Shown here: one piece after another, positions 1-64,000 of the stretch | Numbering within the stretch: position 1 is the stretch's first letter | How the letters are laid out: each line of letters starts with the position of its first letter | DNA from: a virus | Lineage: Duplodnaviria; Heunggongvirae; Uroviricota; Caudoviricetes | IMG/VR virus record: IMGVR_UViG_3300032335_000499 | Strand: one strand, 5' to 3' | DNA length: 64,000 nucleotides | The notes under the pieces: generated by a model | What the model was told of the DNA's origin: nothing | What the model saw: the letters and a program-made list of their open reading frames with translations, nothing else | The model's database searches: none | Translations under genes and position numbers: made by a program

Positions 1-366
1 GATTTTCAGAAGCCTAATTGGGAAATTTGCTTAGTAGTTGAGGGTATCTTTGACGCCCTTTCTCTTAACGCCTGTGCGCTAACCCATGATACAATTAGTG
101 ATGAGCAAGCAGAGATACTACGAAGGCTTAATCGCAAAGTGATTGTCGTTCCAGACTTAGATAAGACTGGACTAGCAATTTGCGATAGAGCATTAGAGCT
201 AGGGTTTCATGTCGCCATTCCCGAATGGAGTGATGAGATAAAAGATGCTAATGATGCAGTAGTAAAATATGGCAAATTGCCGACACTGCTAAGTATACTG
301 AAAAGTGCAACTAACAGTAAGATCAAATTACAGATGATAAGGACAAAACTTGCTAAAAGAATATAA
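1..366 (+). CDS. gp61: DNA primase, C-terminal TOPRIM part (5' truncated by window)
   Basis: Frame +1 is open from base 1: ...CLVVEGIFDALS...VIVVPDLDKTG...IKDANDA; TOPRIM E and DxD motifs; directly upstream of the helicase. Confidence 0.85.
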   Translation, partial: DFQKPNWEICLVVEGIFDALSLNACALTHDTISDEQAEILRRLNRKVIVVPDLDKTGLAICDRALELGFHVAIPEWSDEIKDANDAVVKYGKLPTLLSILKSATNSKIKLQMIRTKLAKRI

Positions 367-1756
367 CACTGATATACAACGTCTATTCCTTCAGATGATG
401 GTCACTAATTCCGAGTTGTATACTCGTGTCATGAACATCATGAATCCAGAAAACTTTGATCGTAGTCTAAGAAACGTTGCGGAATTTATCGTAGAGCATA
501 CTGCCAAGTATAGCATTATGCCTGATATAACGCAGATTAAAGCAACCACAGGTGAAGCAATTGACCATATCGAAGACTTGTCTGATGGACATTACGAATG
601 GTTTTTGGAAGAATTTGAGTCGTTCACTAAGCGTCAGGAGCTTGAAAGAGCTATTCTTAAAGCAGCCGATATGCTTGAGAAGGGGGAGTTTGACCCGGTC
701 GAACAACTAATCAAAGATGCAGTGCAAATCAGTCTACAGCGTGACATGGGTACAGATTATTTCGCTGACCCTAAGGAACGATTGAACAAGTATTTCAATG
801 CAGGTGGTCAGGTATCTACTGGTTGGCCCCAGCTTGACAGAGTTATGTATGGTGGAATGAGTCGTGGCGAGTTGAACATCTTTGCAGGCGGCTCTGGTTC
901 TGGTAAGTCACTTGTCATGATGAACATTGCACTTAACTGGCTCAGTCAGGGACTTAGTGGGGTCTATATCACTCTCGAACTTTCAGAGGAATTGACATCG
1001 CTTCGTACTGATGCTATGTTGACTAATATGAGTACTAGAGACATTCGAAAGAATTTGGATGATACTGAATTGCGAGTCAAGATGGCTGGTAAGAAGTTCG
1101 GTAAGTATCGTGTTAAAGCACTTCCGGCACAGAGTAACGTCAACGCTATTCGTTCTTATATTAAAGAAGTGCAGATTCAGACTGGTATCAAGGTTGATTT
1201 CGTAATGATTGACTATCTTGATTTGGTCATGCCGGTGTCTGTCAAAGTCAATCCTAACGACCAGTTCATCAAGGACAAGTATGTATCAGAAGAACTTCGC
1301 AATCTAGCGAAAGAACTTGGTGTTCTTCTCATCACTGCATCACAGTTAAATCGTAGTGCAGTTGAAGAAATCGAATTCGATCACAGTCACATTGCAGGCG
1401 GTATTTCTAAGATTAATACTGCTGACTATGTGTTCGGTATCTTTACGTCACGTTCTATGAAAGAGCGCGGCAAGTATCAGATTCAGTGTATGAAGTCTCG
1501 TAGTTCCACTGGGGTAGGTCAGAAGATTGATTTGGAATACAACATTGAAACTATGCGTATTACTGATGACGATCCAGAAGAGGGTAGACAGCAACAGCCT
1601 ACTCCTAATCAAATACTAAGTCAAATTAAAACTACGAGTCAAGTAGGTTCTACTAACGATGCAGTGCATAATACAATTGAACAAAAGGAAACTAAAGGTG
1701 TAGGGGACGCACAATCCGCTAAATTAAAGTCACTATTGAACTCACTTAAGAAATGA
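350..1756 (+). CDS. gp41: DnaB-like replicative helicase
   Basis: Walker A GGSGSGKS, ITLELSEE, VMIDYLDL, ASQLNR, KSR motifs of SF4 helicases. Confidence 0.95.
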   Translation: MLKEYNTDIQRLFLQMMVTNSELYTRVMNIMNPENFDRSLRNVAEFIVEHTAKYSIMPDITQIKATTGEAIDHIEDLSDGHYEWFLEEFESFTKRQELERAILKAADMLEKGEFDPVEQLIKDAVQISLQRDMGTDYFADPKERLNKYFNAGGQVSTGWPQLDRVMYGGMSRGELNIFAGGSGSGKSLVMMNIALNWLSQGLSGVYITLELSEELTSLRTDAMLTNMSTRDIRKNLDDTELRVKMAGKKFGKYRVKALPAQSNVNAIRSYIKEVQIQTGIKVDFVMIDYLDLVMPVSVKVNPNDQFIKDKYVSEELRNLAKELGVLLITASQLNRSAVEEIEFDHSHIAGGISKINTADYVFGIFTSRSMKERGKYQIQCMKSRSSTGVGQKIDLEYNIETMRITDDDPEEGRQQQPTPNQILSQIKTTSQVGSTNDAVHNTIEQKETKGVGDAQSAKLKSLLNSLKK

Positions 1757-1771
1757 TTTTCAGACTTAAGA

Positions 1772-1778
1772 ATAAATA
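1772..1778 (+). promoter_or_regulatory. T4-type late promoter ATAAATA
   Basis: Intergenic match to the TATAAATA core; the same motif precedes most structural operons in the window. Confidence 0.7.
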
Positions 1779-1803
1779 CATTCAGTAGGATCTTTACACT
1801 ATT

Positions 1804-2052
1804 ATGCAAAAAAAGACTCGTAGCCTTTTAGAAGAACTCCAATCGTTCGGGGATACCCGTGATATTAATAATATCATTGAAAACCGTGCGTCCAACATTA
1901 TTACTAGTGCTATCAATTTGATTGAATTGATGCAAAAACACTATCCTTCCGATAAGGCAGAACTGCTTGAGAAGAAATTGTTGAGTGCAATTAAGGGTAA
2001 AGATCAAGCAAGATTTGCAAAGTCCTTAAGGAAGAAAAATGAAAATAAGTGA
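1804..2052 (+). CDS. hypothetical protein
   Basis: 82 aa helical ORF after late promoter, AGGA RBS. Confidence 0.7.
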   Translation: MQKKTRSLLEELQSFGDTRDINNIIENRASNIITSAINLIELMQKHYPSDKAELLEKKLLSAIKGKDQARFAKSLRKKNENK

Positions 2053-3403
2053 ATTCAAAAAGCTTGAAGAACAAATAGAAAAGCAGAAATTAGATGAGCT
2101 TAGTCTAAGCAGTTTTATCGGAGATTTCGGATCAGCCGCAGTAAAAAGTGCGTTTTCTGGTAAAGGTCTCAAGCAACAGATGATTCAAGACATGTTCTTG
2201 AAAGATTTTTACGATGACGCTTACACTTCACTTGATAATGCAATTAAAGGTCGAGTAGTAAACCCTAAAGTAAAAGGAACTCTTTCACCCACAGCCGTTG
2301 AAAAGAATCCTGCTGATGTCAAGCCCGAACCGGGAGAACCAGGAGCTAAACCTACTCCCACAGCTCCAACTGCTTCAGGAACACCCGCAGTTCCAGGAAC
2401 ACCTTCGGCAGCTCCAGCTACCCCCGGAGCACCCGCAGCCAAAACAAGTGCTACAGCACCCGCAGTTGCAGCTAATAAGTCACAGCAGCAAACAACGCAG
2501 AATATCAATAACTACGTTAAGCAGGCTGCACAATCAATTAATCAAGCTACTGATAAAAATCAAAAAATTGCACTTACAAAAGAACTTGTAAACTCTATGG
2601 CTGACCGTCAAGGAACGCCCGAATGGAATAACGCTGTTAAAGGCGTTGAAGGTATTATTAAACGAGCAGGAACTGATCCTGCTTTTGCCAATCAAGCGGT
2701 TAATAATCTTCGTTTAGGTAAAACTATGTCAGAAGCTTGGCGAATCTATTTCGCTAACAAGTTGGTAGAAGCAGTAGGACTTACTTGGAAAGACTTGGGT
2801 CTTTCTGTACTGAAAGAGGGTAAGAACTACTATATTGCTGAAACTCGCTACGTTAAACTAAACCAATTATTCGAAAGCATTATGGAAGTTACAACAGGCG
2901 GTGTCGGTTTCGGAGCTACACCTGCTGGAACTACTGCAACAGTCGGTAAAGCAGGGTCAACTCCTGCCCCACAAAACATCAATCTTCCGCCTAATGCTAC
3001 TCTAAATACTCCTACAGTTCCTGCAACTCAACAAGCGCAATCACGCGGCGGACCGCAAAGCGTTGGTCAGTATATACTAGCTTGGTTTAATCAGTATATG
3101 AATGGTGTAGACTGGAAAGCTAGTGAAGATACGGTTTTGCCTCTGATTCAGGCAATCGAAGATTCTTATCCTTCAGGATATAAGAATGCAATCAAAACAC
3201 TAGCAAGAACTGCATTTGCGATTTCTAAAGCTTCACCTTCATTACCTGCTGGCATCAAAGATGAAACTGATAAACTTGATAAACCTGATGAAGAAGAACC
3301 AAAATCCGGTAGTGTTTGGGACGGGGTATTTAAAAAGCCCGGAGCAGATGCAGAAAATCCCGATGCTAAAAAAACTACAACAGAGTCAAGACGCCGCAGA
3401 TGA
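2039..3403 (+). CDS. putative internal head (cargo) protein, Pro/Ala-rich
   Basis: N-terminus MKISEFKKLEE resembles a capsid-targeting sequence; LDE/MSE/IME linkers; low-complexity PAT linkers. Confidence 0.55.
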   Translation: MKISEFKKLEEQIEKQKLDELSLSSFIGDFGSAAVKSAFSGKGLKQQMIQDMFLKDFYDDAYTSLDNAIKGRVVNPKVKGTLSPTAVEKNPADVKPEPGEPGAKPTPTAPTASGTPAVPGTPSAAPATPGAPAAKTSATAPAVAANKSQQQTTQNINNYVKQAAQSINQATDKNQKIALTKELVNSMADRQGTPEWNNAVKGVEGIIKRAGTDPAFANQAVNNLRLGKTMSEAWRIYFANKLVEAVGLTWKDLGLSVLKEGKNYYIAETRYVKLNQLFESIMEVTTGGVGFGATPAGTTATVGKAGSTPAPQNINLPPNATLNTPTVPATQQAQSRGGPQSVGQYILAWFNQYMNGVDWKASEDTVLPLIQAIEDSYPSGYKNAIKTLARTAFAISKASPSLPAGIKDETDKLDKPDEEEPKSGSVWDGVFKKPGADAENPDAKKTTTESRRRR

Positions 3404-4266
3404 GCATCTTAACTGAAGGTGGGGCAATGCCCGGTGTTGGTGCAATCCATATTGATGAGATTGAACCCACATTGGATAGCCTAGAAAAGATTTTAGGCAT
3501 TGACCTCAAGAACAACACTTTAGGTAGCGTAGGCAAGAAAGAATTTTCTGGCGATATCGATGTTGCTCTTGAAATAGACCCAGAGGATATTCCTGCATTC
3601 GTAGAGAAATTACAGAATATTCCAGAAGTGCTAGACCTTGCAAAAAGTTCAGTAATCATGACTAAGGTTAAGATTGCTAACTATGATCCAAACAAACAAG
3701 TACAAGGTAAACCAAGAACAGGGTATGTTCAATTAGACTTCATGCCCGGCGAACCGGGCTGGCTCAAGACTTACTATCACGCACCCCAGGAGAAAGATAG
3801 CAAGTACAAGGGAGTGTATAGAAATCTTTTACTAGCATCAATTGTTGCCCGCGTAAATCGTAAGGACTCAGAACAAAAACTACCCGATGGCAGAGCTATG
3901 CAATCAGAACGATATATGTGGAGCCCAACTGACGGGTTGGTAAAAGTATTAAGAACTCCTGAACCTAACAAGAAGGGCGATGGCTACACTAAGAAAAATA
4001 ATAACAAGATTATCGACGGTCCATATAAAGACCCAAATGAAATTGCCAAAGTGTTGAAACTTGGTACTGCTGATAGTTTATATTCATATGAAACATTACG
4101 TAAGGCAATGGACGAAAATTATCCATCTGAATTAGTAAACCTTATGCTTAAAGATTTCTCAGAAAATCCTACAGTACGTGACATCGGTGTTCCTACTGAT
4201 ATCAAGCTTAGCGAGAGCGTAGGTACATCTGACTGGTTCAGAACATTGCTGGACATCGTAAAATGA
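3400..4266 (+). CDS. pol-beta-superfamily nucleotidyltransferase
   Basis: LGSVGKKEFSGDIDVAL fits hG[GS]x(n)DhDh; third acidic residue in VQLDFM. Confidence 0.7.
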   Translation: MSILTEGGAMPGVGAIHIDEIEPTLDSLEKILGIDLKNNTLGSVGKKEFSGDIDVALEIDPEDIPAFVEKLQNIPEVLDLAKSSVIMTKVKIANYDPNKQVQGKPRTGYVQLDFMPGEPGWLKTYYHAPQEKDSKYKGVYRNLLLASIVARVNRKDSEQKLPDGRAMQSERYMWSPTDGLVKVLRTPEPNKKGDGYTKKNNNKIIDGPYKDPNEIAKVLKLGTADSLYSYETLRKAMDENYPSELVNLMLKDFSENPTVRDIGVPTDIKLSESVGTSDWFRTLLDIVK

Positions 4267-5351
4267 GAATAGTTGAACTACTAAACGAATCACGGTTGCT
4301 TGAAGCAGATGCTAGAACTCCCCATCCTGAGGATTCAGTACTCAGCGGAGTGTCCTCTGCTCGTGATGCTGTTGATTCAATGTATCATGTAATTGATAAT
4401 CCAGAAACACTCACTATCAAGTGGGACGGTTTCCCAGCTCTTATCTTTGGATACAATGACAAAGGACAATTCACTGTATCAGACAAATATATGTTTGATA
4501 AAGGTACTGAGTACTTAGGAACAAGCCCTAAGTTTTGGCAAGAGTATGATGCTAGTAGAGGCAAGAGTCGCCCAGATTTGTACGGTAGACTCAATTCTAT
4601 TTGGAATGGATTGAAAGACGCGGTAGGCGCTAACAAAGGCTTCTTTTGGGGAGACTTGATGTGGGGCGAACAACTAAACCCGGTCGACGGCAAGTTCGTA
4701 TTCAAGCCCAATACTGTAACTTATGCAGTTCCTGTAAAGAGTGAGCTAGGTAATATCATTGCTGGAACCAGCGGAGGTGTTGCAGTTCATCAGTATTTTG
4801 CTGATATTAGTTCACCTCCCGTGCCATGGAACGGCAAAGGTCTACAGAGTAACAGTCAGGTTGCTATTCTCACTCCGAATATGGGCATTGATTTTGCATT
4901 AGAAGCTCCTAAGAATGAAGTTTCGAATGTCAATCAAGCACTTGCTAAGAATGGTAAACTGGATGACTTCTTGAATGGCATGGATGGTGTGGCAAGAAAC
5001 GCTCTAATGAAATACTTAGGACACACAGCAACTAGGCAAACTAACTTGCCACTAGAGCAATGGCTACAAAACAATGTCAGTGGTAAGCAATATCGATTCT
5101 TGGTCGGGGAAAACGACGGTTATCTTTTCCAAAACAAGGAAGCATTAGATAATCTTATTGAATTGTACTTTGCTATCGCCGAACTTAAAAATAGTCTTTC
5201 CGATCAACTTGAACAGCAGGTTAAAGGACTAGAACAATCAATCAATGATAGACCGGGCGGCGAAGGATTTGTCTTCAATACTCCTAAGGGACTAGTTAAG
5301 TTAGTCAATCGCGGCGGTTTTAGTGCTGCTCACTTTGGAAAGAAAAAGTAA
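4263..5351 (+). CDS. ATP-dependent ligase-like nucleotidyltransferase (DUF6267-like)
   Basis: TIKWDG (motif I KxDG), GEGFV (motif IV-like), LVKLV (motif V-like). Confidence 0.6.
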   Translation: MRIVELLNESRLLEADARTPHPEDSVLSGVSSARDAVDSMYHVIDNPETLTIKWDGFPALIFGYNDKGQFTVSDKYMFDKGTEYLGTSPKFWQEYDASRGKSRPDLYGRLNSIWNGLKDAVGANKGFFWGDLMWGEQLNPVDGKFVFKPNTVTYAVPVKSELGNIIAGTSGGVAVHQYFADISSPPVPWNGKGLQSNSQVAILTPNMGIDFALEAPKNEVSNVNQALAKNGKLDDFLNGMDGVARNALMKYLGHTATRQTNLPLEQWLQNNVSGKQYRFLVGENDGYLFQNKEALDNLIELYFAIAELKNSLSDQLEQQVKGLEQSINDRPGGEGFVFNTPKGLVKLVNRGGFSAAHFGKKK

Positions 5352-5379
5352 CCCAAAACCGAGTTTTTTTCTGTCCGGC

Positions 5380-5416
5380 ATAAATACTTATATGAGCTTC
5401 GGCTCACTTTTATAAG
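5380..5416 (+). promoter_or_regulatory. late promoter ATAAATA plus 5' C(UUCG)G hairpin
   Basis: ATAAATA 5380-5386; TGAGC-TTCG-GCTCA 5393-5406; outer CTTATA/TATAAG pairing overlaps the RBS. Confidence 0.7.
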
Positions 5417-5427
5417 GAAATAATACA

Positions 5428-5802
5428 ATGGCACAATTTACAAGAGTTAATGGTGACTTCCAGCAAGTTCTAAACTTAGACGCCGGTGCGTACACCAACG
5501 AAGGCAACACTTCAGCAATCGATTCGGCAGTAACTGTACAGCCTCAGGGTCCAAAGCTTGACTTCTTCACCATCACAGGTAACGGTTCACAGGTAGCTGA
5601 CAACATCAATGCAGTATTCCAAACTGTTCAGCAGCTTGCAACTGTATACATCTATGAGTATACTAACGCAACTGACGACACACTTGCAATCGCTGTATAC
5701 CCAGTCGCTGCATGGACAACTACTACACTTGACGCTGCACTCACAAATGCATGGACTTCAGCAAACGTAGCTGTAACTGCAACTGCAACTTTCACTAACT
5801 AA
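5428..5802 (+). CDS. probable abundant virion protein
   Basis: Own late promoter, AAGGA RBS, own terminator, strongly biased codon usage. Confidence 0.6.
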   Translation: MAQFTRVNGDFQQVLNLDAGAYTNEGNTSAIDSAVTVQPQGPKLDFFTITGNGSQVADNINAVFQTVQQLATVYIYEYTNATDDTLAIAVYPVAAWTTTTLDAALTNAWTSANVAVTATATFTN

Positions 5803-5827
5803 TAGTTAGTAAAACTACTACAACAAG

Positions 5828-5860
5828 AACCCGGGGGATTTTAAATTCTCCGGGTTTTTT
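5828..5860 (+). terminator. Rho-independent terminator
   Basis: AACCCGGGGGA...TTCTCCGGGTT stem followed by a T run. Confidence 0.8.
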
Positions 5861-5866
5861 ATTACT

Positions 5867-5873
5867 CTAAATA
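5867..5873 (+). promoter_or_regulatory. late promoter CTAAATA (leaderless)
   Basis: 5 nt upstream of ATG 5879, no RBS. Confidence 0.65.
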
Positions 5874-5878
5874 CGTGT

Positions 5879-6316
5879 ATGTATCGCATATGCTGTTATA
5901 CTTTATTTGATATCACAAAGACCGGTGTACACAACCGTTCTAAGCCGATAGATGATTCAGTTGATGATTGGCTAAAGCGAAGAAATACACAATGCAATTT
6001 TGATACTGTGCTACAGGTAATTTCTCTCAGGTCACAGCCTGAAGTAACTAAAATCCCTGTCATGTGTCAAATGGATATACAAGATTTTGATAAGTTTGGA
6101 TTCCTCTACAACACAGAAGAACCTTGCTACTATTGGAAATTCGAGTTTGAAATACAACACCCTAGTGTTTTTGAAAATGGTATTAAGCCATTAGGAGCAC
6201 TATATAACGATTGTGAGGGTGTACCGATGATTAGTATAGAAGGACAGCATTCGGCTTGTCCTAAATTTCTAAACGTTTCTGTAGAATTACAGAATATTTA
6301 TTTTGAGGTAGTATGA
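5879..6316 (+). CDS. hypothetical protein
   Basis: 145 aa ORF, CYTLFDIT...QCNFDTVLQVISLRSQP. Confidence 0.7.
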   Translation: MYRICCYTLFDITKTGVHNRSKPIDDSVDDWLKRRNTQCNFDTVLQVISLRSQPEVTKIPVMCQMDIQDFDKFGFLYNTEEPCYYWKFEFEIQHPSVFENGIKPLGALYNDCEGVPMISIEGQHSACPKFLNVSVELQNIYFEVV

Positions 6317-6798
6317 CTAACGCAATTAAATTAGCTAACTTTATCGATTCGGGTCTTGACTCCAATATCTCAGAGATATTGGTTACTAAAGAACATGCCG
6401 GTAGATATACCTTGTTCAATAAGTATTCAATTGTACTTAATAAGCGCGGATTCTATACTGTGTTTTCATCCAAAACGATGTCATTGAGTGAGTTTTCTAG
6501 TCTTAAGATTGCTATGTCATGGTGTGTATTTGATCATCTTGGTAAATACAGCGAAGGCCGTAGATTAGAGCATTTAGATTTAAAACTGTGTAGTATTGCG
6601 ATTGACATTGCGGTGCATAAAAAGAAAATCAAATCTTCAAATGATGTGGCTAGTAAGTTGATCTATACTATCAAGCTACAAGAGGACAATTTTTGTCGTA
6701 GACAAACCCTACAAGAAATCAAAAATTACATAAATAATTCTAGAGCATTGCAGGAACAAAAGTTTAGGGCAAAAGCTCCTAAAATTAATTACGTGTGA
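6313..6798 (+). CDS. hypothetical protein
   Basis: 161 aa, GAGG RBS, ATGA overlap with the previous gene. Confidence 0.7.
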   Translation: MTNAIKLANFIDSGLDSNISEILVTKEHAGRYTLFNKYSIVLNKRGFYTVFSSKTMSLSEFSSLKIAMSWCVFDHLGKYSEGRRLEHLDLKLCSIAIDIAVHKKKIKSSNDVASKLIYTIKLQEDNFCRRQTLQEIKNYINNSRALQEQKFRAKAPKINYV

Positions 6799-6804
6799 TA
6801 AATA
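6798..6804 (+). promoter_or_regulatory. late promoter ATAAATA
   Basis: Motif overlaps the stop of the upstream gene. Confidence 0.65.
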
Positions 6805-6832
6805 CTACACAATCAATATGGAAGAATAACCT

Positions 6833-7552
6833 ATGAAACTCACTGATTTAGATAAAAATAATGTTGCAGCAAAGGCTCTTAAAGAGAGCTTTGCAGTTGA
6901 CTTTGACATTTCAGGTCTAGACAGACCAAAGACTTTAACAATGTTAAAGAAAGTCAAGGGGCTTATCGCTGAAACTAGACAATCACCTAAGCAGCATCGT
7001 TCGGAAACTAACCCGACCTATATGAAGATGTTGTTCATGGAACAAGCACTGTCTGCTCATCTTAAGGTTGCTAAGACTCCTCGTATCGTTTTTGAAAACG
7101 AAGAAGTAGATAAGTCACAGGTAATTCTTGCTGCACAAGACATGATTGATTCTGTACAAAAAATGTATGAAGATGTTAATGATATGCTTGTCAAAGAACT
7201 TCCAGCACTGACTGATTCAATTCAGAGTGAAATCGGTGTTAATGAAAGTGATGCATTCAACACTGCTGCTACTGAGGCACTCAATACATTAAACACTGCA
7301 CTACAAGCAGCACAGACTGGTCTCAGAGGCGCTCTAGGCGGTCTAACAGGACAAGCTGGCGCTGGATTTGATCCAAGTGCAGAAATGCCAGTTGGAGGAG
7401 AAATGCCAGCCGGAGATGAAGAAGTAGACCTCAACGTAGATATTGATGCTGAAATGCCAGCAGAAGAACCTGGCGCAGAACTTCCTCCTATTCCAGATAT
7501 GGATGACGAAGAAGACCTCCCAACTGGCGGTGCAGGCCGAGCAAAGCGATAA
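6833..7552 (+). CDS. putative head/scaffold-type protein with acidic tail
   Basis: MKLTDL start, helical core, E/D/P-rich C-terminus. Confidence 0.45.
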   Translation: MKLTDLDKNNVAAKALKESFAVDFDISGLDRPKTLTMLKKVKGLIAETRQSPKQHRSETNPTYMKMLFMEQALSAHLKVAKTPRIVFENEEVDKSQVILAAQDMIDSVQKMYEDVNDMLVKELPALTDSIQSEIGVNESDAFNTAATEALNTLNTALQAAQTGLRGALGGLTGQAGAGFDPSAEMPVGGEMPAGDEEVDLNVDIDAEMPAEEPGAELPPIPDMDDEEDLPTGGAGRAKR

Positions 7553-7558
7553 CATATA

Positions 7559-7900
7559 ATGTTATTGCGTGAGTTTGATAGAGATCAGGATAGTGCGATG
7601 GTTAGCCAAATCGTCGCACTAACCAATCAACTCCAGCAAGATGTTGACTCCGGTGAAGTAGATGCTGATAACTATACTGTTGACCAGCTTTTAGATTATT
7701 TTCAACAATATGACGTTATACTAGACGTTAATGACTTGTACAACATGGTACGAGTTCCTCCCTTAAAAGGTATTATTACTAATATTCAGGGTGATAAGGT
7801 AGTCTTTAAAGGCCATCAAGAGGACACTGCTGACAAGCCAGAGGGCGGAGACAGTGAAAAAACTGTTCAGCAAATGGCTAAACGAGCAATGAAAACTTAA
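7559..7900 (+). CDS. hypothetical protein (CTS-like N-terminus)
   Basis: MLLREF start; 113 aa. Confidence 0.6.
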   Translation: MLLREFDRDQDSAMVSQIVALTNQLQQDVDSGEVDADNYTVDQLLDYFQQYDVILDVNDLYNMVRVPPLKGIITNIQGDKVVFKGHQEDTADKPEGGDSEKTVQQMAKRAMKT

Positions 7901-7909
7901 CCATAATAG

Positions 7910-7939
7910 TTGCATTTTTGCAACAATGTGCTATATTAT
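7910..7939 (+). promoter_or_regulatory. sigma70-type promoter
   Basis: TTGCAT-N18-TATTAT, 7 nt before ATG 7947. Confidence 0.5.
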
Positions 7940-7946
7940 AGCTTCA

Positions 7947-8708
7947 ATGAAAAAAGAAATAACAATATCTCATTTAGTTGTTAACGGATGCAGCTTTACA
8001 TACTGTGAAGGATTGGAAAATCCCTCAACCCAAGGATGGCCTACTTTATTAGCAAAAAAGCTAAATGTTCCGGTAGTAAATCTAGCTATGGGCGGAACCG
8101 GAAATCATAGAATATATCGTAAAACCGTAGATTATTTCTTTAAAGATACCGAAAGCAATCCTTTTTATTTAATAGGCATGACTTCATGCACACGAATGGA
8201 ACAGTATAGTAGGCATATATCAGATTATGTTGCTATTAATATAGTGGGTAAACATTACACTCAGTTGTGGGAAAATCAGTTCGTAAGGTTAATGCAGAAG
8301 GGCAATGATCCTCTAATATTAGCAAAAGCTAAACTAGATATTTGGCTATCTATCATCAACTTATTCAAATCAACCGACACTAATTATCTTATGACTGACA
8401 TGCTGGTAAACGGACCTGAAGTTGACGATGAACTTAGTGAGATGTACCCAAAATTATTCGACTACACAATCAATGACCCTAACCATGCCAAAGATTATGT
8501 AAAACACACGAGTAACTTAGGTAAGCTTCCGTGCAACCATTATGATGCTGAGGCTCAAATTAAAATATCCGAGTACTTGTATCAGGAACTAACAGCCAGG
8601 TATATTGTTAATCCAGTAAGCACTGACTATCTAAAACTCAAAGATTTTTACACTGAATCGGAAACTAACTACATTAGTACCCGAAAAAAAGGAGACTGGA
8701 TAATATAA
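7947..8708 (+). CDS. SGNH/GDSL-hydrolase-like protein
   Basis: NGCSFTY (block I), NLAMGGTGN (block II), late CNHY; start moved to ATG 7947 by promoter position. Confidence 0.6.
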   Translation: MKKEITISHLVVNGCSFTYCEGLENPSTQGWPTLLAKKLNVPVVNLAMGGTGNHRIYRKTVDYFFKDTESNPFYLIGMTSCTRMEQYSRHISDYVAINIVGKHYTQLWENQFVRLMQKGNDPLILAKAKLDIWLSIINLFKSTDTNYLMTDMLVNGPEVDDELSEMYPKLFDYTINDPNHAKDYVKHTSNLGKLPCNHYDAEAQIKISEYLYQELTARYIVNPVSTDYLKLKDFYTESETNYISTRKKGDWII

Positions 8709-9394
8709 TGTCTTTAATAACTAAATTCCCCTATAAAGAAATGAAACGTGAAACGACTACAGAAGGTCGTAAGTATGTTGCACCCGATGGCAATAAGCTT
8801 CCAAGCGTCACTACTATCCTTGACGCAACAAAACCAATTGAAGCAAAGAAAGCGTTGATTGAATGGCGCCGCAGAGTAGGCGAACAAAAAGCTAAGGAAA
8901 TCACCACAGAAGCTGCCGGAAGAGGCACCAGAATGCATAAGTATCTTGAGAACTATGTTCTTACAGGAGAAACAGGTGAGCCCGGAAGCAATCCGTATAG
9001 CAAGCAATCACATACGATGGCGCATACAATCATATCTCAAGGCTTATCCAACTGTCCCGAGTTCTGGGGCACGGAAGTATCTCTATATTTTCCTAAAATT
9101 TATGCTGGGACCACAGACTTAGTTGGCTTACATAGTGGCGATGAAGCTATCCTAGACTTCAAGCAAACAAACAAGCCAAAGAAGCGTGAATGGATTGAAG
9201 ACTATTTTCTACAGTTGACTGCCTACGCAAACGCACATAATGAAATATACGGAACTAAGATACGCAAGGGTGTAATCCTTATGTGTAGTGCTGATAATCA
9301 ATATCAAGAGTTTATTGTAGAAGGCAATGAGTTTGATACCTGGTCAGATAACTGGTGGAAACGAGTAGAGGAATACTACACCAAGTTCATTTAA
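8708..9394 (+). CDS. PD-(D/E)XK exonuclease
   Basis: LPSVTTIL, RGTRMH, E...YAGTTDL...ILDFKQ, QLTAYA. Confidence 0.85.
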   Translation: MSLITKFPYKEMKRETTTEGRKYVAPDGNKLPSVTTILDATKPIEAKKALIEWRRRVGEQKAKEITTEAAGRGTRMHKYLENYVLTGETGEPGSNPYSKQSHTMAHTIISQGLSNCPEFWGTEVSLYFPKIYAGTTDLVGLHSGDEAILDFKQTNKPKKREWIEDYFLQLTAYANAHNEIYGTKIRKGVILMCSADNQYQEFIVEGNEFDTWSDNWWKRVEEYYTKFI

Positions 9395-9404
9395 ACCTGT
9401 AAAG

Positions 9405-9442
9405 ATAAATAAGTGTAATTAACGGACAAAGATTACACTTAT
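9405..9442 (+). promoter_or_regulatory. late promoter within a start-codon-occluding hairpin
   Basis: ATAAATA 9405-9411; ATAAGTGTAAT 9409-9419 pairs with ATTACACTTAT 9432-9442. Confidence 0.7.
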
Positions 9443-12014
9443 GGCAATTTTACAGATTTCTAAAATTCAACAACGTTCGGGTAATTTAGTAGACTTACCA
9501 CAACTGGACGATGCAGAGTTTGGTTGGGCGACTGATGCCAAACGACTTTTCATTGGTAAATCTACCCCTAACGAGAACATTGAAGTTCTTACTTCATACT
9601 CGCAGATTAATTTTAGTCAAATTAACGGTTCAGTTGGCAATTTAAATATCAGCAATGTCACTTTGGTTGACGGTCAAGTACTAGCCTATGATGGCAGTGA
9701 GTGGGTCAATAAGGGCGGGGATGCAGGTGGATTAATAACATTGGGCGATGTTTCTAATGTTAAGATCGACGGCGGCGCAATTGGTTATGTTCTTGAAACT
9801 GATGGAGTAGGTAATCTATCTTGGACACCTAAATCCAGTATTACTTCGTTTTTTGAAAACGTCACCAAAGCTGATCCAGCAGTAGTAACTACTACTCAGG
9901 ATAACTTTTTCACTCAGGGTGCATCAATCACTGTAACAAATGTTACTGGAATGACGCAACTTAATGGTAATGTATATTATGTAGATGTTCTCACTTCTAA
10001 TACTTTTGCACTTTATCATGATTCTGGCTTAGCAAATACAGTAGACTCTACTGGTTATGGTACTTTCCCCTATGCTACAGTTTCGGCAACCGACACTTTA
10101 ACAGATCAAATTACAGTATCCGATGCAACGCCCTTTACTCTAAATGACCCTGTTGTATTTACCGGTGATTTAGGTAATAGTACAATTGTTGTTGGTCAAA
10201 CATACTACGTTAAGACTAAAGACACATCAGCCCCAAATACTTGGATTACTATTTCAACGATTGCTGGTGGCAATACCTTTGATCCAGGTACAGAAGCAAG
10301 TCCGACTGGCGCAGCAGTGTATGTTCCGGGCGGTCGCGCCGTATCATTAGTATCAGGTGGAACATCTTCACTTGCAGCCGCAGGTACGCCTACTCAAATT
10401 CAATACAATGATACCAGTCTCTTGCAGGGTAATGCAGATTTTACCTATAACAATTCTACAAAATTATTAACTCTGAATGGCAATGCTAACGTAGGTAATT
10501 TAAATGCAACTGGTGTATCAACTGCTACCCGATTTATATCTAATATAGCTAACGGAACTCCTCCGCTACAAGTAACATCTGTTACCCGAGTATCTAACTT
10601 AAGCGTAGCATATTCTAACGTTTCAGATTTCGGTGTAGTGACTACGCAAACAACAGGTACATTCTATCCTGTTATGGTAAGTGCTAACACTAGTGCAAAC
10701 TATGCACTAGCATCTAACGCTAATATTTCATTCAACGCAGCAACCGGAAATCTTTCAGTAACTCTTTTGAATGCTTCTAGCAATGCGAACGTTGGTAACT
10801 TAGGAACTGCTGGATTAATCGTTGCAACTGGTAATGTTACTGGTGGTAATTTGGTAACAGGCGGCGCATTGAGTGTAACAGGTAATGCGAACGTCGGTAA
10901 CTTAGGCACAGCCAGAGTTATTGCTACTGGAAATATTAGCGGTACGCAGTTGATCAGCAATATTGCAACTGGCACTGCTCCTCTTGTAGTTACATCAACT
11001 ACTACTGTTGCTAACCTTGCTGCTGCAACAGCCACTACTGCTGGCACAGTGACAACAGCAGCACAACCCAATATCACTAGTGTTGGTACACTAACTTCAT
11101 TAGCAGTGACAGGTAATATTAGTGCAGGTAACGTAAGTGCTACAACATTCACCGGTGCACTAAGCGGCGCGGCGACAAGCGCAACTACTGCTGGTACTGT
11201 AACAACTGCGGCGCAGCCTAATATTACATCAGTTGGTACGTTAACAAGTTTAAGTGTCACTGGTAACATTAGTGCAGGTAATGTAAGTGCAACAACATTT
11301 ACAGGCGCATTGACTGGAGCAGCAAGTACAGCCGGTACTGTTACTACAGCGGCACAGCCTAATATTACATCAACTGGCACATTAACATCACTGGCAGTAA
11401 CAGGTAACATTAGTGCAGGTAATGTAAGTGCAACAACATTTACGGGTGCATTGACCGGAGCTGCAACTACTGCTGGTACTGTAACAACTGCGGCGCAGCC
11501 TAATATTACATCAACTGGCACATTAACATCATTAGGTGTAAGTGGAGCGTTAACTACTACGCAAATTACAGCAGGCGCAAACACTACAGCAGGTAACATA
11601 ACCGGCAACTGGACATTAACAACAGGTTCAAGCTTAACTGCTACTTACGCTGACCTTGCAGAATACTACGAAGCTGATGTAAAATATCTGCCTGGCACGG
11701 TGTTGATGTTTGGTGGAGAGAAAGAAGTCACTCTAGCAGATGACGGTACAAATAGAGTAGCAGGCGTAGTGTCTACTAACCCAGCATATGTCATGAACGC
11801 AACCTGTCCCGGACTACTGACCGCAGTAGCACTACAAGGTCGTGTACCATGTAAAGTTCGTGGCAAGATTAGTAAAGGCGACATGCTCATTTCAGGTGGC
11901 AATGGATTCGCAAGACCAAATCAGTTCCCTTCTATGGGTACGGTAATAGGTAAAGCACTGCAAGACTTTGATGGTTATGAAGGCGTCATTGAAGTAGCAG
12001 TCGGAAGATTATAA
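9441..12014 (+). CDS. tail fibre / adhesin-like virion protein
   Basis: Mtd-N-like start (QISKIQQRSG..DLPQL..AEFGW), four AAQPNITS[VT]GTLTSL repeats, C-terminal ADLAEYY...GVVSTNPA...GRVPCKV resembling the peptidase G2/IMC chaperone domain. Confidence 0.75.
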   Translation: MAILQISKIQQRSGNLVDLPQLDDAEFGWATDAKRLFIGKSTPNENIEVLTSYSQINFSQINGSVGNLNISNVTLVDGQVLAYDGSEWVNKGGDAGGLITLGDVSNVKIDGGAIGYVLETDGVGNLSWTPKSSITSFFENVTKADPAVVTTTQDNFFTQGASITVTNVTGMTQLNGNVYYVDVLTSNTFALYHDSGLANTVDSTGYGTFPYATVSATDTLTDQITVSDATPFTLNDPVVFTGDLGNSTIVVGQTYYVKTKDTSAPNTWITISTIAGGNTFDPGTEASPTGAAVYVPGGRAVSLVSGGTSSLAAAGTPTQIQYNDTSLLQGNADFTYNNSTKLLTLNGNANVGNLNATGVSTATRFISNIANGTPPLQVTSVTRVSNLSVAYSNVSDFGVVTTQTTGTFYPVMVSANTSANYALASNANISFNAATGNLSVTLLNASSNANVGNLGTAGLIVATGNVTGGNLVTGGALSVTGNANVGNLGTARVIATGNISGTQLISNIATGTAPLVVTSTTTVANLAAATATTAGTVTTAAQPNITSVGTLTSLAVTGNISAGNVSATTFTGALSGAATSATTAGTVTTAAQPNITSVGTLTSLSVTGNISAGNVSATTFTGALTGAASTAGTVTTAAQPNITSTGTLTSLAVTGNISAGNVSATTFTGALTGAATTAGTVTTAAQPNITSTGTLTSLGVSGALTTTQITAGANTTAGNITGNWTLTTGSSLTATYADLAEYYEADVKYLPGTVLMFGGEKEVTLADDGTNRVAGVVSTNPAYVMNATCPGLLTAVALQGRVPCKVRGKISKGDMLISGGNGFARPNQFPSMGTVIGKALQDFDGYEGVIEVAVGRL
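10881..11535 (+). repeat. intragenic fibre repeats (TAGTVTTAAQPNITSxGTLTSL x4)
   Basis: Visible in translation and DNA; same unit as in 33595-38580. Confidence 0.85.
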
Positions 12015-12024
12015 GGATAATAAA

Positions 12025-12543
12025 ATGGCATCTTACGTATATACAGGTAATGCAGTATCACAGCAATCAGCTAATATTGCTACAGACAAAATTAGAATAT
12101 CAACTACAGGCGTAGCTATTCACGCCGTAACAGGCTATCCTAGAGTAGCCGGTACTGGAACAGCCACAGCAGCAACTAACTCAGTAACAGTTACTGGTGT
12201 AGGAACTGCATTTAACACTCAGCTAGAAATCGGCGCTTGGATAGGAAATACCACTGGAACAACAGTAGGAATTGTAGCAAATATTGCTAATGCTACTAGT
12301 TTGACGCTAACTGCAAACGCAGGAGTAGCCCTATCAAATGTTGCATACACTTTTAATAATGCAGGTGTTCCTTACGCAATTGCTACCCAGCAGTCAGCGA
12401 TTTATTCTGCTAATGACAGCTATAATAGCGTTTATTGCGGTCAAGGCAACGTAGTGGCGTTCCTTACAACAGGCGGCGGAGCCGGATCAGAATTCAGTAT
12501 TACAGAATTAGGCATGCCACATGCCAATACAGGTACCGAATAA
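12025..12543 (+). CDS. virion structural protein
   Basis: A/G/T/N-rich beta-type sequence in the fibre operon. Confidence 0.6.
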   Translation: MASYVYTGNAVSQQSANIATDKIRISTTGVAIHAVTGYPRVAGTGTATAATNSVTVTGVGTAFNTQLEIGAWIGNTTGTTVGIVANIANATSLTLTANAGVALSNVAYTFNNAGVPYAIATQQSAIYSANDSYNSVYCGQGNVVAFLTTGGGAGSEFSITELGMPHANTGTE

Positions 12544-12556
12544 TTTCGCAATAAAG

Positions 12557-12640
12557 CTAAATACATTGTAACGTTCTCAATGAGGAGAACTTATGCAGTA
12601 CCCACTGCGTAGCGACTAGAACTCGCTTTTCAAAGGAGAA
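12557..12640 (+). promoter_or_regulatory. late promoter CTAAATA and structured 5' leader
   Basis: CTAAATA 12557-12563 then three adjacent hairpins before the AAGGAG RBS. Confidence 0.6.
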
Positions 12641-12645
12641 AACAA

Positions 12646-13944
12646 ATGGGTAGACCACTAAAAATTGCTAAATCACAGGCAGTCATTACTATTACTGCAA
12701 CTGCTGCTGCAACGGATATCGTAACAACTTCAGCAAACTTCACTAATCTCGGCATCATTGCAGGTATGCCATTCGTAACCGCATCTAACGTTGGCGGACT
12801 AATTGCTGGCACACTCTACTGGATTCTTCAAGTAGTAAATGCTGGAAATAACAGTACATTTACTGTTTCTGCAACTCCACTAAACGCTAACCCAACTTCA
12901 GCTAAGGTTGACTTGTCATCTACTTCAGGTCAAACTATTGCAACTACTGTTGCTCCAGTTGATATGTATTTCAACAATCCAAACGGTCCTCAGTGGCCAG
13001 CAACAAACGCAAACACTTACTCAGTAGTCGGTGGCAACACTGCACAATACGGTAAGCAAGTACTTGCTAACGTTGGATTTGGTGTTCAAGGTACAGGTAC
13101 ACAATTAGCAAGTACAAGTAGCAATGTTATAGTTGGTTTAGGTACTGACTTTGCTAATATCGCTAATGGTACAATTATCTTTGCTCAGTATGGAACAAAA
13201 GGTTACGGTGCTAATACAGTAATAGGAACAGGCGCTGTAACATTAATAGGTACAGTTGCCGACAACGTTGGTGATGTAACAGTAGCAGTCGCTAACTCAA
13301 CTGCAACAGGTAACGTCATTCGCACAAGTGGAAATGCACAGACACTTGTGTTGGACGGCGCAGTAACTTTTGATACAGCATTCGGCGGACTATCAGCAGA
13401 TACAGCTTACTTTGTCAAAACAATTGCCAATGCGACAGCATTCACTGTTTCTGCAACACCAGGTGGTGCACCACAAGCAGTTACATCAAACGCAAGTGTA
13501 ACAGCAAATGCTATTCAGCAACAACTAGTGTTGGATGCTGATGCGGCAAATAATAGCACGGGTGTAAGTGGTGCAGGTGATACATTCATTCAAGTATTAC
13601 CAGAAGCAGGCTACATTGTTCGTCAAAAGGGCAAGCAGAAGTATCTCGTAACAGGTACTACAACTGGTCTAACTGGTGCAGTTTATACTGCTAACGTTGC
13701 AAATACTGCATTGCTTCCAAACACAATGACAATCACTGCAACTTATGCTAACTCAGGTACTGTTAATGTTCAGAGCCTCAGCGATCACACTGCTGAACTC
13801 TTTACTGCAACATCTGGTCCAGTTGCAACAGGTAACATCGTATTGCAGAACGCTAACCCAGCATTCTCAACATTCAATGCTGCCGCTGCTGCAAATGCAA
13901 ACCCAGGTCAGCCTTACCCAATTGTACAAATTGGCAACGCATAA
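12646..13944 (+). CDS. virion structural protein (MGRPL start)
   Basis: A/T/N/G-rich, two beta modules, GYIVRQKGKQKYLV motif. Confidence 0.65.
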   Translation: MGRPLKIAKSQAVITITATAAATDIVTTSANFTNLGIIAGMPFVTASNVGGLIAGTLYWILQVVNAGNNSTFTVSATPLNANPTSAKVDLSSTSGQTIATTVAPVDMYFNNPNGPQWPATNANTYSVVGGNTAQYGKQVLANVGFGVQGTGTQLASTSSNVIVGLGTDFANIANGTIIFAQYGTKGYGANTVIGTGAVTLIGTVADNVGDVTVAVANSTATGNVIRTSGNAQTLVLDGAVTFDTAFGGLSADTAYFVKTIANATAFTVSATPGGAPQAVTSNASVTANAIQQQLVLDADAANNSTGVSGAGDTFIQVLPEAGYIVRQKGKQKYLVTGTTTGLTGAVYTANVANTALLPNTMTITATYANSGTVNVQSLSDHTAELFTATSGPVATGNIVLQNANPAFSTFNAAAAANANPGQPYPIVQIGNA

Positions 13945-13954
13945 GGAATAAACG

Positions 13955-14272
13955 ATGGCTCAGGCTTCTACAGTTCAAAAGATTAAAGAGACTGAGACCG
14001 AAATTGCAGTCCTTCAGGTACAGTATGGATATCTAAATGAAAAAATGGATGATATCAAAACTGACCTGAAGGACTTGCGCTCTCATATTGATGGCCATGC
14101 CCTCGCAGCACAACAACTCATTACAAATTTTCAAGAAGAAAATAAAGAACAACACGCAAAGGTTGAAAAGAAAGTATCTGCTCTAGAAAAATGGAGATGG
14201 ATGCTTATGGGAGCTGGTGTATTAGCTGGGGCATTGGGATGGCCTACTCTAGAAAAATTACTCGGTATCTAA
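13955..14272 (+). CDS. coiled-coil protein with C-terminal TM helix (XhlA/holin-like)
   Basis: Heptad region then LEKWRWMLMGAGVLAGALGW. Confidence 0.55.
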   Translation: MAQASTVQKIKETETEIAVLQVQYGYLNEKMDDIKTDLKDLRSHIDGHALAAQQLITNFQEENKEQHAKVEKKVSALEKWRWMLMGAGVLAGALGWPTLEKLLGI

Positions 14273-14674
14273 TCAAGTAAGACTATTCAACTTTTCAATT
14301 ACAATATCAATATTCACAGTAGAAAATAATCCGGGGTGTAAAGGCTTCGGATATTGTCCTTCTGTTACCCAGGCATAACCGACATGCTCATCATTCAATG
14401 CAGGAATAAATTCTTCTTCGACTTCACAGAAAAAAGTATGATATACAAATGCGTTGTTCACAAACTTCTGAATGGGTATTAATTTTAGTTCAGAAATATC
14501 AAATTTCATTTCTTCATCGCATTCTCTTGCAATACCCTCAAACAATGTCTCATCTTGTTCAATGCCCCCACCTGGTATACTCCATGTAGGACTTCTTGAG
14601 TCAGTTCTTAGCAAATAAAGATAACGGTGAGTAGATTTACTGTAAAAGAAAACGCCGGCAGCTTGATGGGTCAT
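14273..14674 (-). CDS. NUDIX hydrolase
   Basis: PGGGIEQDETLFEGIARECDEE Nudix box; LNDEH...W. Confidence 0.85.
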   Translation of the reverse strand: MTHQAAGVFFYSKSTHRYLYLLRTDSRSPTWSIPGGGIEQDETLFEGIARECDEEMKFDISELKLIPIQKFVNNAFVYHTFFCEVEEEFIPALNDEHVGYAWVTEGQYPKPLHPGLFSTVNIDIVIEKLNSLT

Positions 14675-16047
14675 AAAACTATACTATAATCACCTTGCTC
14701 ATACCAACCCTCGTAAGATTTCATCCACATACCTTCTGAAGGAACATATCTATACTGTACGTTTGTAGTGAGATTGGTTACAAATTCTACGTTATTAGCG
14801 TTGATACTATCAAATGAAACTTGCCATTCGCCAGCGTTAGCATTATATTGGATGATATCGTTAGCATACGCTACTAGATCGCCCCAAGCTACAGTAGTAT
14901 CTCCTTCAGAACCAATGTCCTCTACAATAAGATATCTTACACCTGGAGTAGGTCCGGGCAATCCTGCATTAGGTGCAGTCAATTGAGGATTAATAACGCT
15001 GGTTACCGGGGACATTGTGTTTTGCGGCAGCGTATCAGGGTCAATGCTATAAATTAAGTATCTATCGTCAAGTGGATCAGGTACAATAGTTCCTACAATG
15101 TCATCTGCGATATATGGATTCTGTAGCCAAATCTGACTAATACCAGGCTTTACTGCTCCGTATACGTTAAGCAAACTAGCCCAGTATAAGCTAGTGTTTG
15201 GATTAGTAGGTTGTTCTAGTGATGAATTAGGAGGATAGAGTGCTTCGTTTGCAGGTAGTAACTGTAGTTGATTACCTTGCAGTAGTAATTTATATCCGTA
15301 TGGGGTAATCTTTTGCCGAGTTCCCAGTAATAAATCGTCATCTTGCATATCTTGGAAAGCATTACCTTTAAAAATAGAAGCGATAACTTTATGAATCACT
15401 CCCATCTTCTTAAGCTTACTTGACGTTGTAATCCAAATCGGCATATAGAATTTCCAAGTCATAACATCAATTGGATTTCCGGTACCTTGTGGAATGCTTC
15501 TACTTGAGAACGTCAACCCATCTTGATACACTACTGTCAATGAAGTCCAGTCTACAAAGTTGTCAGTGCTTTGAATATCTAATGCAGGGTTAAACAGTAC
15601 CCCAAGCTGCTCAATTAGTTCTAGCTTCTGTTGATAATTTGTAGTCCAAAAATCAACAGTAATTCTTAATTTATACGGAACAGGCATCATTCTTTCTAAT
15701 GTAAATGCTTGCCCTTGAGTCTGTTCGAATTCACCGGTGTCTTGATTAACTGCACGTTGACGAATTTGCATTTTATCTACGAAGAATGGGTCTTGTGTTC
15801 TGCTTTGTTCGTACTCTAGCCCACTAACATAATAAGTAATCATCGGCGCTGAGGGCAAGTTACTAGCACTGTTATTAGCAATAATAGTGGCAGCTTGTCT
15901 ACTACTATCACCATACATAATAGGAACTCTAACAAGAATTTCATTACCGTTAGGATCTTTGCCTCTGGTGACATACCAATTGCTAAAAATCTTAGCAAAT
16001 TGAATTAGAAATCTTCTAATCTGATTATCGTAAAAGAAGGCAGCCAA
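14671..16047 (-). CDS. gp15: tail sheath stabiliser / tail terminator (gp15-like) with C-terminal extension
   Basis: FFYDNQIRRFLIQFAKIFS...VPIMYG...PVPY...LIEQLGVLFNP; TTG start with AAGGA RBS 8 nt upstream. Confidence 0.75.
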   Translation of the reverse strand: MAAFFYDNQIRRFLIQFAKIFSNWYVTRGKDPNGNEILVRVPIMYGDSSRQAATIIANNSASNLPSAPMITYYVSGLEYEQSRTQDPFFVDKMQIRQRAVNQDTGEFEQTQGQAFTLERMMPVPYKLRITVDFWTTNYQQKLELIEQLGVLFNPALDIQSTDNFVDWTSLTVVYQDGLTFSSRSIPQGTGNPIDVMTWKFYMPIWITTSSKLKKMGVIHKVIASIFKGNAFQDMQDDDLLLGTRQKITPYGYKLLLQGNQLQLLPANEALYPPNSSLEQPTNPNTSLYWASLLNVYGAVKPGISQIWLQNPYIADDIVGTIVPDPLDDRYLIYSIDPDTLPQNTMSPVTSVINPQLTAPNAGLPGPTPGVRYLIVEDIGSEGDTTVAWGDLVAYANDIIQYNANAGEWQVSFDSINANNVEFVTNLTTNVQYRYVPSEGMWMKSYEGWYEQGDYSIVL

Positions 16048-16062
16048 AACATAATTCCTTGC

Positions 16063-16128
16063 ATAAATAGTTGTGAGTCACGGTATTGGAACTACCCACT
16101 CACTCTAATGCTATAAAGGAGCACCAGC
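16063..16128 (+). promoter_or_regulatory. late promoter and structured leader of endonuclease gene
   Basis: ATAAATA 16063-16069; GTGAGT/ACTCAC and GGTA/TACC stems; TGCT/AGCA stem around the RBS. Confidence 0.55.
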
Positions 16129-16830
16129 ATGATTATTTATCTATATCACAAACGTCATCTTAAAACAGGACTTAATTACTTTGGCAAAACGACATCTGAA
16201 CCGTATACCTATGCGGGATCAGGAAAATATTGGAAACGACATTTAAATAAGCATGGTCTAGACATAGAGACTGTTTCTGTTTGGGAATTTCAGAATCAAG
16301 AAGATTGCACTGACTTTGCACTAAGATTTTCTACAGAAAATGATATAGTTGAGTCTAAAGATTGGGCCAATTTAAAAGCCGAAAATGGTAAAGATGGTGG
16401 CGATCCTGGACCAGCAGGACGGAAAAAAATTGCTGAAGCGCATGTCGGTAGAAAACACTCAGTAGAACAAAATAAACAAAAAAGCAACCGACAAACTGGA
16501 ATAAAGCGTTCTCCTGAATATCTTGCAAAAAAGGTAGGCAAGAAATATAAAAAATCAAAAGAAAGAACCGCACCAAATAAAAATAAAGGAAGACCTTTGC
16601 CTAAAGCTTGGGTAGAGAAAAGTGCAACCTCTAGAAGAGGGATGAAATACAATATAGTGACATGTCCTCACTGTAATAAACAGGGAGGGTCATCATCAAT
16701 GCCTAGATGGCACTTTGATAATTGTAAACTAAAATCTTATACTACTGGGGGAACAGGGGGTAGCGTCGGCTGTAATACCGACGATAGTGGCTGTGCCTGC
16801 GGAACAAATGTTCCTTCACTATTTAGATAG
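16129..16830 (+). mobile_element. free-standing GIY-YIG (Seg-like) homing endonuclease with NUMOD3-like and CxxC tail
   Basis: IYLY...NYFGKT...YAGSGKYW, ANLKAE, HSVEQNKQKS, CPHC...RWHFDNCK; inserted antisense between gp14 and gp15. Confidence 0.75.
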
Positions 16831-18461
16831 ATTTCTTCTTGATCATTAATAAATCCTGATAGTTGCGATTTATCCTCGACAGTGAATCCAGTCTCAGTTC
16901 TTACGTTCTCACTGATTCTAACCCAAATTCTACCGTCCCAACGATACAATAGCTGGGGATTGTAGTCTATGCGTAAGAAATAGTCCCCGACTTGCGGATT
17001 CTGCGGAAACGCAATACCAGCGCCAGTCGGATAACCATTAGGTGCTTGACCGTCGCCAGTAAGCATTCCTGCTGAGTAACCAAATGATCTAGGACTCGAA
17101 CGAACAATAAACTGATATCTAGGATCACAGTCTGCACGATAGTCCATTTGCTGAGTAATGTCACCGGTGAATCCGGGTAGTTCAGGATTTTGATCTGCGG
17201 TAGCATAGGTATTATCAGCAGTTCCGTATGGTCCGTCGATGATGCCAAACGATTGCACTGATAATAGCTTAGTAGTTTCTACTGAACCAGAACCACTTCC
17301 GATTCTTTCTGGAGCCTGCTCGACCATTTCTAAACTTGCTTGTACGAATTTATTAATTTTGTCATCCATTGACATATGGTCACTATCTGCGGTCATATCC
17401 CAAATAGATTGCAGTGCATTTTTTGATACTTTGATGCCTGCACTTGCATATTTGTACTTTGGATTACGCATATAGACAACCTGCCCAGACGGTGATGTAT
17501 TGCTAGTTGTAGGAATTGTGTTAACATCAATTGGCGGCGCAGGTTGATTATACTTACCGGATAGTGTAGTGTTTGACTCGTACTCGCCGTATGTTGGAAC
17601 AACATATAGCTTACTAGTATCGTATCCTGCTTTGGGTACTAACCTCTGTGCTTCTCGTAGTGCAGCATCATTGATTGCGATGTTCTTACTATAGGTTGAG
17701 AGAATACTAGCCAAACTATCATTTTCCTTTAGCAACCAATATGTTGGGTTAGGAGGACTAATTCCAATCGGAACTTCTATAATTGATTCGTAAATTTTGT
17801 CTCCGAACGCAATAGTATAGCCCGGTGGATAAGTTCTATCCTTATCCCAATCACCGAGATAGTTGTCTTGATTGATCGGCTCTTTAAGAATGTCAGTAAA
17901 TTCTTCACTGTTGACAAGTGGTTCACACTTAATACGCCATAAGTGAGGATACCAAGTTTGACTAAAGCCCTCACTTGCATAGTTACTATCCGTAATTTGA
18001 TAGAATCTCTTTAATGCAACTGGAATAGTTTCGTTGAGTGGATTGTAATCAAGTAAGTGCGGAAGTTCCAGTACGTCACCGACCATAAGTTTTCTACCTA
18101 CAAGATCTATCATATCGTTGTAGTGGACAGTGATAAAGATGATATCATTATTCAGGAACAGCCCGAATTGGCTTAAGTCAAAATCTAAGTTCTGTACGTT
18201 ATAGTGACCACGTAAACGATAGATATCTTTGTCATACTTTCTATCTCGGTTCTCTAAGAACAACAAGTCTTGAATGTTTAATGGGTCTAGCGTATCATAG
18301 TTGGGCTGAGTAAAATCAGTTGAAGTATCACCTGTTGCTGGACCTAAATATTTGTGAATATATAGGTCTGTGCCGCCCACGGTGAATTGCTCGGCTATCG
18401 TTCTGTCTAGAAAGCGATAGTCGTTTTGTTTGTTCGAACGATATAAACTTAACTTTGGCAT
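16737..18461 (-). CDS. gp14: neck / head closure protein (gp14-like), extended
   Basis: IQDLLFLENRDRKYD, LSQFGLFL, GDVLELPHL, WRIKC; upstream of gp15-like; start placed at ATG 18461 (MPKLSLY) by the late promoter. Confidence 0.65.
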   Translation of the reverse strand: MPKLSLYRSNKQNDYRFLDRTIAEQFTVGGTDLYIHKYLGPATGDTSTDFTQPNYDTLDPLNIQDLLFLENRDRKYDKDIYRLRGHYNVQNLDFDLSQFGLFLNNDIIFITVHYNDMIDLVGRKLMVGDVLELPHLLDYNPLNETIPVALKRFYQITDSNYASEGFSQTWYPHLWRIKCEPLVNSEEFTDILKEPINQDNYLGDWDKDRTYPPGYTIAFGDKIYESIIEVPIGISPPNPTYWLLKENDSLASILSTYSKNIAINDAALREAQRLVPKAGYDTSKLYVVPTYGEYESNTTLSGKYNQPAPPIDVNTIPTTSNTSPSGQVVYMRNPKYKYASAGIKVSKNALQSIWDMTADSDHMSMDDKINKFVQASLEMVEQAPERIGSGSGSVETTKLLSVQSFGIIDGPYGTADNTYATADQNPELPGFTGDITQQMDYRADCDPRYQFIVRSSPRSFGYSAGMLTGDGQAPNGYPTGAGIAFPQNPQVGDYFLRIDYNPQLLYRWDGRIWVRISENVRTETGFTVEDKSQLSGFINDQEEIYLNSEGTFVPQAQPLSSVLQPTLPPVPPVV

Positions 18462-18466
18462 ATAGT

Positions 18467-18473
18467 TATTTAT
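18467..18473 (-). promoter_or_regulatory. late promoter ATAAATA (leaderless)
   Basis: Reverse strand ATAAATA-ACTAT-ATG. Confidence 0.7.
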
Positions 18474-18478
18474 CGGAA

Positions 18479-18516
18479 AAAAAAGGTTGACATGGTTACC
18501 CAAAACTGTTATAAGA
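18479..18516 (+). repeat. 38 bp direct repeat copy 1 = sigma70 promoter
   Basis: AAAAAAGGTTGACATGGTTACCCAAAACTGTTATAAGA; TTGACA-N17-TATAAG with TGn. Confidence 0.85.
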
Positions 18517-18550
18517 GTATATCAGCAACAGAAATGAAAAGTTGAGTATC

Positions 18551-19102
18551 ATGAAAATTAAAACTTCAGTCGAAAAGATCATCGTTTCTATGAATGATCG
18601 TCCTCGCTGTATTACACCTGGTTGTAACAACGCCGGGCAGCTAGTAAATCGTAATGTTTTTGGTCAGCCAATCTTCCGCTCATATTGCAGTTCGTGCCAC
18701 ACTAAGCGCCGGATTCGATTCCAAGAGAAACTGGCAGCTACTGACCGCCGGTCTGCTCCATGTTGTTCTGCTCCCGGATGCCGCAAAAAAACGAGTATAT
18801 CCGGCACAAACCGAAAAGGTGAACTTAAGTTTACTACCTATTGCCCGGAACATGTGGGGCTTGCTTCTGCACACCTTGCATTTCGTAAAACATATTGTGA
18901 AAATCTTGACAGCCGATTTGGGTTTACTTGCACAACTACCATCATGCTAATGGCACAACTTGAAGTTGATCATATTGACGGTAACCCGTACAACAATGAT
19001 CCAAATAATTTACAAACACTTTGCAGTTGCTGCCACAAGTATAAAACAATTACTAATCGTGATTATGCTACCCCGGGTAGAAAAAAGCTGAAAAAAGGTT
19101 GA
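18551..19102 (+). CDS. HNH endonuclease with N-terminal Cys/His zinc-finger repeats
   Basis: CITPGC...YCSSCH, CSAPGC...YCPEH, LEVDHIDGNPYNNDPNNLQTLCSCCH. Confidence 0.8.
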   Translation: MKIKTSVEKIIVSMNDRPRCITPGCNNAGQLVNRNVFGQPIFRSYCSSCHTKRRIRFQEKLAATDRRSAPCCSAPGCRKKTSISGTNRKGELKFTTYCPEHVGLASAHLAFRKTYCENLDSRFGFTCTTTIMLMAQLEVDHIDGNPYNNDPNNLQTLCSCCHKYKTITNRDYATPGRKKLKKG

Positions 19103-19128
19103 CACGGTTACCCAAAACTGCTATAAGA
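19091..19128 (+). repeat. 38 bp direct repeat copy 2 = sigma70 promoter
   Basis: 36/38 identical to 18479-18516. Confidence 0.85.
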
Positions 19129-19151
19129 AGACTATAGCAAGGAGATAGTGT

Positions 19152-19355
19152 ATGGGATATCGTGTTCTTCGTGACCGTGAGACTAAGTATCAGCCGCGCA
19201 AGGGTCTTGAAGGTCCCTTCTTCTATCCAAACGGTCGAGTAACATACTACGACCCGAAAGAGGGCGCATACTGGGACCCAACAACTGACTTTTATCTGTC
19301 TTTTGAGGAACAGAACGAACTCCAAAATATGATTTTTGATAAACTTAAGGCTTGA
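19152..19355 (+). CDS. small early hypothetical protein
   Basis: AAGGAG RBS; GLEGPF...YYDPKEGAYWDPTTDFY. Confidence 0.75.
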   Translation: MGYRVLRDRETKYQPRKGLEGPFFYPNGRVTYYDPKEGAYWDPTTDFYLSFEEQNELQNMIFDKLKA

Positions 19356-19380
19356 CATTGCAAGCCTACCGTTGTATAGT
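19352..19380 (+). promoter_or_regulatory. sigma70 promoter
   Basis: TTGACA-N17-TATAGT. Confidence 0.8.
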
Positions 19381-19412
19381 GATATATAAGCTGATAATTC
19401 AGGAGATATAAT

Positions 19413-20573
19413 ATGGCTCGTCGCCCCGCAATCATCAAAGCTAAGTCTACTAAGAAGACTACTCGTGCCCCTCGTCGCGGCGTCAATCGCTTTAGCTTGA
19501 TGCCCACTGACAATTGGGATAAGGCTAGGTTCTTTGCTCACTATGATGTTGAGCGCAAAGATTGCGGCAACAAGGTTAGGGAGTATATCAAACAGAACTT
19601 TCCTAAAGATGTACTGACTAAGATCAATCGTCTTCCTGATTGGAAGGTTGATATGTATAGTCATTGGGCTGCTACTGCCCATCTTCTTGAAGTTAATCCT
19701 AATCTTGTTCCAGATGGCTATAAGACTGGTCTCGTTAAGTGGATTGAGACGCTTGCCATTGAAGGTTCTGCACTCACTGCTAAGAAAGAAGAAACCGAAG
19801 GTGAAGAGAAGCCTAAGAAGGTAGTCAACATTCAGGAAATTATGCGTGAAAAGGCTGATGAAGCCTTCGGCGACATTGAAGCACTGTTTGACGAATTTAT
19901 TGATTCGGGCTGCTCTAAGGATTTCAGCGTTGACAAGAAGGTGGTAGGCGCACTGGCTACTCGTAATATTCTCCCGCAGCATATGGCTAGTGCTATCAAG
20001 CGTTATCAACGACTGCTTGACGAATATCTTGAAGTTCAGGGTGGCAAGTGCGATCAATTGAACGAGGGCTATAGTCACTATAGCAAGATGCAAATCCGTT
20101 ACGCTATCAAGATTATCGAAGACATTATCGCCGAAATGAATGGCTACATCAGTCTTAAGCAGGCTACTAAGAAGCCTCGTGCTAAGAAGGCTGTACCTGT
20201 TGAAAAGATTGTCGCTCGTCTTAAGTATTGTAAGGCGTTTAAGGACGATGCACTCATGCTTGAACTTACTGGTCTAAGCCCCGTTAAGCTTCATGAGAGC
20301 ACCGAAGCTTGGGTCTATGACACTAAGAAGCGTAAGATGCATCACTACGTTGCAGACGCTTACAGTAAGTGTCTGATGGTCAAGGGCAATACTATCATTG
20401 GTTTTGACAAGAAAGAAAGCGGCATGAAGACGCTTCGCAAGCCTGTTGAACAGATTAAGGCGTTGATGGGTAGTAAGCCCGTTGCTCGTAAGTATTTCAA
20501 GGAGATCAAGGCTGTTGAGGCTGTACCAAATGGTCGCTTCAATGCTGATATGGTCATCCTCAAAGCATTCTAA
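19413..20573 (+). CDS. hypothetical early protein
   Basis: 386 aa, AGGAG RBS, high-expression codon bias, basic C-terminal domain. Confidence 0.75.
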   Translation: MARRPAIIKAKSTKKTTRAPRRGVNRFSLMPTDNWDKARFFAHYDVERKDCGNKVREYIKQNFPKDVLTKINRLPDWKVDMYSHWAATAHLLEVNPNLVPDGYKTGLVKWIETLAIEGSALTAKKEETEGEEKPKKVVNIQEIMREKADEAFGDIEALFDEFIDSGCSKDFSVDKKVVGALATRNILPQHMASAIKRYQRLLDEYLEVQGGKCDQLNEGYSHYSKMQIRYAIKIIEDIIAEMNGYISLKQATKKPRAKKAVPVEKIVARLKYCKAFKDDALMLELTGLSPVKLHESTEAWVYDTKKRKMHHYVADAYSKCLMVKGNTIIGFDKKESGMKTLRKPVEQIKALMGSKPVARKYFKEIKAVEAVPNGRFNADMVILKAF

Positions 20574-20584
20574 AAGGAAAATAT

Positions 20585-20998
20585 ATGACAACTCAAATTG
20601 ATTTAAACAAGTACGCAGATTTTGTTCTTACTGTAGCGTCGGAACCTAGCAAGGATGCAGAAACATTTGTAGAGCATGTTCGTAAGCTACACAACAACAG
20701 CCGTGTTAATATCCCGTTGCTACTCACTTCAGGTATCGGTCTTGCTAGTGAAGGTGGAGAGTTCAACGAAATCGTGAAGAAGATTTTCTTTCAGGGTAAG
20801 CCCCTCAACGAAGAAAACATTTTTCATATGAAGCGTGAACTAGGCGATATTATGTGGTATTGGATGAACGCTTGTAACGCACTTGGTCTTGATCCTAACG
20901 ATGTTATTGCTGAAAACGTTAGCAAGCTAGAAGCACGTTATCCAGGCGGCGAGTTTGATGCACACTACAGCGAGAACCGCAAAGAAGGTGACTTGTGA
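20585..20998 (+). CDS. mazG: MazG-like nucleotide pyrophosphohydrolase
   Basis: GLASEGGEFNEIVKK...KRELGDIMWY...NVSKLEARYP. Confidence 0.85.
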   Translation: MTTQIDLNKYADFVLTVASEPSKDAETFVEHVRKLHNNSRVNIPLLLTSGIGLASEGGEFNEIVKKIFFQGKPLNEENIFHMKRELGDIMWYWMNACNALGLDPNDVIAENVSKLEARYPGGEFDAHYSENRKEGDL

Positions 20999-21234
20999 GC
21001 AATAAGCTTGAAGCATCTATTTTAAAACTTATCGCTGAACAGTTTGGTTTAGGCAAAGTACATCCTAAAGATCGTCTCATTGAGGATTTAAAGGGCGATG
21101 CATTAGACGCAATTGAACTTGTAATGCGCCTAGAAGAAGAATTTAATGTTCAGATACCTGATGAAAAACTAGACTATATCATCACTGTACAGGATGCTAT
21201 TGATTGCGTTATTAAAAGTAAGCAGTTAGTTTAA
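20995..21234 (+). CDS. acyl carrier protein homologue lacking the phosphopantetheine serine
   Basis: IIAEQ-like helix 1, EDLKGDALDAIELVMRLEEEFNVQIPDE...TVQDAID; DSL is DAL. Confidence 0.85.
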   Translation: MSNKLEASILKLIAEQFGLGKVHPKDRLIEDLKGDALDAIELVMRLEEEFNVQIPDEKLDYIITVQDAIDCVIKSKQLV

Positions 21235-21257
21235 GTACAATAGAATAGAGGTCGTGG

Positions 21258-21292
21258 TCGTTTCCTGATAAATAAAGTATAACAGGAAACGA
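21258..21292 (+). promoter_or_regulatory. late promoter in the loop of an RBS-occluding hairpin
   Basis: TCGTTTCCTG / CAGGAAACGA perfect 10 bp stem; ATAAATA 21268-21274 in the loop. Confidence 0.8.
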
Positions 21293-21294
21293 AC

Positions 21295-22080
21295 ATGGCA
21301 GCAGACCTTCTAGCAACACCAAATAACCAAGACTTAATTGAGTACAAGCAAGGACTCTTTGAGAACCTTCGTCTACGTATGGGCGGCGACATTGTTGACC
21401 TCGAACTTGACCCTCAGCACTATGAAGCAGCATATAATTATGCCATCAAGCTTTACCGCCAAAGAGCGCAGAACGCTAACATAGAATCATACACACTCTT
21501 CACCGTACAGAAGAATGTGTATGAATACACGTTGCCCAGCGAATTCATCAACGTAAGATCCCTGTTCAGACGCACAGTAGGGCTTGAGACAGGTCCAAGT
21601 TCAACGTCATTTGACCCGTTCTCAAGTGCAATTCTCAATACCTATCTACTGAATTATAACTATACCGGTGGTCTTGCTACATACGATTTTTATGCAGGCT
21701 ACGTAGAACTTACAGCACGTATGTTTGGTGGTTATCTTACATATACCTTTAACCCGGTTAGTAAGTTGCTAAAGGTCACTAGAGACTTCAAAGGAACCGG
21801 CGAACGCATTCTTATTTGGGCAGACGTACAACGTCCCGAACTAGAATTGTTACAGGATCCTGGCGCAGGGGTTTGGATTGGCGACTATATCCTAGCAGTG
21901 CTTAAAGGCATCATTGGTGAAGCTCGTGAGAAGTTTCAATCAATTGCAGGTCCTGGTGGCGGAACGTCACTGAATGGTGCTGCTATGAAGGCTGAATCCA
22001 AAGCAGACCAAGAGCGATTGATAATGGAATTGAAAGCCTACGTAGATTATTCGCAGCCTCTCACTTGGGTACAAGGTTAA
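21295..22080 (+). CDS. gp13: neck protein (gp13-like)
   Basis: LRLRMGGDIVDLELD, EAREKF...GPGGGTSLNG, C-terminal PLTWVQG. Confidence 0.75.
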   Translation: MAADLLATPNNQDLIEYKQGLFENLRLRMGGDIVDLELDPQHYEAAYNYAIKLYRQRAQNANIESYTLFTVQKNVYEYTLPSEFINVRSLFRRTVGLETGPSSTSFDPFSSAILNTYLLNYNYTGGLATYDFYAGYVELTARMFGGYLTYTFNPVSKLLKVTRDFKGTGERILIWADVQRPELELLQDPGAGVWIGDYILAVLKGIIGEAREKFQSIAGPGGGTSLNGAAMKAESKADQERLIMELKAYVDYSQPLTWVQG

Positions 22081-22083
22081 GGC

Positions 22084-22112
22084 TTGACAACACTCACTTC
22101 TTATGTTATAGT
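22084..22112 (+). promoter_or_regulatory. sigma70 promoter (leaderless)
   Basis: TTGACA-N17-TATAGT, ATG 6 nt downstream. Confidence 0.8.
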
Positions 22113-22118
22113 ATAAGA

Positions 22119-22754
22119 ATGATCATAGGAATAACAGGACTCATCGGTAGCGGCAAAGATACAGCCGCTGACTATCTTTGCACATTTCACGGCTTCAAGC
22201 GTATGAGCTTTGCTGGTACACTTAAGGATGCTGTTGCAGTTATCTTTAACTGGGACCGTGAACTTCTAGAAGGCTCAACTAAAGCCAGCCGTGAATGGCG
22301 AGAAGAAGTTGACACTTGGTGGGCAGAACGATTGGGCATCCCCAATCTGACTCCCCGCTGGGTACTACAGCAATGGGGAACAGATGTTGCCCGCAAGAAC
22401 TTTCATAATGATATTTGGGTAGCAAGCGTTGAAAATCGCTTGCAGGGTATCAAGGATGATATCGTAATCACTGATTGCCGCTTTGCTAATGAAGTAACTG
22501 CTATCAAGAATGCAGGAGGTATCACTCTTAGAACTCATCGCGGTGAGGACCCTGATTGGCTTGTAATAGCAGAATTGCATAATGAAGCGGATAATGACAA
22601 AGATAAAACATATCTTAAAGACCTGCTAGAACAGAATCATAATGTTCATGCTAGCGAATATAGCAGTGTTGGGCTAGACTACGATTACCACATTGACAAT
22701 AACGGAACGATTGACTATCTACATACTCAGATGAAATCAATAATCAACCGTTAA
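22119..22754 (+). CDS. gp1: deoxynucleoside monophosphate kinase
   Basis: IGITGLIGSGKDT, SFAGTLKD, TPRWVLQQWGT, ITDCRFANE, HASE. Confidence 0.9.
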   Translation: MIIGITGLIGSGKDTAADYLCTFHGFKRMSFAGTLKDAVAVIFNWDRELLEGSTKASREWREEVDTWWAERLGIPNLTPRWVLQQWGTDVARKNFHNDIWVASVENRLQGIKDDIVITDCRFANEVTAIKNAGGITLRTHRGEDPDWLVIAELHNEADNDKDKTYLKDLLEQNHNVHASEYSSVGLDYDYHIDNNGTIDYLHTQMKSIINR

Positions 22755-23090
22755 GTCACCACGTTTCCAAGTCACTTCCTTCTTCTTAACTACTTCGACA
22801 CAGTTAAGGCAGATAGTTCTTAGATTATTGAAAGCTACATTAGTCAGATTGCCGTCGATATGAAAGACAGTCATCTGACTAGGATATAAACTTTTGAAGC
22901 CGCACAAGTCACAGTGCGGTTTCTTTTTATATCCAGCCTTTTCCCAGCTAGGCACAATAGGCTTCTTCTTAACTTTCTTCTTCCCGCAGTTATCACAAAT
23001 GCGTCGGTAATAGGTTTTACCATTGCGGATATAGTTTATAGCGCAATAGTTCTTATTACATTCCTTACAGATTGGTCGTTGTATAGGCAT
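22737..23090 (-). CDS. zinc-finger / HNH-like protein
   Basis: CKEC, CDNC, CDLC, FHIDGN...NLRTICLNC. Confidence 0.65.
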   Translation of the reverse strand: MPIQRPICKECNKNYCAINYIRNGKTYYRRICDNCGKKKVKKKPIVPSWEKAGYKKKPHCDLCGFKSLYPSQMTVFHIDGNLTNVAFNNLRTICLNCVEVVKKKEVTWKRGDLTVDY

Positions 23091-23094
23091 CAAC

Positions 23095-23101
23095 TATTTA
23101 G
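23095..23101 (-). promoter_or_regulatory. late promoter CTAAATA
   Basis: Reverse strand CTAAATA-GTTG-ATG. Confidence 0.55.
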
Positions 23102-23151
23102 TTGGTTTTTACCTTTAAAGGTCCCCCTATACCAGCTTTTTTAATTTATTT

Positions 23152-23159
23152 TATAAATA
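23152..23159 (+). promoter_or_regulatory. late promoter TATAAATA
   Basis: Exact T4 late consensus upstream of tail sheath. Confidence 0.8.
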
Positions 23160-23232
23160 TAGTTACAAGCCCAGAGAAGTGTATTCTGGGTTTAGGTGGT
23201 AAACCTCAGAATCATACAAAGGAAAAAAGAAT

Positions 23233-26200
23233 ATGGCACTAGTATCTCCAGGTGTAGAAGTTACAGTAATCGATGAGTCTCAGTATCTTCCAGCCCCAAC
23301 TAACACAATACCTCTTATTGTGCTTGCGACCGCACAAAACAAAGCTGAACCTTCTGGAGCAGCAGTAGCAGTCGGCACAACAGCCGCTAACGCCGGCAAG
23401 CTCTATCAGGTTACTAGCCAGCGTGATCTAGTCACTCTCTACGGTACTCCATTCTTCTACGAAACTTCAAACGGTACACCGATTCAGGGTTACGAACTCA
23501 ATGAATACGGTCTGCTTGCTGCTTACTCTGCACTAGGTATTACTAATCGTGTATTCACCATGAGAGCAGACATTGATCTTGCAAGTCTTGTAGGTCAAAC
23601 AGGACGCCCAACTGGTAACCCAGACAACGGCGCGTATTGGCTTGATACTACAACTTCAACTTGGGGTATCTATGAATTCAACTCAACAACTGGTCAGTTC
23701 GCATTACAATCTCCAATTGTAATCAGTTCTGCTGATCAAGTTTCTGGTAATGTTCCTCTTTCTAGTGTAGGACAAATCGGTGACTATGCAATTGTTGCAA
23801 TTCCTACATACGACTATCCAAGTGCATCTACTGCGGGAATGTATTTCTATAAGACACCAGCAAATGAATGGGTACGTATTGGATCAGCAGACTGGGCTAG
23901 TTCTTGGCCAACCATTCAAGCTTCGCAGGTTAACCCAACATTGACTGCCGGTAATGTATTGACACTTAACGCCAGCGATCAATATGCTTTGGAAGTTACA
24001 GTTCAATCTGCTCCAAACAACACTATAGCTGTTATGGCAGCAGACATCAATGCATTTAACTATCCATTCATTTCAGCAGAGGTTATCAGCGGCAGACTTG
24101 TTATCTATTCAGCACAGCTTAATCAGCAGGGCGCTACGGTCAGTCCATTCATTACTGCAACCGGAACCGGAACAGTTTTAGCTGATTTAGGAATAACCGG
24201 TAGTACACCTAATTACGAACCCGCTTTTTTCTGGGGCACTGCATCACAGCAGCCACTATGGCAAGCTGGACAGACTGTTCCTCGCCCATCTGGTTCAATA
24301 TGGGTAAAGGTTGGTTCAGCAGGTAATGGATTAGACTCTGCAATTTCAGAGTGGAGCTCTACTACTTCTTCTTGGATTCCTAAGACAGTATCTTATTATA
24401 CTTCAGATTGGGCAGCAATTGCCGCACTAGATGCTAGCGGTGGCGAGAATATCCCAGCAGGAAGTGTTTATGCTCAATATTTCTTCAACAGCGGTAGTGT
24501 TTATAATGGATCAAATCCTAATTCTTACTTACAAGCACCGGTCTACTACTGGGAAAGAATTGCAGAAGGTCCTACAGTTATTACTGGTTCAGTATTGAAC
24601 CCAACATTTACTAGCGGACCATACACTGTTTCAGTAAATACTACTCTTCCAGGAACACTAACATTGTCATCAACTTACACAGTGACTATCCCGGATAATG
24701 CGACCACAACTGATGTTGTTACTGCTTGGTCAGCGGCTGGAATCCCCTACACTACTTGCACTGTTACTGATGCAGGAGCGTTGCAAATTACTCATACTGC
24801 GGGCGGCGCCATTATTCTAGAAGACTTTAATAGCTCTGCTATCAGCAACGGTTGGATTGAAGAAGCTGGCTTCATCATCGGAGATACAACTGGTGTTAAG
24901 GAAGGACCATTCGTAGTCACTTCTTTTCAACCAACACAAACTTCAACAACTGGCGTGGGTACTGGTCTACAGATTAACGTAAAAAACTACTATGAAACTT
25001 ACTTAATTAACGCAACCTCATTCGCTAACGACGGAAGTGGTTATGCAGTGGGCGATGAAGTTACATTTAGTGGTACACAGCTAGGTGGAACTTCTCCTGC
25101 TAATGATTTGACTTGTGTTGTCAATGCGGTCAGCAGTGGCAACGTAACAGAACTCGTTTATCTGAGTGGTGAAGGTGCAGTCGCATATTCTACTACGTTG
25201 TCAAATTGGGTAGAATTCTCAATGACAGCTAACGAAGGTGCTCCAACTGAGGCCCCAGTCAATAACACTAACTGGTTCTACTCAGTAGTTGACGAAGTTG
25301 ATATTATGGTTAATACATCAACTGGCTGGGTCGGATACAAAAACACTAACTATGACAGTAGTGGTTTCCCTCAACCATCAGGTACAAACACAACTGATCC
25401 TAACGGACCACTAGTAAGCGCAAGTGAACCAACAACTCAGAGCGATGGTACTGCACTCGTATACGGTGATATTTGGATTGATACAAGTGATCTTGAAAAT
25501 TATCCAATTATCAATCGTTGGCAGTCAGTAGACACTGTTGACAGATGGGTTCGCATCGATAACACTGATCAGACCGGTTCTACTGGTGTATTATTTGCTG
25601 ATGCACGTTGGGCAACTAACGGTACTACTAACCCAGCGAATGATCCGATTCCATCAATTAAGAGCTTGCTAACTAGCGACTATCTTGATTTGGATGCTCC
25701 GACTAACACTTCATACCCAGTAGGTATGCTATTGTTTAACACTCGTCGTTCAGGCTATAACGTTAAGCAGTATCGTGTAAACTACTTTAACAACGACACC
25801 TTCCCTGATGAAACTCTACCAACAGAGAAGGATGCATGGGTAACGGCAAGTGGTCTACAGTCTAACGGTTCTCCTTATATGGGTCGTAAGGCACAGCGTA
25901 ACATGGTAGTTCAGGCACTAAGATCAGCAGTTGACACTAACACTGCAATTCGTGATGAAGATAATACTTTCAACCTCATTGCTTGCCCCAACTATCCTGA
26001 ACTTCAGCCTAACATGATTGTGTTGAACGCTGACCGTGGAGAAACAGGATTCATTATTGGTGATACTCCAATGAGACTCCCGGATGATGCTACAGCAATT
26101 CAAGCATGGGCAACTAATGCTGCTGGCGCAACATCGACTGGCGAAGAAGGGCTAGTATCTCGCAGTACTTATATGGGTCTATTCTACCCAAGCGGTATTG

Positions 26201-26823
26201 CACCGGACTTGAATGGCAATTTAGTTGCAGTTCCTTCATCACACATGATGATCAGAACAATTCTTCGTAATGACAATGTTGCTTATCCTTGGTTTGCACC
26301 AGCTGGTACTCGTCGTGGTATCATCGATAACGCAACTAATATTGGTTACGTAGACTCAATAACTGGTGAATTCCAAGTAATCAAGACTAGAATCGGTATT
26401 CGTGACGTATTGTATGTGAATCAGATTAACCCAATGGTCTTCTTCACTGGAAACGGATTGCTTAACTATGGTAACAAGTCAAGCTTTGCATCAAATTCTG
26501 CACTTGACAGAATTAACGTTGCAAGACTTATTGCTTATATCCGTAGACAGCTAACTGTTGCTGCTCGTCCTTTCGTATTCGAACCAAATGACTCGATTAC
26601 AAGACAGCAGATTGCAGGTGTCGTAGAAACTCTAATGGTCGACCTAGTCGCTAAGAGAGGTCTCTATGACTATCTTGTAGTTTGTGATGAGTCAAACAAC
26701 ACTCCGGCTCGTATCGATAGAAATGAACTTTGGGTAGACGTTGCAATTGAACCTGTTAAGGCAATTGAATTCATCTACATTCCGGTTCGTGTTCTGAACA
26801 CCGGTGAGTTGAGCGGCGCATAA
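23233..26823 (+). CDS. gp18: contractile tail sheath protein with large insertions
   Basis: MALVSPGVEVTVIDES; PWFAPAGTRRG, INPM, LDRINVARL, FVFEPND, CDESNNTP, PVKAIEFIYI. Confidence 0.95.
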   Translation: MALVSPGVEVTVIDESQYLPAPTNTIPLIVLATAQNKAEPSGAAVAVGTTAANAGKLYQVTSQRDLVTLYGTPFFYETSNGTPIQGYELNEYGLLAAYSALGITNRVFTMRADIDLASLVGQTGRPTGNPDNGAYWLDTTTSTWGIYEFNSTTGQFALQSPIVISSADQVSGNVPLSSVGQIGDYAIVAIPTYDYPSASTAGMYFYKTPANEWVRIGSADWASSWPTIQASQVNPTLTAGNVLTLNASDQYALEVTVQSAPNNTIAVMAADINAFNYPFISAEVISGRLVIYSAQLNQQGATVSPFITATGTGTVLADLGITGSTPNYEPAFFWGTASQQPLWQAGQTVPRPSGSIWVKVGSAGNGLDSAISEWSSTTSSWIPKTVSYYTSDWAAIAALDASGGENIPAGSVYAQYFFNSGSVYNGSNPNSYLQAPVYYWERIAEGPTVITGSVLNPTFTSGPYTVSVNTTLPGTLTLSSTYTVTIPDNATTTDVVTAWSAAGIPYTTCTVTDAGALQITHTAGGAIILEDFNSSAISNGWIEEAGFIIGDTTGVKEGPFVVTSFQPTQTSTTGVGTGLQINVKNYYETYLINATSFANDGSGYAVGDEVTFSGTQLGGTSPANDLTCVVNAVSSGNVTELVYLSGEGAVAYSTTLSNWVEFSMTANEGAPTEAPVNNTNWFYSVVDEVDIMVNTSTGWVGYKNTNYDSSGFPQPSGTNTTDPNGPLVSASEPTTQSDGTALVYGDIWIDTSDLENYPIINRWQSVDTVDRWVRIDNTDQTGSTGVLFADARWATNGTTNPANDPIPSIKSLLTSDYLDLDAPTNTSYPVGMLLFNTRRSGYNVKQYRVNYFNNDTFPDETLPTEKDAWVTASGLQSNGSPYMGRKAQRNMVVQALRSAVDTNTAIRDEDNTFNLIACPNYPELQPNMIVLNADRGETGFIIGDTPMRLPDDATAIQAWATNAAGATSTGEEGLVSRSTYMGLFYPSGIAPDLNGNLVAVPSSHMMIRTILRNDNVAYPWFAPAGTRRGIIDNATNIGYVDSITGEFQVIKTRIGIRDVLYVNQINPMVFFTGNGLLNYGNKSSFASNSALDRINVARLIAYIRRQLTVAARPFVFEPNDSITRQQIAGVVETLMVDLVAKRGLYDYLVVCDESNNTPARIDRNELWVDVAIEPVKAIEFIYIPVRVLNTGELSGA

Positions 26824-26828
26824 TAAGT

Positions 26829-26859
26829 AAGGTGAGGGGTCATAACGGCCCCTCACTTT
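26829..26859 (+). terminator. hairpin terminator
   Basis: AAGGTGAGGGGTC-ATAAC-GGCCCCTCACTTT. Confidence 0.7.
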
Positions 26860-26865
26860 AAAAAG

Positions 26866-26872
26866 ATAAATA
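26866..26872 (+). promoter_or_regulatory. late promoter ATAAATA
   Basis: Before tail tube AGGAG RBS. Confidence 0.75.
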
Positions 26873-26892
26873 CTTTTACAGGAGAATATAAA

Positions 26893-27531
26893 ATGGCAAC
26901 AGCCTCACAATCATTGTTCAATATGACCGTAGCGTCTGATAATGCGGGTGGCAACCAAGGTCTACTAATGCCTAAACTTCAATTCCGCTTCAGAGTTAAC
27001 TTTTTGAACTTTGGGGTTGATTCTGATAGTGGACTTCAGTTGACTAAGCAAGTAATTGACTGCTCACGACCAAACCTCTCATTCGCTGAAATTCCAATTC
27101 AGATATATAACTCAACTTTAAAGTTGGCAGGTAAACATACTTGGGCAGATATGTCTGTTAACATTCGTGACGATGCTTCAGGAACCGTTTCGAAAGCAGT
27201 TGGTCAACAGCTACAGAAGCAACTTGATTTCGTTGAGCAGGCATCTGCTGCAACTGGTCAAGACTACAAATTCCAAACAAACGTTGAAATTCTCGACGGT
27301 GGTAACGGCGCACTAGCTCCTACTGTTCTTGAAACTTGGGAACTATATGGCTGCTTCTTGAAGTCAGTTAACTATAACGCACTTAACTATGGTACTTCTG
27401 AAGCAGTAACAATGGCACTTTCAATCGCCTACGATAACGCAGTTCAATCACCTCTTCAATCAGGTGTTGGTACTTCTGTTGGTCGTGCATTCGGTGGCGC
27501 TTCTGTTACAGGTATCGGCGCTACTACCTAA
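26893..27531 (+). CDS. gp19: tail tube protein
   Basis: Follows sheath; PKLQFRFRV, AGKHTW, WELYGCF, LSIAYD. Confidence 0.85.
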   Translation: MATASQSLFNMTVASDNAGGNQGLLMPKLQFRFRVNFLNFGVDSDSGLQLTKQVIDCSRPNLSFAEIPIQIYNSTLKLAGKHTWADMSVNIRDDASGTVSKAVGQQLQKQLDFVEQASAATGQDYKFQTNVEILDGGNGALAPTVLETWELYGCFLKSVNYNALNYGTSEAVTMALSIAYDNAVQSPLQSGVGTSVGRAFGGASVTGIGATT

Positions 27532-27547
27532 TAATTAGGACAAATTA

Positions 27548-28783
27548 ATGTCACTAGGAAATTGGGGTCAAAGTTTATTACAGGACGCTGCCGGAGCTTT
27601 CTTCGGCAGCGACTACCTCAGAGACTATACCCACGCTTCTAAAACATTCAGAACGAATTCGTATCAGAATGCACCGAAGCTTAAATTTCTCTTTCATACA
27701 TATTTTGATATCAACCCCGATGCATATTCTGTAGATGGAAATTACGGATTGCTGGTTAAAGAAGTTAAGTTACCTTCGTTCAATGTTCAAACTCAGCAAT
27801 TAAATCAGTATAATAGAAAACGTATTGTACAGACTAAAATAAGATACGACCCTATTGAAATAACGTTCCATGACGATAATAACAACCAAGCAACAAAGCT
27901 TTGGGAAGCATATTATACTTACTACTATAACGATGCTAATAAGCCTGGTATAGTTTTCGCCGGCAACAGAGGCGGCTCCGGTAGTTCAAGTGGCAAATTA
28001 TATAATAATAATAATATCTATGACACTTCAATTAGCGGCGACGATGATTGGGGCTTTACAGGTGGTCAAACAGATTCGTCTACTGGAAAGAAAGTTCCAT
28101 TCTTTAAGAACATCACCGTGTTCGGCTTCAATCAACACAACTTTACTGCATACTCGTTAGTAAATCCTATTATAACATCATTCGGACATGACACTTATAA
28201 CTATAGCGAAGGCGGCGGAGTCATGCAGAATAGAATGACTATCGACTATGAAACTGTAGTATATAACTATGGTGCATTAGATGGTAGATCACCTGGCGAT
28301 ATTGTTACTGGCTTCGGAGACACTGCAAATTATGATACGACAGTAAGCCCTATATCTAATCCCGGTGCAAATGGAACTATATTGGGTAAAGGTGGTCTTG
28401 TGGACGCTGTGGGCGGAACGATTGAAGCATTAGGAGAGGGCAATATTTTGGGCGCTATTAAAACTGCTGGAACAGCTTACAACACATTTAAGAATATTAA
28501 CGTAAAAACTACTGTAAAAGCAGAATTAGATGCAATGCTCAGAAACACAATTCAAAATACTCCAAATACTAGAAATACACTCTTTGATTTCCCAACTGCT
28601 GGCATGAGTCCAGGAACTGTTGGTACTGCTGGTGCTCCCACCATCGGCGCACTTACTCAGCCACCAGCAGTTAATACTAATATAACAAATGCCGGAACAC
28701 AAAATAACGGTGCAAACTTGATTAATCCCCCAATATTCTCTGGATTCGCCCCTGAATCAGAATTTACGGGCACAGTAGTTTAA
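27548..28783 (+). CDS. tube-fold baseplate/tail-tube junction protein (gp54/gp48-like)
   Basis: VKEVKLPSF, QYNRK, YDPIEITFHDD, MTIDYE tube-like pattern. Confidence 0.6.
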   Translation: MSLGNWGQSLLQDAAGAFFGSDYLRDYTHASKTFRTNSYQNAPKLKFLFHTYFDINPDAYSVDGNYGLLVKEVKLPSFNVQTQQLNQYNRKRIVQTKIRYDPIEITFHDDNNNQATKLWEAYYTYYYNDANKPGIVFAGNRGGSGSSSGKLYNNNNIYDTSISGDDDWGFTGGQTDSSTGKKVPFFKNITVFGFNQHNFTAYSLVNPIITSFGHDTYNYSEGGGVMQNRMTIDYETVVYNYGALDGRSPGDIVTGFGDTANYDTTVSPISNPGANGTILGKGGLVDAVGGTIEALGEGNILGAIKTAGTAYNTFKNINVKTTVKAELDAMLRNTIQNTPNTRNTLFDFPTAGMSPGTVGTAGAPTIGALTQPPAVNTNITNAGTQNNGANLINPPIFSGFAPESEFTGTVV

Positions 28784-28787
28784 GTGA

Positions 28788-28794
28788 ATAAATA
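28788..28794 (+). promoter_or_regulatory. late promoter ATAAATA (leaderless)
   Basis: 5 nt before ATG 28800. Confidence 0.7.
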
Positions 28795-28799
28795 GTATT

Positions 28800-29156
28800 A
28801 TGGCTATTTCATCAGTTAGAACGGCAGATCAAACCGTACGAATCTTCGATAATTTTTACAACACTAGGCTGGTAGTACCTGCATCCGAATATGATGTAGT
28901 TCTATCATTTTTTAGGGGCAATGCAAAAAGCCCTATCATTGCAGAAAACTTTACTAGTTTATTATTTAGAATTGCTCAAGAAGGCGGATACAACGTATTG
29001 TCCTTACTAGAAATTTTAAAAGGAGTAAACAACGAGCTAGAGTTGAATAAAATAATATGTTACTACTTAAATACGTTTAGACTCAGAGCATCACTATACG
29101 GTATAGGTATAGTCCCAAAACCCAATCAAGCGGTGCTAAGAAACGTAGTACAGTAA
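28800..29156 (+). CDS. hypothetical protein
   Basis: 118 aa late gene. Confidence 0.7.
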   Translation: MAISSVRTADQTVRIFDNFYNTRLVVPASEYDVVLSFFRGNAKSPIIAENFTSLLFRIAQEGGYNVLSLLEILKGVNNELELNKIICYYLNTFRLRASLYGIGIVPKPNQAVLRNVVQ

Positions 29157-29157
29157 C

Positions 29158-29592
29158 ATGGGTAAGTGGGCGCAAGGATTCTATACCCCAAAGAACCCTA
29201 AAAAATACATAGGTAAGCATACTCCTAGATATAGATCGGGATGGGAACTTACGTTCATGACGTTCTGTGACAACAATGATAGTATTATATACTGGGCAAG
29301 CGAATCCATTAAAGTACCATATAGACATCCACTAACCGGCAAGCCAACTATCTATATCCCTGATTTCTTTGTAGTATACCAAAACAAAAGAGGTCAACAG
29401 GTTGCTGAAGTTGTCGAAATCAAACCAAAAAAAGAAAGCATTATTGAAAGCAAGAGAGCTAATGCAAGAACTATGGCAATAGTTGCAGTGAATCATGCAA
29501 AATGGGCGGCAGCTAATGCTTACTGTAGGGCAAACGGCCTAACGTTTAGAGTAATAACCGAAGACGATATCTTTTATAATGGACGCAAGTAA
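29158..29592 (+). CDS. gp4: head completion nuclease (gp4, TnsA-like)
   Basis: PKNPKKYIG, YRSGWE, WASE, YIPDF, EIKP, KWAAA, FRVITE. Confidence 0.85.
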   Translation: MGKWAQGFYTPKNPKKYIGKHTPRYRSGWELTFMTFCDNNDSIIYWASESIKVPYRHPLTGKPTIYIPDFFVVYQNKRGQQVAEVVEIKPKKESIIESKRANARTMAIVAVNHAKWAAANAYCRANGLTFRVITEDDIFYNGRK

Positions 29593-29594
29593 CG

Positions 29595-29601
29595 CTAAAT
29601 A
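29595..29601 (+). promoter_or_regulatory. late promoter CTAAATA (leaderless)
   Basis: 5 nt before ATG 29607. Confidence 0.7.
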
Positions 29602-29606
29602 CTCAC

Positions 29607-30089
29607 ATGACAAAAAAATTAGAGGAACTTTTTGAACTAGCGTCAGGTGACGATAACGAATTAACTATTCCATTACCTGATATAACGGAAGAAGTTACTG
29701 AAAACGCACTTAGTACATTAGATAAAATAGAAGCAGCACTTCCTCAAGTTCGTGGTTTAGAAGCTGCTGATAGTGAGATGGATGAACTAGCTGAGATGGC
29801 TACCTCTAGCTACAAAGACCTAATGGATCTTGGTATGCAAGTTGAGTCTCGTTTTAGCTCAGAAATCTTCAACAGTGCAAGTAGTATGCTCGGTCATGCT
29901 ATTACTGCAAAGACCGCAAAGATTAACAAGAAGCTCAAAATGCTTGATTTACAGATGAAAAAAGCACAGTTAGATGCTAAGAATGCAGCTAAAACTGAAG
30001 AAATTGAGAATACCCCTTTAGGAGCAGGTCAATCACTAGACCGCAATGAATTGCTCAAGATGTTCAACACTAAAAATAACGAGCAATGA
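29607..30089 (+). CDS. helical protein, possibly small terminase-like
   Basis: Helical hairpin/coiled coil with C-terminal DRNELLK; the product call is weak. Confidence 0.4.
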   Translation: MTKKLEELFELASGDDNELTIPLPDITEEVTENALSTLDKIEAALPQVRGLEAADSEMDELAEMATSSYKDLMDLGMQVESRFSSEIFNSASSMLGHAITAKTAKINKKLKMLDLQMKKAQLDAKNAAKTEEIENTPLGAGQSLDRNELLKMFNTKNNEQ

Positions 30090-30095
30090 TAAATA
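30089..30095 (+). promoter_or_regulatory. late promoter ATAAATA
   Basis: Intergenic, before AAGGA RBS. Confidence 0.7.
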
Positions 30096-30122
30096 TATAA
30101 TAAAGATATTCAAGGATCCTAT

Positions 30123-30752
30123 ATGCGCAGTTTAAAACAATATATTGTTGAAAGTGTTCACACTTACAATTACACTATTAAGGTCGCCGGAAACGTTGAT
30201 AAGAACTTCCTTGACATGTTCAAGTTCAATCTAAAGAAGTTCGATCCTATCAAGATTTCTGATCCGGTATCTACACCTATTCAGAAAAGCCCATATGGTT
30301 TTCCTGATCTAGTGAACGAACCAGTTCACATCATTAAAGCAGAGTTTCGTTATCCTGCTACTGAACCAATGATTCAGCAAATTGCGCAGTTGCTAGGATA
30401 TAATGTAAACATGGTTCGTGTTGTCAGTACAAACTTTGATGATAGTATCAATAGTGAGACTGAAGGCTACGCTAACGAAGCAAGTCACAGTCCTGTATTA
30501 GACCACACTGAACTTGAAGAACAGCCTGGCGCTAAAGAAGCTGCTAAGGCATATGGTAATAGCTACCTCGATAGCATTCAAGACCAAATGAAGGGCAACA
30601 CAATTGACATTCCTTACGAAGGTAAGAAGACTCCAAATGCATTTGATCCTTTCAAGCCAGAAACACAAATGGCTACGATGGGCAAAGAAAGCCCAATGAG
30701 CAAGATTACTCGTCCTGCTAAGCCTCAGACAGGCGCAATGGGAGGCAGATGA
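30123..30752 (+). CDS. putative internal head protein
   Basis: MRSLKQYIVE resembles T4 CTS MKTYQEFIAE. Confidence 0.55.
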   Translation: MRSLKQYIVESVHTYNYTIKVAGNVDKNFLDMFKFNLKKFDPIKISDPVSTPIQKSPYGFPDLVNEPVHIIKAEFRYPATEPMIQQIAQLLGYNVNMVRVVSTNFDDSINSETEGYANEASHSPVLDHTELEEQPGAKEAAKAYGNSYLDSIQDQMKGNTIDIPYEGKKTPNAFDPFKPETQMATMGKESPMSKITRPAKPQTGAMGGR

Positions 30753-33490
30753 TGAAAGACATTATGCAAAAGCTAGCTGAATTAGAAGCTACAGCACCTA
30801 AGGTAACGAAGAAGAAAATGTTGAATGAAGATTCGACTACTCCTCCTATCAACGTTTCTAATAAGATTGCATCACTGAAGGATATGTTTGAGGCACTTTC
30901 TGAAAGTATTCCTGCAGGCGCAAAGCCTCTTCCTGTATTGGATCCACAAAATAAACAAGCTGGTATGGGATTTGTTACAAGCAATAATCCTGCCGTTCAG
31001 AACATGCTTAAGGCTCTAGATCCTAAAGATGTGCAAATTGTTCAAGCTCCTGGTCAAGCTCCGGCAGCAGGTCAGCCTGCTCCAGCTGGTGCAACTGGTC
31101 AACCTCAAATGGGTCAGATGCAGATGAAAGAAAAAGACGAAGGTAAGCCAGGCAAGAACTTTGCTAAGATTGCAAAGAGCGCCGGCGAGCGTTATGGTTC
31201 TAAAGCAGCAGGTGAAAGAGTAGCTGGCGCAGTTCGTGCTAAGTTAGCAAAGCAAGGTAAGCTTGAAGAAGAACAACTTGACGAGAAGTTTGCAAGTCAG
31301 CAACAAGCAAAGTTAATGTATGCTGCTGCCGATGACAAAGATGTTTCTAAGAAAACTGGCGTAAGTCAAAAGGTAGCAAAAGAGTTTGTCAAGAAAAGTC
31401 ACGGACAAAAGGTAAGTAAGCTTCCTAAGAAAGTCAAGGAAGGCGACATCCCGTCGTCATCCGGAGTCGATACTAAGGGTGCTGGCTTAGGCGCAGGCCG
31501 TAGTGCAACAACATTAGAGGGTAAAGAGTCTCAGGTTGAAGTTATCGACAATGCATTTAACAGAGAAAACTACAAAGATTTGATTGGTAAGAAATATCCT
31601 AAATCAAAGGCTCCTGCATATGCTAGAGTAAAAGAAGTTAATGAAGGTAAGAAGCCAGACTTCTTAGACCTAGACAAAGATGGTAACAAGAAAGAACCAA
31701 TGAAAAAGGCAGCAGCCGATAAGAAAAAGAAAAAGGTAGATGAATCCATGAATCACAGAATTAGTGCAGCCCGCTTAGAGGGCAAATCACACGGTCTAAG
31801 AGGTCACGCACACTCTGGCAAGAGATACGAAGACCTAGACGAAATGAAGGCATATCACGAGGGCTACAAAGAAGGTCTTGATGAGTGCTATGGTCAGGGC
31901 GTGTACGAAACTGCAATGCCAGCAACAGTTCCTGGTATGGCATCTCAGGCGCTTGACGAAATTGGTGATACTCCGGCAGGCAAGAAGGCACTTGCTTCTT
32001 ATGTAGGTAAGCGGGCAAAGGATATGAGTTTTGACAACGATGAATTTATTTCTGATCTTTCCTTAGGCGATGGAAATGTATGGGACAAGTATGATAAGGG
32101 AATGACCGGAATTCAACGAGCCGCTAAGAGACTGTCCAACGAAGACGAAATGGAAGAAGGCAATGCTTTCACCGCAGCACTTGCAAAGACTCCAAAGGGC
32201 GGTAAGTTTGCAGTAGGTGGAAAGACTTTCACTGACCGTACAGGATACGATGCTAAAGTAAACGAATATGCGTTTGAATCACTTGACCAACAGCTTAATG
32301 CACTTCTAAATGAAAGCGAAGAAGTAAGCGAAGGTCTTTCAGTTTCAATCTCAAAAGGTCAACAGAATTCACCTGACTCAGTAACTATCACTGCACAAGA
32401 TGCAGAAGCAGAACATCTTCTAGCATTTGTAAAGAATGCGGGTCTTGGTCTCTTTGGTGATGACAATGCTGACACACATTCAAGTGCAATGTCAGTTCAA
32501 CCTTCACACGGCGCACCCGACGAAGTTGGCGCAGGCGGCATTGATATCGGTGTAGTTGACGGTCATGATGGTATGATGGGCTTGATGCAGAAATTATCAG
32601 GCATTCAATCAGTCGGCGCCGATGACTACGCCGACGAAGAAGGCGATGAAGAACAACTTTATGGCAATCATCAAGCAGCCGATAAGAAAGATTGCGGATG
32701 TGACGGCGACTGTGAATGCAGTGATTATGATCAACCTTCTAACGAAGCAACTTGCAACGAATGCGGAACATATGAAGGCATGCATGAAGCAGGCTGTTCA
32801 ATGGGAAGCGGAAAAGAAATGGTTGATGAAGTAGAATCAGAAGACCAAATGGAATTTGAAGTAGCAGAAGACAATGCTCCTGATTCAGGTGAGGCAGAAT
32901 CAACTGCTGATGAAAACGCAGAAGCATCAGAGGATATGGCACTAGCTAAAGCAGGTTCAAAGGGCGGCACTTATACTGTTAACGAAGATGGCGACGAAGC
33001 AAGTGAAGAAGGTCCTGAAAGCAAAGAAGGCGAAGGCGATGAAGGAGCTGAAACTGTTTCAGAATCATTCGCTAATCTTTTCAGAAAACTTTCGTTCATT
33101 GCTGAAGAATCAACTGAAAAAGAAGATGACAACGCCGAAAAAGCAGGCAAAAAAGTAGCTAAAGATATCGAACATGACGAAGGTCATACGGGTAAAGACG
33201 ACGACAAGGCCGAGAAAGCTGGAAAGAAAGTCACTAAAGACATCGAATACGATGACAAGAAAGACAAGAAAGAAAAAGTTGATGAGTGGGCTAACAACGC
33301 TGGTCCAGGAAAGACTGTATCTGACACTACTTTTGAACAAGATATTGACTTCATGACTAAAGTAATTGCTGGTGGTCTTAACAAGCCTAAGTCAACTGGT
33401 CAGACTACTATTCCTGTCATTGCAGGTCAAGATGACCGTATGCACGATAATCCAATGGATTGGGCAACTCTTGCAGGTATTAAGAAGTAA
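30749..33490 (+). CDS. modular charged polyprotein, putative head core/cargo
   Basis: 913 aa of short basic and acidic modules separated by LNE/LSE/LEE/LDE/VKE/VNE/VDE; ends LAGIKK. Confidence 0.6.
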   Translation: MMKDIMQKLAELEATAPKVTKKKMLNEDSTTPPINVSNKIASLKDMFEALSESIPAGAKPLPVLDPQNKQAGMGFVTSNNPAVQNMLKALDPKDVQIVQAPGQAPAAGQPAPAGATGQPQMGQMQMKEKDEGKPGKNFAKIAKSAGERYGSKAAGERVAGAVRAKLAKQGKLEEEQLDEKFASQQQAKLMYAAADDKDVSKKTGVSQKVAKEFVKKSHGQKVSKLPKKVKEGDIPSSSGVDTKGAGLGAGRSATTLEGKESQVEVIDNAFNRENYKDLIGKKYPKSKAPAYARVKEVNEGKKPDFLDLDKDGNKKEPMKKAAADKKKKKVDESMNHRISAARLEGKSHGLRGHAHSGKRYEDLDEMKAYHEGYKEGLDECYGQGVYETAMPATVPGMASQALDEIGDTPAGKKALASYVGKRAKDMSFDNDEFISDLSLGDGNVWDKYDKGMTGIQRAAKRLSNEDEMEEGNAFTAALAKTPKGGKFAVGGKTFTDRTGYDAKVNEYAFESLDQQLNALLNESEEVSEGLSVSISKGQQNSPDSVTITAQDAEAEHLLAFVKNAGLGLFGDDNADTHSSAMSVQPSHGAPDEVGAGGIDIGVVDGHDGMMGLMQKLSGIQSVGADDYADEEGDEEQLYGNHQAADKKDCGCDGDCECSDYDQPSNEATCNECGTYEGMHEAGCSMGSGKEMVDEVESEDQMEFEVAEDNAPDSGEAESTADENAEASEDMALAKAGSKGGTYTVNEDGDEASEEGPESKEGEGDEGAETVSESFANLFRKLSFIAEESTEKEDDNAEKAGKKVAKDIEHDEGHTGKDDDKAEKAGKKVTKDIEYDDKKDKKEKVDEWANNAGPGKTVSDTTFEQDIDFMTKVIAGGLNKPKSTGQTTIPVIAGQDDRMHDNPMDWATLAGIKK
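33125..33256 (+). repeat. tandem peptide repeat DD-AEKAGKKV-KDIE-D x2
   Basis: DDNAEKAGKKVAKDIEHD / DDKAEKAGKKVTKDIEYD. Confidence 0.8.
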
Positions 33491-33506
33491 GAATAACAAT
33501 AATACG

Positions 33507-33537
33507 AAAATAGCCGGGCTAGTTCCCGGCTATTTTT
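33507..33537 (+). terminator. Rho-independent terminator (possibly bidirectional)
   Basis: AAAATAGCCGGG-CTAGTT-CCCGGCTATTTTT. Confidence 0.85.
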
Positions 33538-33564
33538 ATGGGCGGCAGCTATTTGCCCAAAAAG

Positions 33565-33571
33565 ATAAATA
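33565..33571 (+). promoter_or_regulatory. late promoter ATAAATA
   Basis: Before long fibre gene. Confidence 0.7.
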
Positions 33572-33594
33572 CATCATAACAGGTGATTTAAAAC

Positions 33595-36500
33595 ATGGCT
33601 CAGCGCAATATTGATTTTGGTACATTTCCCAACGACCCAGATGCAGATGCAATTCGCACTGCATTTGTAAAGACGCAGGAAAATTTCTCTGAACTTTTCT
33701 CTGGATTACAAGATCAGGCTGTACTTTCTATCAGAGAGGGTGCCGGTATAACGGTTAATGCACCTACCGGAAACGTGGAAATAACTGCTAATATAGCGCA
33801 AGTCAGTGTTCAATCTAGTACTCTTAATATGGGAATCGGTTCAGCTGGTAGCACTTTACCTGCCGCAGCCACGTTAACTACATCAGCCCAAACCCTAATT
33901 ATTGAATTACCTGCAACGGTAAACTCAATTGCAAATCTAAACGTCTCTAATACTATAACATCAAACACTGTAAACGTTGCCCTTACCATCAACGGTAATG
34001 TAGCAAGTTTTTCAGGAGCACTATCAGCCGCTAGCATCACAACCGGCGGCAATGCAAATGTCACCGGAAACGTTAATGCAGGCAATATCAATGTAGGCAT
34101 AGGAAACTTCACAGGTAACATCAATTCACTTAATGCTAACTTGGGTAATCTTGCAAATGCTAACAACTTAACAATTTCATCTACTGCAAATATCGGTGGA
34201 AACTTAACTTCTGCAAATGCTAACTTAGGTAATTTATCAGTAGCTAACTACTTTTCAGGTGATGGTAGTTTACTAACGAATGTTGTGGCGGCACCAGGTA
34301 ATATAATATTAAACAGTAACAGTAATGTTTCTATACCTACAGCAAACAGTAGTGTATTTGTCAGTGTTGCAGGTACTGCAAATGTATTAGTAATTAGTCA
34401 GACTGGAATAAATGCAAACGGTACTGCTAACTTTACTGGTAATCTGTCTGCTGCTAACGCTAATTTAGGTAATGCTGCAAGTGCCAACTACTTCATTGGT
34501 AACTTCTATGGTACTGCAAACTCTGCAACTACGGCAACAACTGCCGGTACAGTAACAACTGCTGATCAACCTAACATCACATCAGTTGGTACATTAACAA
34601 GTTTAGGCGTTAGTGGCAACATTACTGCCGCAAACATCACTGCTAACACAGGTATCTTCACTGGCAATGGTAGTGGACTAAGTGCAATTGCAGGTGCAAA
34701 TGTCACTGGCACTGTAGCAAGTGCGACCGCAGCTACTACTGCTGGTACAGTAACGACCGCAGCACAGCCAAACATTACCTCAGTTGGTACTCTCACTTCG
34801 CTTGCTGTTACAGGCAATGCAAATGTTGGTAACTTAAATGCAACAACTGCGGTAATTGCAAGTACCCTAACTTCAAATGTCGCAACTGGTACTGCTCCTC
34901 TTGTAGTTACCTCAACAACTCGTGTAGCTAATTTGAATGTTGCTTATGCAAATGTTGCTGACAATATTAATGTAGAGGCAGGAACCGGAAATAACTTCAT
35001 TATTTTTGCAAACGCAGCTACCGGAAATATAGCAGAAGTAACAAGCACTGGTCTCATTGCTAACTTATCTAATAACTCTATCACGGCAACAACTTTCGTT
35101 GGTGCATTAAGCGGTGCAGCAACAAGTGCAACTACTGCTGGCACTGTAACAACAGCAGCACAGCCCAACATCACATCAGTTGGTACATTAACGAGCTTGG
35201 ATGTAAGCGGTACTGTTACTGCTGCAAACATCACAGCAAATACAGGCGTGTTTACTGGTAATGGTAGCGGCCTGTCACAACTCGCCGGTGCTAACGTAAC
35301 TGGTACAGTAAGTGCTGCTACAACAGCGGGTACAGTAACAACAGCAGCACAACCAAATATTACAAGTGTTGGTACATTAACAAGTTTAGGTGTCACTGGG
35401 AATATTTCATCCGGCAATGCTAATTTAGGTAATGCTGCAACTGCTAACTTCTTCATTGGAAGTGGTAATAATTTATCTAATATTCAAGGCGCAAATGTGA
35501 CTGGAGCGGTAGCATCAGCAACTAGTGCCACAACAGCAGGTACAGTAACAACAGCAGCCCAGCCTAATATTACTTCAGTCGGTACACTAACATCATTGGG
35601 TGTTAATGGCAATATTACTGCTGCAAACATCACAGCAAATACAGGCGTGTTTACTGGTAACGGTAATGGCTTGAGTTCTATTGTAGGCGCTAATGTTACT
35701 GGAACGGTATCAAGTGCTACAGCGGCAACTACAGCAGGTACAGTAACAACAGCCGCTCAACCTAATATTACGAGTGTCGGAACTCTTTCATCACTGTCAG
35801 TTACAGGTAATTTATCATCGGGTAATGCTAACTTAGGCAATCTTGCTAAAGCAAACTTCTTCCAAGGTGATGGTAGTTTATTAACGAACATTTCTGTCGG
35901 AGCAGGTAGTTATATCGAAAACGGAAACTCTGAAGTAAGAGTTGATGCTAATAGTAACGTAAGAGTTACTGTAGCCGGTAATGCGAACATACTGGTCGTC
36001 ACTGGAACTGGCGCCAACATTACCGGTACTGCAAATATAACAGGTAACTTGTCAGCAGGAAATATCTCAACTGGATTAGTAACCGGAACATTAACTGCGG
36101 CAGCAGCTACTCAATCTAATATTACGGCATTAGGAACACTAAGCAGTTTAACTATTGCGGGTGTAACTAATTTAGGACCCAACAGCAATGTCATCATCAG
36201 CGGTGGTGTCAGCGGGGCATTCTTACAGACAAACGGTTCCGGAAACTTAGCGTGGAATACTGCAACTCTTGTTCCAGCTCAGGGTACTGATACACAAGTT
36301 ATCTTCAACGACGGTGGTTCAACTTATGCAGGTAATGCTAATTTAACGTTTAACAAAGCGTCCGGCGCGCTAGCTGTAGGTGGAAATTTAAGTGCCGCTA
36401 ACGCTAACTTAGGTAACGCTGTTACTGCGAACTTTTTCACCGGTACATTAAGAACTAATGCTCAGCCTAATATTACCAGTATAGGAACTTTAACATCGCT

Positions 36501-38580
36501 GACTGTTTCAGGTAATATCAATGCCGGCAACGTATCAGGTGGCAACACAGTAAGTGCAAACTTCTTAGCAGGTACATTGACAACTGCTGCACAGCCTAAC
36601 ATTACTAGTCTTGGTACTCTCACTTCATTAGGCGTAAACAATACTATCACTGCGGTAGCATTTACCGCTAATACTGGGGTATTTACTGGTAATGCTAATG
36701 GACTAAACAATATCCCTGGTGCTAACGTAACTGGTACTGTAGCAAATGCAACGTTTGCAACTACTGCTGGTTCTGCAACTACCGCCGGCACAGTAACAAC
36801 TGCTGCACAACCAAATATCACTAGTGTTGGTACATTAACATCTCTTATTGTTAGCGGTAATGTCAACGCAGGAAACATCACTTCAACCTTAGTAGGCGGC
36901 ACGTTAACTACTGCGGCACAACCTAATGTTACAAGCGTTGGAACACTAACATCATTGACTGTTACTGGAACTGCTACAGCAGGTAATCTATCAACCGGTG
37001 GTACATTAAGTGTTACCGGCAATGCTAACGTAGGTAACTTAGGTACAGGTGGACTTATTGTTGCAACAGGTAACGTATCAGGTGGTAATCTAACTACCGG
37101 TGGTGTAGTCGTTGCAACTGGTAATGCTAACGTAGGTAACTTAGGTACTGCGAGGGTAATTGCTACGGGAAATATCAGCGGTACTCAACTAATCAGTAAT
37201 ATTGCTACCGGTACTGCTCCTTTTGTAGTTACATCAACTACTCAAGTAGCAAACTTGAGTGTTGCTACTGCTGGTTCGGCAACTACAGCAGGTACAGTAA
37301 CAACAGCCGCTCAACCCAACATCACATCTGTTGGCACCCTAACATCGTTAGGAGTTACTGGTACAACTACATCAGGTAACTTTGCAACTGCCGGAAATAT
37401 TAATATTGCTGGTCAGTTAGTCTCGACAATAGCAACTAGTACTGCTCCTTTTGTAGTTACATCAACTACTCAAGTAGCAAACTTGAGTGTTGCTACTGCT
37501 GGTTCTGCAACTACTGCCGGCACAGTAACAACTGCTGCACAACCAAATATCACTAGTGTTGGTACATTAACATCATTATCAGTAACAGGCAATATCAGTG
37601 CAGGTAATGTGAGTGCAACAACATTCACTGGTGCATTGAGCGGCGCATCAACTACTGCTGGTACGGTAACAACTGCTGCTCAACCGAACATTACATCAGT
37701 TGGTACACTGACTGGATTGACATTAGCAGCAAATGCTGATATCACAATGTCAGGCGCTGACTCAAATATTAATGGTGTCGCTCTTGTAAGTGCTACATTG
37801 TTTGCAGGTAGCGGCGCCAACTTGACTACTCTAAACGGTAGTAACATATCAAGTGGTACTATCGCTCAAGCAAGATTGGCAAATGCTAGTGTAACGTTGG
37901 GTAGTACCGCACTAACACTAGGTTCTACAGTCACTACCGTAGCAGGTCTAACTAGTGTAACATCAACAACATTTGTCGGTGCGTTGACTGGTGCAGCGAC
38001 AACAGCAGGTACGGTAACAACCGCAGCACAGCCAAATATTACAAGCACCGGTACACTAACAAGTTTAGCAGTTACCGGTAATATTAGTGCAGGCAACGTA
38101 AGTGCAACAACATTTACTGGTGCATTGAGCGGCGCAGCAACTAGTGCTACTACAGCCGGTACTGTAACAACCGCAGCACAACCTAACATCACTTCTGTAG
38201 GTACACTAACATCACTCGGTGTAAGTGGTAATATTACTGCGGCTAACGTCACTGCATCTGGATATCATATTAGGTCAGTAGGAACAGGCATCAGTGCAGC
38301 AGGATCAACTCAGGGCACAGCTACCACAATTACTAAAGAAATGAATATTGTTTCTACTGTAGCTTCAGGAGCGGGCGTTGTACTTCCAACTGCTGTTGCT
38401 GGTATGGTAATATCGATTACAAATACAAGTGCTAACAGTCTTGCGGTATATCCTGCAACAAGTGCAGCAATCAACACCCAATCTGCTAATGCTGCTTATA
38501 CACAGTCATCAGGCTCAACATTACAATTCATTGCTCCAACTACCACTCAGTGGTACACAGTTGGCGCAACATTTGCTTAA
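33595..38580 (+). CDS. long repeat-rich tail fibre
   Basis: N-terminal IDFGTFPND..AD.IRTAF.K..ENFSELF attachment-type motif; about 16 (A)QPNITSxGTLTSL repeats; very few charged residues. Confidence 0.8.
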   Translation: MAQRNIDFGTFPNDPDADAIRTAFVKTQENFSELFSGLQDQAVLSIREGAGITVNAPTGNVEITANIAQVSVQSSTLNMGIGSAGSTLPAAATLTTSAQTLIIELPATVNSIANLNVSNTITSNTVNVALTINGNVASFSGALSAASITTGGNANVTGNVNAGNINVGIGNFTGNINSLNANLGNLANANNLTISSTANIGGNLTSANANLGNLSVANYFSGDGSLLTNVVAAPGNIILNSNSNVSIPTANSSVFVSVAGTANVLVISQTGINANGTANFTGNLSAANANLGNAASANYFIGNFYGTANSATTATTAGTVTTADQPNITSVGTLTSLGVSGNITAANITANTGIFTGNGSGLSAIAGANVTGTVASATAATTAGTVTTAAQPNITSVGTLTSLAVTGNANVGNLNATTAVIASTLTSNVATGTAPLVVTSTTRVANLNVAYANVADNINVEAGTGNNFIIFANAATGNIAEVTSTGLIANLSNNSITATTFVGALSGAATSATTAGTVTTAAQPNITSVGTLTSLDVSGTVTAANITANTGVFTGNGSGLSQLAGANVTGTVSAATTAGTVTTAAQPNITSVGTLTSLGVTGNISSGNANLGNAATANFFIGSGNNLSNIQGANVTGAVASATSATTAGTVTTAAQPNITSVGTLTSLGVNGNITAANITANTGVFTGNGNGLSSIVGANVTGTVSSATAATTAGTVTTAAQPNITSVGTLSSLSVTGNLSSGNANLGNLAKANFFQGDGSLLTNISVGAGSYIENGNSEVRVDANSNVRVTVAGNANILVVTGTGANITGTANITGNLSAGNISTGLVTGTLTAAAATQSNITALGTLSSLTIAGVTNLGPNSNVIISGGVSGAFLQTNGSGNLAWNTATLVPAQGTDTQVIFNDGGSTYAGNANLTFNKASGALAVGGNLSAANANLGNAVTANFFTGTLRTNAQPNITSIGTLTSLTVSGNINAGNVSGGNTVSANFLAGTLTTAAQPNITSLGTLTSLGVNNTITAVAFTANTGVFTGNANGLNNIPGANVTGTVANATFATTAGSATTAGTVTTAAQPNITSVGTLTSLIVSGNVNAGNITSTLVGGTLTTAAQPNVTSVGTLTSLTVTGTATAGNLSTGGTLSVTGNANVGNLGTGGLIVATGNVSGGNLTTGGVVVATGNANVGNLGTARVIATGNISGTQLISNIATGTAPFVVTSTTQVANLSVATAGSATTAGTVTTAAQPNITSVGTLTSLGVTGTTTSGNFATAGNINIAGQLVSTIATSTAPFVVTSTTQVANLSVATAGSATTAGTVTTAAQPNITSVGTLTSLSVTGNISAGNVSATTFTGALSGASTTAGTVTTAAQPNITSVGTLTGLTLAANADITMSGADSNINGVALVSATLFAGSGANLTTLNGSNISSGTIAQARLANASVTLGSTALTLGSTVTTVAGLTSVTSTTFVGALTGAATTAGTVTTAAQPNITSTGTLTSLAVTGNISAGNVSATTFTGALSGAATSATTAGTVTTAAQPNITSVGTLTSLGVSGNITAANVTASGYHIRSVGTGISAAGSTQGTATTITKEMNIVSTVASGAGVVLPTAVAGMVISITNTSANSLAVYPATSAAINTQSANAAYTQSSGSTLQFIAPTTTQWYTVGATFA
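34525..38220 (+). repeat. dispersed intragenic fibre repeats
   Basis: About 16 copies of TAGTVTTAAQPNITSVGTLTSL; 65 nt exact duplicate at 37213-37277 and 37441-37505. Confidence 0.85.
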
Positions 38581-38597
38581 CATAGAAAGGGAAATTA

Positions 38598-38762
38598 ATG
38601 GCTAAAGCAAAATCAGGTAACGGTAATCAAAAAGTCACATTCAGTGACCAAACAAAAGGGAAGACTACTATTGGAGCATCGCATAGTTCCATTAAGTTTT
38701 CTACTATGAATAAGAACAAGCGCAGAACTTACAAAGCGTATAGAGGTCAGGGAAGACCTTAA
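38598..38762 (+). CDS. small basic protein (54 aa, not in ORF track)
   Basis: MAKAKSG...MNKNKRRTYKAYRGQGRP; AAGGG RBS; fills the intergenic gap. Confidence 0.75.
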   Translation: MAKAKSGNGNQKVTFSDQTKGKTTIGASHSSIKFSTMNKNKRRTYKAYRGQGRP

Positions 38763-38780
38763 TCAACACAGGGGGAAATT

Positions 38781-39404
38781 ATGAGTAGAGTAACATTAGA
38801 ATTATTAAGAGAAGTATGTCCGAAGACTAAAGCAACTGTTCTTGCAAAATATGTAGAACCGCTAAACAAAATCGGTGACCACTTTGACTTATTCGAGAAT
38901 CCAAAGAGAATGGCTGCATTCCTAGCACAGATTGCTCACGAGTCCGGCGGATTTAACTTTGTTAAAGAAGGGTTAAACTATAGTGCAGCGTCACTTAGAA
39001 AAACTTGGCCGAAGCGTTTCACTACACTAGAGATTGCAAATCAGTATGCACGTAAACCAGTAAAGATTGCAAATAAAGTTTATGCAAATCGTATGGGCAA
39101 TGGAACAGAAGCATCAGGTGATGGCCATAAGTTCTGCGGTCGTGGCTTGATTCAGTTGACCGGTAAGGATAACTATTCTCGCTTTGCAAAATCAATTGGC
39201 ATGACCCTAGATGAAGCTGTTGCTTATCTTGAAACTGCTGAGGGTGCTGTTGCAAGTGCTGGTTGGTTCTGGGACGCAAACAAGCTAAGTATCTACGCAG
39301 ACAAGGGTGACTTTGTTGGTTTAACTAAGCGTATCAATGGCGGTACTATTGGTCTAGCTGATAGAAAGCATCACTATGATATTGCATTGAAGGCATTAAA
39401 GTAA
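38781..39404 (+). CDS. glycoside hydrolase family 19 endolysin
   Basis: AAFLAQIAHESGG, GRGLIQLTGKDNY, TKRINGG. Confidence 0.9.
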   Translation: MSRVTLELLREVCPKTKATVLAKYVEPLNKIGDHFDLFENPKRMAAFLAQIAHESGGFNFVKEGLNYSAASLRKTWPKRFTTLEIANQYARKPVKIANKVYANRMGNGTEASGDGHKFCGRGLIQLTGKDNYSRFAKSIGMTLDEAVAYLETAEGAVASAGWFWDANKLSIYADKGDFVGLTKRINGGTIGLADRKHHYDIALKALK

Positions 39405-39411
39405 TAAAATT

Positions 39412-41964
39412 ATGGCTCAACCAAATTGGAATACCCCAGTCGGAAGTATCGGCACTTATCCATCTCTAATAGAGATGATACCATTTCAGTTAAGTGCAAG
39501 TGCTGTACTTCCGGCAGTTAGTATTACCTACCAAATAATTAGTGGAAGTCTGCCCGACGGAGTTACTATGACTACTGCCGGGTATATTTCGGGTTTACCG
39601 TCACTAGTAACTGCTAATACTGATTATTCATTTGTAGTTAGAGCCACTGATAATCTTCAAAATATACGAGATAGAACTTTTTCTATCACAATATCTGGAG
39701 TTGCAGCTCCTGAATTTACTACTCCTGCAGGAACTATCATAGAACAATGGGACAGTCTTTGGATTGAATACCCCATTCTATATTCTAATCCTGCAAATGC
39801 AGATGTATTAATAAGGCTTATTCAGGGTAATCTTCCTCCGGGACTAGAAATAAATGAGTTTGGATTAATTAGAGGATACCCTGCGCCACCTACCTTAGGT
39901 ATAACTCTTCCCACAGTGACAACTTATGTCACTTCTACTGCTACCACTACTAACGTACTAACTGGCTTCAGTACAGCTGGGTTCACTTCGGGTAGACCCC
40001 TATCATTTTCCGGTACCGTATTTGGAGGAGTATTCACCGACACTACATATTATGTTAAAGATATCATAGATGACGTATCATTTACTATATCTCTTTCAGC
40101 AAATGGTCCGGAATATCCGCTATCAAATGATATAGGTTATATGACCGTAACACTACCTAATATTAACGTAGGTCAACCTACTATTCGAACTTATTCTTTC
40201 ACTTTAAAACTAGAGAGTGCAGTCGGCGACGATACTGAGTCATATTCTATTACAGTGATAAATCAAAACGCGCCTAACAGCATTGGCGGACCGGGATTCG
40301 GACCAAATACTAGAGTCCCTACTATCTATAATACTAGACCCCCTACCTACGATATTCAAGACGATCCGATAAACTATAGCTATTATATTTTACCCCCTGA
40401 TGGAAGAGGCACTACTTATCCTGCTACTACATTTGCTTATTTGGGACAAATTGCAAGCAACAACTATTTCTCGTTTAAAGTATTAGGTCATGACTTTGAT
40501 AGTAACGATATAAAGTATTTGTTTGCTGATTTACCTTTAGGGTTAGTTGGTAATACAGACACTGGGTGGATTACTGGTAATCCTGTAATTGCAGATAATA
40601 CTATTAGTTCATTCAGCTTTAGGGTAAGTGCATATAAAACTGCAAATCCATCATTGACTACCCCGTTTGTTGGGTTTTCATTCAGACTTGCAACAGGAAT
40701 TGACGGCGCCATTCTTTGGGTATCAAATACTGATTTAGGTACTATCTTTAACGGCACAGTAAGTAATGCTAAAGTTGAGGCAGTATCAGATGTTGCCTTA
40801 CAATATAGGGTGGTATCCGGTACACTACCACCTAACTTGACATTACTAAGTAACGGGGAAATTTCAGGCGTTGTAGCATATCAACCTAATGAAACATTTA
40901 CTGACCCGAATACTTCAACTACGTTTACCTTTACAGTCGAAGCATACTCTCCGCAATTTGCAGTAGTATCTTCTCAGCAGACATTTACTATGACAGTGTT
41001 CCAAGAATATAGTCAACCCACAGACACGTTGTATATTAAATGTTCACCTAGCATCGCAGATAGAACCTTATTGTCAAGCTTACTTAACAATGAGCAACTT
41101 ATCCCCAGTGATTTCTTGTATAGAGCAGAGGATCCGTACTTCGGTAAAGCAACCAGCGTAATATATGAACATGCGTTTGGTATCTATGCCAGCTCATTCG
41201 ATGAGTATATCACCGCAGTAACTAAAAATCACTACTGGAGAAACATAACCTTAGGTGAAATTGAAACTGCTATTGCTCGTGATACTGACACTGGCGAAAT
41301 TCTATACGAAGTCGTATACAGCAGAGTTATCGACAATTTGGTAAATCCGCAAGGCGTTAGTGTAGACAAGGAAGTAGTGTGGCCTAGAAGTATACCACTA
41401 TCTCTTGGACCATGGTACACTAGTATCACTGACATATATACTAGCTATATCGGAATAGATAGTCCTCCCCCTACTTATTACACTAGTTTGACTCCGGGAG
41501 AGGCTAGAATACTTTATCCAAACAGTTTGCCCAACATGAGAGAGCAAGTGGGTGACGTACTGGGTCAAGAATTTAATAGTAATCTTCTTCCTAAATGGAT
41601 GACAAGTCAGCAGTTAAACGGTTCTACTACTGGGTTTGTCCCGGCTTGGGTAATCGCATACTGTAGTCCAGGCACAACTACCTTGAACGGACAGATTGTT
41701 TCTTACGGCGAGTATATCAAGTATCAGATAGAAAACAACTGGAAAGATCCGGTTGGCGACGTAAATACACTAAATCAAATCAATTTTAGAATTGATAGAT
41801 TCACCGTAGACAAGTCAATTACATTTAACTACGATAAGAATGTTAGTCCTCCCGCATGGACTGGGTTACCAAGCGCAAGTCCAGTTCCTAATCCACTGGA
41901 CAGCAAAGACTTTTACGTATTGTTTCCTAGAAAAACAATTTTACCCGACCAAACACAGTACTAA
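39412..41964 (+). CDS. Ig-like repeat virion/baseplate protein
   Basis: Repeated SGSLPDG/GNLPPGL/SGTLPPNL...G.ISG putative-Ig motifs. Confidence 0.7.
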   Translation: MAQPNWNTPVGSIGTYPSLIEMIPFQLSASAVLPAVSITYQIISGSLPDGVTMTTAGYISGLPSLVTANTDYSFVVRATDNLQNIRDRTFSITISGVAAPEFTTPAGTIIEQWDSLWIEYPILYSNPANADVLIRLIQGNLPPGLEINEFGLIRGYPAPPTLGITLPTVTTYVTSTATTTNVLTGFSTAGFTSGRPLSFSGTVFGGVFTDTTYYVKDIIDDVSFTISLSANGPEYPLSNDIGYMTVTLPNINVGQPTIRTYSFTLKLESAVGDDTESYSITVINQNAPNSIGGPGFGPNTRVPTIYNTRPPTYDIQDDPINYSYYILPPDGRGTTYPATTFAYLGQIASNNYFSFKVLGHDFDSNDIKYLFADLPLGLVGNTDTGWITGNPVIADNTISSFSFRVSAYKTANPSLTTPFVGFSFRLATGIDGAILWVSNTDLGTIFNGTVSNAKVEAVSDVALQYRVVSGTLPPNLTLLSNGEISGVVAYQPNETFTDPNTSTTFTFTVEAYSPQFAVVSSQQTFTMTVFQEYSQPTDTLYIKCSPSIADRTLLSSLLNNEQLIPSDFLYRAEDPYFGKATSVIYEHAFGIYASSFDEYITAVTKNHYWRNITLGEIETAIARDTDTGEILYEVVYSRVIDNLVNPQGVSVDKEVVWPRSIPLSLGPWYTSITDIYTSYIGIDSPPPTYYTSLTPGEARILYPNSLPNMREQVGDVLGQEFNSNLLPKWMTSQQLNGSTTGFVPAWVIAYCSPGTTTLNGQIVSYGEYIKYQIENNWKDPVGDVNTLNQINFRIDRFTVDKSITFNYDKNVSPPAWTGLPSASPVPNPLDSKDFYVLFPRKTILPDQTQY

Positions 41965-41967
41965 ATA
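41961..41967 (+). promoter_or_regulatory. late promoter CTAAATA
   Basis: Overlaps stop of upstream gene. Confidence 0.6.
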
Positions 41968-41987
41968 CATTACGGAAATAGAGAATT

Positions 41988-43292
41988 ATGAGCCAAATTA
42001 ACACTAACGGAATAAACACTAACTATCCAGAACCGGGAACCAATAATAGTTCTCAGGGTTTTAGGGATAACTTTTCTCAGATCAGAACTAATTTAGATAC
42101 TGCTTCAAACGAAATCACTGATTTGCAGAACAAAGTTGTGGTTAAGACTGCCCTCAACGGCACTGTTCTTAACAATGACATGGGTAATACTCTTATTAGT
42201 AATGCTTCAACTAGCGGATTTAGAGCCACAACTTACAATTTAGGTAATGCATTGTCGGGTACGGTACTTGTCGATGTAAATCGTGCTGATGTACAGTATG
42301 GAGCAGTTACTGGTAATGTTACTTTGCAGTTTGGTGGTTGGGCACCCACAAATACAGAAAGCAATGTAGTATTAAGACTTACTGTTGCTAACGTAGATGC
42401 AACGATTTCTTTACCAAATGCTGCCGTGTCAGCTAATAATAACTTTGGTGTAACTATTCTTGAAAATTATCAAGATGTAAGTGGTACTGCAACATTAACT
42501 GCCCCAGCAAATGTGAGCATCATTGAATATACCTTCAGCACATTAGATTGCGGTAATACTATTAGTGTATCACCTACTAACAGACCGTTTCAATCTACAC
42601 AAATCATCAATCGTGATCCTGCCCCAACCGGACTGCCGGGCGATGTTGTCGGGACAGTTGCAGTTGGAAACAGTGTGGGCGAGCTTAACGTTACTTCCAC
42701 TATTGGTACCGGCAACTATATTATTGTAGGTTCAACCTCTGGGCTATATACTGAATTACCTATTGTATTTACCGGAAACACTGATGCTGCTAATAGCAAC
42801 ATTACAGCAGGAACTACTTATTATGTAAGCACAGTTGCTAATGCTACTGCATTTACAGTTTCTACTGCGGCCAGCGGCTCAGAACTTAATGTAGGGACAA
42901 GTTCTCAAGCATTTAACGGTAATCCAATTAGCTATCTATATGTATGCACTGATGCGTTTGATTCTACTATCTATCCAAAGACTGTAGGGAACACCTATAG
43001 TGGAAATTTGGTTCAGATGTCTACTACTAACAATTTAGCAGTAAATGCTCCTATCGTGTTTACTGGAAACGTAGACACTGCAAATACTAATTTAGTTGCT
43101 AACTCAGTCTATTATATCAAAACTATTGTTGATGTGGATAGTCCTTTAGGAAACATTACTATTAGTGCTACTAGAACAAGTGGTACTGCTGGATCTACTT
43201 TTGCAGTAGGGGCTAAAGCAAACTTAACTATCGACGCAAATGCTTATATTGGCACTGATGTTTGGAAGCGTGTGGCGCTAACCACTTGGTAA
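41988..43292 (+). CDS. virion structural (fibre-like) protein
   Basis: NNSSQGFRDNF coiled start, two YYV beta modules, ends WKRVALTTW. Confidence 0.65.
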   Translation: MSQINTNGINTNYPEPGTNNSSQGFRDNFSQIRTNLDTASNEITDLQNKVVVKTALNGTVLNNDMGNTLISNASTSGFRATTYNLGNALSGTVLVDVNRADVQYGAVTGNVTLQFGGWAPTNTESNVVLRLTVANVDATISLPNAAVSANNNFGVTILENYQDVSGTATLTAPANVSIIEYTFSTLDCGNTISVSPTNRPFQSTQIINRDPAPTGLPGDVVGTVAVGNSVGELNVTSTIGTGNYIIVGSTSGLYTELPIVFTGNTDAANSNITAGTTYYVSTVANATAFTVSTAASGSELNVGTSSQAFNGNPISYLYVCTDAFDSTIYPKTVGNTYSGNLVQMSTTNNLAVNAPIVFTGNVDTANTNLVANSVYYIKTIVDVDSPLGNITISATRTSGTAGSTFAVGAKANLTIDANAYIGTDVWKRVALTTW

Positions 43293-43298
43293 TATAAT

Positions 43299-43541
43299 AT
43301 GGAGCACCCATTCTTAAACAAAGCAGACTTGAAAGAAATGTCAACGGAACAACTACAAGAACAAATGACAAGTCTTAATAACAAGTTGACATTTGCATAT
43401 CGTATGGGCAACGGTCCTCTTATCCATCAATTGCAGATGGTATTAGAAACTTACCGTAATCAATTCACTAGCAAGATGGATGAGTTATTTGAAAAACAAA
43501 ACATCAAAAGTCAAATCAACATTGAATCTGATAAAAAATGA
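43299..43541 (+). CDS. hypothetical helical protein
   Basis: 80 aa. Confidence 0.65.
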   Translation: MEHPFLNKADLKEMSTEQLQEQMTSLNNKLTFAYRMGNGPLIHQLQMVLETYRNQFTSKMDELFEKQNIKSQINIESDKK

Positions 43542-44098
43542 TAACTAGGATTGAGAAAGATTTCTTTTTTCTTGCAGGGGTGCATTTTGATGATGCATAC
43601 TTCATCAACTCCTACGACTTGACGGCATCATTTTTGGTAGAGTCTGACTGCCCCAAAGAACATCACATTGCAATGAGCAGACTTGAGCATTTTATCAAGG
43701 ATATAATGTCTAACGTAGTCTTCGTTCATCAGGATGAGGTTGACGCAATCGAACGCTACGAAGCAGCCGGAATTCAAGTATGTGAGCTTCCAGAGATTCC
43801 ATTAGATCAAGTAGTAGCTATTGTATTGTTGCTAAAAATGAATGCGATTATGGAAGGCAGAATGAAGATAACGGATGTCACCGTAGGTTCTCTATTGGGC
43901 GAAGGTGTGCGGTATCCTATAGTATCTGAACTTGCAGAGAGTGCAGATATGGTGGCAGGCAATCATTGGTGGCACAAACCAGATAAGAACGTGTCTGATA
44001 AGAACATCGAATTCAATACTGATAATGTTGTTAAGCTGTTTTTCGATGATGATTGGGTAGATATGGGACTATCCTGGAAAGATAAAACTAACATTTAA
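43538..44098 (+). CDS. hypothetical protein
   Basis: 186 aa, ATGA overlap. Confidence 0.7.
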   Translation: MITRIEKDFFFLAGVHFDDAYFINSYDLTASFLVESDCPKEHHIAMSRLEHFIKDIMSNVVFVHQDEVDAIERYEAAGIQVCELPEIPLDQVVAIVLLLKMNAIMEGRMKITDVTVGSLLGEGVRYPIVSELAESADMVAGNHWWHKPDKNVSDKNIEFNTDNVVKLFFDDDWVDMGLSWKDKTNI

Positions 44099-44099
44099 C

Positions 44100-44128
44100 T
44101 TGACATTCTTTAAATTTAATGTCATAAT
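44100..44128 (+). promoter_or_regulatory. sigma70 promoter (leaderless) containing an inverted repeat
   Basis: TTGACA-N17-CATAAT, ATG 6 nt downstream; TGACATT...AATGTCA dyad. Confidence 0.75.
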
Positions 44129-44134
44129 GCTATT

Positions 44135-44644
44135 ATGATAATCGACACATACGGTCAGCAAATCTATAGCGAACAGGACTTGATTGACATTTATATGTCT
44201 AATCCTGAAAAAAGCTTCACCGCGCCTATCCTAGTCTCAGAAAATATTGTGTTTAATAGCAATTTAGATTTGGATAATGTTCCGAATTTAATTATGTATG
44301 CTGTGAGTGACGATTCTATTGAGCAATTCGATCAGCAGTGTCGTGATAATTGGTTCTTCCCGCAAGAATATAAGAACTTTGACATTGCAAAGTACGTACT
44401 AGACCAATGTCAAAATGAAGAAGAACTACAACGTGCAGGCAAAGAACTATTACTATACCAAGAACGTGACATGTTCGTACTATTACAGTATTTAAAGTAT
44501 CTAGTTGATACTATGCGAAACAATAACATTGTTTGGGGAGTAGGAAGGGGATCTAGTGTCGCAAGTTTCGTGTTATACTTGATAGGTGTACACAAGATTA
44601 ACTCTCTTTATTACGACCTCCCTATCGAAGAATTTTTAAAGTAA
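44135..44644 (+). CDS. DNA polymerase III alpha (DnaE)-like fragment
   Basis: R..KEL...YLVD.MR.NNIVWGVGRGSSVASFVLYLIGVHKINSL.YDL...EFLK matches the DnaE GPGRGS region. Confidence 0.8.
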   Translation: MIIDTYGQQIYSEQDLIDIYMSNPEKSFTAPILVSENIVFNSNLDLDNVPNLIMYAVSDDSIEQFDQQCRDNWFFPQEYKNFDIAKYVLDQCQNEEELQRAGKELLLYQERDMFVLLQYLKYLVDTMRNNNIVWGVGRGSSVASFVLYLIGVHKINSLYYDLPIEEFLK

Positions 44645-44660
44645 TCGCAGTTTTCAGAAC

Positions 44661-44667
44661 ATAAATA
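44661..44667 (+). promoter_or_regulatory. late promoter ATAAATA
   Basis: Before AAGGAG RBS. Confidence 0.7.
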
Positions 44668-44685
44668 TAAGAAAGGAGTAAAGCA

Positions 44686-45090
44686 ATGGGAATCTATAGA
44701 ACAGCACAAGGCAAAAGGTTAGATATGGCGTCACTCGCCGCCAAAAATGAAAAGACTCGTGCAGTGGGTAACATGAACGTTAACGCTAGGGGTGACACTA
44801 TTGACAGTCATGGAAAAGTTGTTGTTCCGGTAACTAGAAAAGTAGGAAACCGATACAACAACTCAGTAGCTAATCCTGAATCAAACAGAGCAAGATCAAC
44901 AGTCCGAGCGAAGCCAGAATCTTCACCGGAAGTTGATACAACACCCGCACCGGTAGTTGAAGAAGAACTAGTTGAATCTATGTTTGATGAAATGACCGAC
45001 GAGGATTTAGAATTTCTAGAACCATCCGACGAAGATTTGGAAATCGAAGAAATCAAAAAAGCAGAAATAGCAAAAACTAAGAAAAAGTAA
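44686..45090 (+). CDS. hypothetical protein with acidic tail
   Basis: YRTAQGK, AVGNMNVNARGD. Confidence 0.7.
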   Translation: MGIYRTAQGKRLDMASLAAKNEKTRAVGNMNVNARGDTIDSHGKVVVPVTRKVGNRYNNSVANPESNRARSTVRAKPESSPEVDTTPAPVVEEELVESMFDEMTDEDLEFLEPSDEDLEIEEIKKAEIAKTKKK

Positions 45091-45092
45091 AC

Positions 45093-45461
45093 ATGGCAGA
45101 AAAACGTAATTTAACTACTGCAAAGTTTAAAGAGTTCCGAGCAATCGGAGATCACATCCTAGTTCATGGGATGGAATTTAGAGAGCGTCTAAGTCGTGGT
45201 GGAATCATCATGATTAACGACGATATGAAAAGTGCGGGTATTCGTCCAAGATGGGCGCAAATATACTCAATAGGACCTAAATGTAAAGAAGACCTTAAAG
45301 TAGGTGATTATATTATGATAGCACACGGTCGCTGGAGTCGTGGTATGACCATTGAAGACTCTGAAGGCGAGAAAACAATCCGTAAGGTAGATCCAAACGA
45401 TATTTTATTAATTAGCGAAACACCAGTTAACGATTACACAATGACAGATAAAGAATATTGA
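45093..45461 (+). CDS. groES: GroES-like co-chaperonin
   Basis: RAIGDHILV...SRGGII...IYSIGP...LKVGDYI...DILL. Confidence 0.75.
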   Translation: MAEKRNLTTAKFKEFRAIGDHILVHGMEFRERLSRGGIIMINDDMKSAGIRPRWAQIYSIGPKCKEDLKVGDYIMIAHGRWSRGMTIEDSEGEKTIRKVDPNDILLISETPVNDYTMTDKEY

Positions 45462-45532
45462 TACATTAAGAAAGGGAAAGTGAGAAATAATTGAATGATT
45501 GCTGCAATGGATCAATCACTTTCCCAAACTTA

Positions 45533-45561
45533 TTGACATTTTTATCAACCTATACTATACT
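45533..45561 (+). promoter_or_regulatory. sigma70 promoter (leaderless)
   Basis: TTGACA-N17-TATACT, ATG 5 nt downstream. Confidence 0.75.
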
Positions 45562-45566
45562 AAGAT

Positions 45567-45755
45567 ATGAATAAAAAACCCGACAACACTACACTAATAG
45601 CAACAGCAGCAGTAACACTTGCGGCCGCTGCCGCTACCTATATGTTTTTCAAAACATACCAGACTATGAAGAAATTGGAAGATTTAGAACTTGACTTCGG
45701 TAACGATGAGGGTCTATTATCAATGCTTAAAGCGAGGGATAATAATGAAGAATAA
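45567..45755 (+). CDS. small single-TM membrane protein
   Basis: LIATAAVTLAAAAATYMFF hydrophobic stretch. Confidence 0.6.
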   Translation: MNKKPDNTTLIATAAVTLAAAAATYMFFKTYQTMKKLEDLELDFGNDEGLLSMLKARDNNEE

Positions 45756-46671
45756 TCTTTGGGTAGAGAAGTATCGTCCGAAGTCTGTTGAGGACTATGT
45801 GTTCGTCAACGAACAGCAACGAACACAAGTTCAAGCTTGGATAGCTGAGGGTTCTATTCCTCATCTATTGTTGTCAGGTGACCCGGGTACAGGCAAGACC
45901 ACTCTTGCGAAAGTTCTCATCAACGAACTAGGCATTGAAGAATTCGATGTACTAGAAATCAATGCTAGTCGTGAAAACGGCATCGATAATATGCGTGACC
46001 GAATCAATGGATTCGTTCAAACTATGCCTTTTGGTAAGTTCAAGATTGTATTACTTGATGAAGCTGACTATCTAACTCAGGCTGCACAAGCTGCACTGCG
46101 TAATGATATGGAAGCCTATGCTGATACGTGTCGGTACATTCTGACTTGTAACTACGAACACAAGATTATTCCTGCATTGCGTGAAAGTCGTTGCTACAAG
46201 TTTCATATCGCTAAGCCCGACATGACTGACTTTACTGCTCGTGCTGCAACAGTGTTGATTACTGAAAATGTTGATTTTGATTTGGATGACCTTGACACTT
46301 ATGTTCGTGGTTGTTATCCCGATCTTCGTAAATGTTTGAATCAGTTACAGCAGAATTCTACTACTGGTAAGCTAGGTAAGCCACAGTCAACTGGTAGCGG
46401 CGAAGATGAACTTCTAATGGCAGCAGCAGAACAATTCAAGGCTGGTAAGGTACTTGAAGGTCGTCAACAGTTGATGCAATATATCGCTATGTATCCTACT
46501 AGACTTGAGGATGTGTATCGCTGGATGTATGACAATCTTGACCTTTGGGGAAGCGCACAAGAGAAGAAGGATGCAAGCATCATCTTCATTCGCAATGGTC
46601 TTGCCAATCTTCCTCTTGTAGGCATCCCCGAAATTAGTTTGGCAGCGACACTCGTAGAGTTGACAACTTAA
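45745..46671 (+). CDS. gp44: sliding clamp loader AAA+ subunit
   Basis: WVEKYRP, GDPGTGKT, LLDEAD, SRC motif; start at ATG 45745. Confidence 0.92.
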   Translation: MKNNLWVEKYRPKSVEDYVFVNEQQRTQVQAWIAEGSIPHLLLSGDPGTGKTTLAKVLINELGIEEFDVLEINASRENGIDNMRDRINGFVQTMPFGKFKIVLLDEADYLTQAAQAALRNDMEAYADTCRYILTCNYEHKIIPALRESRCYKFHIAKPDMTDFTARAATVLITENVDFDLDDLDTYVRGCYPDLRKCLNQLQQNSTTGKLGKPQSTGSGEDELLMAAAEQFKAGKVLEGRQQLMQYIAMYPTRLEDVYRWMYDNLDLWGSAQEKKDASIIFIRNGLANLPLVGIPEISLAATLVELTT

Positions 46672-46682
46672 AGGAGAATACA

Positions 46683-47762
46683 ATGATTAAAAATATATTA
46701 ACAGGAGTGCTAGCCTTTACATTAGCAACTAGTGCAGTAGCAGAAGATGAACCAACAACATTGCTAAGCGCCGGGACCATAAGCCCTTACCAAGCTCAAA
46801 AGAACGGGCTATATATGGATGCCGATTTTCTTGCGGTAGTTCCTGCAAACACGAGATTTAAAATAAGTACTCAACCTTGGATGGACACTTCAAACAACAC
46901 TGTTGTTATTTCAGAAATGCCATTTGTGAGTGGTACCAAATACGCCACAGACTATGCAAAAGAAGGTAGTGTATTCAGTGTAACAGTTGATAAAAATTAT
47001 CGTTATTTTGTAGGCAATGGATTACCAAACACTGAAATGGGCGATTTTCCGGTACAACCTGGCACCCCTGCTTACAAATATTACAGTGCAGCTCCTGGTG
47101 GACATGATTTTAGAACAGGCATTCCTGGTTCAGACTATTCAAGTGCCGCAGCTATTGGTGTCAGTCCTTATGTTTTAAATATACAACTACCTAAGCGTCC
47201 TAAGAGGAGTGCTAAACCAGTTGCTATTGCTGCACTACCTATTGGTGTAACTCTAACTGGAACAGTATGGCATGCCGAGATTGCAAATGCTAGTAACGTT
47301 GCATGGTATCCGCCAGCTTCAATCTTACCAGTTGACAAATGCTGGGGTCATCCTTATGCTCAACAGTATCACTTGCATGGTTATTCATGGAAGTGTTTCC
47401 CTAATCAAGGAACAACTGGACATTCACCGTTGTTTGGTTATGCATTAGATGGATATGGTATCTATGGCCCTAGAGGCGATGATGGTAAGATGGTTACTAA
47501 TGACCAGTTAGATGTATGTCACGGTCATGTCGGTAAAGTAATGTGGGACGGTAAATTGAGAAAGATGTATCACTATCACTTGAACAATCAATTTCCGTAC
47601 AGCATTGGTTGCTTTAGAGGTAAGGTTGATTATTCTAAAGCATTAGGGTCAGCCGACTTGAGAGCGCACAACAAGCCTCACGGGACACCGAGCAAGTCAC
47701 ATGACCATAAGAACCACGATGCACCGAATATTATTACTATTCCAAGGGCACCCTTTCAGTGA
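46683..47762 (+). CDS. secreted YHYH-domain protein
   Basis: Signal peptide; DKCWGHP..QYHLH, SPLFGYALDGYGIYG, LDVCHGH, MYHYH. Confidence 0.8.
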   Translation: MIKNILTGVLAFTLATSAVAEDEPTTLLSAGTISPYQAQKNGLYMDADFLAVVPANTRFKISTQPWMDTSNNTVVISEMPFVSGTKYATDYAKEGSVFSVTVDKNYRYFVGNGLPNTEMGDFPVQPGTPAYKYYSAAPGGHDFRTGIPGSDYSSAAAIGVSPYVLNIQLPKRPKRSAKPVAIAALPIGVTLTGTVWHAEIANASNVAWYPPASILPVDKCWGHPYAQQYHLHGYSWKCFPNQGTTGHSPLFGYALDGYGIYGPRGDDGKMVTNDQLDVCHGHVGKVMWDGKLRKMYHYHLNNQFPYSIGCFRGKVDYSKALGSADLRAHNKPHGTPSKSHDHKNHDAPNIITIPRAPFQ

Positions 47763-48058
47763 GATATCTAATTATTTCATTTTTACGTAGAAGAGGCGGA
47801 CAGATTGACGAAATGGTGTCTACCGCAAAGCGTGTTCGCACATCTGATATGGAAAATGCAAATGTCATTCTTGACTTTGCTGATAAAAAAATTGTGAAGT
47901 GTTTGATTGAGGGGAAACCTCATCCTACTGAGTTTGATAAGATGAAAGACTATTACAATAAGGTCTATCCAAACGTAATTCAACAACTAGAACGGGAAGC
48001 CTCTATCACGAAAGATAGAGAAAAACTAGAAGCTAAGCTTGGTGCAGCAAAGAAATAA
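47759..48058 (+). CDS. hypothetical protein
   Basis: 99 aa, GTGA overlap. Confidence 0.7.
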   Translation: MRYLIISFLRRRGGQIDEMVSTAKRVRTSDMENANVILDFADKKIVKCLIEGKPHPTEFDKMKDYYNKVYPNVIQQLEREASITKDREKLEAKLGAAKK

Positions 48059-48083
48059 TAAACGGGGCGAAAGCCCCGTTTAT
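48058..48083. terminator. bidirectional terminator with GAAA tetraloop
   Basis: ATAAACGGGGC-GAAA-GCCCCGTTTAT between convergent genes. Confidence 0.85.
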
Positions 48084-48084
48084 C

Positions 48085-48849
48085 TTATGAATACATATTC
48101 AAAATGTGTTCAATGATAGTATGTCTCCTAATATCTTTAGTATCAAATTCGCAGGTTGTCATGCCTGGCACTTTGTGAGTTTCAATTCTCTGCTTGAGGT
48201 CTAGTAGACCATTATCAGGTGTTTTTCTGTCGGTTTGTTCAACGTCGCCAGTAATGACAATTTTACTGCCCTCACCAATTCTTGTCATTAGCATTTTCAT
48301 CTGACTTGGCGTTGCATTCTGAGCTTCGTCCAGAATGATCCAACTGTGCTTAAAGTTACGGCCTCTACAGAAGGCTAGTGGGGTTATTTCAATAATTTGC
48401 TCCTCGACCATGTACTCCAATTCGTTAGTTGAATAGAATTCTCTCAATACGTCAAACAACGGTCTGACCCAAGGTTCCATCTTTGCATTTAAATCACCGG
48501 GTAAGAACCCGTGTTTTTCATCATCGACTGCTACAGCAGGTCTAGTAAGTAGAATCTTTTTACAATCTCCTTTACGCATAGCTTGTATTGCGGCTAGCAT
48601 TGCAAGATATGTTTTACCGGTTCCCGCAGGTCCACTCACCATAACGATGTCTGTTTCAGGGTCTGTTAATGCTATGATATATTTTTCCTGATTAATACTC
48701 TGTGGTATCAGTTCGACGGGTCTTTGGACTTTTTTGGGTTGGGTTTGTGTAAAGTCAATAGTTTTAGCTTCTTGCACGTAGGGCACGTGCCTACTGTTTC
48801 TGTGTGATCGTGTGTCTTTTCTTAGTTCGCTTGTTTTTCTTTTGCTCAC
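48085..48849 (-). CDS. phoH: PhoH-like ATPase
   Basis: GPAGTGKT, TRPAV, GFLPG, RGRNF, DEAQN, TGDVEQ. Confidence 0.95.
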   Translation of the reverse strand: MSKRKTSELRKDTRSHRNSRHVPYVQEAKTIDFTQTQPKKVQRPVELIPQSINQEKYIIALTDPETDIVMVSGPAGTGKTYLAMLAAIQAMRKGDCKKILLTRPAVAVDDEKHGFLPGDLNAKMEPWVRPLFDVLREFYSTNELEYMVEEQIIEITPLAFCRGRNFKHSWIILDEAQNATPSQMKMLMTRIGEGSKIVITGDVEQTDRKTPDNGLLDLKQRIETHKVPGMTTCEFDTKDIRRHTIIEHILNMYS

Positions 48850-49007
48850 AAATGTCTCCTAATATGATACATTAATGTTGAGAGACCTTCTCTCAGAAAT
48901 ACTTAGAATAGGACGGGTAAGTAAACTATGAGCATGTGAAAAATAGTTTTGAATGATAAATATATTACTCGGTTCTAAGATGATTCTTACATAATGTTGC
49001 TGGAGAG

Positions 49008-49014
49008 ATAAATA
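49008..49014 (+). promoter_or_regulatory. late promoter ATAAATA (leaderless); second copy at 48956-48962
   Basis: 5 nt before ATG 49020. Confidence 0.7.
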
Positions 49015-49019
49015 CTTCT

Positions 49020-49622
49020 ATGAAAAGTTTACCAGCAGATAGATTCTTTAATGACATCGATTTCGTCAGTATCGTAGACACCATCAAAAATGTCTACATG
49101 AGTGACGGTTCCATGTCTACCTTACTTGACTACGAACGTGTACTAGACGAAGCAGATGTTTATGCCTTCAAGAATTGGAAGCACGGAGAGTTAGTTCAAG
49201 GACCTAACGTAGGAAGATATTCATGTAAGTGCGTATTCATGTGGCCTTACAAACTAATGCCCGACCCAAGAGCAGCATTGCGCTTAATCAACATCGGGTG
49301 CAGAGTCACTTTCGGTAAAGGTGAGATTAAGGTTCCTGTTGAAGTTAAAGATTATGAAGACTTTGTTCCCGGTACTAGATATCCAAAGATGCATGAACGC
49401 AAAGTTTGGTTTGTAGAAGTAGTGGTACCGGTTGACTTGATGGATGATATCAAGGAAGGTACGATTGACCTAGCTGATCAGACTATCGATTTATCCGAAA
49501 TTGACGATGCATATAATGAAGATTTAGATAACATCGAACAGACTGAGGCACAGCAAGGCGCCGACGCAGGAATGGGAGAGATGCCAGCTCAAGGCGGCAT
49601 GGCACCGGGAGCACCGATGTAA
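49020..49622 (+). CDS. hypothetical late protein
   Basis: 200 aa, LDYERVLD...NWKHGELVQGP...MPDP. Confidence 0.7.
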   Translation: MKSLPADRFFNDIDFVSIVDTIKNVYMSDGSMSTLLDYERVLDEADVYAFKNWKHGELVQGPNVGRYSCKCVFMWPYKLMPDPRAALRLINIGCRVTFGKGEIKVPVEVKDYEDFVPGTRYPKMHERKVWFVEVVVPVDLMDDIKEGTIDLADQTIDLSEIDDAYNEDLDNIEQTEAQQGADAGMGEMPAQGGMAPGAPM

Positions 49623-50164
49623 TGACTATTCTTAACGAAAGCCTAGATTATCTAGATATGGAAAATCAAATTAATGACACCATCACTGTTGATGAATATT
49701 CGGCGAAGATGGGCAAAGATAAAGACATAGTTACAGTAACCTTTACTGTAAACAATAAACTTGCTGCTGATGATCTAGTGAGTTGGCTTGAAAGAGGTTA
49801 CGATTTTGTACTAGATGCCAGTGTTAGTGAAGGGGAAATTAAGCCCGGCAAGTATCTAGTATTCGTTGAAATGGACCGTAGAAGTAAGGTTCCGGAACGA
49901 ATCATTTCAGTATTATCTGATTTAGAAACATTAACAGGACTAAAATTAAATGATTGGACTGTTGAAGTTGGTGGAGAATCAGTTGATGCCGATGAAGCTG
50001 CATTGAAAAATGCAATCATTCTTAATCCTAATGTGTATGAAGAAGAAAAAGGGGTTGACGAAGACCTAAATGAATTCAGACAACTTGCGGGATTAGAATC
50101 TAAACCAATGGTGTACGAAGAAGATGAGTACATTAAAAATCTAAAAGCAATGGCGGGGATGTAA
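49622..50164 (+). CDS. hypothetical late protein (CTS-like N-terminus)
   Basis: MTILNE start; LNEFRQLAGL and KAMAGM near the C-terminus. Confidence 0.65.
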   Translation: MTILNESLDYLDMENQINDTITVDEYSAKMGKDKDIVTVTFTVNNKLAADDLVSWLERGYDFVLDASVSEGEIKPGKYLVFVEMDRRSKVPERIISVLSDLETLTGLKLNDWTVEVGGESVDADEAALKNAIILNPNVYEEEKGVDEDLNEFRQLAGLESKPMVYEEDEYIKNLKAMAGM

Positions 50165-50166
50165 AC

Positions 50167-50691
50167 ATGTTTTTACCAGAAAAGAATAAAAGTGAAGAAC
50201 TACAGCTTATCGCAAAGAACGATGAGCATCATAAATCAATGTCGGGGGATCAAGAATTTATGGCACAAGTAAAAGAAAGAAATGAAGAAGCTAATCAGCT
50301 TATGAATCTTAACAATGCTGCATTAACACAAGCAGGAACTAACGCTGCACAGAATGCAGAAGTACTTGTCAAGCATAGTGCAGAAAGCGAAGATTGGATC
50401 AACAAGAAATGGCGTCCTGCAATGGGTTGGATGTACATGGCAGTTTGTGTTACTGACTTCATTATATTCCCAATTGCTTGGTCTGTATTGCAGGCTGCTA
50501 CGAACGGCTCCGTAACAACTCCTTGGCAACCAATCTCACTACAGGGTGCTGGTCTATTCCACATCGCAATGGGTGCTGTTCTTGGTATCGCTGCTTATGG
50601 TCGTACTAAGGAAAAGATTGAGGGTGCAGCTAATGTTGACACCGCAGTCGGCGCTCCAGCTAATCCTGTGAGTGCATTCTTAGGCAAATAA
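50167..50691 (+). CDS. holin of the 3-TM (GTA-type) family
   Basis: WINKKWRPAMGW, TM segments, LGIAAYGRTKEK. Confidence 0.7.
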   Translation: MFLPEKNKSEELQLIAKNDEHHKSMSGDQEFMAQVKERNEEANQLMNLNNAALTQAGTNAAQNAEVLVKHSAESEDWINKKWRPAMGWMYMAVCVTDFIIFPIAWSVLQAATNGSVTTPWQPISLQGAGLFHIAMGAVLGIAAYGRTKEKIEGAANVDTAVGAPANPVSAFLGK

Positions 50692-50695
50692 ACTC

Positions 50696-50757
50696 TTGAC
50701 AATCGACACCCAGAGTGCTATAGTGTAACAATGGATCATTATAACACTCTGGGTGTC
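50696..50757 (+). promoter_or_regulatory. sigma70 promoter (leaderless) overlapped by a 21 bp inverted repeat
   Basis: TTGACA 50696-50701, TATAGT 50719-50724; 50705-50725 pairs with 50737-50757. Confidence 0.8.
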
Positions 50758-51516
50758 CCACGTGACGCTGATCACGATACAATCAAAAAAGCTTATCGCA
50801 GGCTTGCTATGCAGCATCACCCCGACAAAGGCGGAGATCCTGTACAATTTCAAAAAATTACAGAAGCATATGACACATTAAGTGATGTAGACAAACGCTC
50901 TGCATATGATAACCCGCAAGCAAGACAACAGAATTTTCAGGGCTTCCCCCAAGATTTCAACGTAAATGGGGTAAATCTTAATGATTTGTTCGGGCATATT
51001 TTTGGACAGAACCAAAGAAATACGTCTCCGGTATATCGTACCACCGTTACAGTATCACTAGTCGATTCTTATAACGGAGCCGATCATGTCATACAGTTGA
51101 GTTTACCGAGCGGTATTAAAGTAATTAACATTTCAATTCCTACAGGTGTACAGACTGGGCAACAACTGCGGTACGATAACATCATCGATGGGGCCTCACT
51201 AATTATTGAATTTCATGTGCTTAAAGATTTGAGATTCGATAGAAACGGTTCCGATTTATACGCTAATTATCCAATCTCTGTACTAGATTTAATTGTAGGG
51301 ACTAAAGTTCCATTTCAAGCCATCAACGGAAAGATGCTTGATGTGACTATACCCGCAAAGACACAACCAAATCATCAAATCAGACTTCCCGGGTTAGGGA
51401 TGCCAATTAGTAATACAGGGCAGTATGGTGACCAAATACTATTGCTAAAGCCCTTTGTTCCTGATAGTATATCAAATGATATAATTGACAGTATCAAGCG
51501 TAACCAAAGTAAATAA
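50731..51516 (+). CDS. dnaJ: DnaJ/CbpA-type J-domain co-chaperone
   Basis: DHYNTLGV...IKKAYRRLAMQHHPDKGG; DnaJ C-terminal domain; no zinc finger. Confidence 0.9.
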   Translation: MDHYNTLGVPRDADHDTIKKAYRRLAMQHHPDKGGDPVQFQKITEAYDTLSDVDKRSAYDNPQARQQNFQGFPQDFNVNGVNLNDLFGHIFGQNQRNTSPVYRTTVTVSLVDSYNGADHVIQLSLPSGIKVINISIPTGVQTGQQLRYDNIIDGASLIIEFHVLKDLRFDRNGSDLYANYPISVLDLIVGTKVPFQAINGKMLDVTIPAKTQPNHQIRLPGLGMPISNTGQYGDQILLLKPFVPDSISNDIIDSIKRNQSK

Positions 51517-51535
51517 AAGTAAAGGATTAATTAAA

Positions 51536-53800
51536 TTGCAATCTTCACCCGAAATTGAGAATATCATCGAACGTTCTATTGATGCAGCTAAAGAGCGGCA
51601 GCATCAATATGTGACGGTAGAGCATTTGCTGCTCTCTCTTGTCACTCACCCTCCCTTTAAGAAGTGTCTCAACTCTTTCCATGTTGATACTGACCTTATG
51701 ATTCAAGAAATTGAAGCATATCTTAATGGCTTAAAGGCGATTGAAACTACTGAACCTGATCATCAGCCACGTAAAACTAATACACTTGAACGTGTAATTA
51801 ATCGTTCGGTTACGCAAGTTTTGTTCACTGGTCGTCGCCAAGTTGAAACTATCGATCTTTACATGAGTATTGCGTCTGAAAACAACAGCCATTCTCATTA
51901 TTTCTTGCTCAAGTACGGTGTCGCAAAGAATGAGTTTCTAGGTCATTGGCAGAAGCACTATTCGGGCGGACAATACTCTGCGATTTCTAGTAGCCAAGCA
52001 GACGAAATCCTTGAAGAATACACGATTAATCTTACACAACTTGCTCGTGAAGAAAAGCTTGAACCAGTTATCGGTCGTACTAAAGAAATTGGTGATATCA
52101 TTAATGTTCTTGCAAAGCGTTTCAAGAGTAACGTATTGATGGTCGGTGACCCCGGCGTAGGTAAGACTGCAATCGCAGAAGGCATTGCTAATGCCATCGT
52201 CAATGAAGAAGTTCCTGAATTCTTAATGGACCATGAACTTTATAGTCTTGAGATTGGTTCGCTTCTCGCCGGTAGTAAGTATCGCGGTGACTTCGAAGAA
52301 AAGGTCAAGAACGTGCTTGATGCACTTACTATTAAGAAAAAAGCAATCCTGTTTATTGACGAAGCCCACACTATGCAAGGTGCAGGCGGATCTTCAAATG
52401 GTTCTGTTGACTTCTCTAACATGATTAAGCCCGCTATCACTAAGGGTACTCTCAAGGTTATTGCTTCGACAACTTGGGAAGAGTTCTACGAATCCTTTGA
52501 GAAGGACCGGGCGTTAATGCGCCGCTTCTATAAGGTTTCAGTTGACGAACCTAGTCGTGATAGCACTGTTCGCATTCTTACTGGTCTCTCCGGACGATTG
52601 AATGACTTCCACGAAGTCTACATCACGGGTGAAGCAATTGAAGCCGCAGTTGACCTTGCTGATCGCTACATTCATGACCGTAAGAACCCAGATAAGTCAA
52701 TTGACCTTATCGATGCAGCCTGCGCAAAGCAGCGTGTTCTTATGAACAAGGATGCAGAAATCACTAAAGAACTAATCTACGAACAAGTAGAAAAGTTCAC
52801 AGGCGTTCCTGCTGATAAGTTGAGCGGCGACAACATGGAACGTATTCAGACTCTTGACACTAACGTAAAGAACAAGCTTTATGGTCAAGATGAAACAGTT
52901 GATAAGGTTCTTGAACGTATATATGTTAGCTTTGCTGGCATCGGTAACGACAAGAAGCCTATCGCAAGTTTCTTGTTCTTGGGCCCAACGGGCACGGGTA
53001 AAACAGAATTGGCTAAGCTGCTGTCTAAGAATTTGGATATGCCGCTTCTCAAGTACGACATGTCGGAGTACAGCGAGAAGCATAGCGTAAGCAGCTTGAT
53101 CGGTCCGCCCCCGGGCTACGTAGGCTTTAGCGACTCGCAGGTGCAGGGCGGGCGTCTAATTTCAGACTTGAGCAAGAACCCTCATTCAATCCTGCTGTTT
53201 GACGAAGTTGAAAAGGCTCACCCCGATATTTTCAACATCTTCTTGCAAATGTTGGATGAGGGTACTGTCACTGGTTCAAATGGTAAGCAGGTATCGATGA
53301 AGAATTCCGTAATCATTCTGACTTCGAATCTAGGTTCTGCTGATAACGAAAACAACAACATCGGTTTCGGCAATCTTGACAAGACCGGCGAAGAAGATAA
53401 AGCTCTTAAGCAGTTCTTCAAGCCTGAATTCCGTAATCGTCTCGATCTTATCTGTAAGTTCAACAAGCTTGATAATCTTTCAATCAAGAAGATTGTTGTC
53501 AAGTTCATTGATGAAGTCAAGAAGCCTTTGCTCGAAAAGCACAACATCACGCTTAACCTTAGCGAACCAGCTGTTGACTATCTTGCTGAACAGGGTTACG
53601 ATAGTAAGATGGGCGCACGTCCTCTTGCACGTAAGATTGATGAATTGATTCGTGTCCCGCTTTCAAAGAAGATTCTCTTTGAACGTATCAGCAATGCTAA
53701 TATTATGGTTAACATAGAGGACGGCGTTATTGACTTTGTAGTTACTACAAAGCAAGCAGCGCACGTAGGTGATGATGGCATTATCCAAATTGGTAATTAA
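51536..53800 (+). CDS. clpA: ClpA-type AAA+ unfoldase
   Basis: Clp N domain (VTVEHLLL), GDPGVGKT, GPTGTGKT, IGF ClpP-docking loop, MGARPL; no ClpB middle domain; TTG start after AAGGA. Confidence 0.9.
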   Translation: MQSSPEIENIIERSIDAAKERQHQYVTVEHLLLSLVTHPPFKKCLNSFHVDTDLMIQEIEAYLNGLKAIETTEPDHQPRKTNTLERVINRSVTQVLFTGRRQVETIDLYMSIASENNSHSHYFLLKYGVAKNEFLGHWQKHYSGGQYSAISSSQADEILEEYTINLTQLAREEKLEPVIGRTKEIGDIINVLAKRFKSNVLMVGDPGVGKTAIAEGIANAIVNEEVPEFLMDHELYSLEIGSLLAGSKYRGDFEEKVKNVLDALTIKKKAILFIDEAHTMQGAGGSSNGSVDFSNMIKPAITKGTLKVIASTTWEEFYESFEKDRALMRRFYKVSVDEPSRDSTVRILTGLSGRLNDFHEVYITGEAIEAAVDLADRYIHDRKNPDKSIDLIDAACAKQRVLMNKDAEITKELIYEQVEKFTGVPADKLSGDNMERIQTLDTNVKNKLYGQDETVDKVLERIYVSFAGIGNDKKPIASFLFLGPTGTGKTELAKLLSKNLDMPLLKYDMSEYSEKHSVSSLIGPPPGYVGFSDSQVQGGRLISDLSKNPHSILLFDEVEKAHPDIFNIFLQMLDEGTVTGSNGKQVSMKNSVIILTSNLGSADNENNNIGFGNLDKTGEEDKALKQFFKPEFRNRLDLICKFNKLDNLSIKKIVVKFIDEVKKPLLEKHNITLNLSEPAVDYLAEQGYDSKMGARPLARKIDELIRVPLSKKILFERISNANIMVNIEDGVIDFVVTTKQAAHVGDDGIIQIGN

Positions 53801-54461
53801 AACAGTAGATCGCCCTAACTTATTTTTTAATAAGTTTGTGTATAGGATTAATGTTACAGGTGTACCCAGTGTTCATCGGATAAACAAATGTGCCAACATA
53901 TACGACTATATTGGTTATATTGATAAACTGTATGAAGATTGGGAGTCATCTAACCAAAGATATCCAAATGGATGGTATAGGACACCTCCGAGTTCATCCG
54001 ATATAGACTTAATTAGAGTCGAAAATCTTATTGGATTAATGCAGAAGTATAATGACAAATCCCTAATTACATACAGGAGTGAAAACAGTACCGTAAGTGT
54101 CTATACTTCTGACTTAGTTTTAGCTAAGGAGTTTGCAGATACTTTGTCAGTAGGATTATTAACTCAAGTTAATCCTATGCCAACTGGGGTAATGCTTTTT
54201 AAGCGAGAGCCTCCTGCAAAATATCGTGCATATACAACTAATAACAAGATGCCATCAGACTTTAAAGAAAGTTTTGTTGCTTATCTAGAAAGAACTCCGG
54301 ACGTTAAACCCAGTAGTTCATTTAGTAATTATTTTGCTAGACGTTATAATTTTCTATGGGAGAAGTATTATGTTGATTATGATGATGAGAAGAATCTAAT
54401 GATGATGATGCTAATGTTTCCGGGCATGATAGGAAAGATGTACAAACTAGAAAAGAAGTGA
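53769..54461 (+). CDS. hypothetical protein
   Basis: 230 aa ORF; exact start uncertain. Confidence 0.65.
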   Translation: MMMALSKLVIKTVDRPNLFFNKFVYRINVTGVPSVHRINKCANIYDYIGYIDKLYEDWESSNQRYPNGWYRTPPSSSDIDLIRVENLIGLMQKYNDKSLITYRSENSTVSVYTSDLVLAKEFADTLSVGLLTQVNPMPTGVMLFKREPPAKYRAYTTNNKMPSDFKESFVAYLERTPDVKPSSSFSNYFARRYNFLWEKYYVDYDDEKNLMMMMLMFPGMIGKMYKLEKK

Positions 54462-54488
54462 TAAATACTCTATATATTTTGGAGTATT
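54461..54488 (+). promoter_or_regulatory. late promoter within an RBS-occluding hairpin
   Basis: ATAAATA 54461-54467; AATACTCTA pairs with TGGAGTATT covering GGAG. Confidence 0.7.
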
Positions 54489-54491
54489 AAT

Positions 54492-54656
54492 ATGGCTAAA
54501 ATGATCGAAGAAGTCATCGTTATCAAGTTGTCAAAGCTTGTAAAAGATAGTGACTCAACCGATACTATTGCTGATAATGAAGTATGTTCAGCACTAGAAC
54601 AAGTAGCACAAGAACTTGCCGGTAACGGGGTCTTAGTAGAGGTCGAGAGAGCTTAA
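54492..54656 (+). CDS. small protein (54 aa, not in ORF track)
   Basis: MAKMIEEVIVIKLSKLVKD...ALEQVAQELAGNGVLVEVERA; GGAG RBS; TAATG overlap with next gene. Confidence 0.75.
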   Translation: MAKMIEEVIVIKLSKLVKDSDSTDTIADNEVCSALEQVAQELAGNGVLVEVERA

Positions 54657-55042
54657 TGTCTCAGGTCACTACTCTGATCCTATTGCCACAAACGGCTTAC
54701 CTAAATCCAGGCAACGGTGCACCTTACACTGTGACTGGTAACACTGAACCAGCTGCTGCATATATTATAGGTAACCAAGTCTTACAAACTGTAAACTATG
54801 GTTTATCGAATTGCACTGGTAACATCGTGATTGAAGCGACATTAGCTTCATCACCAACTGACACTGACTGGTTCAGAGTTTATGAATTAGAAGCGAATGC
54901 AAACGCGGCTTCTAATAGTGCTCCTAAGATTGCAAGCAATGCAAGAGCATACACCAATATCGACGGAAACTTTGTCTATGTTAGAGCAAAGATAGAAGAC
55001 TTCCAAGGCGGTATTGTAAATTACGTTAAAATATCATATTAA
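54656..55042 (+). CDS. beta-rich probable virion protein
   Basis: IVIEATL...DWF...GNFVYVRA. Confidence 0.6.
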   Translation: MSQVTTLILLPQTAYLNPGNGAPYTVTGNTEPAAAYIIGNQVLQTVNYGLSNCTGNIVIEATLASSPTDTDWFRVYELEANANAASNSAPKIASNARAYTNIDGNFVYVRAKIEDFQGGIVNYVKISY

Positions 55043-55055
55043 AGAAAGAGATAAA

Positions 55056-55241
55056 ATGGAAACAACAATTAATATTAAGGCTCAATTTGAAGCCTTCCTC
55101 GCAGAAAACGAAAAGTTCAACAGTGGCAATGCTGCTGCCGGTACTCGTGCCCGTAAGGCACTTGGTGAACTTGCAAAGTTGTGCAAGGCTCGTCGTAACG
55201 AAATCACTGCTGAAAAGACTGCACGTAAAGAAGCGAAGTAA
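55056..55241 (+). CDS. histone H1-like Hc1-family small protein
   Basis: EKFNSGNAAAGTRARKAL.ELAKL.KARR.EI. Confidence 0.7.
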   Translation: METTINIKAQFEAFLAENEKFNSGNAAAGTRARKALGELAKLCKARRNEITAEKTARKEAK

Positions 55242-55245
55242 TTAA

Positions 55246-56766
55246 ATGAAAGTGGTAGCTATATATCCAGGCAGATTTCATCCTTTTCACAAAGGACATG
55301 CAAGCAGCTTTAAGCAGCTAGCAGAAAAGTTTGGTTTGGATAACACATTCTTAGCTATCTCTGCAAAACAAGAACAACCTAAAAGCCCATTCTCAGCACA
55401 AGATCGTGCTAAGATGGCGGTGTCTTTAGGTATACCTAGTAAGAATATCATTGCTGTGCGTAATCCATACGCGGCTCAGGAATATATTGATCAACTGAAC
55501 CTTGATCCCGAAAAAACAGCATTGATATTTGGTGTAAGTAAGAAGGACATGGAAGGTGACCCTGCACTGGGTATTCCTCCTGATCCCAGATTTGGATTTA
55601 AACCCAAGAAAGACGGGAGTCTTTCTTACTTACAACCTTTTAATAAGAATAAAGTTGACCCTATGTCACAGCATGGTTATATCATGTCAACTGAGGTAGC
55701 AGAATTTCCTATTGCCGGTAAATCTATGCGTGATGCTAGTGCTATACGTAGTGCATATGCAGGCGCAGATGAAAAAACAAAAATGAAAATTCTAACAGAT
55801 TTATACGGGGATGCAGCAGAAAAAATGAAACAAGTATTTGACAACAACTTACAAATTACAGAAAGCATCCGTAGACTTATTGCTATGATTAAGCCTATGC
55901 TTAGTGAAGCAACATTTGAACAGAAGTCTAAGTTTGTCAAGTTACTCAGTGAAGCTAAGAAATCAATGCTTAATGAGGCGATCGGCAATGTTGTAGATCG
56001 TTCATATGACATGACAGATGTTGATGATCGCATTGATTCCGATCAGCGTTTGAAAAAAATATCCAAGCAAATGCTAGAAAAATTAACTTCCAGAGAAGAA
56101 TTCGTAGTGCGCTCTAGATTAGGTCTATCCGGTGAAGAACCAAAGTCACTAAAACAGATTGCTGATACTTTGGGAATTGGACAAGAAAGAGTTAGACAGA
56201 TAGAAGCTAAAGCGGTTTATAAGTTACGTCAAGCTAATGATTTCAAAAATAGACCAATAGATGCAGCCGACAGTAAGATTTTTGCACAACTTGAAGAAGT
56301 AGAACCACTATACAAGGATGCACTAGATAAATATCGACAATATTGGGATAAACATCGCTTTTATCCTACTCCAGAAACAGAAGAAATCAGAAAAAAATTG
56401 TATGCTGAATACAAAAAGTATAGCGATATAAGATCCAAACTACATGATCAATTAACAGTACCTTCATCGTTAACATTAAAAGAAGATGCTACTAACATCT
56501 ATACCAGAAGAATGGCAAATCTAACTAACGATTTAGGTAATGGCTACTTCTTAGGTGATGATAGTTACGATGACGATGACGGATTCAGTAAAGCAGGATA
56601 TTCAGTATATTATCAAGAAGGTGCTGATCAGTATCGCTTAGTTGGTAATGTATCAATGAGTCCTTATAGCAATCCTCCTGGACATATTGAAAGCGAAATC
56701 AAAAAGATTATTGCTTCTGACCAAAATAATCTATCCGAAAGTACGGATTATTTAGAAGAAAAATAA
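55246..56766 (+). CDS. HIGH-type nucleotidyltransferase fused to sigma70 region 4 and further modules
   Basis: YPGRFHPFHKGH and DASAIR; LTSREEFVVRSRLGL...SLKQIADTLGIGQERVRQIEAKAVYKLR. Confidence 0.8.
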   Translation: MKVVAIYPGRFHPFHKGHASSFKQLAEKFGLDNTFLAISAKQEQPKSPFSAQDRAKMAVSLGIPSKNIIAVRNPYAAQEYIDQLNLDPEKTALIFGVSKKDMEGDPALGIPPDPRFGFKPKKDGSLSYLQPFNKNKVDPMSQHGYIMSTEVAEFPIAGKSMRDASAIRSAYAGADEKTKMKILTDLYGDAAEKMKQVFDNNLQITESIRRLIAMIKPMLSEATFEQKSKFVKLLSEAKKSMLNEAIGNVVDRSYDMTDVDDRIDSDQRLKKISKQMLEKLTSREEFVVRSRLGLSGEEPKSLKQIADTLGIGQERVRQIEAKAVYKLRQANDFKNRPIDAADSKIFAQLEEVEPLYKDALDKYRQYWDKHRFYPTPETEEIRKKLYAEYKKYSDIRSKLHDQLTVPSSLTLKEDATNIYTRRMANLTNDLGNGYFLGDDSYDDDDGFSKAGYSVYYQEGADQYRLVGNVSMSPYSNPPGHIESEIKKIIASDQNNLSESTDYLEEK

Positions 56767-56778
56767 TTCCACTACTAC

Positions 56779-56820
56779 TTCCTCTTGTAAATATCTATAC
56801 AAGTTTACTAGAAAGAGGAA
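56779..56820 (+). promoter_or_regulatory. variant late promoter GTAAATA within an RBS-occluding hairpin
   Basis: TTCCTCTT 56779-56786 pairs with AAGAGGAA 56813-56820. Confidence 0.55.
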
Positions 56821-56823
56821 CAC

Positions 56824-57735
56824 ATGGCACGTAAACCAAAGACTACTAAGAATACAATCGCTCCAAACGGGGAAGAAAGAAACATTCCCGTTGAAAAGCT
56901 AGAAGAAATTGCCGAACAGGCTGCACAGGAGCAAGCTCCACAAGAAGGTCAAGTTCAAGTTAACGTTGACTTCCTCCGCACAACTAAGGTTCATATCGCA
57001 ATGCCTTGCTACGGCGGTATGTTGACAGAATCAACTTTCATGTCATTCATCAAGTGGGCAAACACTGCCCGTCAGCTTGGTATTGACTGGACCCTAGAAA
57101 CAATGGTTAATGAATCACTCATTAGCCGCGCACGTAATACACTTACTGCAAAATTCCTTGACATGCCTGACGCAACACACTTGTTCTTCGTTGACGCTGA
57201 TATCGGTTGGGAACCGTGGCACTTGCTCGTTCTCTTGAACCGTGACGTTGACGTTATCGGTGGTTTGTATCCGATGAAGACTATGCCTATCAAGTGGGTT
57301 GTTAACGGATTCGAAGGCGCAGAAGAAGGCGCTGATGGTCTTCAGGAAGTATCAAAGGCTGGTACTGGCTTCTTGCTCATGAAGAAGCATGTATTCGAGA
57401 AGATGAATTCACACCCTGCTGTTAAGCAGTACAAGAATGATATCGGTCTTGATCCAAAGTATGACCAGCACTTGAAGACATACTTCGACACTGCTGTTCG
57501 TCAGAATCGCTACTACAGTGAAGACTGGACGTTCTGTGAAAACTGGAGAGATATCGGTGGTCGCATTTGGGTTGATAAGCGAGTTCTTCTCCGTCACTCA
57601 GGATCATATGTATTCTGCATGGAAAATCAGCAGCATCTATTAGACACTGTTGGCCCAATGTATGTGCAGGCACAGGCAGAAAAGGCAGCACAAGAAGCTG
57701 CTGCGGCCGCTGCACCACAAGTTCCCCCCGCCTAA
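56824..57735 (+). CDS. GT-A fold glycosyltransferase-like protein
   Basis: IAMPCY, SLISRARN, FVDADI (DxD), GTGFLL, SEDWTFC. Confidence 0.75.
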   Translation: MARKPKTTKNTIAPNGEERNIPVEKLEEIAEQAAQEQAPQEGQVQVNVDFLRTTKVHIAMPCYGGMLTESTFMSFIKWANTARQLGIDWTLETMVNESLISRARNTLTAKFLDMPDATHLFFVDADIGWEPWHLLVLLNRDVDVIGGLYPMKTMPIKWVVNGFEGAEEGADGLQEVSKAGTGFLLMKKHVFEKMNSHPAVKQYKNDIGLDPKYDQHLKTYFDTAVRQNRYYSEDWTFCENWRDIGGRIWVDKRVLLRHSGSYVFCMENQQHLLDTVGPMYVQAQAEKAAQEAAAAAAPQVPPA

Positions 57736-57765
57736 TCAGTAATATCTGATTAGTGCATCTAAACT

Positions 57766-57793
57766 GGGGCATCGGAAACGGTGCCCCTTTTTT
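57766..57793 (+). terminator. Rho-independent terminator
   Basis: GGGGCATCG-GAAA-CGGTGCCCC-TTTTTT. Confidence 0.85.
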
Positions 57794-57801
57794 AGTATGA
57801 G

Positions 57802-57808
57802 ATAAATA
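57802..57808 (+). promoter_or_regulatory. late promoter ATAAATA
   Basis: Between terminator and AGGA RBS. Confidence 0.7.
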
Positions 57809-57832
57809 CTATATAATTATAGGAATACCTCC

Positions 57833-58750
57833 ATGAAGATTAACGATATCTATGAAAGCACAACAGCAGGGTCCATTGCTACTGTTGCAGCACCTATGTC
57901 AACACAAAAGCGCAGTGGTGTAGGCAAGGGTGTATATGGAAATGAACCAAAGGACAGCATGTTCAAGGGTCAGAAGACTAAAAAGCCATATGCTAACTCA
58001 AAAGTAAACGAAAGCAAGATGAAAGAACTTGCAATGGATATGCGCAACATGGATAACGGTAACTTCCAAAAGAAGTATAAGAGATCCAAAGAACAACTGA
58101 AGTTTGTATTAGGTGATCCAGACAAGAAGACTGTTCAAGACCCAGTTAAAGAAGGTTACTATTCGGTACGAAGCAATAATCTAAAGCAAGAACTAGAAAA
58201 CAATGGCTGGGAACGAATTCCAGCTCGGGAAGTTCCTGACAATGCCAAATACGGGTACCGAAAGAACGGTGTAGGTAGATTCTATAAAGTAATAGATGAA
58301 CCTTATCATTCGTTTGATGTAAGTTTTGTAAAACCTAGACGAGTAATTGACAAGTTGGTTCCATTAGATACATTGCTTGAATTAATTAGGGGAAGTTCCG
58401 TTACTGATGACAAGAAAACTGTTCAAGAGGCACACTTAGAAGAAGATGATGTAATCATTGTTCCGGGTCAAGGTCGTAGTCGTAAGAATGGATTAATCAA
58501 GCACGGTGAGAGTCGTTTAGACCACGAAGTTGAAATGGCTCGTAGTGACCTATTCAGTGCTGCTAAGAATGCCAAGCAAGTATACGAACTAATTGCTGAT
58601 GTTTCAGAGGAAGAAGGTCTTGAAGGCTGGGTACAAGAAAAGATTATTAAAGCTAATGACTATCTAAACACTATTCGTGAGTATCTAGAAGGTAAGCAAC
58701 TACAGAATGAAATGACCGGCGGCGTCATTGCTGGTGGTGGTGTAGGTTAA
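57833..58750 (+). CDS. modular putative internal head protein
   Basis: MKINDIYE start; VNE/VKE/VQE/LEE linkers; DHEVEMARSDL...LEGWVQEKI module. Confidence 0.6.
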   Translation: MKINDIYESTTAGSIATVAAPMSTQKRSGVGKGVYGNEPKDSMFKGQKTKKPYANSKVNESKMKELAMDMRNMDNGNFQKKYKRSKEQLKFVLGDPDKKTVQDPVKEGYYSVRSNNLKQELENNGWERIPAREVPDNAKYGYRKNGVGRFYKVIDEPYHSFDVSFVKPRRVIDKLVPLDTLLELIRGSSVTDDKKTVQEAHLEEDDVIIVPGQGRSRKNGLIKHGESRLDHEVEMARSDLFSAAKNAKQVYELIADVSEEEGLEGWVQEKIIKANDYLNTIREYLEGKQLQNEMTGGVIAGGGVG

Positions 58751-59178
58751 TGCGTGACATTATCAACCTTTTAGAAGCAGTTGAAAAGGGTTGCCCCCGT
58801 GCCACGCACGATATTAACTTGAATCTTAAGAATAGACAGACTGCAATTGATGAATATCTGTATGGCCCAGCTAATCCAAACAAGCCAGGTTCATACTGGA
58901 AAGACTTAAGCAAAGTATTCAAAGTTGATGAACCTACAGCTAAGTCAATGATGTGCGGAAACTGTGCTGCATTTGATGTAAGCGATAGTATGCGTGATTG
59001 TATTGCTAGTGGTATTAAAGGTGATGAAGATAATATTGATCCTAATGCTACTATTAATTTAAGTGATTTGGGTTATTGTAACTTTCTACATTTCAAATGT
59101 GCAGGAAGTCGTAGTTGTAAAGCTTGGGTAACAGGCGGACCAATCACTGAAAAAGATAAAAATAAGAAGGCTGACTAA
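58750..59178 (+). CDS. Cys-rich putative metal/Fe-S-binding protein
   Basis: CGNCAAF...GYC...FKC...SCKAW; MRDIINLLE start. Confidence 0.55.
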   Translation: MRDIINLLEAVEKGCPRATHDINLNLKNRQTAIDEYLYGPANPNKPGSYWKDLSKVFKVDEPTAKSMMCGNCAAFDVSDSMRDCIASGIKGDEDNIDPNATINLSDLGYCNFLHFKCAGSRSCKAWVTGGPITEKDKNKKAD

Positions 59179-62100
59179 ATGAGTTCTATATTTGATGGCA
59201 TCGGCAATGACGGCGTGGAACAATTAGATGAGAATCTACGCAAGTGGTTCAAAGAGAAGTGGGTTCGTTTCGGTCCTGATGGCAAGATTCGTGGAGCTTG
59301 TGCAAGAGGCGATGACAGTGAAGGTAAGCCTAAATGTCTTCCGCAAAGTAAAGCACATAGTATAGGTAAGAAGGGTCGTAAGTATGCTGCTAGTAAGAAG
59401 CGCAGAGAAGATCCAAACCCAGAACGCAGTGGAAAGGCAAAGAACGTGGCAACTAAAAAGAAAACTAACGAGGGATGGAAAATGGGGGCTGTGGGCGCCG
59501 CAACCGGCGCAAATTTAGGTGCTACTGTAGGAACTGCTATGGCTCCAGGTATGGGCACTGCCTTAGGTGCATTAATAGGTGCAGCAGCCGGTGCTTACAA
59601 CTTGTCTAAAATTGATAATTGGGAAGATTTTAAAATTTGGTTTAAGAGTTTAGGACAAGTCAGAAACAGATCAGAAAAAGAACAAAAAATAATTGATAAG
59701 GCAAAAACAGAATTAGAAATATATACAGAAAACCTCGGGACCTTAAAACAAGCGGTTGGTGAACATATCAACCATACTATTCCGGAAATAATAAAACTTA
59801 TTAAATATAATCAATTTGTTGAAGCTGGGGCAGAGTTTCAAGGAATTCGAGGAACTTTGTTTGCATTAAGAAGTTGGGATATCATAGACCAAAGAGCAGA
59901 GACAATAAAAAATAAAATAAAAAATAAATTTGGAATTATTGGTAGTACGGCGACTGTACTAGATAAAGAATACCTAATTGACTTGTTAACTGAATTGCAG
60001 GCAACGTTATCTACCCTAAACTTTGGCAACGCCTTCCCTAATCAGGTTAAAGACGCAATAATTAACAAAAAGGATAATACCCCGGTAATTACAAAATCCC
60101 CTAATCAAAGCGTAAACCCCGAGTTACAAAAACGTTTGGCAGCCCGCAAGGCAGGAAAACCAACATACAGTGGCGGACTAGAAGAAGGTAAGAAATCTAA
60201 CGAGGGCGTACCATTTAATGAATGTCCGAAATGCCGCGGTCCTATTGTTCACGAATCAATGATGAATGAAAAGCAGGATGCTTGCTATCACAAAGTCAAG
60301 AGCCGCTATAAGGTTTGGCCTTCTGCTTATGCGTCAGGTGCTTTAGTACAGTGCCGTAAGAAGGGTGCAAGCAACTGGGGTAACAGTAAGAAAAATGAAA
60401 ACAATGTTATGAAGGGCATTGTCGATGAAGGCAAAAACTTCGTACCAAACAACATTCTCACTGAAGGTAAAGTTTTACTAGAAGGTAGAGTAGTTCGTAA
60501 GCTGTGGGAAAGTGCTGGTCAAAAGATTATAGAAGCACAACTTACTCCACAGCAGATTCAACAAATCTTTCAAGCAGCAGAACAAGGACAAACAACAGCA
60601 GGCGGCAACCGCACGTTTGCTGGTAAAGGTGTAGACGCTGCTAGTGCAGTCAATAGAGCATGGGAAGATTTAAAGACTAAGATTCAAAATACTGGTCCAA
60701 TTCAGAACATGGATGCGATGTACGATAAAGCTGCCGAAACTATGAAGAAATCCACAGGCGGCGATAAGGGTGCAATGCAATATGTTGAAAAATATCGTAA
60801 CTTTGCCAAGAAACATCCAATTGCACAAAGCTTCTTGTATGCTGCACTTATTGCGGCGGCGGGACTTAGTGGCGCTGGCTTAGGTGGTGCGGCAGCATTA
60901 GGTCTATTAAAGATGACTGACCGCTTGTTACAAGGTGACAAGTTTAGTAGTGCATTGTATAAGGGCGGCGTAACAGGCGCACTAGCATATGGTGCAGCTA
61001 AAATCGGTGATCTACTACGTCAACCCGCAGCTCCTGGACAGCCGGTCGAAGTTAAACTTCCCGACGGAAAAGACATTGTAGTTAAGCCCGGGGACACGTT
61101 GAGTGAAATTGCACAAAAGAATAATGTCAGTGTGCAAGACCTTCTTAAAGCAAATAAAGATATTTTAAATCCTGACGCAATTTCAGCAGGACAGAATATA
61201 AATGTACCAAACGCTACAGGAAATCCTACCTATCAAGGTGGAGTGGGTACAGCGTCCGATACTCTTGCTAAAATGCAAAGTGGACAGTATGCACAAAGTC
61301 CAATCTCGTATCGTCAAGCAGCTAAGGCTGGATTACAAGGCGTCGGAGATCAGGTTACTAGTGTTCCTGGCGCTAAGTCAGTAGCTAGAGCCGCAGCCGA
61401 TCAAGCAGTAAATGCACCTAGTGCAGCCCCAGATGCTCCCGCTAGCGCAGTAGATCAGGCACCTGATGTTAATCAAGCAGCAGACACCGCAGCTTCAACC
61501 GCAACGGACAACATTGCACGAAATGATATTCTTAACAGTGTTCATAAAGACATTCGTGGTAACGTAGTAGATATGGATTTCGAAACTGGCAGCTGGGCTA
61601 GATTAGCTAATGGTAGAATCGTTGATCCTGATTTCCCAATGGATGCTGGTGCTAACAATGATGCAATGGCAGCATATAAATTGATGAATAAAGCCAATGA
61701 AGGTATACAATTAAGTAAATATCAAGTTTTCAATATTTTGGAAGCTGCTATTGTGTATCAGACTGTAATTAATGAAGGCTTACTAGATAAGTTTAAAGGT
61801 GCAGCAAGTAAAGTTGGGCAGTATGCTGCAACTAAAGGTAAAAACATTACAACTAAAATCACTGCTGACAAACTAATGCAAGCATGGAAGAAAGCAGGAA
61901 GTCCAACAGATTCAGAGCAGGTGAAGGCTGTGCTTAAAGCTGCCGGTGTTGGTAACCAAGTTATTGCTGCTGTAATGCCTGTACGAGCATCAATTGCCGG
62001 CGTGAGTCCAAACGCAACTACCGGTACTATACAATCAACTATGAAGGCAACGACTCAACCTACAGTTGCAGCTAAGCCTCAGGCACCTGCTCAGGCAGCA

Positions 62101-63243
62101 CAGCCTACTAGTGCGATTGGACAGGGCATTGCGCAATCTCCACAATCCAATGTGAATCCAGAACTTTATAAACGTCTTGCTGCTCGTAAAGCGGGCAAGC
62201 CAATATATTCAGGCGGACTAGAAGAAGCTAAAGCAAAGCAATACGTAAAGCCATACAATGACCCTCAGACAGGCGAACAGCTTGGTTGGGTTTCATCAGA
62301 TGGCTATCATAAGAAGTATTGGCAGAAGTTTGCTAAGGCAAAAGCATATCAACACGCTAAACTCAATCCTGATGAAGTTCAAGAAAACTACACTGGAGAG
62401 TTCGCAGCAGAAAAGACTCCTGCAATCAATCCATACGGTGGGCTAAAGGATAATCAATTCAGAGGTGCTATTAGCGAAACTCCGACTGACAATCCTACAG
62501 GTGCTAGCGGTGAAGGTGGCTTGAGAAAGTATAGACCAAAGCCATCCGGGACATTCAAAGAAGACCTATCACAAGCAGATGTTGACGGTATTGCACGATT
62601 TGCAGATAAACTATATAAGAAATTAGGCATAGATATTACTTTTACTAAGCACTTTATGGATCGTGTAAATGATGAGCGTAACGGTAAACCCATTAGCGGA
62701 GCTGAATTAGTACGCTTGTTTAAGAAAGAGTATGAGCGTTGGGGAAAAGATGTTGCACAAATGGGTCCTGATATGGAAGGCACATTTAAAGATTTGACAA
62801 CTGATATTAACTTACCATTCGTATTACGCTGGGATAGAGACGAAGAAGAATTAGACTTAGTAGCTAAAACTGTAATGCGTAAAAAGAATTTCAAAACAGA
62901 TAATCAAGAATTCCCAGTTGACGAAGACACTGCATACGCAGGTGGTATGGGTCAAGGTGGAAACGCTGGACAATCATATCGTAAGTTCAAGCCAAAGAGT
63001 GCTGGCACATTTAAAGAAGATGAGCTTGATGAAGCTTGCTGGAAGGGTTATCACAAAGAAGGCAACAAGAAAATGTTTGGTAAGACATATCCAAACTGTG
63101 TCAAGAATACTAATGAAGAACAGCTTGACGAAAAGTGCTGGGACACTCATAAGCAAGTTGGTATGAAGAATAAAGGTGGAAGACAAGTCCCTAATTGTGT
63201 ACCAAAAGAAAGTTCTATCATGAAGGGCTTAAAGAGTTTATAA
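59179..63243 (+). CDS. 1354 aa multi-module polyprotein (glycine zipper, LysM, Cys-pair peptides, BECR-like module)
   Basis: Unrelated modules separated by xxE linkers; LysM VVKPGDTLSEIA...NPDAISAGQNINVP at 61075-61209. Confidence 0.75.
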   Translation: MSSIFDGIGNDGVEQLDENLRKWFKEKWVRFGPDGKIRGACARGDDSEGKPKCLPQSKAHSIGKKGRKYAASKKRREDPNPERSGKAKNVATKKKTNEGWKMGAVGAATGANLGATVGTAMAPGMGTALGALIGAAAGAYNLSKIDNWEDFKIWFKSLGQVRNRSEKEQKIIDKAKTELEIYTENLGTLKQAVGEHINHTIPEIIKLIKYNQFVEAGAEFQGIRGTLFALRSWDIIDQRAETIKNKIKNKFGIIGSTATVLDKEYLIDLLTELQATLSTLNFGNAFPNQVKDAIINKKDNTPVITKSPNQSVNPELQKRLAARKAGKPTYSGGLEEGKKSNEGVPFNECPKCRGPIVHESMMNEKQDACYHKVKSRYKVWPSAYASGALVQCRKKGASNWGNSKKNENNVMKGIVDEGKNFVPNNILTEGKVLLEGRVVRKLWESAGQKIIEAQLTPQQIQQIFQAAEQGQTTAGGNRTFAGKGVDAASAVNRAWEDLKTKIQNTGPIQNMDAMYDKAAETMKKSTGGDKGAMQYVEKYRNFAKKHPIAQSFLYAALIAAAGLSGAGLGGAAALGLLKMTDRLLQGDKFSSALYKGGVTGALAYGAAKIGDLLRQPAAPGQPVEVKLPDGKDIVVKPGDTLSEIAQKNNVSVQDLLKANKDILNPDAISAGQNINVPNATGNPTYQGGVGTASDTLAKMQSGQYAQSPISYRQAAKAGLQGVGDQVTSVPGAKSVARAAADQAVNAPSAAPDAPASAVDQAPDVNQAADTAASTATDNIARNDILNSVHKDIRGNVVDMDFETGSWARLANGRIVDPDFPMDAGANNDAMAAYKLMNKANEGIQLSKYQVFNILEAAIVYQTVINEGLLDKFKGAASKVGQYAATKGKNITTKITADKLMQAWKKAGSPTDSEQVKAVLKAAGVGNQVIAAVMPVRASIAGVSPNATTGTIQSTMKATTQPTVAAKPQAPAQAAQPTSAIGQGIAQSPQSNVNPELYKRLAARKAGKPIYSGGLEEAKAKQYVKPYNDPQTGEQLGWVSSDGYHKKYWQKFAKAKAYQHAKLNPDEVQENYTGEFAAEKTPAINPYGGLKDNQFRGAISETPTDNPTGASGEGGLRKYRPKPSGTFKEDLSQADVDGIARFADKLYKKLGIDITFTKHFMDRVNDERNGKPISGAELVRLFKKEYERWGKDVAQMGPDMEGTFKDLTTDINLPFVLRWDRDEEELDLVAKTVMRKKNFKTDNQEFPVDEDTAYAGGMGQGGNAGQSYRKFKPKSAGTFKEDELDEACWKGYHKEGNKKMFGKTYPNCVKNTNEEQLDEKCWDTHKQVGMKNKGGRQVPNCVPKESSIMKGLKSL
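60112..60186 (+). repeat. 25-codon linker repeat, copy 1 (copy 2 at 62152-62226)
   Basis: VNPELQKRLAARKAGKPTYSGGLEE vs VNPELYKRLAARKAGKPIYSGGLEE. Confidence 0.9.
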
Positions 63244-63247
63244 TCTG

Positions 63248-64000
63248 ATGACTTCAGACTTAGCAAAACTAATGGAAACTATCAGTATGCTACAGTCGGA
63301 ACCAACCCCTGAACCCATCATAGAAAGTATTGAATCGACCGTGCATCCACTATTACAAGCAATGCAAGAACTTAAAGAAGACGGTGTAGTTGAATCTGTC
63401 GATGCACACACTATCTACAGCAATGTGCAAAGCGGACACCGAGAACCAGATGACTTTATTGAAGGTGATATTGGTGACAGAATTTATTGGTTTGATGATT
63501 ATAAATTGTCTTCACTTCCTATATCTAATCTTAATCTAGATGAACATTATGTAGATGAAGACCTAGTAGATGACTACATTGAGCATATTAAATATTCACC
63601 AAAAACTATGCCTCCGATTGTTTATGATCCTATTGCAAAATCAATAATTGATGGAATACATCGTGCTAATGCTTATGCTAAGTTAGGATACGAAACTATT
63701 CCTGCTTATGTTGGCTTAACAAAATCTGATAGTTATGGCGAGCGTGAATCAGATAATATTGAAGAAGAAATCGCTTATCACGGTACAACAGATGATATAG
63801 CTGAGTTCTATCCACTCACTCACTTTGGCACTGAGAAAGCTGCTAAAGATAGAATGACCTATAAGAAAATCAAAGATGGTAAAATCTATAAAGTAGATTT
63901 AGACATTAAGAATCCATTAACTATTAAAGACTTTCCTGGCATTCACTATGACAGATTATATGCCTTTGAATTAAGAGATAAGAAACTAATTAGTCAAAAA
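63248..64000 (+). CDS. multi-module protein: ParB/Srx-like plus ADP-ribosyltransferase-like domain (3' truncated, not in ORF track)
   Basis: Manual translation: MTSDLAKLME...MPPIVYD...IIDGIHRANA...IEE-EIAYHGT...THFGTEKAA...GKIYKVDLDIKNPL; open to the window end. Confidence 0.75.
   Translation, partial: MTSDLAKLMETISMLQSEPTPEPIIESIESTVHPLLQAMQELKEDGVVESVDAHTIYSNVQSGHREPDDFIEGDIGDRIYWFDDYKLSSLPISNLNLDEHYVDEDLVDDYIEHIKYSPKTMPPIVYDPIAKSIIDGIHRANAYAKLGYETIPAYVGLTKSDSYGERESDNIEEEIAYHGTTDDIAEFYPLTHFGTEKAAKDRMTYKKIKDGKIYKVDLDIKNPLTIKDFPGIHYDRLYAFELRDKKLISQK

What the first reader, a model, noticed from the sequence alone, without database searches (positions are those of the whole stretch)
20585..21234. 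Acyl carrier protein with a natural Ser-to-Ala change at the prosthetic site, coupled to MazG
Seen: a clear ACP sequence, but the invariant DSL reads DAL (codon 36 = GCA at 21100-21102, one base from TCA) with no nearby Ser; the gene overlaps mazG (GTGA) in an early operon. Established: without this Ser an ACP cannot carry phosphopantetheine; apo-ACP is inhibitory to lipid metabolism; E. coli ACP binds SpoT and MukB. Inference: a permanent apo-ACP mimic or decoy, perhaps acting with MazG on the stringent response or on ACP-dependent host or defence enzymes.
Basis: partly seen in the sequence, partly recalled or inferred. Interest (0 to 1): 0.75.

Follow-up and report, generated by a model that had tools for sequence, protein, structure and literature searches.

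The report
Serine-less ACP-like partner of phage MazG
A giant uncultured T4-like phage encodes a small protein with the fold of an acyl carrier protein that can never carry its cofactor; it belongs to a whole family of such serine-less proteins that always sit next to the phage nucleotide-cleaving enzyme MazG, and in other phages the same two modules are fused, so it probably works with MazG rather than in lipid synthesis.

Summary
Window 20995-21234 (+) encodes a 79-aa protein with a confident ACP fold. It reads DAL where ACPs read DSL (codon 36 = GCA, 21100-21102), and its GTG start overlaps the mazG stop (GTGA).

It is neither a sequencing error nor a private mutation:
- All 120 listed close homologues lack Ser (117 Ala, 3 Val).
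- More distant alleles carry Ala, Gln, Asp or Pro.
- Three synonymous Ala codons occur, and dN/dS is about 0.25.

In two IMG/VR scans, every serine-less member lay just downstream of a MazG gene, in two different genomic contexts. None of 54 Ser-bearing viral ACP loci had a MazG nearby. Independently, Rhizobium phage P106B and many relatives encode one polypeptide with an N-terminal ACP-like domain and a C-terminal MazG. That domain has DSLD intact in some and decayed in others.

Against an obligate pair: 56 of 80 close MazG orthologues have no ACP-like gene. The MazG-gp13 slot is hypervariable, and the alleles do not co-vary.

The stringent-response idea is weak. The characterised cyanophage MazG, of the subfamily this one matches at about 60% identity, does not touch (p)ppGpp, and apo-ACP does not bind SpoT.

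Best reading: an optional, non-carrier ACP-fold accessory module of phage MazG. Its mechanism is only inferred.

The scan noted the same stretch in an overlapping window of this genome, not on other DNA.

The parts
19352..19380 (+). sigma70-like promoter candidate (TTGACA-17-TATAGT) ahead of the p386-mazG-acpL run
   Evidence: 11 of 12 matches. This is a consensus match only; the region as a whole has no more such sites than shuffled sequence.
19413..20573 (+). 386-aa protein of unknown function (PHROG 11903), first gene of the run. It is syntenic in most relatives but absent from the second MazG-ACP context.
20585..20998 (+). MazG-type NTP pyrophosphohydrolase, 137 aa, with E56-x-x-E59 and E85-x-x-D88 present
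   Evidence: Pfam PF03819 at 36.2 bits. PHROG 229 at 1.5e-48. About 60% identity to cyanomyovirus MazG. Motif read.
20980..20998 (+). Translational-coupling junction: AAGGTGA run, then GTG start overlapping the mazG TGA stop (GTGA)
   Evidence: sequence; ORF coordinates. The same overlap occurs in relatives.
20995..21234 (+). Serine-less ACP-fold protein, 79 aa, pI 4.6
21100..21102 (+). Codon 36, GCA = Ala, at the position of the phosphopantetheine-bearing Ser of ACPs
21295..22080 (+). T4 gp13-like neck protein. It marks the downstream edge of the hypervariable slot that holds the ACP-like gene.
   Evidence: PHROG 211. PF26809 Phage_T4_gp13 in relatives. Slot comparison.

Best explanation
The gene encodes a stand-alone ACP-fold module that has permanently given up carrier chemistry. 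It most likely acts as an optional accessory partner of the phage MazG dNTP pyrophosphohydrolase.

Shown:
- The fold is ACP.
- The cofactor Ser is absent throughout the family.
- The acidic docking helix II (D35, L37, D38, E41, M44, E47, E48) is invariant.
- The gene is under purifying selection.
- It is translationally coupled to mazG.
- Homologues of both proteins occur fused in one chain in other phages.

Inferred:
- The protein is made in step with MazG from the coupled early transcript.
- It binds MazG, or an ACP-binding protein on MazG's behalf, through helix II.
- It thereby tunes, stabilises or localises MazG activity on dNTPs.
- Which of these effects applies is unknown.
For: 1. Ser loss is a family trait.
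- 117 Ala and 3 Val among the 120 close homologues.
- Distant alleles carry A, Q, D, P or V.
- The site uses codons GCA, GCC, GCT, GTA, CCG, CAA and GAT.

2. Adjacency to MazG.
- All of the roughly 38 serine-less loci in the ACP-based IMG/VR scan lie directly after a MazG gene. The five distant metagenomic representatives do too.
- None of 54 Ser-bearing viral ACP loci has a MazG within about 5 kb, even when queried with two MazG subfamilies.

3. A second context keeps the pair. In L013 and L036 the order is GGACT, MazG, (62-aa ORF), ACP-like, DUF3307, kinase/NMNAT-like. No gp13 or sheath gene lies on that 72-kb contig.

4. Rosetta-stone fusions.
- P106B_67 (246 aa) matches PHROG 229 MazG over its full length (8e-50) and PHROG 5934 ACP at residues 41-74.
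- Relatives P0278, P0279, P0286 and P0287 carry PF00550 with DSLD intact. Many others have it decayed.
- The window ACP-like protein aligns to P0279 at 39% identity and the window MazG at 28%.

5. Helix II is as invariant as in canonical ACPs.

6. dN/dS is about 0.25.
Against: - MazG does not need it. 56 of 80 MazG loci at 69-96% identity have no ACP-like gene within 2 kb.
- In the same p386-MazG-[slot]-gp13 synteny the slot is either empty or holds unrelated small genes. These also start at the MazG stop, so the coupling could be a property of the position.
- ACP-like and MazG alleles do not co-vary. Examples: MazG 87-91% with ACP 51-52%, and MazG 69-77% with ACP 81-88% (Spearman 0.37).
- Most adjacency cases come from one phage clade, so independent observations are few: about three, counting the fusions.
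- The AF2 monomer of fusion P0279 has pTM 0.52, so no docking of the two domains is predicted. The linker is long and variable.
- No MazG-ACP fusion was found within the window's own family.
Confidence: 0.45

Rival explanations
1. It is a host-directed apo-ACP mimic that acts independently of MazG. In this reading it is one of several interchangeable early accessory genes in a hypervariable slot. Its conserved helix II docks on host ACP-binding enzymes (AcpS, Fab and Lpx enzymes, PlsB-type acyltransferases, MukB-type partners) or on a defence protein. It blocks or hijacks them, and lacking Ser it can never be loaded.
For: - The slot between MazG and gp13 holds different small genes or none.
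- The ACP-like gene is the fastest-evolving gene of the neighbourhood. It has discrete allele classes (dN 0.37-0.50 against 0.06-0.20 for its neighbours) and dN/dS 0.25 against 0.05-0.12.
- The helix II residues used for AcpS and enzyme docking are invariant (the roles of D35, E41, E47 and E48 in AcpS binding are from bioRxiv 10.1101/2025.01.28.635281).
- MukB accepts apo-AcpP (PMC8602292).
- From my own knowledge, not re-read here: apo-ACP overproduction is toxic in E. coli (Keating, Carey and Cronan 1995).
Against: - It does not explain why the family is never found away from MazG, including in a second genomic context.
- It does not explain why ACP-like domains are fused to MazG in unrelated phages.
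- Two of the best-known non-FAS partners need the cofactor: SpoT and IscS.
- The host is unknown.
Confidence: 0.3
2. One reading: MazG lowers (p)ppGpp, and the apo-ACP mimic jams the ACP-SpoT sensor. Together they hold the host in a non-stringent state.
For: E. coli MazG was reported to lower (p)ppGpp, and ACP binds the SpoT TGS domain (background cited in PMC6850273 and PMC6606846). The SpoT-contacting residues of ACP lie in helix II (PMC3340395), which is conserved here.
Against: [quoted passage not shown] The window MazG is about 60% identical to MazGs of that cyanomyovirus kind; its identity to S-PM2 itself was not measured.
- Unmodified ACP cannot interact with SpoT.
- By the title of Battesti and Bouveret 2009 (listed; not read), the ACP-SpoT link is specific to bacteria with two RelA/SpoT-like proteins. 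The host here is unknown, and an earlier unchecked note hints at an alphaproteobacterium.
Confidence: 0.05
3. It is still a carrier that uses another attachment point, for example the family-specific Cys71 thiol, or a cofactor added elsewhere.
For: Position 71 is Cys in about 81% (sequence-weighted) of the family, where canonical ACPs have Tyr or Phe.
Against: - No precedent known to me.
- Cys71 is not universal: P0133 has Ala and another allele has Ile.
- No second ACP-like gene lies in the window. Synthase, ligase and PPTase genes were not systematically searched.
Confidence: 0.03
4. It is a sequencing error, a private mutation, or a decaying pseudogene of a phage ACP auxiliary gene.
For: GCA is one base from TCA.
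Against: - 120 of 120 close homologues, each seen on up to 31 contigs, lack Ser.
- Three synonymous Ala codons are in use.
- The reading frame is intact in all loci, and dN/dS is about 0.25.
Confidence: 0.01

Closest known systems
Type II acyl carrier protein AcpP (E. coli, Vibrio harveyi; PDB 1ACP, 2L0Q)
   Same: Same four-helix fold. About 40-45% identity, E about 1e-14. The helix II docking residues D35, L37, D38, E41, M44, E47 and E48 are identical. It is acidic, pI 4.6.
   Different: Ser36 is replaced by A, V, Q, D or P. Loop I is two residues shorter. Family-specific changes are L17F, F28L, A34G and Y71C. It sits in a phage nucleotide-metabolism and structural context, not a fab operon.
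ACP-like-MazG fusion proteins of alphaproteobacterial phages (Rhizobium phage P106B gp67; Agrobacterium phage 7-7-1 MazG-like protein; PHROG 229 members with N-terminal extensions)
   Same: The same two modules occur together. The ACP-like part often has a decayed DSLD motif, and the module is optional within the family.
   Different: - There the two are fused in the order ACP then MazG, with a 30-100 aa linker. Here they are separate, overlapping genes in the order MazG then ACP.
- The MazG domains are only 28% identical and belong to another subfamily (ELGG in place of ELGD).
- As far as I found, nobody has described the ACP-like part of these annotated 'MazG-like' proteins.
Cyanomyovirus MazG (S-PM2 enzyme; Rihtman et al. 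2019, PMC6850273)
   Same: The window MazG is about 60% identical to cyanomyovirus MazGs (S-ShM2, S-RIM14). The characterised S-PM2 enzyme of this kind prefers dGTP and dCTP and is inactive on (p)ppGpp.
   Different: The nearest such MazG locus inspected (Marine virus AG-345-E02) has no ACP-like neighbour, and MazG hits in the cultured cyanophages overlap gp41 primase-helicase annotations instead. Identity to S-PM2 itself was not measured.
Plasmodium falciparum mitochondrial ACP (Falekun et al. 2021, PMC8547962)
   Same: By that paper's title, it is a divergent ACP that works in Fe-S cluster biogenesis uncoupled from fatty acid synthesis, so a scaffold rather than an acyl carrier. That it lacks the Ser is my recollection; only the title and the start of the abstract were read.
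   Different: It is eukaryotic and organellar. By my recollection its partner is Isd11-Nfs1 and the replacing residue is Phe. There is no link to nucleotide metabolism.
E. coli AcpP as a MukB cofactor (Prince et al. 2021, PMC8602292)
   Same: The ACP acts as a protein cofactor, and apo and holo forms work equally well.
   Different: That is the ordinary Ser-bearing AcpP moonlighting, not a dedicated serine-less paralogue.

Membership tests
Acyl carrier protein / PP-binding (PF00550), as a fold family | Four-helix ACP fold and a significant profile match | tested here: met
   Pfam 36.7 bits against a cut-off of 20.8. PDB AcpP matches at about 1e-14. AF2 pLDDT 89.3 with the expected helices. BFVD hits to phage ACPs with TM 0.8-0.9.
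Acyl carrier protein, as a functional carrier | Conserved Ser of the DSL motif that receives 4'-phosphopantetheine | tested here: not met
   Ala36 in the window. No Ser in any of about 150 family members.
Acyl carrier protein, as a functional carrier | Acidic recognition helix II (D35, D38, E41, E47, E48) | tested here: met
   Invariant across the family.
Acyl carrier protein, as a functional carrier | Cognate partners in the genome (PPTase, synthase, ligase or acyltransferase) | not testable with these tools
   No whole genome is held. The records of the related 336-kb contigs are not held. The window has only this one ACP-like ORF, and its PPTase content was not screened.
MazG all-alpha NTP pyrophosphohydrolase (the partner gene, 20585-20998) | PF03819 profile match and the E-x-x-E ... 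E-x-x-D metal-binding motif | tested here: met
   Pfam 36.2 bits against a cut-off of 22. PHROG 229 at 1.5e-48. E56/E59 and E85/D88 read from the sequence. The motif definition is from my own knowledge.
ACP-like-MazG two-module proteins (PHROG 229, N-extended members) | Homologues of both modules present together | tested here: met
   The window ACP-like protein is 39% and the window MazG 28% identical to the two halves of P0279.
ACP-like-MazG two-module proteins (PHROG 229, N-extended members) | Both modules in one polypeptide | tested here: not met
   They are separate overlapping ORFs in different frames in all loci. No longer fused relative of the window ACP-like protein was found (weak evidence).
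Physical MazG/ACP-like complex | Direct binding or a predicted interface | tested here: inconclusive
   Only a monomer fold of a natural fusion was possible. It gave pLDDT 83 but pTM 0.52. No multimer prediction tool was available.

The most novel reading that the evidence does not exclude
The ACP fold has been recruited repeatedly by phages as a cofactor-free adaptor for MazG, fused in alphaproteobacterial phages and split in this giant T4-like clade. The adaptor would use the universal ACP docking helix to plug the phage dNTP pyrophosphohydrolase into a host ACP-binding hub, or to gate its activity. That would tie nucleotide-pool remodelling to the host's lipid or growth-state machinery. It would also give the long-unexplained phage MazG its first known partner.
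Probability: 0.25. Interest if true: 0.75.

Novelty: new variant of a known kind. Interest (0 to 1): 0.58.

Why it matters
MazG is widespread in marine T4-like cyanophages, yet its role in infection is still debated, because the stringent-response idea failed biochemically. A dedicated partner module that is conserved, cofactor-free and ACP-shaped, fused in some phages and translationally coupled in others, is a concrete handle on that question. Pull-downs and kinetics with and without the partner become obvious experiments.

It also adds a viral example to the short list of ACPs that work as pure protein scaffolds. And it warns annotators that 'acyl carrier protein' calls in phage genomes do not all imply lipid or polyketide chemistry.

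Tried and rejected
- Megablast of the region against cultured phages found nothing.
- The top tblastn 'phage' hit (Acinetobacter phage MD-2021a) is a bacterial rpmF-fabD-fabG-acpP locus in a mislabelled record.
- A search for longer, fused relatives of the window ACP-like protein found none.
- The maximum-likelihood tree of 61 ACPs has too few columns. Type 1 and type 2 serine-less clades are each supported, but their union is neither shown nor rejected (p-AU 0.31).
- An Fe-S / IscS idea, prompted by earlier notes of radical-SAM and SufT genes in this genome, was set aside because ACP S36T does not bind IscS.
- The Sinorhizobium phage HMSP1-Susan ACP looked like a second adjacency. It keeps DSL, and its neighbour is PHROG 27218, not MazG.
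- The ESM Atlas search added nothing.
- PADLOC has no model matching the ACP-like protein, MazG or p386.
- Whole-genome checks for a PPTase or a second ACP were impossible.

Full report
**What is there.** ORF 20995-21234 (+) encodes 79 aa.
- It passes Pfam PP-binding at 36.7 bits (cut-off 20.8) and PHROG 5934 at 5.6e-17.
- It aligns over its whole length with solved type II AcpPs at E about 1e-14, with Ala36 opposite the cofactor Ser.
- AF2 gives pLDDT 89.3 with the four ACP helices, and residue 36 caps helix II.
- Codon 36 is GCA at 21100-21102.
- The GTG start overlaps the TGA of a 137-aa MazG gene at 20585-20998 (Pfam 36.2 bits; PHROG 229 at 1.5e-48). An AAGGTGA run lies just upstream.
- A strong sigma70-like site at 19352-19380 precedes the run p386-mazG-acpL.
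- Neighbouring genes are T4-like: a gp15-like gene, gp13, a dNMP kinase, sheath and tube.

**Not an error.** A search of 5.8 billion proteins returned 152 relatives. All 120 listed (78-99% identical) read D-A-L (117) or D-V-L (3), and none reads D-S-L.
- An exhaustive HMMER scan of 1.84 billion representatives shows the family as a single 50%-identity cluster. After a gap come ordinary ACPs and a handful of further serine-less proteins at about 50% identity: P0126, P0132, P0157 and P0171 with GDALD, and P0133 with ADPLD.
- Across the loci the site uses GCA, GCC, GCT, GTA, CCG, CAA and GAT.
- Pairwise dN/dS is about 0.25, against 0.10 for MazG, 0.05 for gp13 and 0.12 for the dNMP kinase. The gene is functional, though under looser constraint than its neighbours.

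**Link to MazG.** Each of the five distant serine-less representatives lies directly downstream of, and overlapping, a MazG gene (Pfam).
- In an IMG/VR scan with a family alignment, every locus with a non-Ser residue (A, V, P, Q or D) follows a MazG that is 68-100% identical to the window's.
- None of the 54 D-S-L loci has a MazG within about 5 kb, even when a second MazG subfamily is used as query.
- Most cases share the synteny p386-MazG-ACP-gp13-dNMP kinase, so they are not independent.
- L013 and L036 keep the pair in another setting: GGACT, MazG, (62-aa ORF), ACP-like, DUF3307, kinase/NMNAT-like. No gp13 or sheath gene lies on that 72-kb contig.

**Fusions elsewhere.** Foldseek of the model against viral structures hit a 246-aa 'NTP pyrophosphohydrolase' of Rhizobium phage P106B.
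- That protein (P106B_67) matches PHROG 229 MazG along its full length (8e-50) and PHROG 5934 ACP at residues 41-74. Its DSLD motif is degenerate and has no Ser.
- Its relatives include many N-extended forms. P0278, P0279, P0286 and P0287 have PF00550 and an intact DSLD. Others have decayed motifs, others a different N-terminal domain, and many are MazG alone.
- The window's two proteins align to the two halves of P0279 at 39% and 28% identity.
- This is a domain-fusion argument for a functional link, and it shows that the Ser is dispensable for that link.

**Counter-evidence.** A MazG-based IMG/VR scan found 56 of 80 loci (69-96% identical MazG) with no ACP-like gene within 2 kb.
- In the same synteny the interval between MazG and gp13 is empty (about 55 nt) or holds unrelated small genes. 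These include a 59-62-aa charged helical protein, a 63-69-aa protein with a hydrophobic N-terminus, a zinc-ribbon protein and a 291-aa protein.
- These genes all start at the MazG stop. The slot is therefore hypervariable, and translational coupling is partly a property of the position.
- The ACP-like gene has discrete allele classes (dN 0.37-0.50 between classes, against 0.06-0.20 for neighbours). These do not track MazG alleles.
- The AF2 monomer of fusion P0279 folds both domains (pLDDT 83), but pTM is 0.52, so no packing is predicted.

**What it probably does.** Helix II (D35, L37, D38, E41, L42, M44, L46, E47, E48) is invariant, as in true ACPs. Family-specific changes are L17F, F28L, A34G, Y71C and a shorter loop I. 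So the protein keeps the universal ACP docking surface but not the chemistry.
- The reading best supported by comparative genomics is an optional accessory module of phage MazG. How it acts (activity tuning, stabilisation or targeting) is inference.
- The main rival is an independent decoy of host ACP partners. It fits the hypervariable slot and the fast evolution, but not the exclusive MazG association or the fusions.

The stringent-response mechanism is unlikely.
- The window MazG is about 60% identical to cyanomyovirus MazGs. The characterised S-PM2 enzyme of that kind does not bind or cleave (p)ppGpp.
- Apo-ACP does not bind SpoT.
- ACP S36T does not bind IscS.
- MukB does accept apo-AcpP, but the host is unknown.

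**Novelty.** Full-text searches for MazG together with acyl carrier protein and phage found no description of this association. Serine-less scaffolding ACPs are known elsewhere (Plasmodium mACP). I therefore rate this a new variant of a known kind.

**Limits.**
- No whole genome was available.
- No multimer prediction was possible.
- The look-up of encoding contigs closed.
- The scan had noted this same stretch in an overlapping window of the same genome; that follow-up was withheld.

Noticed in passing
Slot between mazG and gp13: window 20998-21295; relatives L110:2411-2649, L134:2399-2639, L150:2411-2649, L118:2411-2852, L170:2408-3558, L114:2411-2466: This is a hypervariable cassette slot in one phage clade. 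It holds the ACP-like gene, a 59-62-aa charged helical protein, a 63-69-aa protein with a hydrophobic N-terminus, a zinc-ribbon protein (PF10497-like), a 291-aa protein, or nothing. Every occupant starts at the MazG stop codon.
   Followed up: partly
P0134 (516-aa bacterial protein from the representative search): A Shedu-type defence nuclease (SduA_C / DUF4263) carries two N-terminal serine-less ACP-like domains (DGDALD and DGDVLD). It ranked among the 15 best hits to the phage protein out of 1.84 billion. Its genomic context could not be fetched.
   Followed up: partly
L005:2962-4206 (Aeromonas phage Aswh_1 rIIB): rIIB of this T4-like phage begins with a PP-binding domain (32.3 bits) that reads D-E-L instead of D-S-L, followed by an HTH. 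The 'lysis inhibitor' of Aeromonas phage 65.2 was also a weak Foldseek match to the ACP model (E 0.38). This is a second serine-less ACP-like module in a T4-like early protein.
   Followed up: partly
L036:4798-4986: The 62-aa ORF inserted between MazG and the ACP-like gene ends in N-R-K-E-G-D-L, the same C-terminus as MazG. It looks like a duplicated MazG 3' end left by cassette insertion, which would preserve the coupling signal.
   Followed up: no
Window 21205-21207 (codon 71 of the ACP-like gene): Cys71 replaces the Tyr or Phe of canonical ACPs in about 81% (sequence-weighted) of the serine-less family. The reason is unknown.
   Followed up: no
L008, L031, L013, L016 compared with window 20585-22080: The locus is a mosaic. 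Examples: MazG 77% identical with gp13 97% (L008), and MazG 98% with gp13 92% (L031). This indicates frequent recombination between neighbouring genes in this clade.
   Followed up: partly
A5 alignment (P0273-P0371; MazG family of Rhizobium and Agrobacterium phages): This MazG subfamily has K-E-L-G-G where MazG normally has E-L-G-D. The second metal-binding motif lacks its Asp, so the catalytic status of this subfamily is uncertain.
   Followed up: no
L001 (CAKLQH020000007.1, 'Acinetobacter phage MD-2021a'): This record in the phage collection carries rpmF-fabD-fabG-acpP and other housekeeping genes. It is bacterial chromosome, not phage.
   Followed up: yes

Follow-up and report, generated by a model that had tools for sequence, protein, structure and literature searches.

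A set of late genes in an uncultured 268-kb relative of phage T4 probably encodes the prohead cargo of a T4-related jumbo phage (we put the probability at about 0.6), namely polyproteins that would be targeted by N-terminal leaders and cut at Glu joints by a gp21-type protease. The window analysed was a stretch of 64,000 nucleotides, and all features given below with coordinates lie on its + strand. The six ORFs named in the preliminary description were each located as given, at 55246-56766 (506 aa), 57833-58750 (305 aa), 59179-63243 (1354 aa), 63248 to the end of the window (open), 30749-33490 (913 aa), and 2039-3403 (454 aa), and the 15 linkers listed there were all found within them (15/15). 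From the anatomy of these ORFs, the conservation of joints and leaders, the protease found in relatives, and a homologous family in a cyanophage virion, we infer targeting, cleavage, head retention, and host delivery of the window proteins. The earlier reading of a prohead-packaged polyprotein was strengthened by the leaders, the Glu-only P1 position, the cassette ends, and the Peptidase_S77 of relatives, and was weakened by ORF 55246 and by the RNase-like and ParB-like labels.

The late-type promoter motif GATAAATAC occurred in 11 copies in the window against 4.5 ± 2 expected, with 10 of the 11 on the + strand, and was located 5' of the operons carrying ORFs 57833-63248, 55246, 30749, and 2039, in agreement with the late promoters proposed earlier. 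The copy at 57801-57809 lay 3' of an intrinsic-terminator-like hairpin with a T-run (57766-57793, read from the upstream sequence) and headed the operon 57833-58750-59179-63248. The copy at 54460-54468 preceded small ORFs, among them a Hc1 histone-like protein (55056-55241), and then ORF 55246, and a late-type promoter at 30088 stood ahead of ORFs 30123 and 30749.

ORF 59179-63243 was a chain of modules of 1354 aa. Its 18-aa leader (59179..59232) was a class-ii variant (Ser-Ser-Ile...Gly-Ile type) with the C-terminal sequence QLDE. Module A (aa 19-98, ~80 aa; 59233..59472), a basic unit with one Cys pair, was found elsewhere as a stand-alone protein of ~85 aa (viral clusters of that size in the ESM Atlas); its position was permuted among homologues, and hydrophobic-x-Glu preceded it in 44 of 46 contexts. 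The optional cassette of aa 99-342 (59473..60204) consisted of a glycine-zipper segment with weak Gly-zipper Pfam matches, a helical region, and a linker ending in GLEE and then KKSNE. It was flanked by a 16/17-nt direct repeat and was missing in the population variant L090, with end points (marked by a slash) at TNE/G and SNE/G. Module B (aa 343-407; 60205..60399), with 25 invariant columns in its alignment (A3), was formed by B1, a CxxC knuckle with the C-terminal sequence MMNE, and B2, a 43-aa basic Cys-pair unit with weak similarity to DUF5872 (E = 0.002, below cut-off). B2 was present without B1 in L076 and in cyanophages, and was preceded by Glu in 42 of 43 contexts. A leader-like spacer with the sites IVDE and ILTE followed (aa 408-429; 60400..60465), and directly 3' of IVDE began an optional 599-aa cassette (aa 418-1016; 60430..62226), whose parts were a conserved block (430-627) that included a hydrophobic stretch rich in Gly and Ala; LysM (aa 634-677; 61078-61209; Pfam, E = 2.7e-12), an Ala/Pro/Gln low-complexity region; and another copy of the 25-aa linker that ends in GLEE. 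Its internal blocks were common to L001, L002, L005, and L007-L012, and the cassette was missing in variants L090 and L091, with the end points VDE/ and LEE/.

The next part (62227..62562) comprised a small α/β domain (aa 1017-1059) and a disordered linker (1060-1128) with the sites EVQE, AISE, and TFKE; the AlphaFold model was folded at 1013-1059 and had pLDDT<50 across 1055-1127, and in L090 this linker was swapped for a copy of module C, with end points at Glu sites. The domain of aa 1129-1238 (62563..62892; phrog_23027) had a homologue with 49% identity in Methylophilales phage Melnitz. Its AlphaFold model was all-helical, unlike a BECR-like fold, and had no PDB match at E<=0.001, and the RNase-like reading of this domain was not confirmed. 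The C-terminal part (62893..63243), of which a 62-aa cassette was missing in L090, consisted of a disordered linker (PVDE, TFKE, ELDE), modules C1 (aa 1286-1310) and C2 (aa 1319-1345), and a leader-like tail following PKE at the C-terminus of the polyprotein. C1 and C2 were modelled by AlphaFold as Cys-stapled cationic β-hairpins (pLDDT 90-94) with QLDE between them, and module C was preceded by Glu in 51 of 52 contexts. The commonest modules are tiny basic Cys-pair units, closer in appearance to internal head proteins or peptides than to enzymes.

Five non-homologous modules began directly after hydrophobic-x-Glu in 170 of 174 unique contexts. At the joints, P1 was Glu in 193 of 198 contexts and Asp in none, although Asp was the commonest P2 residue, and P3 was L/I/M/V in 178 of 198. 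In T4, processing is blocked by Asp at P1 (PMC9026906). Across the joints, Leu was encoded by each of its six codons and Glu by both of its own, and EQLDE was encoded by different codons at aa 18 and at aa 1318. Hydrophobic-x-Glu lay within -3..+8 of 57% of the homology breakpoints (n=2341), compared with 24.3% ± 0.9% of random positions, and in the AlphaFold model of aa 1000-1354 the strict sites were all (8/8) in linkers with pLDDT<50 or at domain edges. The earlier claim that module boundaries fall at xxE was confirmed by these module starts and breakpoints and by the indel ends described below, whereas the comparison of motif density with ClpA proposed with it did not separate the two: the density of [LIVMF]xE was 1.65 times expectation in the focal ORFs and 1.24 times in 15 controls, high-scoring PSSM sites per residue were as many in ClpA as in the focal ORFs, and the clamp loader, like ClpA, contained many such tripeptides. 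Motif density alone is weak evidence, while the positional tests exceed chance. The conserved joint tripeptide could alternatively be part of each module.

The leaders resembling the T4 capsid targeting sequence (CTS), which had been overlooked in the preliminary description, are the strongest evidence for the putative cargo. ORFs 57833, 58750, 4263, 30123, and others began with leaders of 8-10 residues ending in hydrophobic-x-E, a pattern that none of the window's sheath, tube, helicase, and chaperone genes showed. In related loci, which held ~100 such leaders, a strict 9-residue CTS-like pattern was found at 106 of 1638 unique ORF starts and at 26 of 8920 internal Met positions, a ~22-fold enrichment at true N-termini; M-R-A-x-E-F-[LI]-x-E was a common form. 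The leaders were of two types, M-[KR]-x-x-[DEQ]-hydrophobic-hydrophobic-x-E and M-S-S-I-[LM]-K-G-[IL]-x-x-E. For reference, the N-terminus of T4 IPII was checked in the T4 record and that of gp24 in T4-like coliphage records. In the T4 CTS, F7 matters for targeting, and I8 and E10 for processing (PMC9026906); judged by sequence, the residues conserved in the leaders here are these functionally mapped ones. The class-ii peptide stood directly after Met1 in 18 proteins, and Glu preceded every true internal or tail copy listed (32 were counted, 2 being mis-called starts after Met). Modules in stand-alone ORFs began, behind the leader, at the same residue as in the chains. Many joints ahead of the class-ii peptide had Lys, Thr, or Pro at P3, which is unlike the T4 rule and counts against the cargo reading.

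Modules A, B, and C recurred in permuted order in ~120 related ORFs of other T4-type phages, and ORFs separate in the window were fused in 7 other architectures. Variants with an identical ORF 58750 carried polyproteins of 1354, 779, 415, and 676 aa, and in near-identical variants the cassette indels started and ended exactly at joint Glu residues. DNA repeats of 16-17 nt flanked two cassettes, and microhomology at some joints would by itself favour recombination there; several joints were without it. Related modules also occurred in podoviruses, which counts against the proposed processing; we know of no T4-type protease in podoviruses.

ORF 57833 (57833..58750), a 305-aa cargo candidate with an [LIVMF]xE excess of z = 2.5, had an 8-aa CTS-like leader ending IYE (57833-57856), which resembles the T4 gp24 N-terminus, and conserved N- and C-blocks separated by an inserted cassette of ~90 aa (roughly aa 108-196); homologues fused the two blocks directly without the insert. 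ORF 58750 (58750..59178), a Cys-rich protein of 142 aa with a 9-aa CTS-like leader ending LLE and no family match in the Pfam/PHROGs searches, was fused to the polyprotein in some relatives (L030, L039). ORF 63248 (63248..64000), with a leader ending LME, gave the first 251 aa of a polyvalent protein whose full 842 aa were read from the window's own contig. It contained Pfam ART-PolyVal (35.2 bits, cut-off 31.2), starting at aa 176 and extending beyond the window end, two Pfam DUF6934 copies starting after TSE/ or IDE/, a methyltransferase-like stretch, and a ParB-like motif; as a domain label, ParB-like was not confirmed, the motif standing alone with zero Pfam matches at E<=1. ORF 55246 (55246-56766, 506 aa) combined a nucleotidyltransferase, which spanned aa 1 to ~244 and ended in MLNE (CTP_transf_like, 6-97), with sigma-70 region 4 (Sigma70_r4, 277-329) and a C-terminal domain. 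With no leader and no [LIVMF]xE excess (z = 0.9), it is a weaker member of the cargo set. Some of its homologues stopped at aa 234-242, one (L016) carried A/B/C modules, and three (L036, L040, L067) had CTS-like leaders. Among the module labels given earlier, nucleotidyltransferase, sigma4, LysM, and ART were upheld by Pfam, unlike the two not confirmed above.

ORF 30749 (30749-33490, 913 aa), which is acidic, Lys-rich, and of low complexity, had a leader ending LAE, 12 high-scoring sites ([LIVMF]xE z = 2.8), and a motif match to a PHROG 'virion structural protein', and is a candidate core- or scaffold-like cargo; ORF 30123 (within 30123..33490) had a leader ending IVE. Further candidate cargo was represented by ORF 2039 (2039-3403, 454 aa; leader-like start, Pro/Thr-rich) and, within 2039..5351, by ORF 3400 (pol-beta-type NTase motif, short leader ending LTE) and ORF 4263 (KxDG ligase-like, 9-aa CTS-like leader ending LNE), the latter being homologous to the Syn9 gene adjoining the virion cytidylyltransferase (E = 3e-10).

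The gp21-type protease gene was not found within the 64-kb window, as had been stated before. The homologue sought for it was present in relatives: Peptidase_S77 (gp21-type) scored above cut-off in 5/5 complete jumbo relatives (317-525 kb), adjoining gp22-like and gp23 genes, and by analogy this phage presumably encodes its own prohead protease. The focal ORFs contained no peptidase domain by Pfam or PHROGs. The cyanophage family T4-GC119, whose member Syn9 gp114 holds A-like, B2, and C modules, gave 13 peptide counts in purified S-SM1 virions; it was not detected in Syn9 virions, which counts against the cargo reading (PMC3037559 Table S8). The cyanophage cytidylyltransferase T4-GC190 gave 25 counts in S-SM1 virions (PMC3037559 Table S8), and its Syn9 copy had a 10-residue CTS-like leader at the N-terminus.

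In the mechanism that we propose, the two leader types would act like the T4 CTS by binding the scaffolding core, and a gp21-type Peptidase_S77 protease would cut after Glu in [L/I/M/V]-x-E and in some other x-x-E, stripping the leaders and severing the long ORFs at the inter-module joints. Many separate pieces would result: the small, basic units with Cys pairs (A, B2, C), the nucleotidyltransferase and ART-PolyVal as enzymes, LysM and sigma region 4 as binding modules, and spacers of acidic character. With the chains destined to be severed in any case, genes could fuse, split, permute, or exchange cassettes at the joints at no cost, and the extreme plasticity seen at this locus would be accounted for. 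LysM and the glycine zipper are odd cargo for a cytoplasmic destination and count against this reading.

It is possible, though rather unlikely, that only the N-terminal leader is removed and that the long ORFs are intact multidomain internal or ejection proteins, in which the x-x-Glu joints serve as flexible linkers and recombination points. The repeats beside two cassettes and the undiagnostic motif density fit such intact proteins, LysM and the glycine-zipper core could belong to a single envelope-spanning ejection protein, and N4 vRNAP is an example of a polyvalent protein that is packaged without being processed (PMC5512222). They account poorly for the strict Glu at P1, with no Asp among the 198 contexts and the codons varying synonymously, for the same peptide after Met1 or an internal Glu, and for the joints without DNA microhomology, and free module permutation with ORF fusion and splitting is hard to square with one integrated machine.

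We consider it improbable that these are ordinary cytoplasmic late proteins, unpackaged and unprocessed, with the pattern and joints reflecting sequence habits of the lineage, for instance in helix capping or in preferences at translation starts. The tripeptides of ClpA and the clamp loader and the leaderless ORF 55246 would suit this explanation, but it is opposed by the N-terminal enrichment of the leader and its absence from the sheath, tube, helicase, and chaperone genes, by its match to the mapped T4 CTS residues, and by the virion location of the cyanophage homologue family. The invariant Glu of the joints is also unlike helix N-caps, where Ser, Thr, Asp, or Asn is preferred. Processing by another agent, either an in-cis peptidase or a host Glu-specific protease acting after injection, is very improbable: a zincin-like MPTase domain within the protein is proposed to cut classical polyvalent proteins (PMC5512222), but the Pfam and PHROGs searches gave no peptidase domain for any focal ORF, and the site rule fits gp21-type proteases, one of which the relatives encode.

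The proposed cargo polyproteins resemble several known systems. T4 IPI, IPII, IPIII, Alt, and gp24 carry a CTS and are processed by gp21 (Mullaney and Black 1996; PMC9026906, PMC3012670). Shared with these T4 proteins are a ~10-residue leader with the same key residues (aromatic/hydrophobic, then I/L-x-E), an L/I-x-E cleavage rule with obligatory Glu, late expression, small basic cargo, an ADP-ribosyltransferase among the cargo, hypervariable cargo genes across related phages, and Peptidase_S77 (here in relatives). T4 cargo is a single module with one leader, whereas here modules were strung together up to 1354 aa with putative internal sites, many of them lacking a hydrophobic P3; leader-like peptides reused as internal spacers, a second leader class, and modules permuted between phages were found only here. 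The T4 core proteins gp22, gp67, and gp68, which the acidic, site-rich ORF 30749 resembles, are likewise precursors cut by gp21 at many L/I-x-E sites, with some of the small fragments staying in the head, but they have a scaffold/assembly role and do not consist of joined modules that fold independently and are encoded separately. In phiKZ-like inner-body/ejection proteins (phiKZ gp175 and SPN3US gp245 proteases; PMC5694885, PMC10052503), cleavage also follows Glu of a three-residue motif at several sites per substrate, and the propeptides are thought to be prohead-targeting; however, the motif is S/A-x-E, the propeptides exceed 100 residues, the phage lineage differs, and no substrate is a string of small, permuted modules. 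T4-GC119 (Sullivan et al. 2010, PMC3037559), which ranges from 276 to 2985 nt among cyanophages, shares the A-like, B2, and C modules and was present in S-SM1 virions, but it is annotated as hypothetical/structural only, its protease-jointed modularity is not described in that paper, and several of its joints lack the motif.

The polyvalent proteins (Iyer, Burroughs, Anand, de Souza, Aravind 2017, PMC5512222) are likewise large late-gene proteins with 2-15 unrelated conflict domains, mosaic fast-shuffling architectures, and predicted delivery with the DNA, and their signature ART-PolyVal and ParB-like motif were found in ORF 63248. [quoted passage not shown] For the classical polyvalent proteins, in-cis cleavage by a zincin-like MPTase was proposed, whereas we propose that a prohead protease cuts in trans at short linear motifs and that CTS-like leaders serve for loading. 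The combination of T4 CTS/gp21-type cargo with polyvalent proteins would be new.

Our results showed that modules of the candidate cargo polyprotein ORF 59179 (59179-63243; 1354 aa) and its relatives met at x-x-Glu joints, with Glu as the P1 residue, as had been proposed from reading the sequence; the contexts of five modules, the positions of homology breakpoints, predicted linkers and the end points of natural cassettes all agreed on this. The ORFs of 80 related loci, obtained by a scan of IMG/VR, were compared with ORF 59179 by BLASTP, and the joints were examined in five unrelated modules, each anchored on core residues that do not vary. Hydrophobic-x-Glu was found directly N-terminal to module A in 44 of 46 unique contexts, to module C in 51 of 52, to module B2 in 42 of 43, and to the WSEKYK and AQQAAIA modules in every context (19/19 and 14/14), irrespective of the upstream neighbour. 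Over 198 DNA-unique contexts, P1 was Glu in 193 and Asp in none, the commonest P2 residue was Asp, and P3 was Leu (100), Ile (45), Met (20) or Val (13); at the sequence level, the joints thus followed the T4-type L/I-x-E rule with Asp excluded from P1. Leu was encoded there by each of its six codons and Glu by both of its own, and the EQLDE at aa 18 of ORF 59179 differed in its codons from that at aa 1318, which implied that the constraint acts on the peptide and not on the DNA. In addition, a Glu joint lay within -3 to +8 of 57% of the 2341 homology breakpoints counted in 124 non-redundant relatives, against 24.3% ± 0.9% at random positions.

The density of the motif over whole proteins was less informative. 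By shuffling, [LIVMF]xE reached 1.65 times the expectation in the focal ORFs (those named in the preliminary description) and 1.24 times in 15 controls, and a PSSM derived from the joints gave 0.67 sites per 100 aa in the focal ORFs, 0.21 in the controls and 1.04 in ClpA alone. The enrichment over ClpA that had been suggested as a check was therefore not discriminating, since ClpA scored as high as the focal ORFs. Motif density by itself is weak evidence, and the positional tests were used for this reason.

ORF 59179 contained three kinds of small basic module with one Cys pair, namely A (aa 19-98), B (aa 343-407) and two copies of C (aa 1286-1345). In BLASTP their order and position varied within large ORFs of other phages, and module A also occurred alone, as a viral protein of some 85 aa. 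Relatives contained fusions of ORFs that the window keeps apart (57833, 58750 or 55246 with 59179; seven architectures). The AlphaFold model of aa 1000-1354 consisted of four folded units with stretches of pLDDT<50 between them, and all eight strict sites fell in these stretches or at domain edges. C1 and C2 (window 63034-63213) were predicted as cationic β-hairpins of 25 residues closed by the Cys pair, with pLDDT >90, and the model of module B (B1/B2) was of low confidence. Foldseek found nothing at E<=0.001 for the C-terminal model of ORF 59179; a likeness of the module C hairpin to alpha-defensins, with a probability of 0.95 and E = 1.4, was not significant and was set aside. An alignment of aa 1-440 with the module segments by MAFFT placed B wrongly onto A and was discarded.

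Four contigs encoded an ORF 58750 protein identical to that of the window, followed by polyproteins of 1354, 779, 415 and 676 aa. The variant contigs L089, L090 and L091 came from different samples, with ORF 58750 proteins 100% identical and downstream polyproteins very unlike, which pointed to very recent turnover of cassettes inside one phage population. ORF 59179 was 86% identical to the 415-aa variant over the aligned columns; the differences were three cassettes (244, 599 and 62 aa) and one replacement. The end points of the cassettes and of the replacement all fell precisely on x-x-Glu joints, those of the cassettes at aa 98/342, 417/1016 and 1249/1312, and the linkers IVDE, GLEE, EVQE, TFKE, PVDE and QLDE of the preliminary description proved to be true cassette boundaries. 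Two of the cassettes were flanked by DNA repeats of 16-17 nt, so recombination at the linkers contributes too.

Several ORFs of the window, among them 57833, 58750, 4263 and 30123, began with leaders of 8-10 residues of the form M-[KR]-x-x-[DEQ]-hydrophobic-hydrophobic-x-E. The strict pattern opened 106 of 1638 unique ORFs of the related loci, all on the same strand as the polyprotein, and was found at 26 of 8920 internal Met residues; a frequent form among the relatives was M-R-A-x-E-F-[LI]-x-E. In the capsid targeting sequence (CTS) of T4, residues 4 and 7 have been mapped to targeting and residues 8 and 10 to processing, and Asp at position 10 prevents cleavage (PMC9026906). The equivalents of the F, I/L and E of the T4 CTS were the positions conserved in these leaders, as references for which the N-terminus of IPII was checked against the T4 record and that of gp24 against records of T4-like coliphages. 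A CTS-like leader, some 10 residues long, hydrophobic or aromatic at the equivalent of F7 and ending in I/L-x-E, was thus present in ORFs 57833, 58750, 4263 and 30123 and in about 100 ORFs of relatives. ORF 55246 had neither a leader nor an excess of the motif, and its assignment to this group rests on its homologues, which bear leaders or A/B/C modules.

The leader of ORF 59179 belonged to another type (class-ii), in which the peptide S-S-I-[LM]-x-G-[IL] follows Met1 directly, as in 18 representatives. Elsewhere this peptide occurred in 28 internal copies and four C-terminal tails, and the two of these 32 that follow Met were mis-called starts. Glu preceded each listed true internal copy, and P3 was Lys, Thr or Pro at many of these joints. 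A cut before an internal copy would produce the same N-terminus as removal of Met in the stand-alone proteins; given this shared exposed N-terminus, the internal spacers look like leaders kept from formerly separate genes.

At the start of ORF 57833 (57833-57900), the leader and the beginning of the predicted mature protein resembled the N-terminus of the T4 vertex protein gp24, and the same start resembled Ser/Thr-Ala-Gly-x-Ile-Ala-Thr, which follows the last site in the relatives' capsid protein. From this likeness in sequence, the three segments may share a docking place in the prohead. In cyanophage Syn9, a Met 16 codons inside gp114 (L087:763-2094) starts a T4-CTS-like peptide, T-Y-N-E-I-F-N-E, and the annotated GTG start of this gene may be wrong.

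The window carried a gene set of T4-type myoviruses, including gp41-type helicase, tube, gp4, gp15 and neck proteins, together with a clamp loader (gp44 homologue), a ClpA-like ATPase and DnaJ. Its sheath protein of 1196 aa was most similar to those of the jumbo phages PA5oct and Atu_ph07 (44-47% identity), and no isolated phage matched the region by megablast. The six ORFs and 15 linkers named earlier were all recovered by ORF calling and a linker check. ORF 63248, which ends at 64000 in the window, was read whole (842 aa) from the window's own contig, a metagenome scaffold in ENA (ERZ28595322, KRAE22-1 scaffold_2; 267,742 bp) located by an exact protein match and identical to the window across all 15,251 overlapping bases. 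By Pfam, ORF 55246 contained CTP_transf_like and Sigma70_r4, ORF 59179 LysM and several modules without family assignment, and ORF 63248 ART-PolyVal and two copies of DUF6934; the score for PF18760 (ART-PolyVal) was 35.2 bits (cut-off, 31.2), in agreement with a precomputed hit. The earlier labels nucleotidyltransferase, sigma4, LysM and ART-like were thus borne out, while two others were dropped: the model of the 'RNase-like' segment of ORF 59179 (aa 1129-1238) was all-helical and without a PDB match, and 'ParB-like' in ORF 63248 had a motif as its sole basis.

A 61-aa ORF in a late-type operon (55056-55241) matched Hc1, a histone H1-like protein of chlamydiae, in a precomputed Pfam hit, and this phage histone-like protein beside the candidate head cargo could have a role in DNA condensation. 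ORF 3400 (3400-5351 region) showed a pol-beta-type nucleotidyltransferase motif, and ORF 4263 a KxDG ligase-like motif in addition to its CTS-like leader; the Syn9 homologue of the latter sits immediately upstream of the virion cytidylyltransferase gene. ORF 30749 (30749-33490) contained an acidic, Cys-rich stretch and the short motif PDFLDLDKDGNKKEP, which PHROGs ties to families of 'virion structural protein', and may be a scaffold/core-type substrate instead of an effector chain. On the window's own contig, a Dps-type ferritin-like gene (L088:17201-17644) lay about 2.7 kb past the window end, after the ART-PolyVal protein, and was kept in L089 and L090. The next ORF (L088:17647-20427; >920 aa, GTG start) had a leader-like N-terminal peptide ending in LLE, and its product was homologous to a family of 576-976-aa proteins of relatives with CTS-like leaders, which suggested that the cargo region extends well beyond the window.

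The exact T4 late promoter TATAAATA occurred once in the window, before the sheath gene, and the local consensus GATAAATAC was therefore taken for the analysis instead. GATAAATAC was present in 11 copies (4.5 ± 2 expected), 10 of them on the + strand. The copy at 57801, behind a terminator, heads the operon 57833-63248, that at 54460 heads the operon containing ORF 55246, and further copies stood at 30088 and 1771. The candidate cargo genes thus lay in operons headed by late-type promoter motifs, from which late-gene expression is predicted. A sigma-70-type promoter, TTGACA N17 TATAGT, drives the DnaJ and ClpA-like AAA+ genes (50696-53800), and similar ones were seen upstream of ORFs 18542, 19413 and 44135, so that early and late promoter classes are distinguishable in this phage.

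The protease gene had been placed outside the window, and indeed the window held no homologue of the relatives' protease, scaffold or capsid genes. Each of the five jumbo relatives with the polyprotein (complete or near-complete, 317-525 kb) encoded Peptidase_S77 (PF03420) above the Pfam cut-off, where its gene adjoins those of a gp22-like coiled-coil protein and the Gp23 capsid protein, and this Gp23 contained several such Glu sites in its first 45 residues. Virion data were available for cyanophages: gp114 of Syn9 and its relatives contain A-like, B2 and C modules and belong to family T4-GC119 (GenBank note), which was found in purified S-SM1 virions (13 counts) and not detected in Syn9, and whose genes range from 276 to 2985 nt among cyanophages (Sullivan et al. 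2010 Table S8, PMC3037559). The cytidylyltransferase T4-GC190 was also present in S-SM1 virions (same source), and the Syn9 enzyme carried a 10-residue CTS-like leader at its N-terminus. Homology of the ORF 55246 nucleotidyltransferase to it was marginal (pairwise E = 0.003, no tblastn link) and was not adopted. Related modules were present in podoviruses too.

On in silico grounds, where it is strong, the polyprotein-cargo interpretation of the preliminary description is partly supported. We put at about one in two the probability that T4-related jumbo phages and marine cyanomyoviruses share a general, undescribed cargo system, in which every small module brings its own leader or cleavage unit, the genes are free to fuse, split and change order, and the head protease dices the polyproteins inside the prohead to dozens of products. 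Among these products would be cationic hairpin peptides stapled by disulfides, together with small basic proteins associated with DNA and enzymes directed against the host. Such a system would explain the hypervariability of these loci between near-identical phages, and leader and x-x-Glu joints would provide a sequence-only rule to predict packaged, possibly injected, proteins as well as natural parts for multi-protein loading of T4-type capsids.

Among known systems, the inner-body proteins of phiKZ-like phages are also cut after Glu, at S/A-x-E with long propeptides (PMC5694885, PMC10052503), but here P3 was mostly L/I/M/V and the leaders had 8-18 residues. Descent from the phiKZ lineage was likewise rejected in view of the T4-type core genes (sheath, gp4, gp15, gp41 and gp44 homologues) and of the Peptidase_S77 and Gp23 of the relatives. 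Polyvalent proteins (Iyer et al. 2017, PMC5512222) supply the concept of multidomain injected effectors as well as the ART-PolyVal domain, the signature of that class, which ORF 63248 bears; ORFs 63248, 55246 and 59179 each combined at least two unrelated effector-type domains in a polypeptide among late/structural genes. Processing of polyvalent proteins has been ascribed to an in-cis zincin-like MPTase, common but not universal (PMC5512222), whereas neither this nor any other peptidase family was found in the focal ORFs by Pfam or PHROGs; the prohead protease would take the place of the in-cis peptidase, connecting the polyvalent proteins of Aravind with a head protease that acts in trans. 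In the literature we found no description of polyproteins whose joints are gp21-type sites and whose leaders are reused, and the paper on Sinorhizobium phage PhiM9 is without processing data. The mechanism itself is supplied by the internal proteins, Alt and gp24 of T4, with their CTS and processing by the head protease gp21, and diverse CTS-bearing cargo is already established in T-even phages (PMC3012670). If the proposed system is real, this paradigm, so far a matter of a few internal proteins of one module each, would come to include a combinatorial kit of polyproteins that is widespread among uncultured jumbo phages and abundant ocean cyanophages.

Follow-up and report, generated by a model that had tools for sequence, protein, structure and literature searches.

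In the window analysed here (the whole 64-kb stretch of viral DNA, 64,000 nucleotides), a four-gene operon spans positions 54492-56766. It closes with an ORF of 506 amino acids in which a nucleotidyltransferase, a sigma factor-like module, a small beta domain and a short tail follow one another in a single chain, and a small histone H1-like gene lies directly upstream in the same operon. The features discussed below are as follows.

54461-54468, plus strand: late-promoter-like motif ATAAATAC, 24 nt upstream of the gene that opens the four-gene operon
55056-55241, plus strand: 61-aa histone H1-like (Hc1) gene, directly upstream in the same operon (PF07432, 53 bits, cut-off 23.5)
55246-56766, plus strand: whole 506-aa ORF, comprising nucleotidyltransferase, sigma module, beta domain and tail (ORF list, Pfam)
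55246-55965, plus strand: conserved N-domain (aa 1-240), a HIGH-signature nucleotidyltransferase Rossmann fold plus long helices (PF01467)
55966-55977, plus strand: junction 1, MLNE (aa 241-244), start of cassette site 1 (junction 7-mers, model)
55978-56037, plus strand: acidic leader of the module (aa 245-264), aligning with the region 3.2-4.1 linker of cellular sigma factors
56038-56235, plus strand: sigma domain 4 (aa 265-330), four helices making up regions 4.1 and 4.2, including the helix-turn-helix (HTH) (Pfam match 56074-56232, structure)
56263-56454, plus strand: antiparallel helical hairpin (aa 340-403; AlphaFold model, pLDDT about 90)
56473-56484, plus strand: junction 2, TLKE (aa 410-413), end of cassette site 1 (alignments, junction 7-mers)
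56485-56727, plus strand: conserved C-domain (aa 414-494), a small beta sheet plus helix (family alignment, model)
56728-56739, plus strand: junction 3, NLSE (aa 495-498), cassette site 2 in relatives (junction 7-mers)
56740-56763, plus strand: C-terminal tail ending DYLEEK (alignment A3)

An earlier note on this DNA had described positions 56071-56232 as a sigma-70 region 4 that lacks region 2 and lies between MLNE and TLKE inside a nucleotidyltransferase, and all three parts of that description were borne out by the profile scans, the fold superposition and the ORF translation. On the plus strand these positions encode residues 276-329 of the ORF and read, free of stops, as an in-frame Met and the peptide quoted earlier; the opposite strand carries many stops. 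The Pfam profile Sigma70_r4 (PF04545) matched residues 277-329 with 47.9 bits (E 9.2e-13; gathering score, 24.1), and the isolated 54-aa piece scored 52.3 bits. In the AlphaFold model the domain consists of helices at residues 265-278, 282-292, 302-309 and 313-330, which fitted sigma-A region 4 with an rmsd of 1.3-2.0 A across 57-62 residues (40-44% identity), and VIA-align gave Z values of 9-10 to SigD4, DNA-bound sigma-E region 4 and Taq sigma-A. Among solved structures, the top match was Staphylococcus aureus sigma-A domain 4 (4g6d, E 8e-10); primary sigma factors from many phyla came next. A Foldseek search with the whole model returned nothing at E <= 0.001, since the model is multi-domain, and domain-level rows were used in its place.

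Alignment against four full-length sigma factors showed that the homology begins at the 3.2-4.1 linker, that is, within the acidic leader (residues 245-264), which has pLDDT values below 50 in the AlphaFold model. Similarly, NCBIfam RpoD_Cterm aligned residues 258-331 with its model positions 156-228 of 238, and neither Sigma70_r2 (PF04542) nor a region 3 profile gave any match at E <= 1 in the 506-aa protein. The modules of two relatives, P0009 and P0016, finish as cellular sigma factors do, with the sigma C-terminal tail present. The stretch encodes a complete sigma-70-family domain 4 of the primary-sigma type, without region 2 or region 3, and the full sigma module extends over 169 aa (residues 245-413). 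We take residues R584, E585, R586, R588 and Q589 of Escherichia coli sigma-70 to be those of the recognition helix that contact the -35 element. Here E, R, R and Q are kept and the R584 equivalent is Gln. The E-R-x-R-Q helix is retained in most of the aligned embedded copies, while the R584 equivalent is replaced, never being Arg, in every nucleotidyltransferase-embedded copy, so that -35 binding may be weakened or altered. When a donor or host was sought among cellular genomes, the top matches (48-55% identity over 53-64 residues) were scattered across phyla, and no donor lineage was identifiable.

The scaffold that carries this module begins with a domain matching PF01467 (CTP_transf_like, cytidylyltransferase-like) at 45.9 bits (cut-off, 21). 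It contains an HxGH motif at residues 12-18 and an ISxxxxR-type motif, ASAIR, at residues 164-168; H12, H15, G17, H18, I167 and R168 are invariant in family alignment A1. By fold, the model of this domain matched NadD, NadM, archaeal NMNAT and PPAT (Z 10-10.7), and NadR was also among the matches (8x7f, Z 8.8; 6gye, Z 8.0). Sequence likeness to NMNAT is weak (1f9a, E 9e-4; KVP40 NatV, E 0.04) and PPAT has an equal fold score; the likeness to NMN/NaMN adenylyltransferases is one of fold, and a specificity for NMN or NaMN would be putative. The C-domain is confined to this nucleotidyltransferase family, an exhaustive HMMER search having found it in 26 representatives only. In the tail, the D, Y, L and E of DYLEEK are invariant in alignment A3. 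This sequence is disordered in both structure models and stays at the extreme C terminus whatever modules precede it, in proteins of 253-802 aa; the idea that it serves as a general tag was rejected, as no other ORF in the window ends in this way. The hairpin at residues 340-403 is specific to an allele group (P0002, P0003 and P0122) and missing from the 463- to 464-aa sigma-4 forms, and structure comparison gave generic coiled-coil matches and no specific relative.

Among metagenomic proteins the family is large, with 1212 matches among the 8000 candidates scored. Its N-domain is 84-95% identical in all of the members compared except the mosaic P0122. The earlier note had proposed looking at whether homologous nucleotidyltransferases carry different modules, and we found that they do so at exactly the sigma-4 position: relatives have no insert at site 1 (340-aa forms), or else sigma 4, an HD hydrolase, a piece resembling a Zn ribbon or modules of unassigned kinds. 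For the HD module, the matches were to (p)ppGpp/(p)ppApp hydrolases of the RelA/SpoT type (7qps, E 5e-9; also 7smg, SAH and Mesh1). At site 2, which coincides with the NLSE junction, relatives hold extra modules between the site and the DYLEEK tail. Judged from these alignments, sigma 4 is one of several interchangeable cassettes at a fixed site that separates the N-domain from the beta domain and DYLEEK tail.

Both Pfam domains, nucleotidyltransferase and Sigma70_r4, occur together in 13 of the 120 listed 90%-identity clusters, which were drawn from ENA, JGI, NCBI and Logan. This recurrence in several databases shows that the fusion is not an assembly artefact, and the restriction of sigma 4 to these 13 listed clusters indicates that it is dispensable. 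All embedded copies still score as Sigma70_r4 (40-48 bits for the two that were rescanned), and yet between carriers with about 90% identity in the N-domain, sigma 4 itself shares only about 50%. P0122 shows the converse, with an N-domain that is 32% identical and a sigma 4 that is 79% identical. Taken together, these patterns point to module exchange, or to the fast evolution typical of parts that interact with the host. Around the module, a search for flanking direct repeats as the trace of a recent insertion revealed only short coding repeats of the LSEA/LNEA motif. Among GenBank phages, neither DNA nor protein searches found a close relative, cultured or otherwise; there were only N-terminal, motif-level matches to NMNAT-type genes.

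The three junctions that bound the cassette sites resemble one another. MLNE lies at a helix end, entering a low-confidence stretch of the AlphaFold model (residues 237-272), TLKE lies within the disordered stretch 406-426, and NLSE sits beside a third low-confidence linker (residues 496-506). Counting the residue before the putative scissile bond as P1, P3 is L, I or V in 45/45 unique 7-mers at junction 1, hydrophobic in 63/66 at junction 2 (where E413 is kept in at least 90% of A1 and A2 sequences) and V, L, I or M in 66/66 at junction 3. In the pooled set, P3 is hydrophobic in 174/177, whereas P2 and P1' are variable. Given a density of 0.022 per residue for the motif phi-x-E, its presence within +/-3 residues of 3/3 junctions has a p of about 0.003; in P0013 it is found at 6/6 junctions (p about 1e-5). 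Such [LIV]-x-E junctions, with a hydrophobic P3 and Glu at P1 and located at disordered linkers or their edges, fit the specificity of T4-type prohead proteases; T4 gp21 cleaves after a Glu preceded by a short motif (PMC9026906). However, the conserved N-domain itself contains four further phi-x-E matches, of which three fall in the helical stretch 200-236, so the motif may in part reflect a Glu/Leu-rich helical composition.

The protein lacks an N-terminal capsid-targeting leader like that of T4 internal proteins: its first residues form the Rossmann beta strand, and no phi-x-E is completed before residue 27, which already belongs to the fold. Several neighbouring ORFs bear short leaders that end in phi-x-E. 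No prohead protease or capsid gene was found within the 64-kb window; the syntenic relatives G001-G003 encode a Peptidase_S77 protein (gp21-type, 89-97 bits), and syntenic relatives also encode a Gp23 capsid protein (E 1e-98). The earlier note had called the protein a polyprotein and had considered what the module could do once released by cleavage. The evidence for cleavage is circumstantial, and both cleavage and packaging are putative.

With regard to genome context, the relatives are syntenic over DnaJ, ClpB, o54, o128, the nucleotidyltransferase and o303, and their ClpB proteins are 81-85% identical. Upstream of the operon, the late-promoter-like motif belongs to a recurring motif, ATAAATAY, that resembles the T4 late promoter TATAAATA. 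It has 13 plus-strand matches, 10 of which lie 12-80 nt upstream of an ORF start. Its overall count (14, versus 9.3 expected) is not above chance, so the case for late promoters rests on position. The canonical T4 sequence was rejected as the recurring motif, having one match versus 5.5 expected. Promoters of the sigma-70 TTGACA type, which the earlier note had attributed to this phage, are present in the window, including perfect ones of the TTGACA-N17-TATAGT type; there are eight (3.1 expected), all on the plus strand, two of them at 45533-45561 and 50696-50724. Sigma70_r4 is absent from relatives G001 and G002 (92-100% complete). G003 has a stand-alone sigma-4 ORF of 170 aa in its head-gene cluster, about 1.5 kb from the capsid gene, and a related phage, L055, likewise has an orphan sigma-4 protein (a 288-aa ORF). 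The 506-aa carrier protein is encoded in a late operon, and its phage belongs to an uncultured clade of T4-related (group 2-like) jumbo myophages.

Our preferred explanation, which is tentative and which we hold with slightly less than even confidence, is that the cassettes are accessory host-takeover effectors and that the sigma-4 cassette mimics region 4 of the host sigma factor. The cassette would occupy the beta-flap tip of the host RNA polymerase, -35 (TTGACA-type) DNA or both; alternatively, it would titrate proteins that bind sigma region 4. Transcription that depends on a -35 element, both host and phage-early, would thereby be depressed, favouring the -35-independent late promoters of the phage. 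As a weaker part of the same explanation, the gp21-type prohead protease of the phage may cut the modules apart at the conserved [LIV]-x-Glu junctions; packaging in the head and delivery along with the DNA would then be implied, in the manner of T4 Alt. That the module could be a decoy or competitor for host sigma, as the earlier note envisaged, is a plausible hypothesis. On its own, region 4 has a far lower affinity for core polymerase than whole sigma has, so that simple competition would need a high copy number or tethering.

One more speculative possibility, which we consider decidedly doubtful, goes further. The capsid would be loaded with cut-apart takeover modules built on a nucleotidyltransferase scaffold, the sigma-4 copy would enter with the DNA and reprogramme the polymerase at the flap/-35 interface before phage gene expression, and the two protease-motif-flanked sites would form a plug-in system for exchanging effectors between phages. 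T4 Alt is a head-packaged enzyme that modifies RNA polymerase and is processed at both ends (PMC9026906). Like Alt and the T4 internal proteins, the protein described here appears to be a late-made enzyme or effector of a T4-related phage, with gp21-type, Glu-ending sites and with host transcription as its proposed target. Unlike them, it has no N-terminal capsid-targeting sequence, is a HIGH nucleotidyltransferase rather than an ADP-ribosyltransferase and carries several modules per chain, and its packaging and cleavage are putative. A further comparison is with the polyvalent proteins of phages and conjugative elements, for which entry into the host along with the DNA and subsequent processing into units have been proposed, and which include alarmone-related domains (Iyer et al. 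2017, PMC5512222). Here, too, at least two unrelated effector domains occur in variable combinations on one polypeptide. However, the present protein is much smaller and has a fixed enzyme scaffold with defined insertion sites, and Pfam revealed no embedded metallopeptidase or MuF domain in it or in ten relatives, a search that divergent versions could escape. Sigma domains go unmentioned in the polyvalent-protein paper, and the nucleotidyltransferases found in it by term search were only of the Pol-beta type (PMC5512222).

Several other explanations were weighed against this takeover role. It seems to us somewhat unlikely that the protein remains uncleaved and bifunctional, the sigma-4 HTH working in cis either to tether the nucleotidyltransferase to the beta flap or to -35-like DNA, or as a NadR/BirA-like autoregulator. 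There is one continuous ORF, the fusion is kept in 13 of the listed clusters, no N-terminal targeting leader is present and the catalytic motifs are invariant, all of which would suit such a protein. So would the fold of the N-domain, nearest to NMN/NaMN adenylyltransferases and with NadR, a known HTH-NMNAT regulator, among its matches. As in NadR (HTH, NMN adenylyltransferase and kinase), a DNA-binding HTH is fused to an NMNAT-like HIGH nucleotidyltransferase; the HTH type and domain order differ, however, the present family has no kinase, and its HTH is optional and replaceable. Moreover, near-identical scaffolds hold a self-sufficient alarmone hydrolase or nothing, a pattern more easily reconciled with independent cargo than with a targeting arm. 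Long disordered linkers with conserved protease-type motifs attach the module, and sigma 4 evolves much faster than the enzyme that it would supposedly guide.

Distinctly unlikely is a positive role in phage transcription, in which the module would be a minimal sigma factor or a gp33-like co-activator on the beta flap, working with a separate gp55-type, sigma-2-like partner to bring polymerase to phage promoters; no gene for such a partner was found in this analysis. T4-type late promoters lack a -35 element that region 4 could read. Furthermore, Sigma70_r4 is missing from G001 and G002, which are 92-100% complete, and most family members lack the cassette; it cannot, therefore, be a core transcription factor. 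What speaks for such a role are the T4-like late promoters, the stand-alone 170-aa ORF in the head-gene cluster of G003 and the minimal single-HTH sigma factors and gp33 orthologues reported in group 2 jumbo phages (Iyer et al. 2021, PMC7824862). The present module resembles these in being a region 4-type HTH without region 2 in a T4-related jumbo phage, with docking on the beta flap expected, and the G003 ORF provides a stand-alone form. It differs from them in being an internal, accessory cassette of a 506-aa enzyme and in being of the primary-sigma type (40-44% identity to sigma-A), and its resemblance to gp33 is functional only.

It is very improbable that the module is a decoy whose targets are host proteins with affinity for sigma region 4 (Rsd-type anti-sigma factors, region 4-contacting activators or sigma-containing defence systems such as MZA), rather than polymerase or DNA. 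The best NCBIfam E-value (1.4e-13) did go to MzaA, which is the member of the sigma-70 family in the MZA anti-phage system, but RpoD came out practically level, the RpoS and SigC matches are no worse, and the MzaA match spans generic region 4 only. Loss of the R584-equivalent DNA contact in all embedded copies and a fast, arms-race-like sequence turnover would fit a decoy of this kind, whereas most copies conserve the other residues of the recognition helix. Finally, it is hardly credible that the module lacks any function, being the 3' piece of a captured sigma gene that the enzyme tolerates in a permissive loop. The site does accept many unrelated inserts or none, and no donor lineage is identifiable, but copies that have diverged by about 50% keep an open frame, a Pfam score above the cut-off, the hydrophobic core and the recognition helix, which indicates purifying selection on the fold.

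The interface of region 4, the beta flap and the -35 element controls the early-to-late switch. Known phage proteins that attack region 4 or the flap (AsiA, gp33, gp39 and P7) are unrelated small proteins. T4 AsiA, Thermus phage gp39 and Xp10 P7 share with the sigma-4 cassette the expected point of attack, but they bind region 4 or the flap by means of unrelated folds, whereas the present module itself copies region 4. If our preferred explanation is correct, a phage that uses a region 4 copy would be reaching this control point by a different route. That copy rides as an exchangeable insert of a conserved enzyme, beside alternatives such as the alarmone hydrolase. Because the same scaffold occurs with and without the cassette, nature has supplied an allelic series in which its function is directly testable. 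Should a protease really cut at the [LIV]-x-Glu junctions, sequence alone would suffice to recognise cargo and its boundaries in T4-related jumbo phages that have not been cultured.

Synteny with the cyanophage cytidylyltransferase was also considered and rejected, the cyanophage homologue of the downstream gene o303 having no such neighbour. A putative cytidylyltransferase (T4-GC190) has been detected by mass spectrometry in virions of T4-like cyanophages (Sullivan et al. 2010, PMC3037559). Like the scaffold described here it is a phage HIGH-type nucleotidyltransferase, and cyanophage "cytitidyltransferases" match the scaffold model by fold; at 13-16% sequence identity, this is a likeness of fold and not an established orthology.

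The stop-free frame at 56071-56232 (+) translates as Met followed by the peptide singled out in the earlier note, the reading frames on the opposite strand being closed, and it corresponds to residues 276-329 of a 506-aa ORF at 55246-56766. In Pfam, Sigma70_r4 covers residues 277-329 of this protein (47.9 bits, E 9.2e-13; gathering score 24.1), a match far above chance, and CTP_transf_like covers residues 6-97 (45.9 bits; gathering score 21). The earlier note's reading, a sigma70 region 4 embedded in a nucleotidyltransferase and unaccompanied by region 2, thus holds: both matches fall in one ORF, and no Pfam model of region 2 or region 3 matched the 506-aa protein at E <= 1. The module is a genuine member of the Sigma70_r4 domain family, and the 506-aa protein, since it has no region 2, is not a sigma factor.

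NCBIfam models of RpoD, RpoS, RpoH, SigC and MzaA aligned only within residues ~243-331, through their C-terminal ends, and the top sequence matches among solved structures were primary sigma region 4 (S. aureus sigma-A 4g6d, E 8e-10). When aligned with four full-length cellular sigma factors, the module proved homologous with them over the acidic 3.2-4.1 linker and regions 4.1 and 4.2; alleles of 463-464 aa share homology into the sigma C-terminal tail as well, and there the phage copies terminate as cellular sigma factors do. With homology running from that linker to the tail, the module resembles a primary-sigma gene's 3' end. In the window's copy, the recognition helix retains Glu, Arg, Arg and Gln, which we take to be residues E585, R586, R588 and Q589 in E. 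coli sigma-70; the position equivalent to R584 holds Gln, and none of the embedded copies has Arg there. An AlphaFold model of the 506-aa protein (mean pLDDT 66), for which 42 family sequences were aligned, contains the following parts:

aa 1-175, Rossmann-type domain
aa 176-247, long helices after the Rossmann domain
aa 237-272, disordered stretch of low confidence
aa 265-330, four helices (sigma region 4)
aa 340-403, confident helical hairpin (pLDDT ~90)
aa 406-426, second disordered stretch
aa 426-494, small beta domain and one helix
aa 496-506, disordered tail

Superposition of the four modelled helices on sigma-A region 4 gave 1.3-2.0 A over 57-62 residues at 40-44% identity, and Z scores of 9-10 were obtained with sigma domain 4 structures, a set that includes sigma-E region 4 on -35 DNA.

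The scaffold that carries the module consists of an N-domain (aa 1-240), a C-domain (aa 414-494) and a tail ending in DYLEEK. In the family alignment the HxGH and ASAIR motifs of the N-domain are invariant, and the fold of a minimal 340-aa relative (modelled at pLDDT 77.5) matches NaMN/NMN adenylyltransferases and PPAT (Z 10-10.7); the scaffold is therefore apparently an active HIGH-signature nucleotidyltransferase. Matches at the sequence level are weak (archaeal NMNAT 1f9a, E 9e-4; phage NatV-type NMNAT, E about 0.01-0.04). By exhaustive search, the C-domain is restricted to this nucleotidyltransferase family (26 representatives). A metagenomic protein of 1824 aa (P0148) matches the central beta-hairpin segment of the C-domain, residues 32-71, seven times, and for this reason the C-domain may derive from, or have been the source of, a repeat protein.

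A word-indexed search yielded 1212 nucleotidyltransferase relatives among 8000 candidates scored. Their alignments reveal a fixed plan of N-domain, cassette site 1, C-domain, cassette site 2 and DYLEEK-ending tail, the last forming the extreme C-terminus throughout proteins of 253-802 aa. Site 1 was found in these states:

empty, the common 340-aa form
sigma 4, with the hairpin present or absent
a ~185-aa HD module, confirmed on locus L001, matching RelA/SpoT-type (p)ppGpp/(p)ppApp hydrolases (7qps, E 5e-9; 7smg; small alarmone hydrolases; Mesh1)
a Cys-rich piece
another module, ~95 aa

Homologous nucleotidyltransferases thus do carry different modules at the same position, a question that the earlier note had raised. 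One metagenomic protein, P0013 (802 aa), strings together the Cys-rich piece, the HD module and sigma 4, with a site-2 module in addition. Sigma 4 is present in 13 of the 120 clusters listed. Its cores share only 41-52% identity where the N-domains of the same proteins share 84-95%, and the metagenomic protein P0122 has an N-domain 32% identical, yet a sigma 4 and a C-domain 79% and 75% identical. Judged from these diverging identities, the cassette moves between lineages, evolves at a far higher rate than the protein carrying it, or both. Group 2 jumbo phages have been described as having separate HD alarmone phosphodiesterases and HIGH-type NMNATs (Iyer et al. 2021, PMC7824862). What is new is a primary-sigma-type domain 4 embedded as the swappable cassette of an enzyme.

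The MLNE and TLKE linkers between which the earlier note had placed the module were recovered as its borders, and all module boundaries end in a hydrophobic residue, a variable residue and Glu (phi-x-E):

aa 241-244, MLNE, junction 1
aa 410-413, TLKE, junction 2
aa 495-498, NLSE, junction 3

With a phi-x-E density of 0.022 per residue in the 506-aa protein, p is ~0.003 for its occurrence within +/-3 residues of three of three boundaries and ~1e-5 for its occurrence at six of six in P0013, both values being post hoc and from related sequences. A hydrophobic residue (L, I, V, M or F) occupies P3 in 45/45, 63/66 and 66/66 unique 7-mers of junctions 1, 2 and 3, P2 and P1' being variable; because the 7-mers were anchored on Glu, P3 is the sole informative position in this count. 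Whichever module comes before it, E413 is retained in 90% or more of the sequences, and the junctions lie in or bordering low-confidence linkers in both AlphaFold models. The pattern looks like a short linear motif under selection. Caution is advised, since phi-x-E recurs at four more places within the conserved N-domain, of which the helical stretch 200-236 holds three. Cleavage by T4 gp21 and related giant-phage proteases is reported to fall after a Glu preceded by a short motif (PMC9026906), a specificity with which the junction motif agrees.

Genes in the window include those for a contractile tail sheath and tube, DnaJ-like and ClpB-like chaperones and a replicative helicase; the sheath shares ~44% identity with its counterparts in PA5oct, Atu_ph07 and SCTP-2, and no near match to the window was found among GenBank phages. 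IMG/VR contigs of 258-360 kb share the order DnaJ, ClpB, o230, o54, o128, (Hc1), NTase, o303, o305, o142, o1354 (the o-numbers being neighbour genes), with ClpB 81-85% identical to the window's. These relatives encode a gp21-type protease (Peptidase_S77, 89-97 bits) and a Gp23 capsid protein (E 1e-98), whose propeptide region has a Leu-Ala-Glu/Ser site where T4 would lead one to expect it. Since no head genes were found within the 64-kb window, it is from synteny that we infer such a protease in the window's own phage. The gene downstream of the nucleotidyltransferase, o303 (56824-57735 (+), phrog_1574), is more conserved than ClpB, being 86-94% identical across close relatives, and has homologues in T4-like cyanophages, phiM12-type rhizobiophages and one Pelagibacter phage. 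ORFs at 43538-44644 (+) fit the split minimal Pol III alpha of group 2.2 jumbo phages (Iyer et al. 2021, PMC7824862). In one relative's locus (L012, 4690-8548) the ClpB-like gene is split into ORFs 4690-6156 and 7340-8548 by an opposite-strand 360-aa ORF (6131-7213), which may be a mobile insertion, e.g., a homing endonuclease.

The nucleotidyltransferase belongs to four closely packed genes (54492-56766) preceded by a ATAAATAC motif at 54461-54468. ATAAATAY, a motif similar to the T4 late promoter, has 13 matches on the + strand, 10 of them 12-80 nt upstream of an ORF start, including sheath, tube-region and fibre genes; the canonical T4 late promoter octamer is not used in the window and was rejected as the phage's motif. 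Perfect TTGACA-N16-18-TANNNT sites number 8 against 3.1 expected, all on the + strand (among them 19352, 22084, 45533 and 50696); in several of them a -10 element TATAGT or TATACT lies directly upstream of ORFs, a sign of strong early promoters of the host type. The phage therefore relies for some genes on -35 recognition of the host's sigma-70 type, and for others on promoters independent of -35; under such conditions a region 4 mimic could tip the balance. The late-type operon also contains, directly before the nucleotidyltransferase gene, a 61-aa ORF (55056-55241 (+)) that resembles chlamydial histone H1-like Hc1 (PF07432, 53 bits; cut-off 23.5) and may encode a phage DNA-condensing protein.

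Domain identity, cassette architecture, motif conservation, late-type context and a gp21-type protease in relatives were established here. As to mechanism, we favor a module that would imitate region 4 of host sigma, its target being the beta flap, -35 DNA or proteins that bind region 4. More tentatively, it may be freed by the prohead protease and perhaps be delivered with the DNA, by analogy with T4 Alt, a packaged protein that accompanies DNA (PMC9026906). The search for an N-terminal leader on the nucleotidyltransferase found none, whereas the neighbouring ORFs 57833, 58750 and 63248 do have one, which counts against packaging. A putative cytidylyltransferase detected in virions of cyanophage S-SM1 (PMC3037559) hints that enzymes of this class may be packaged; at 13-16% identity to the scaffold and with no synteny, it is at most a candidate orthologue. 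Alternatively, the helix-turn-helix could act in cis, for targeting or regulation of the enzyme; the module could be a positive transcription factor, or a decoy for region-4 binders. Last, it could be a relic, against which stands that all sigma-4 copies still score as Sigma70_r4. As a mimic of region 4, the module is putatively closest in action to phage factors at the region 4/flap interface, and the nucleotidyltransferase is closest in build to a small polyvalent or packaged effector, only some defining features of these classes being present in either case. ORFs starting at 57833, 58750, 63248, 2039, 30749, 49622 and 50167 (+) have 5-11-residue leaders ending in phi-x-E, like T4 capsid-targeting sequences.

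A profile derived from the module, searched against 1.48 Mb of loci, found two further sigma-4 cases and none in two relatives that are 92-100% complete. Minimal single-HTH sigma factors and gp33 orthologues have been reported in group 2 jumbo phages (Iyer et al. 2021, PMC7824862). One case is a 288-aa ORF (locus L055, 16071-16934 (+)) with Sigma70_r4_2/r4 at residues 113-166 and without region 2, ~6 kb downstream of that locus's nucleotidyltransferase. The other, in the syntenic genome G003 (IMG/VR contig 3300032562_000003; locus L084, 1405-1917 (-)), is a 170-aa ORF with Sigma70_r4 only, ~1.5 kb from a gp23-type capsid gene; the nucleotidyltransferase of G003 itself is without the sigma-4 cassette. 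The 170-aa protein has a short N-terminal leader ending in Ile-Asn-Glu, which recalls T4 capsid-targeting sequences.
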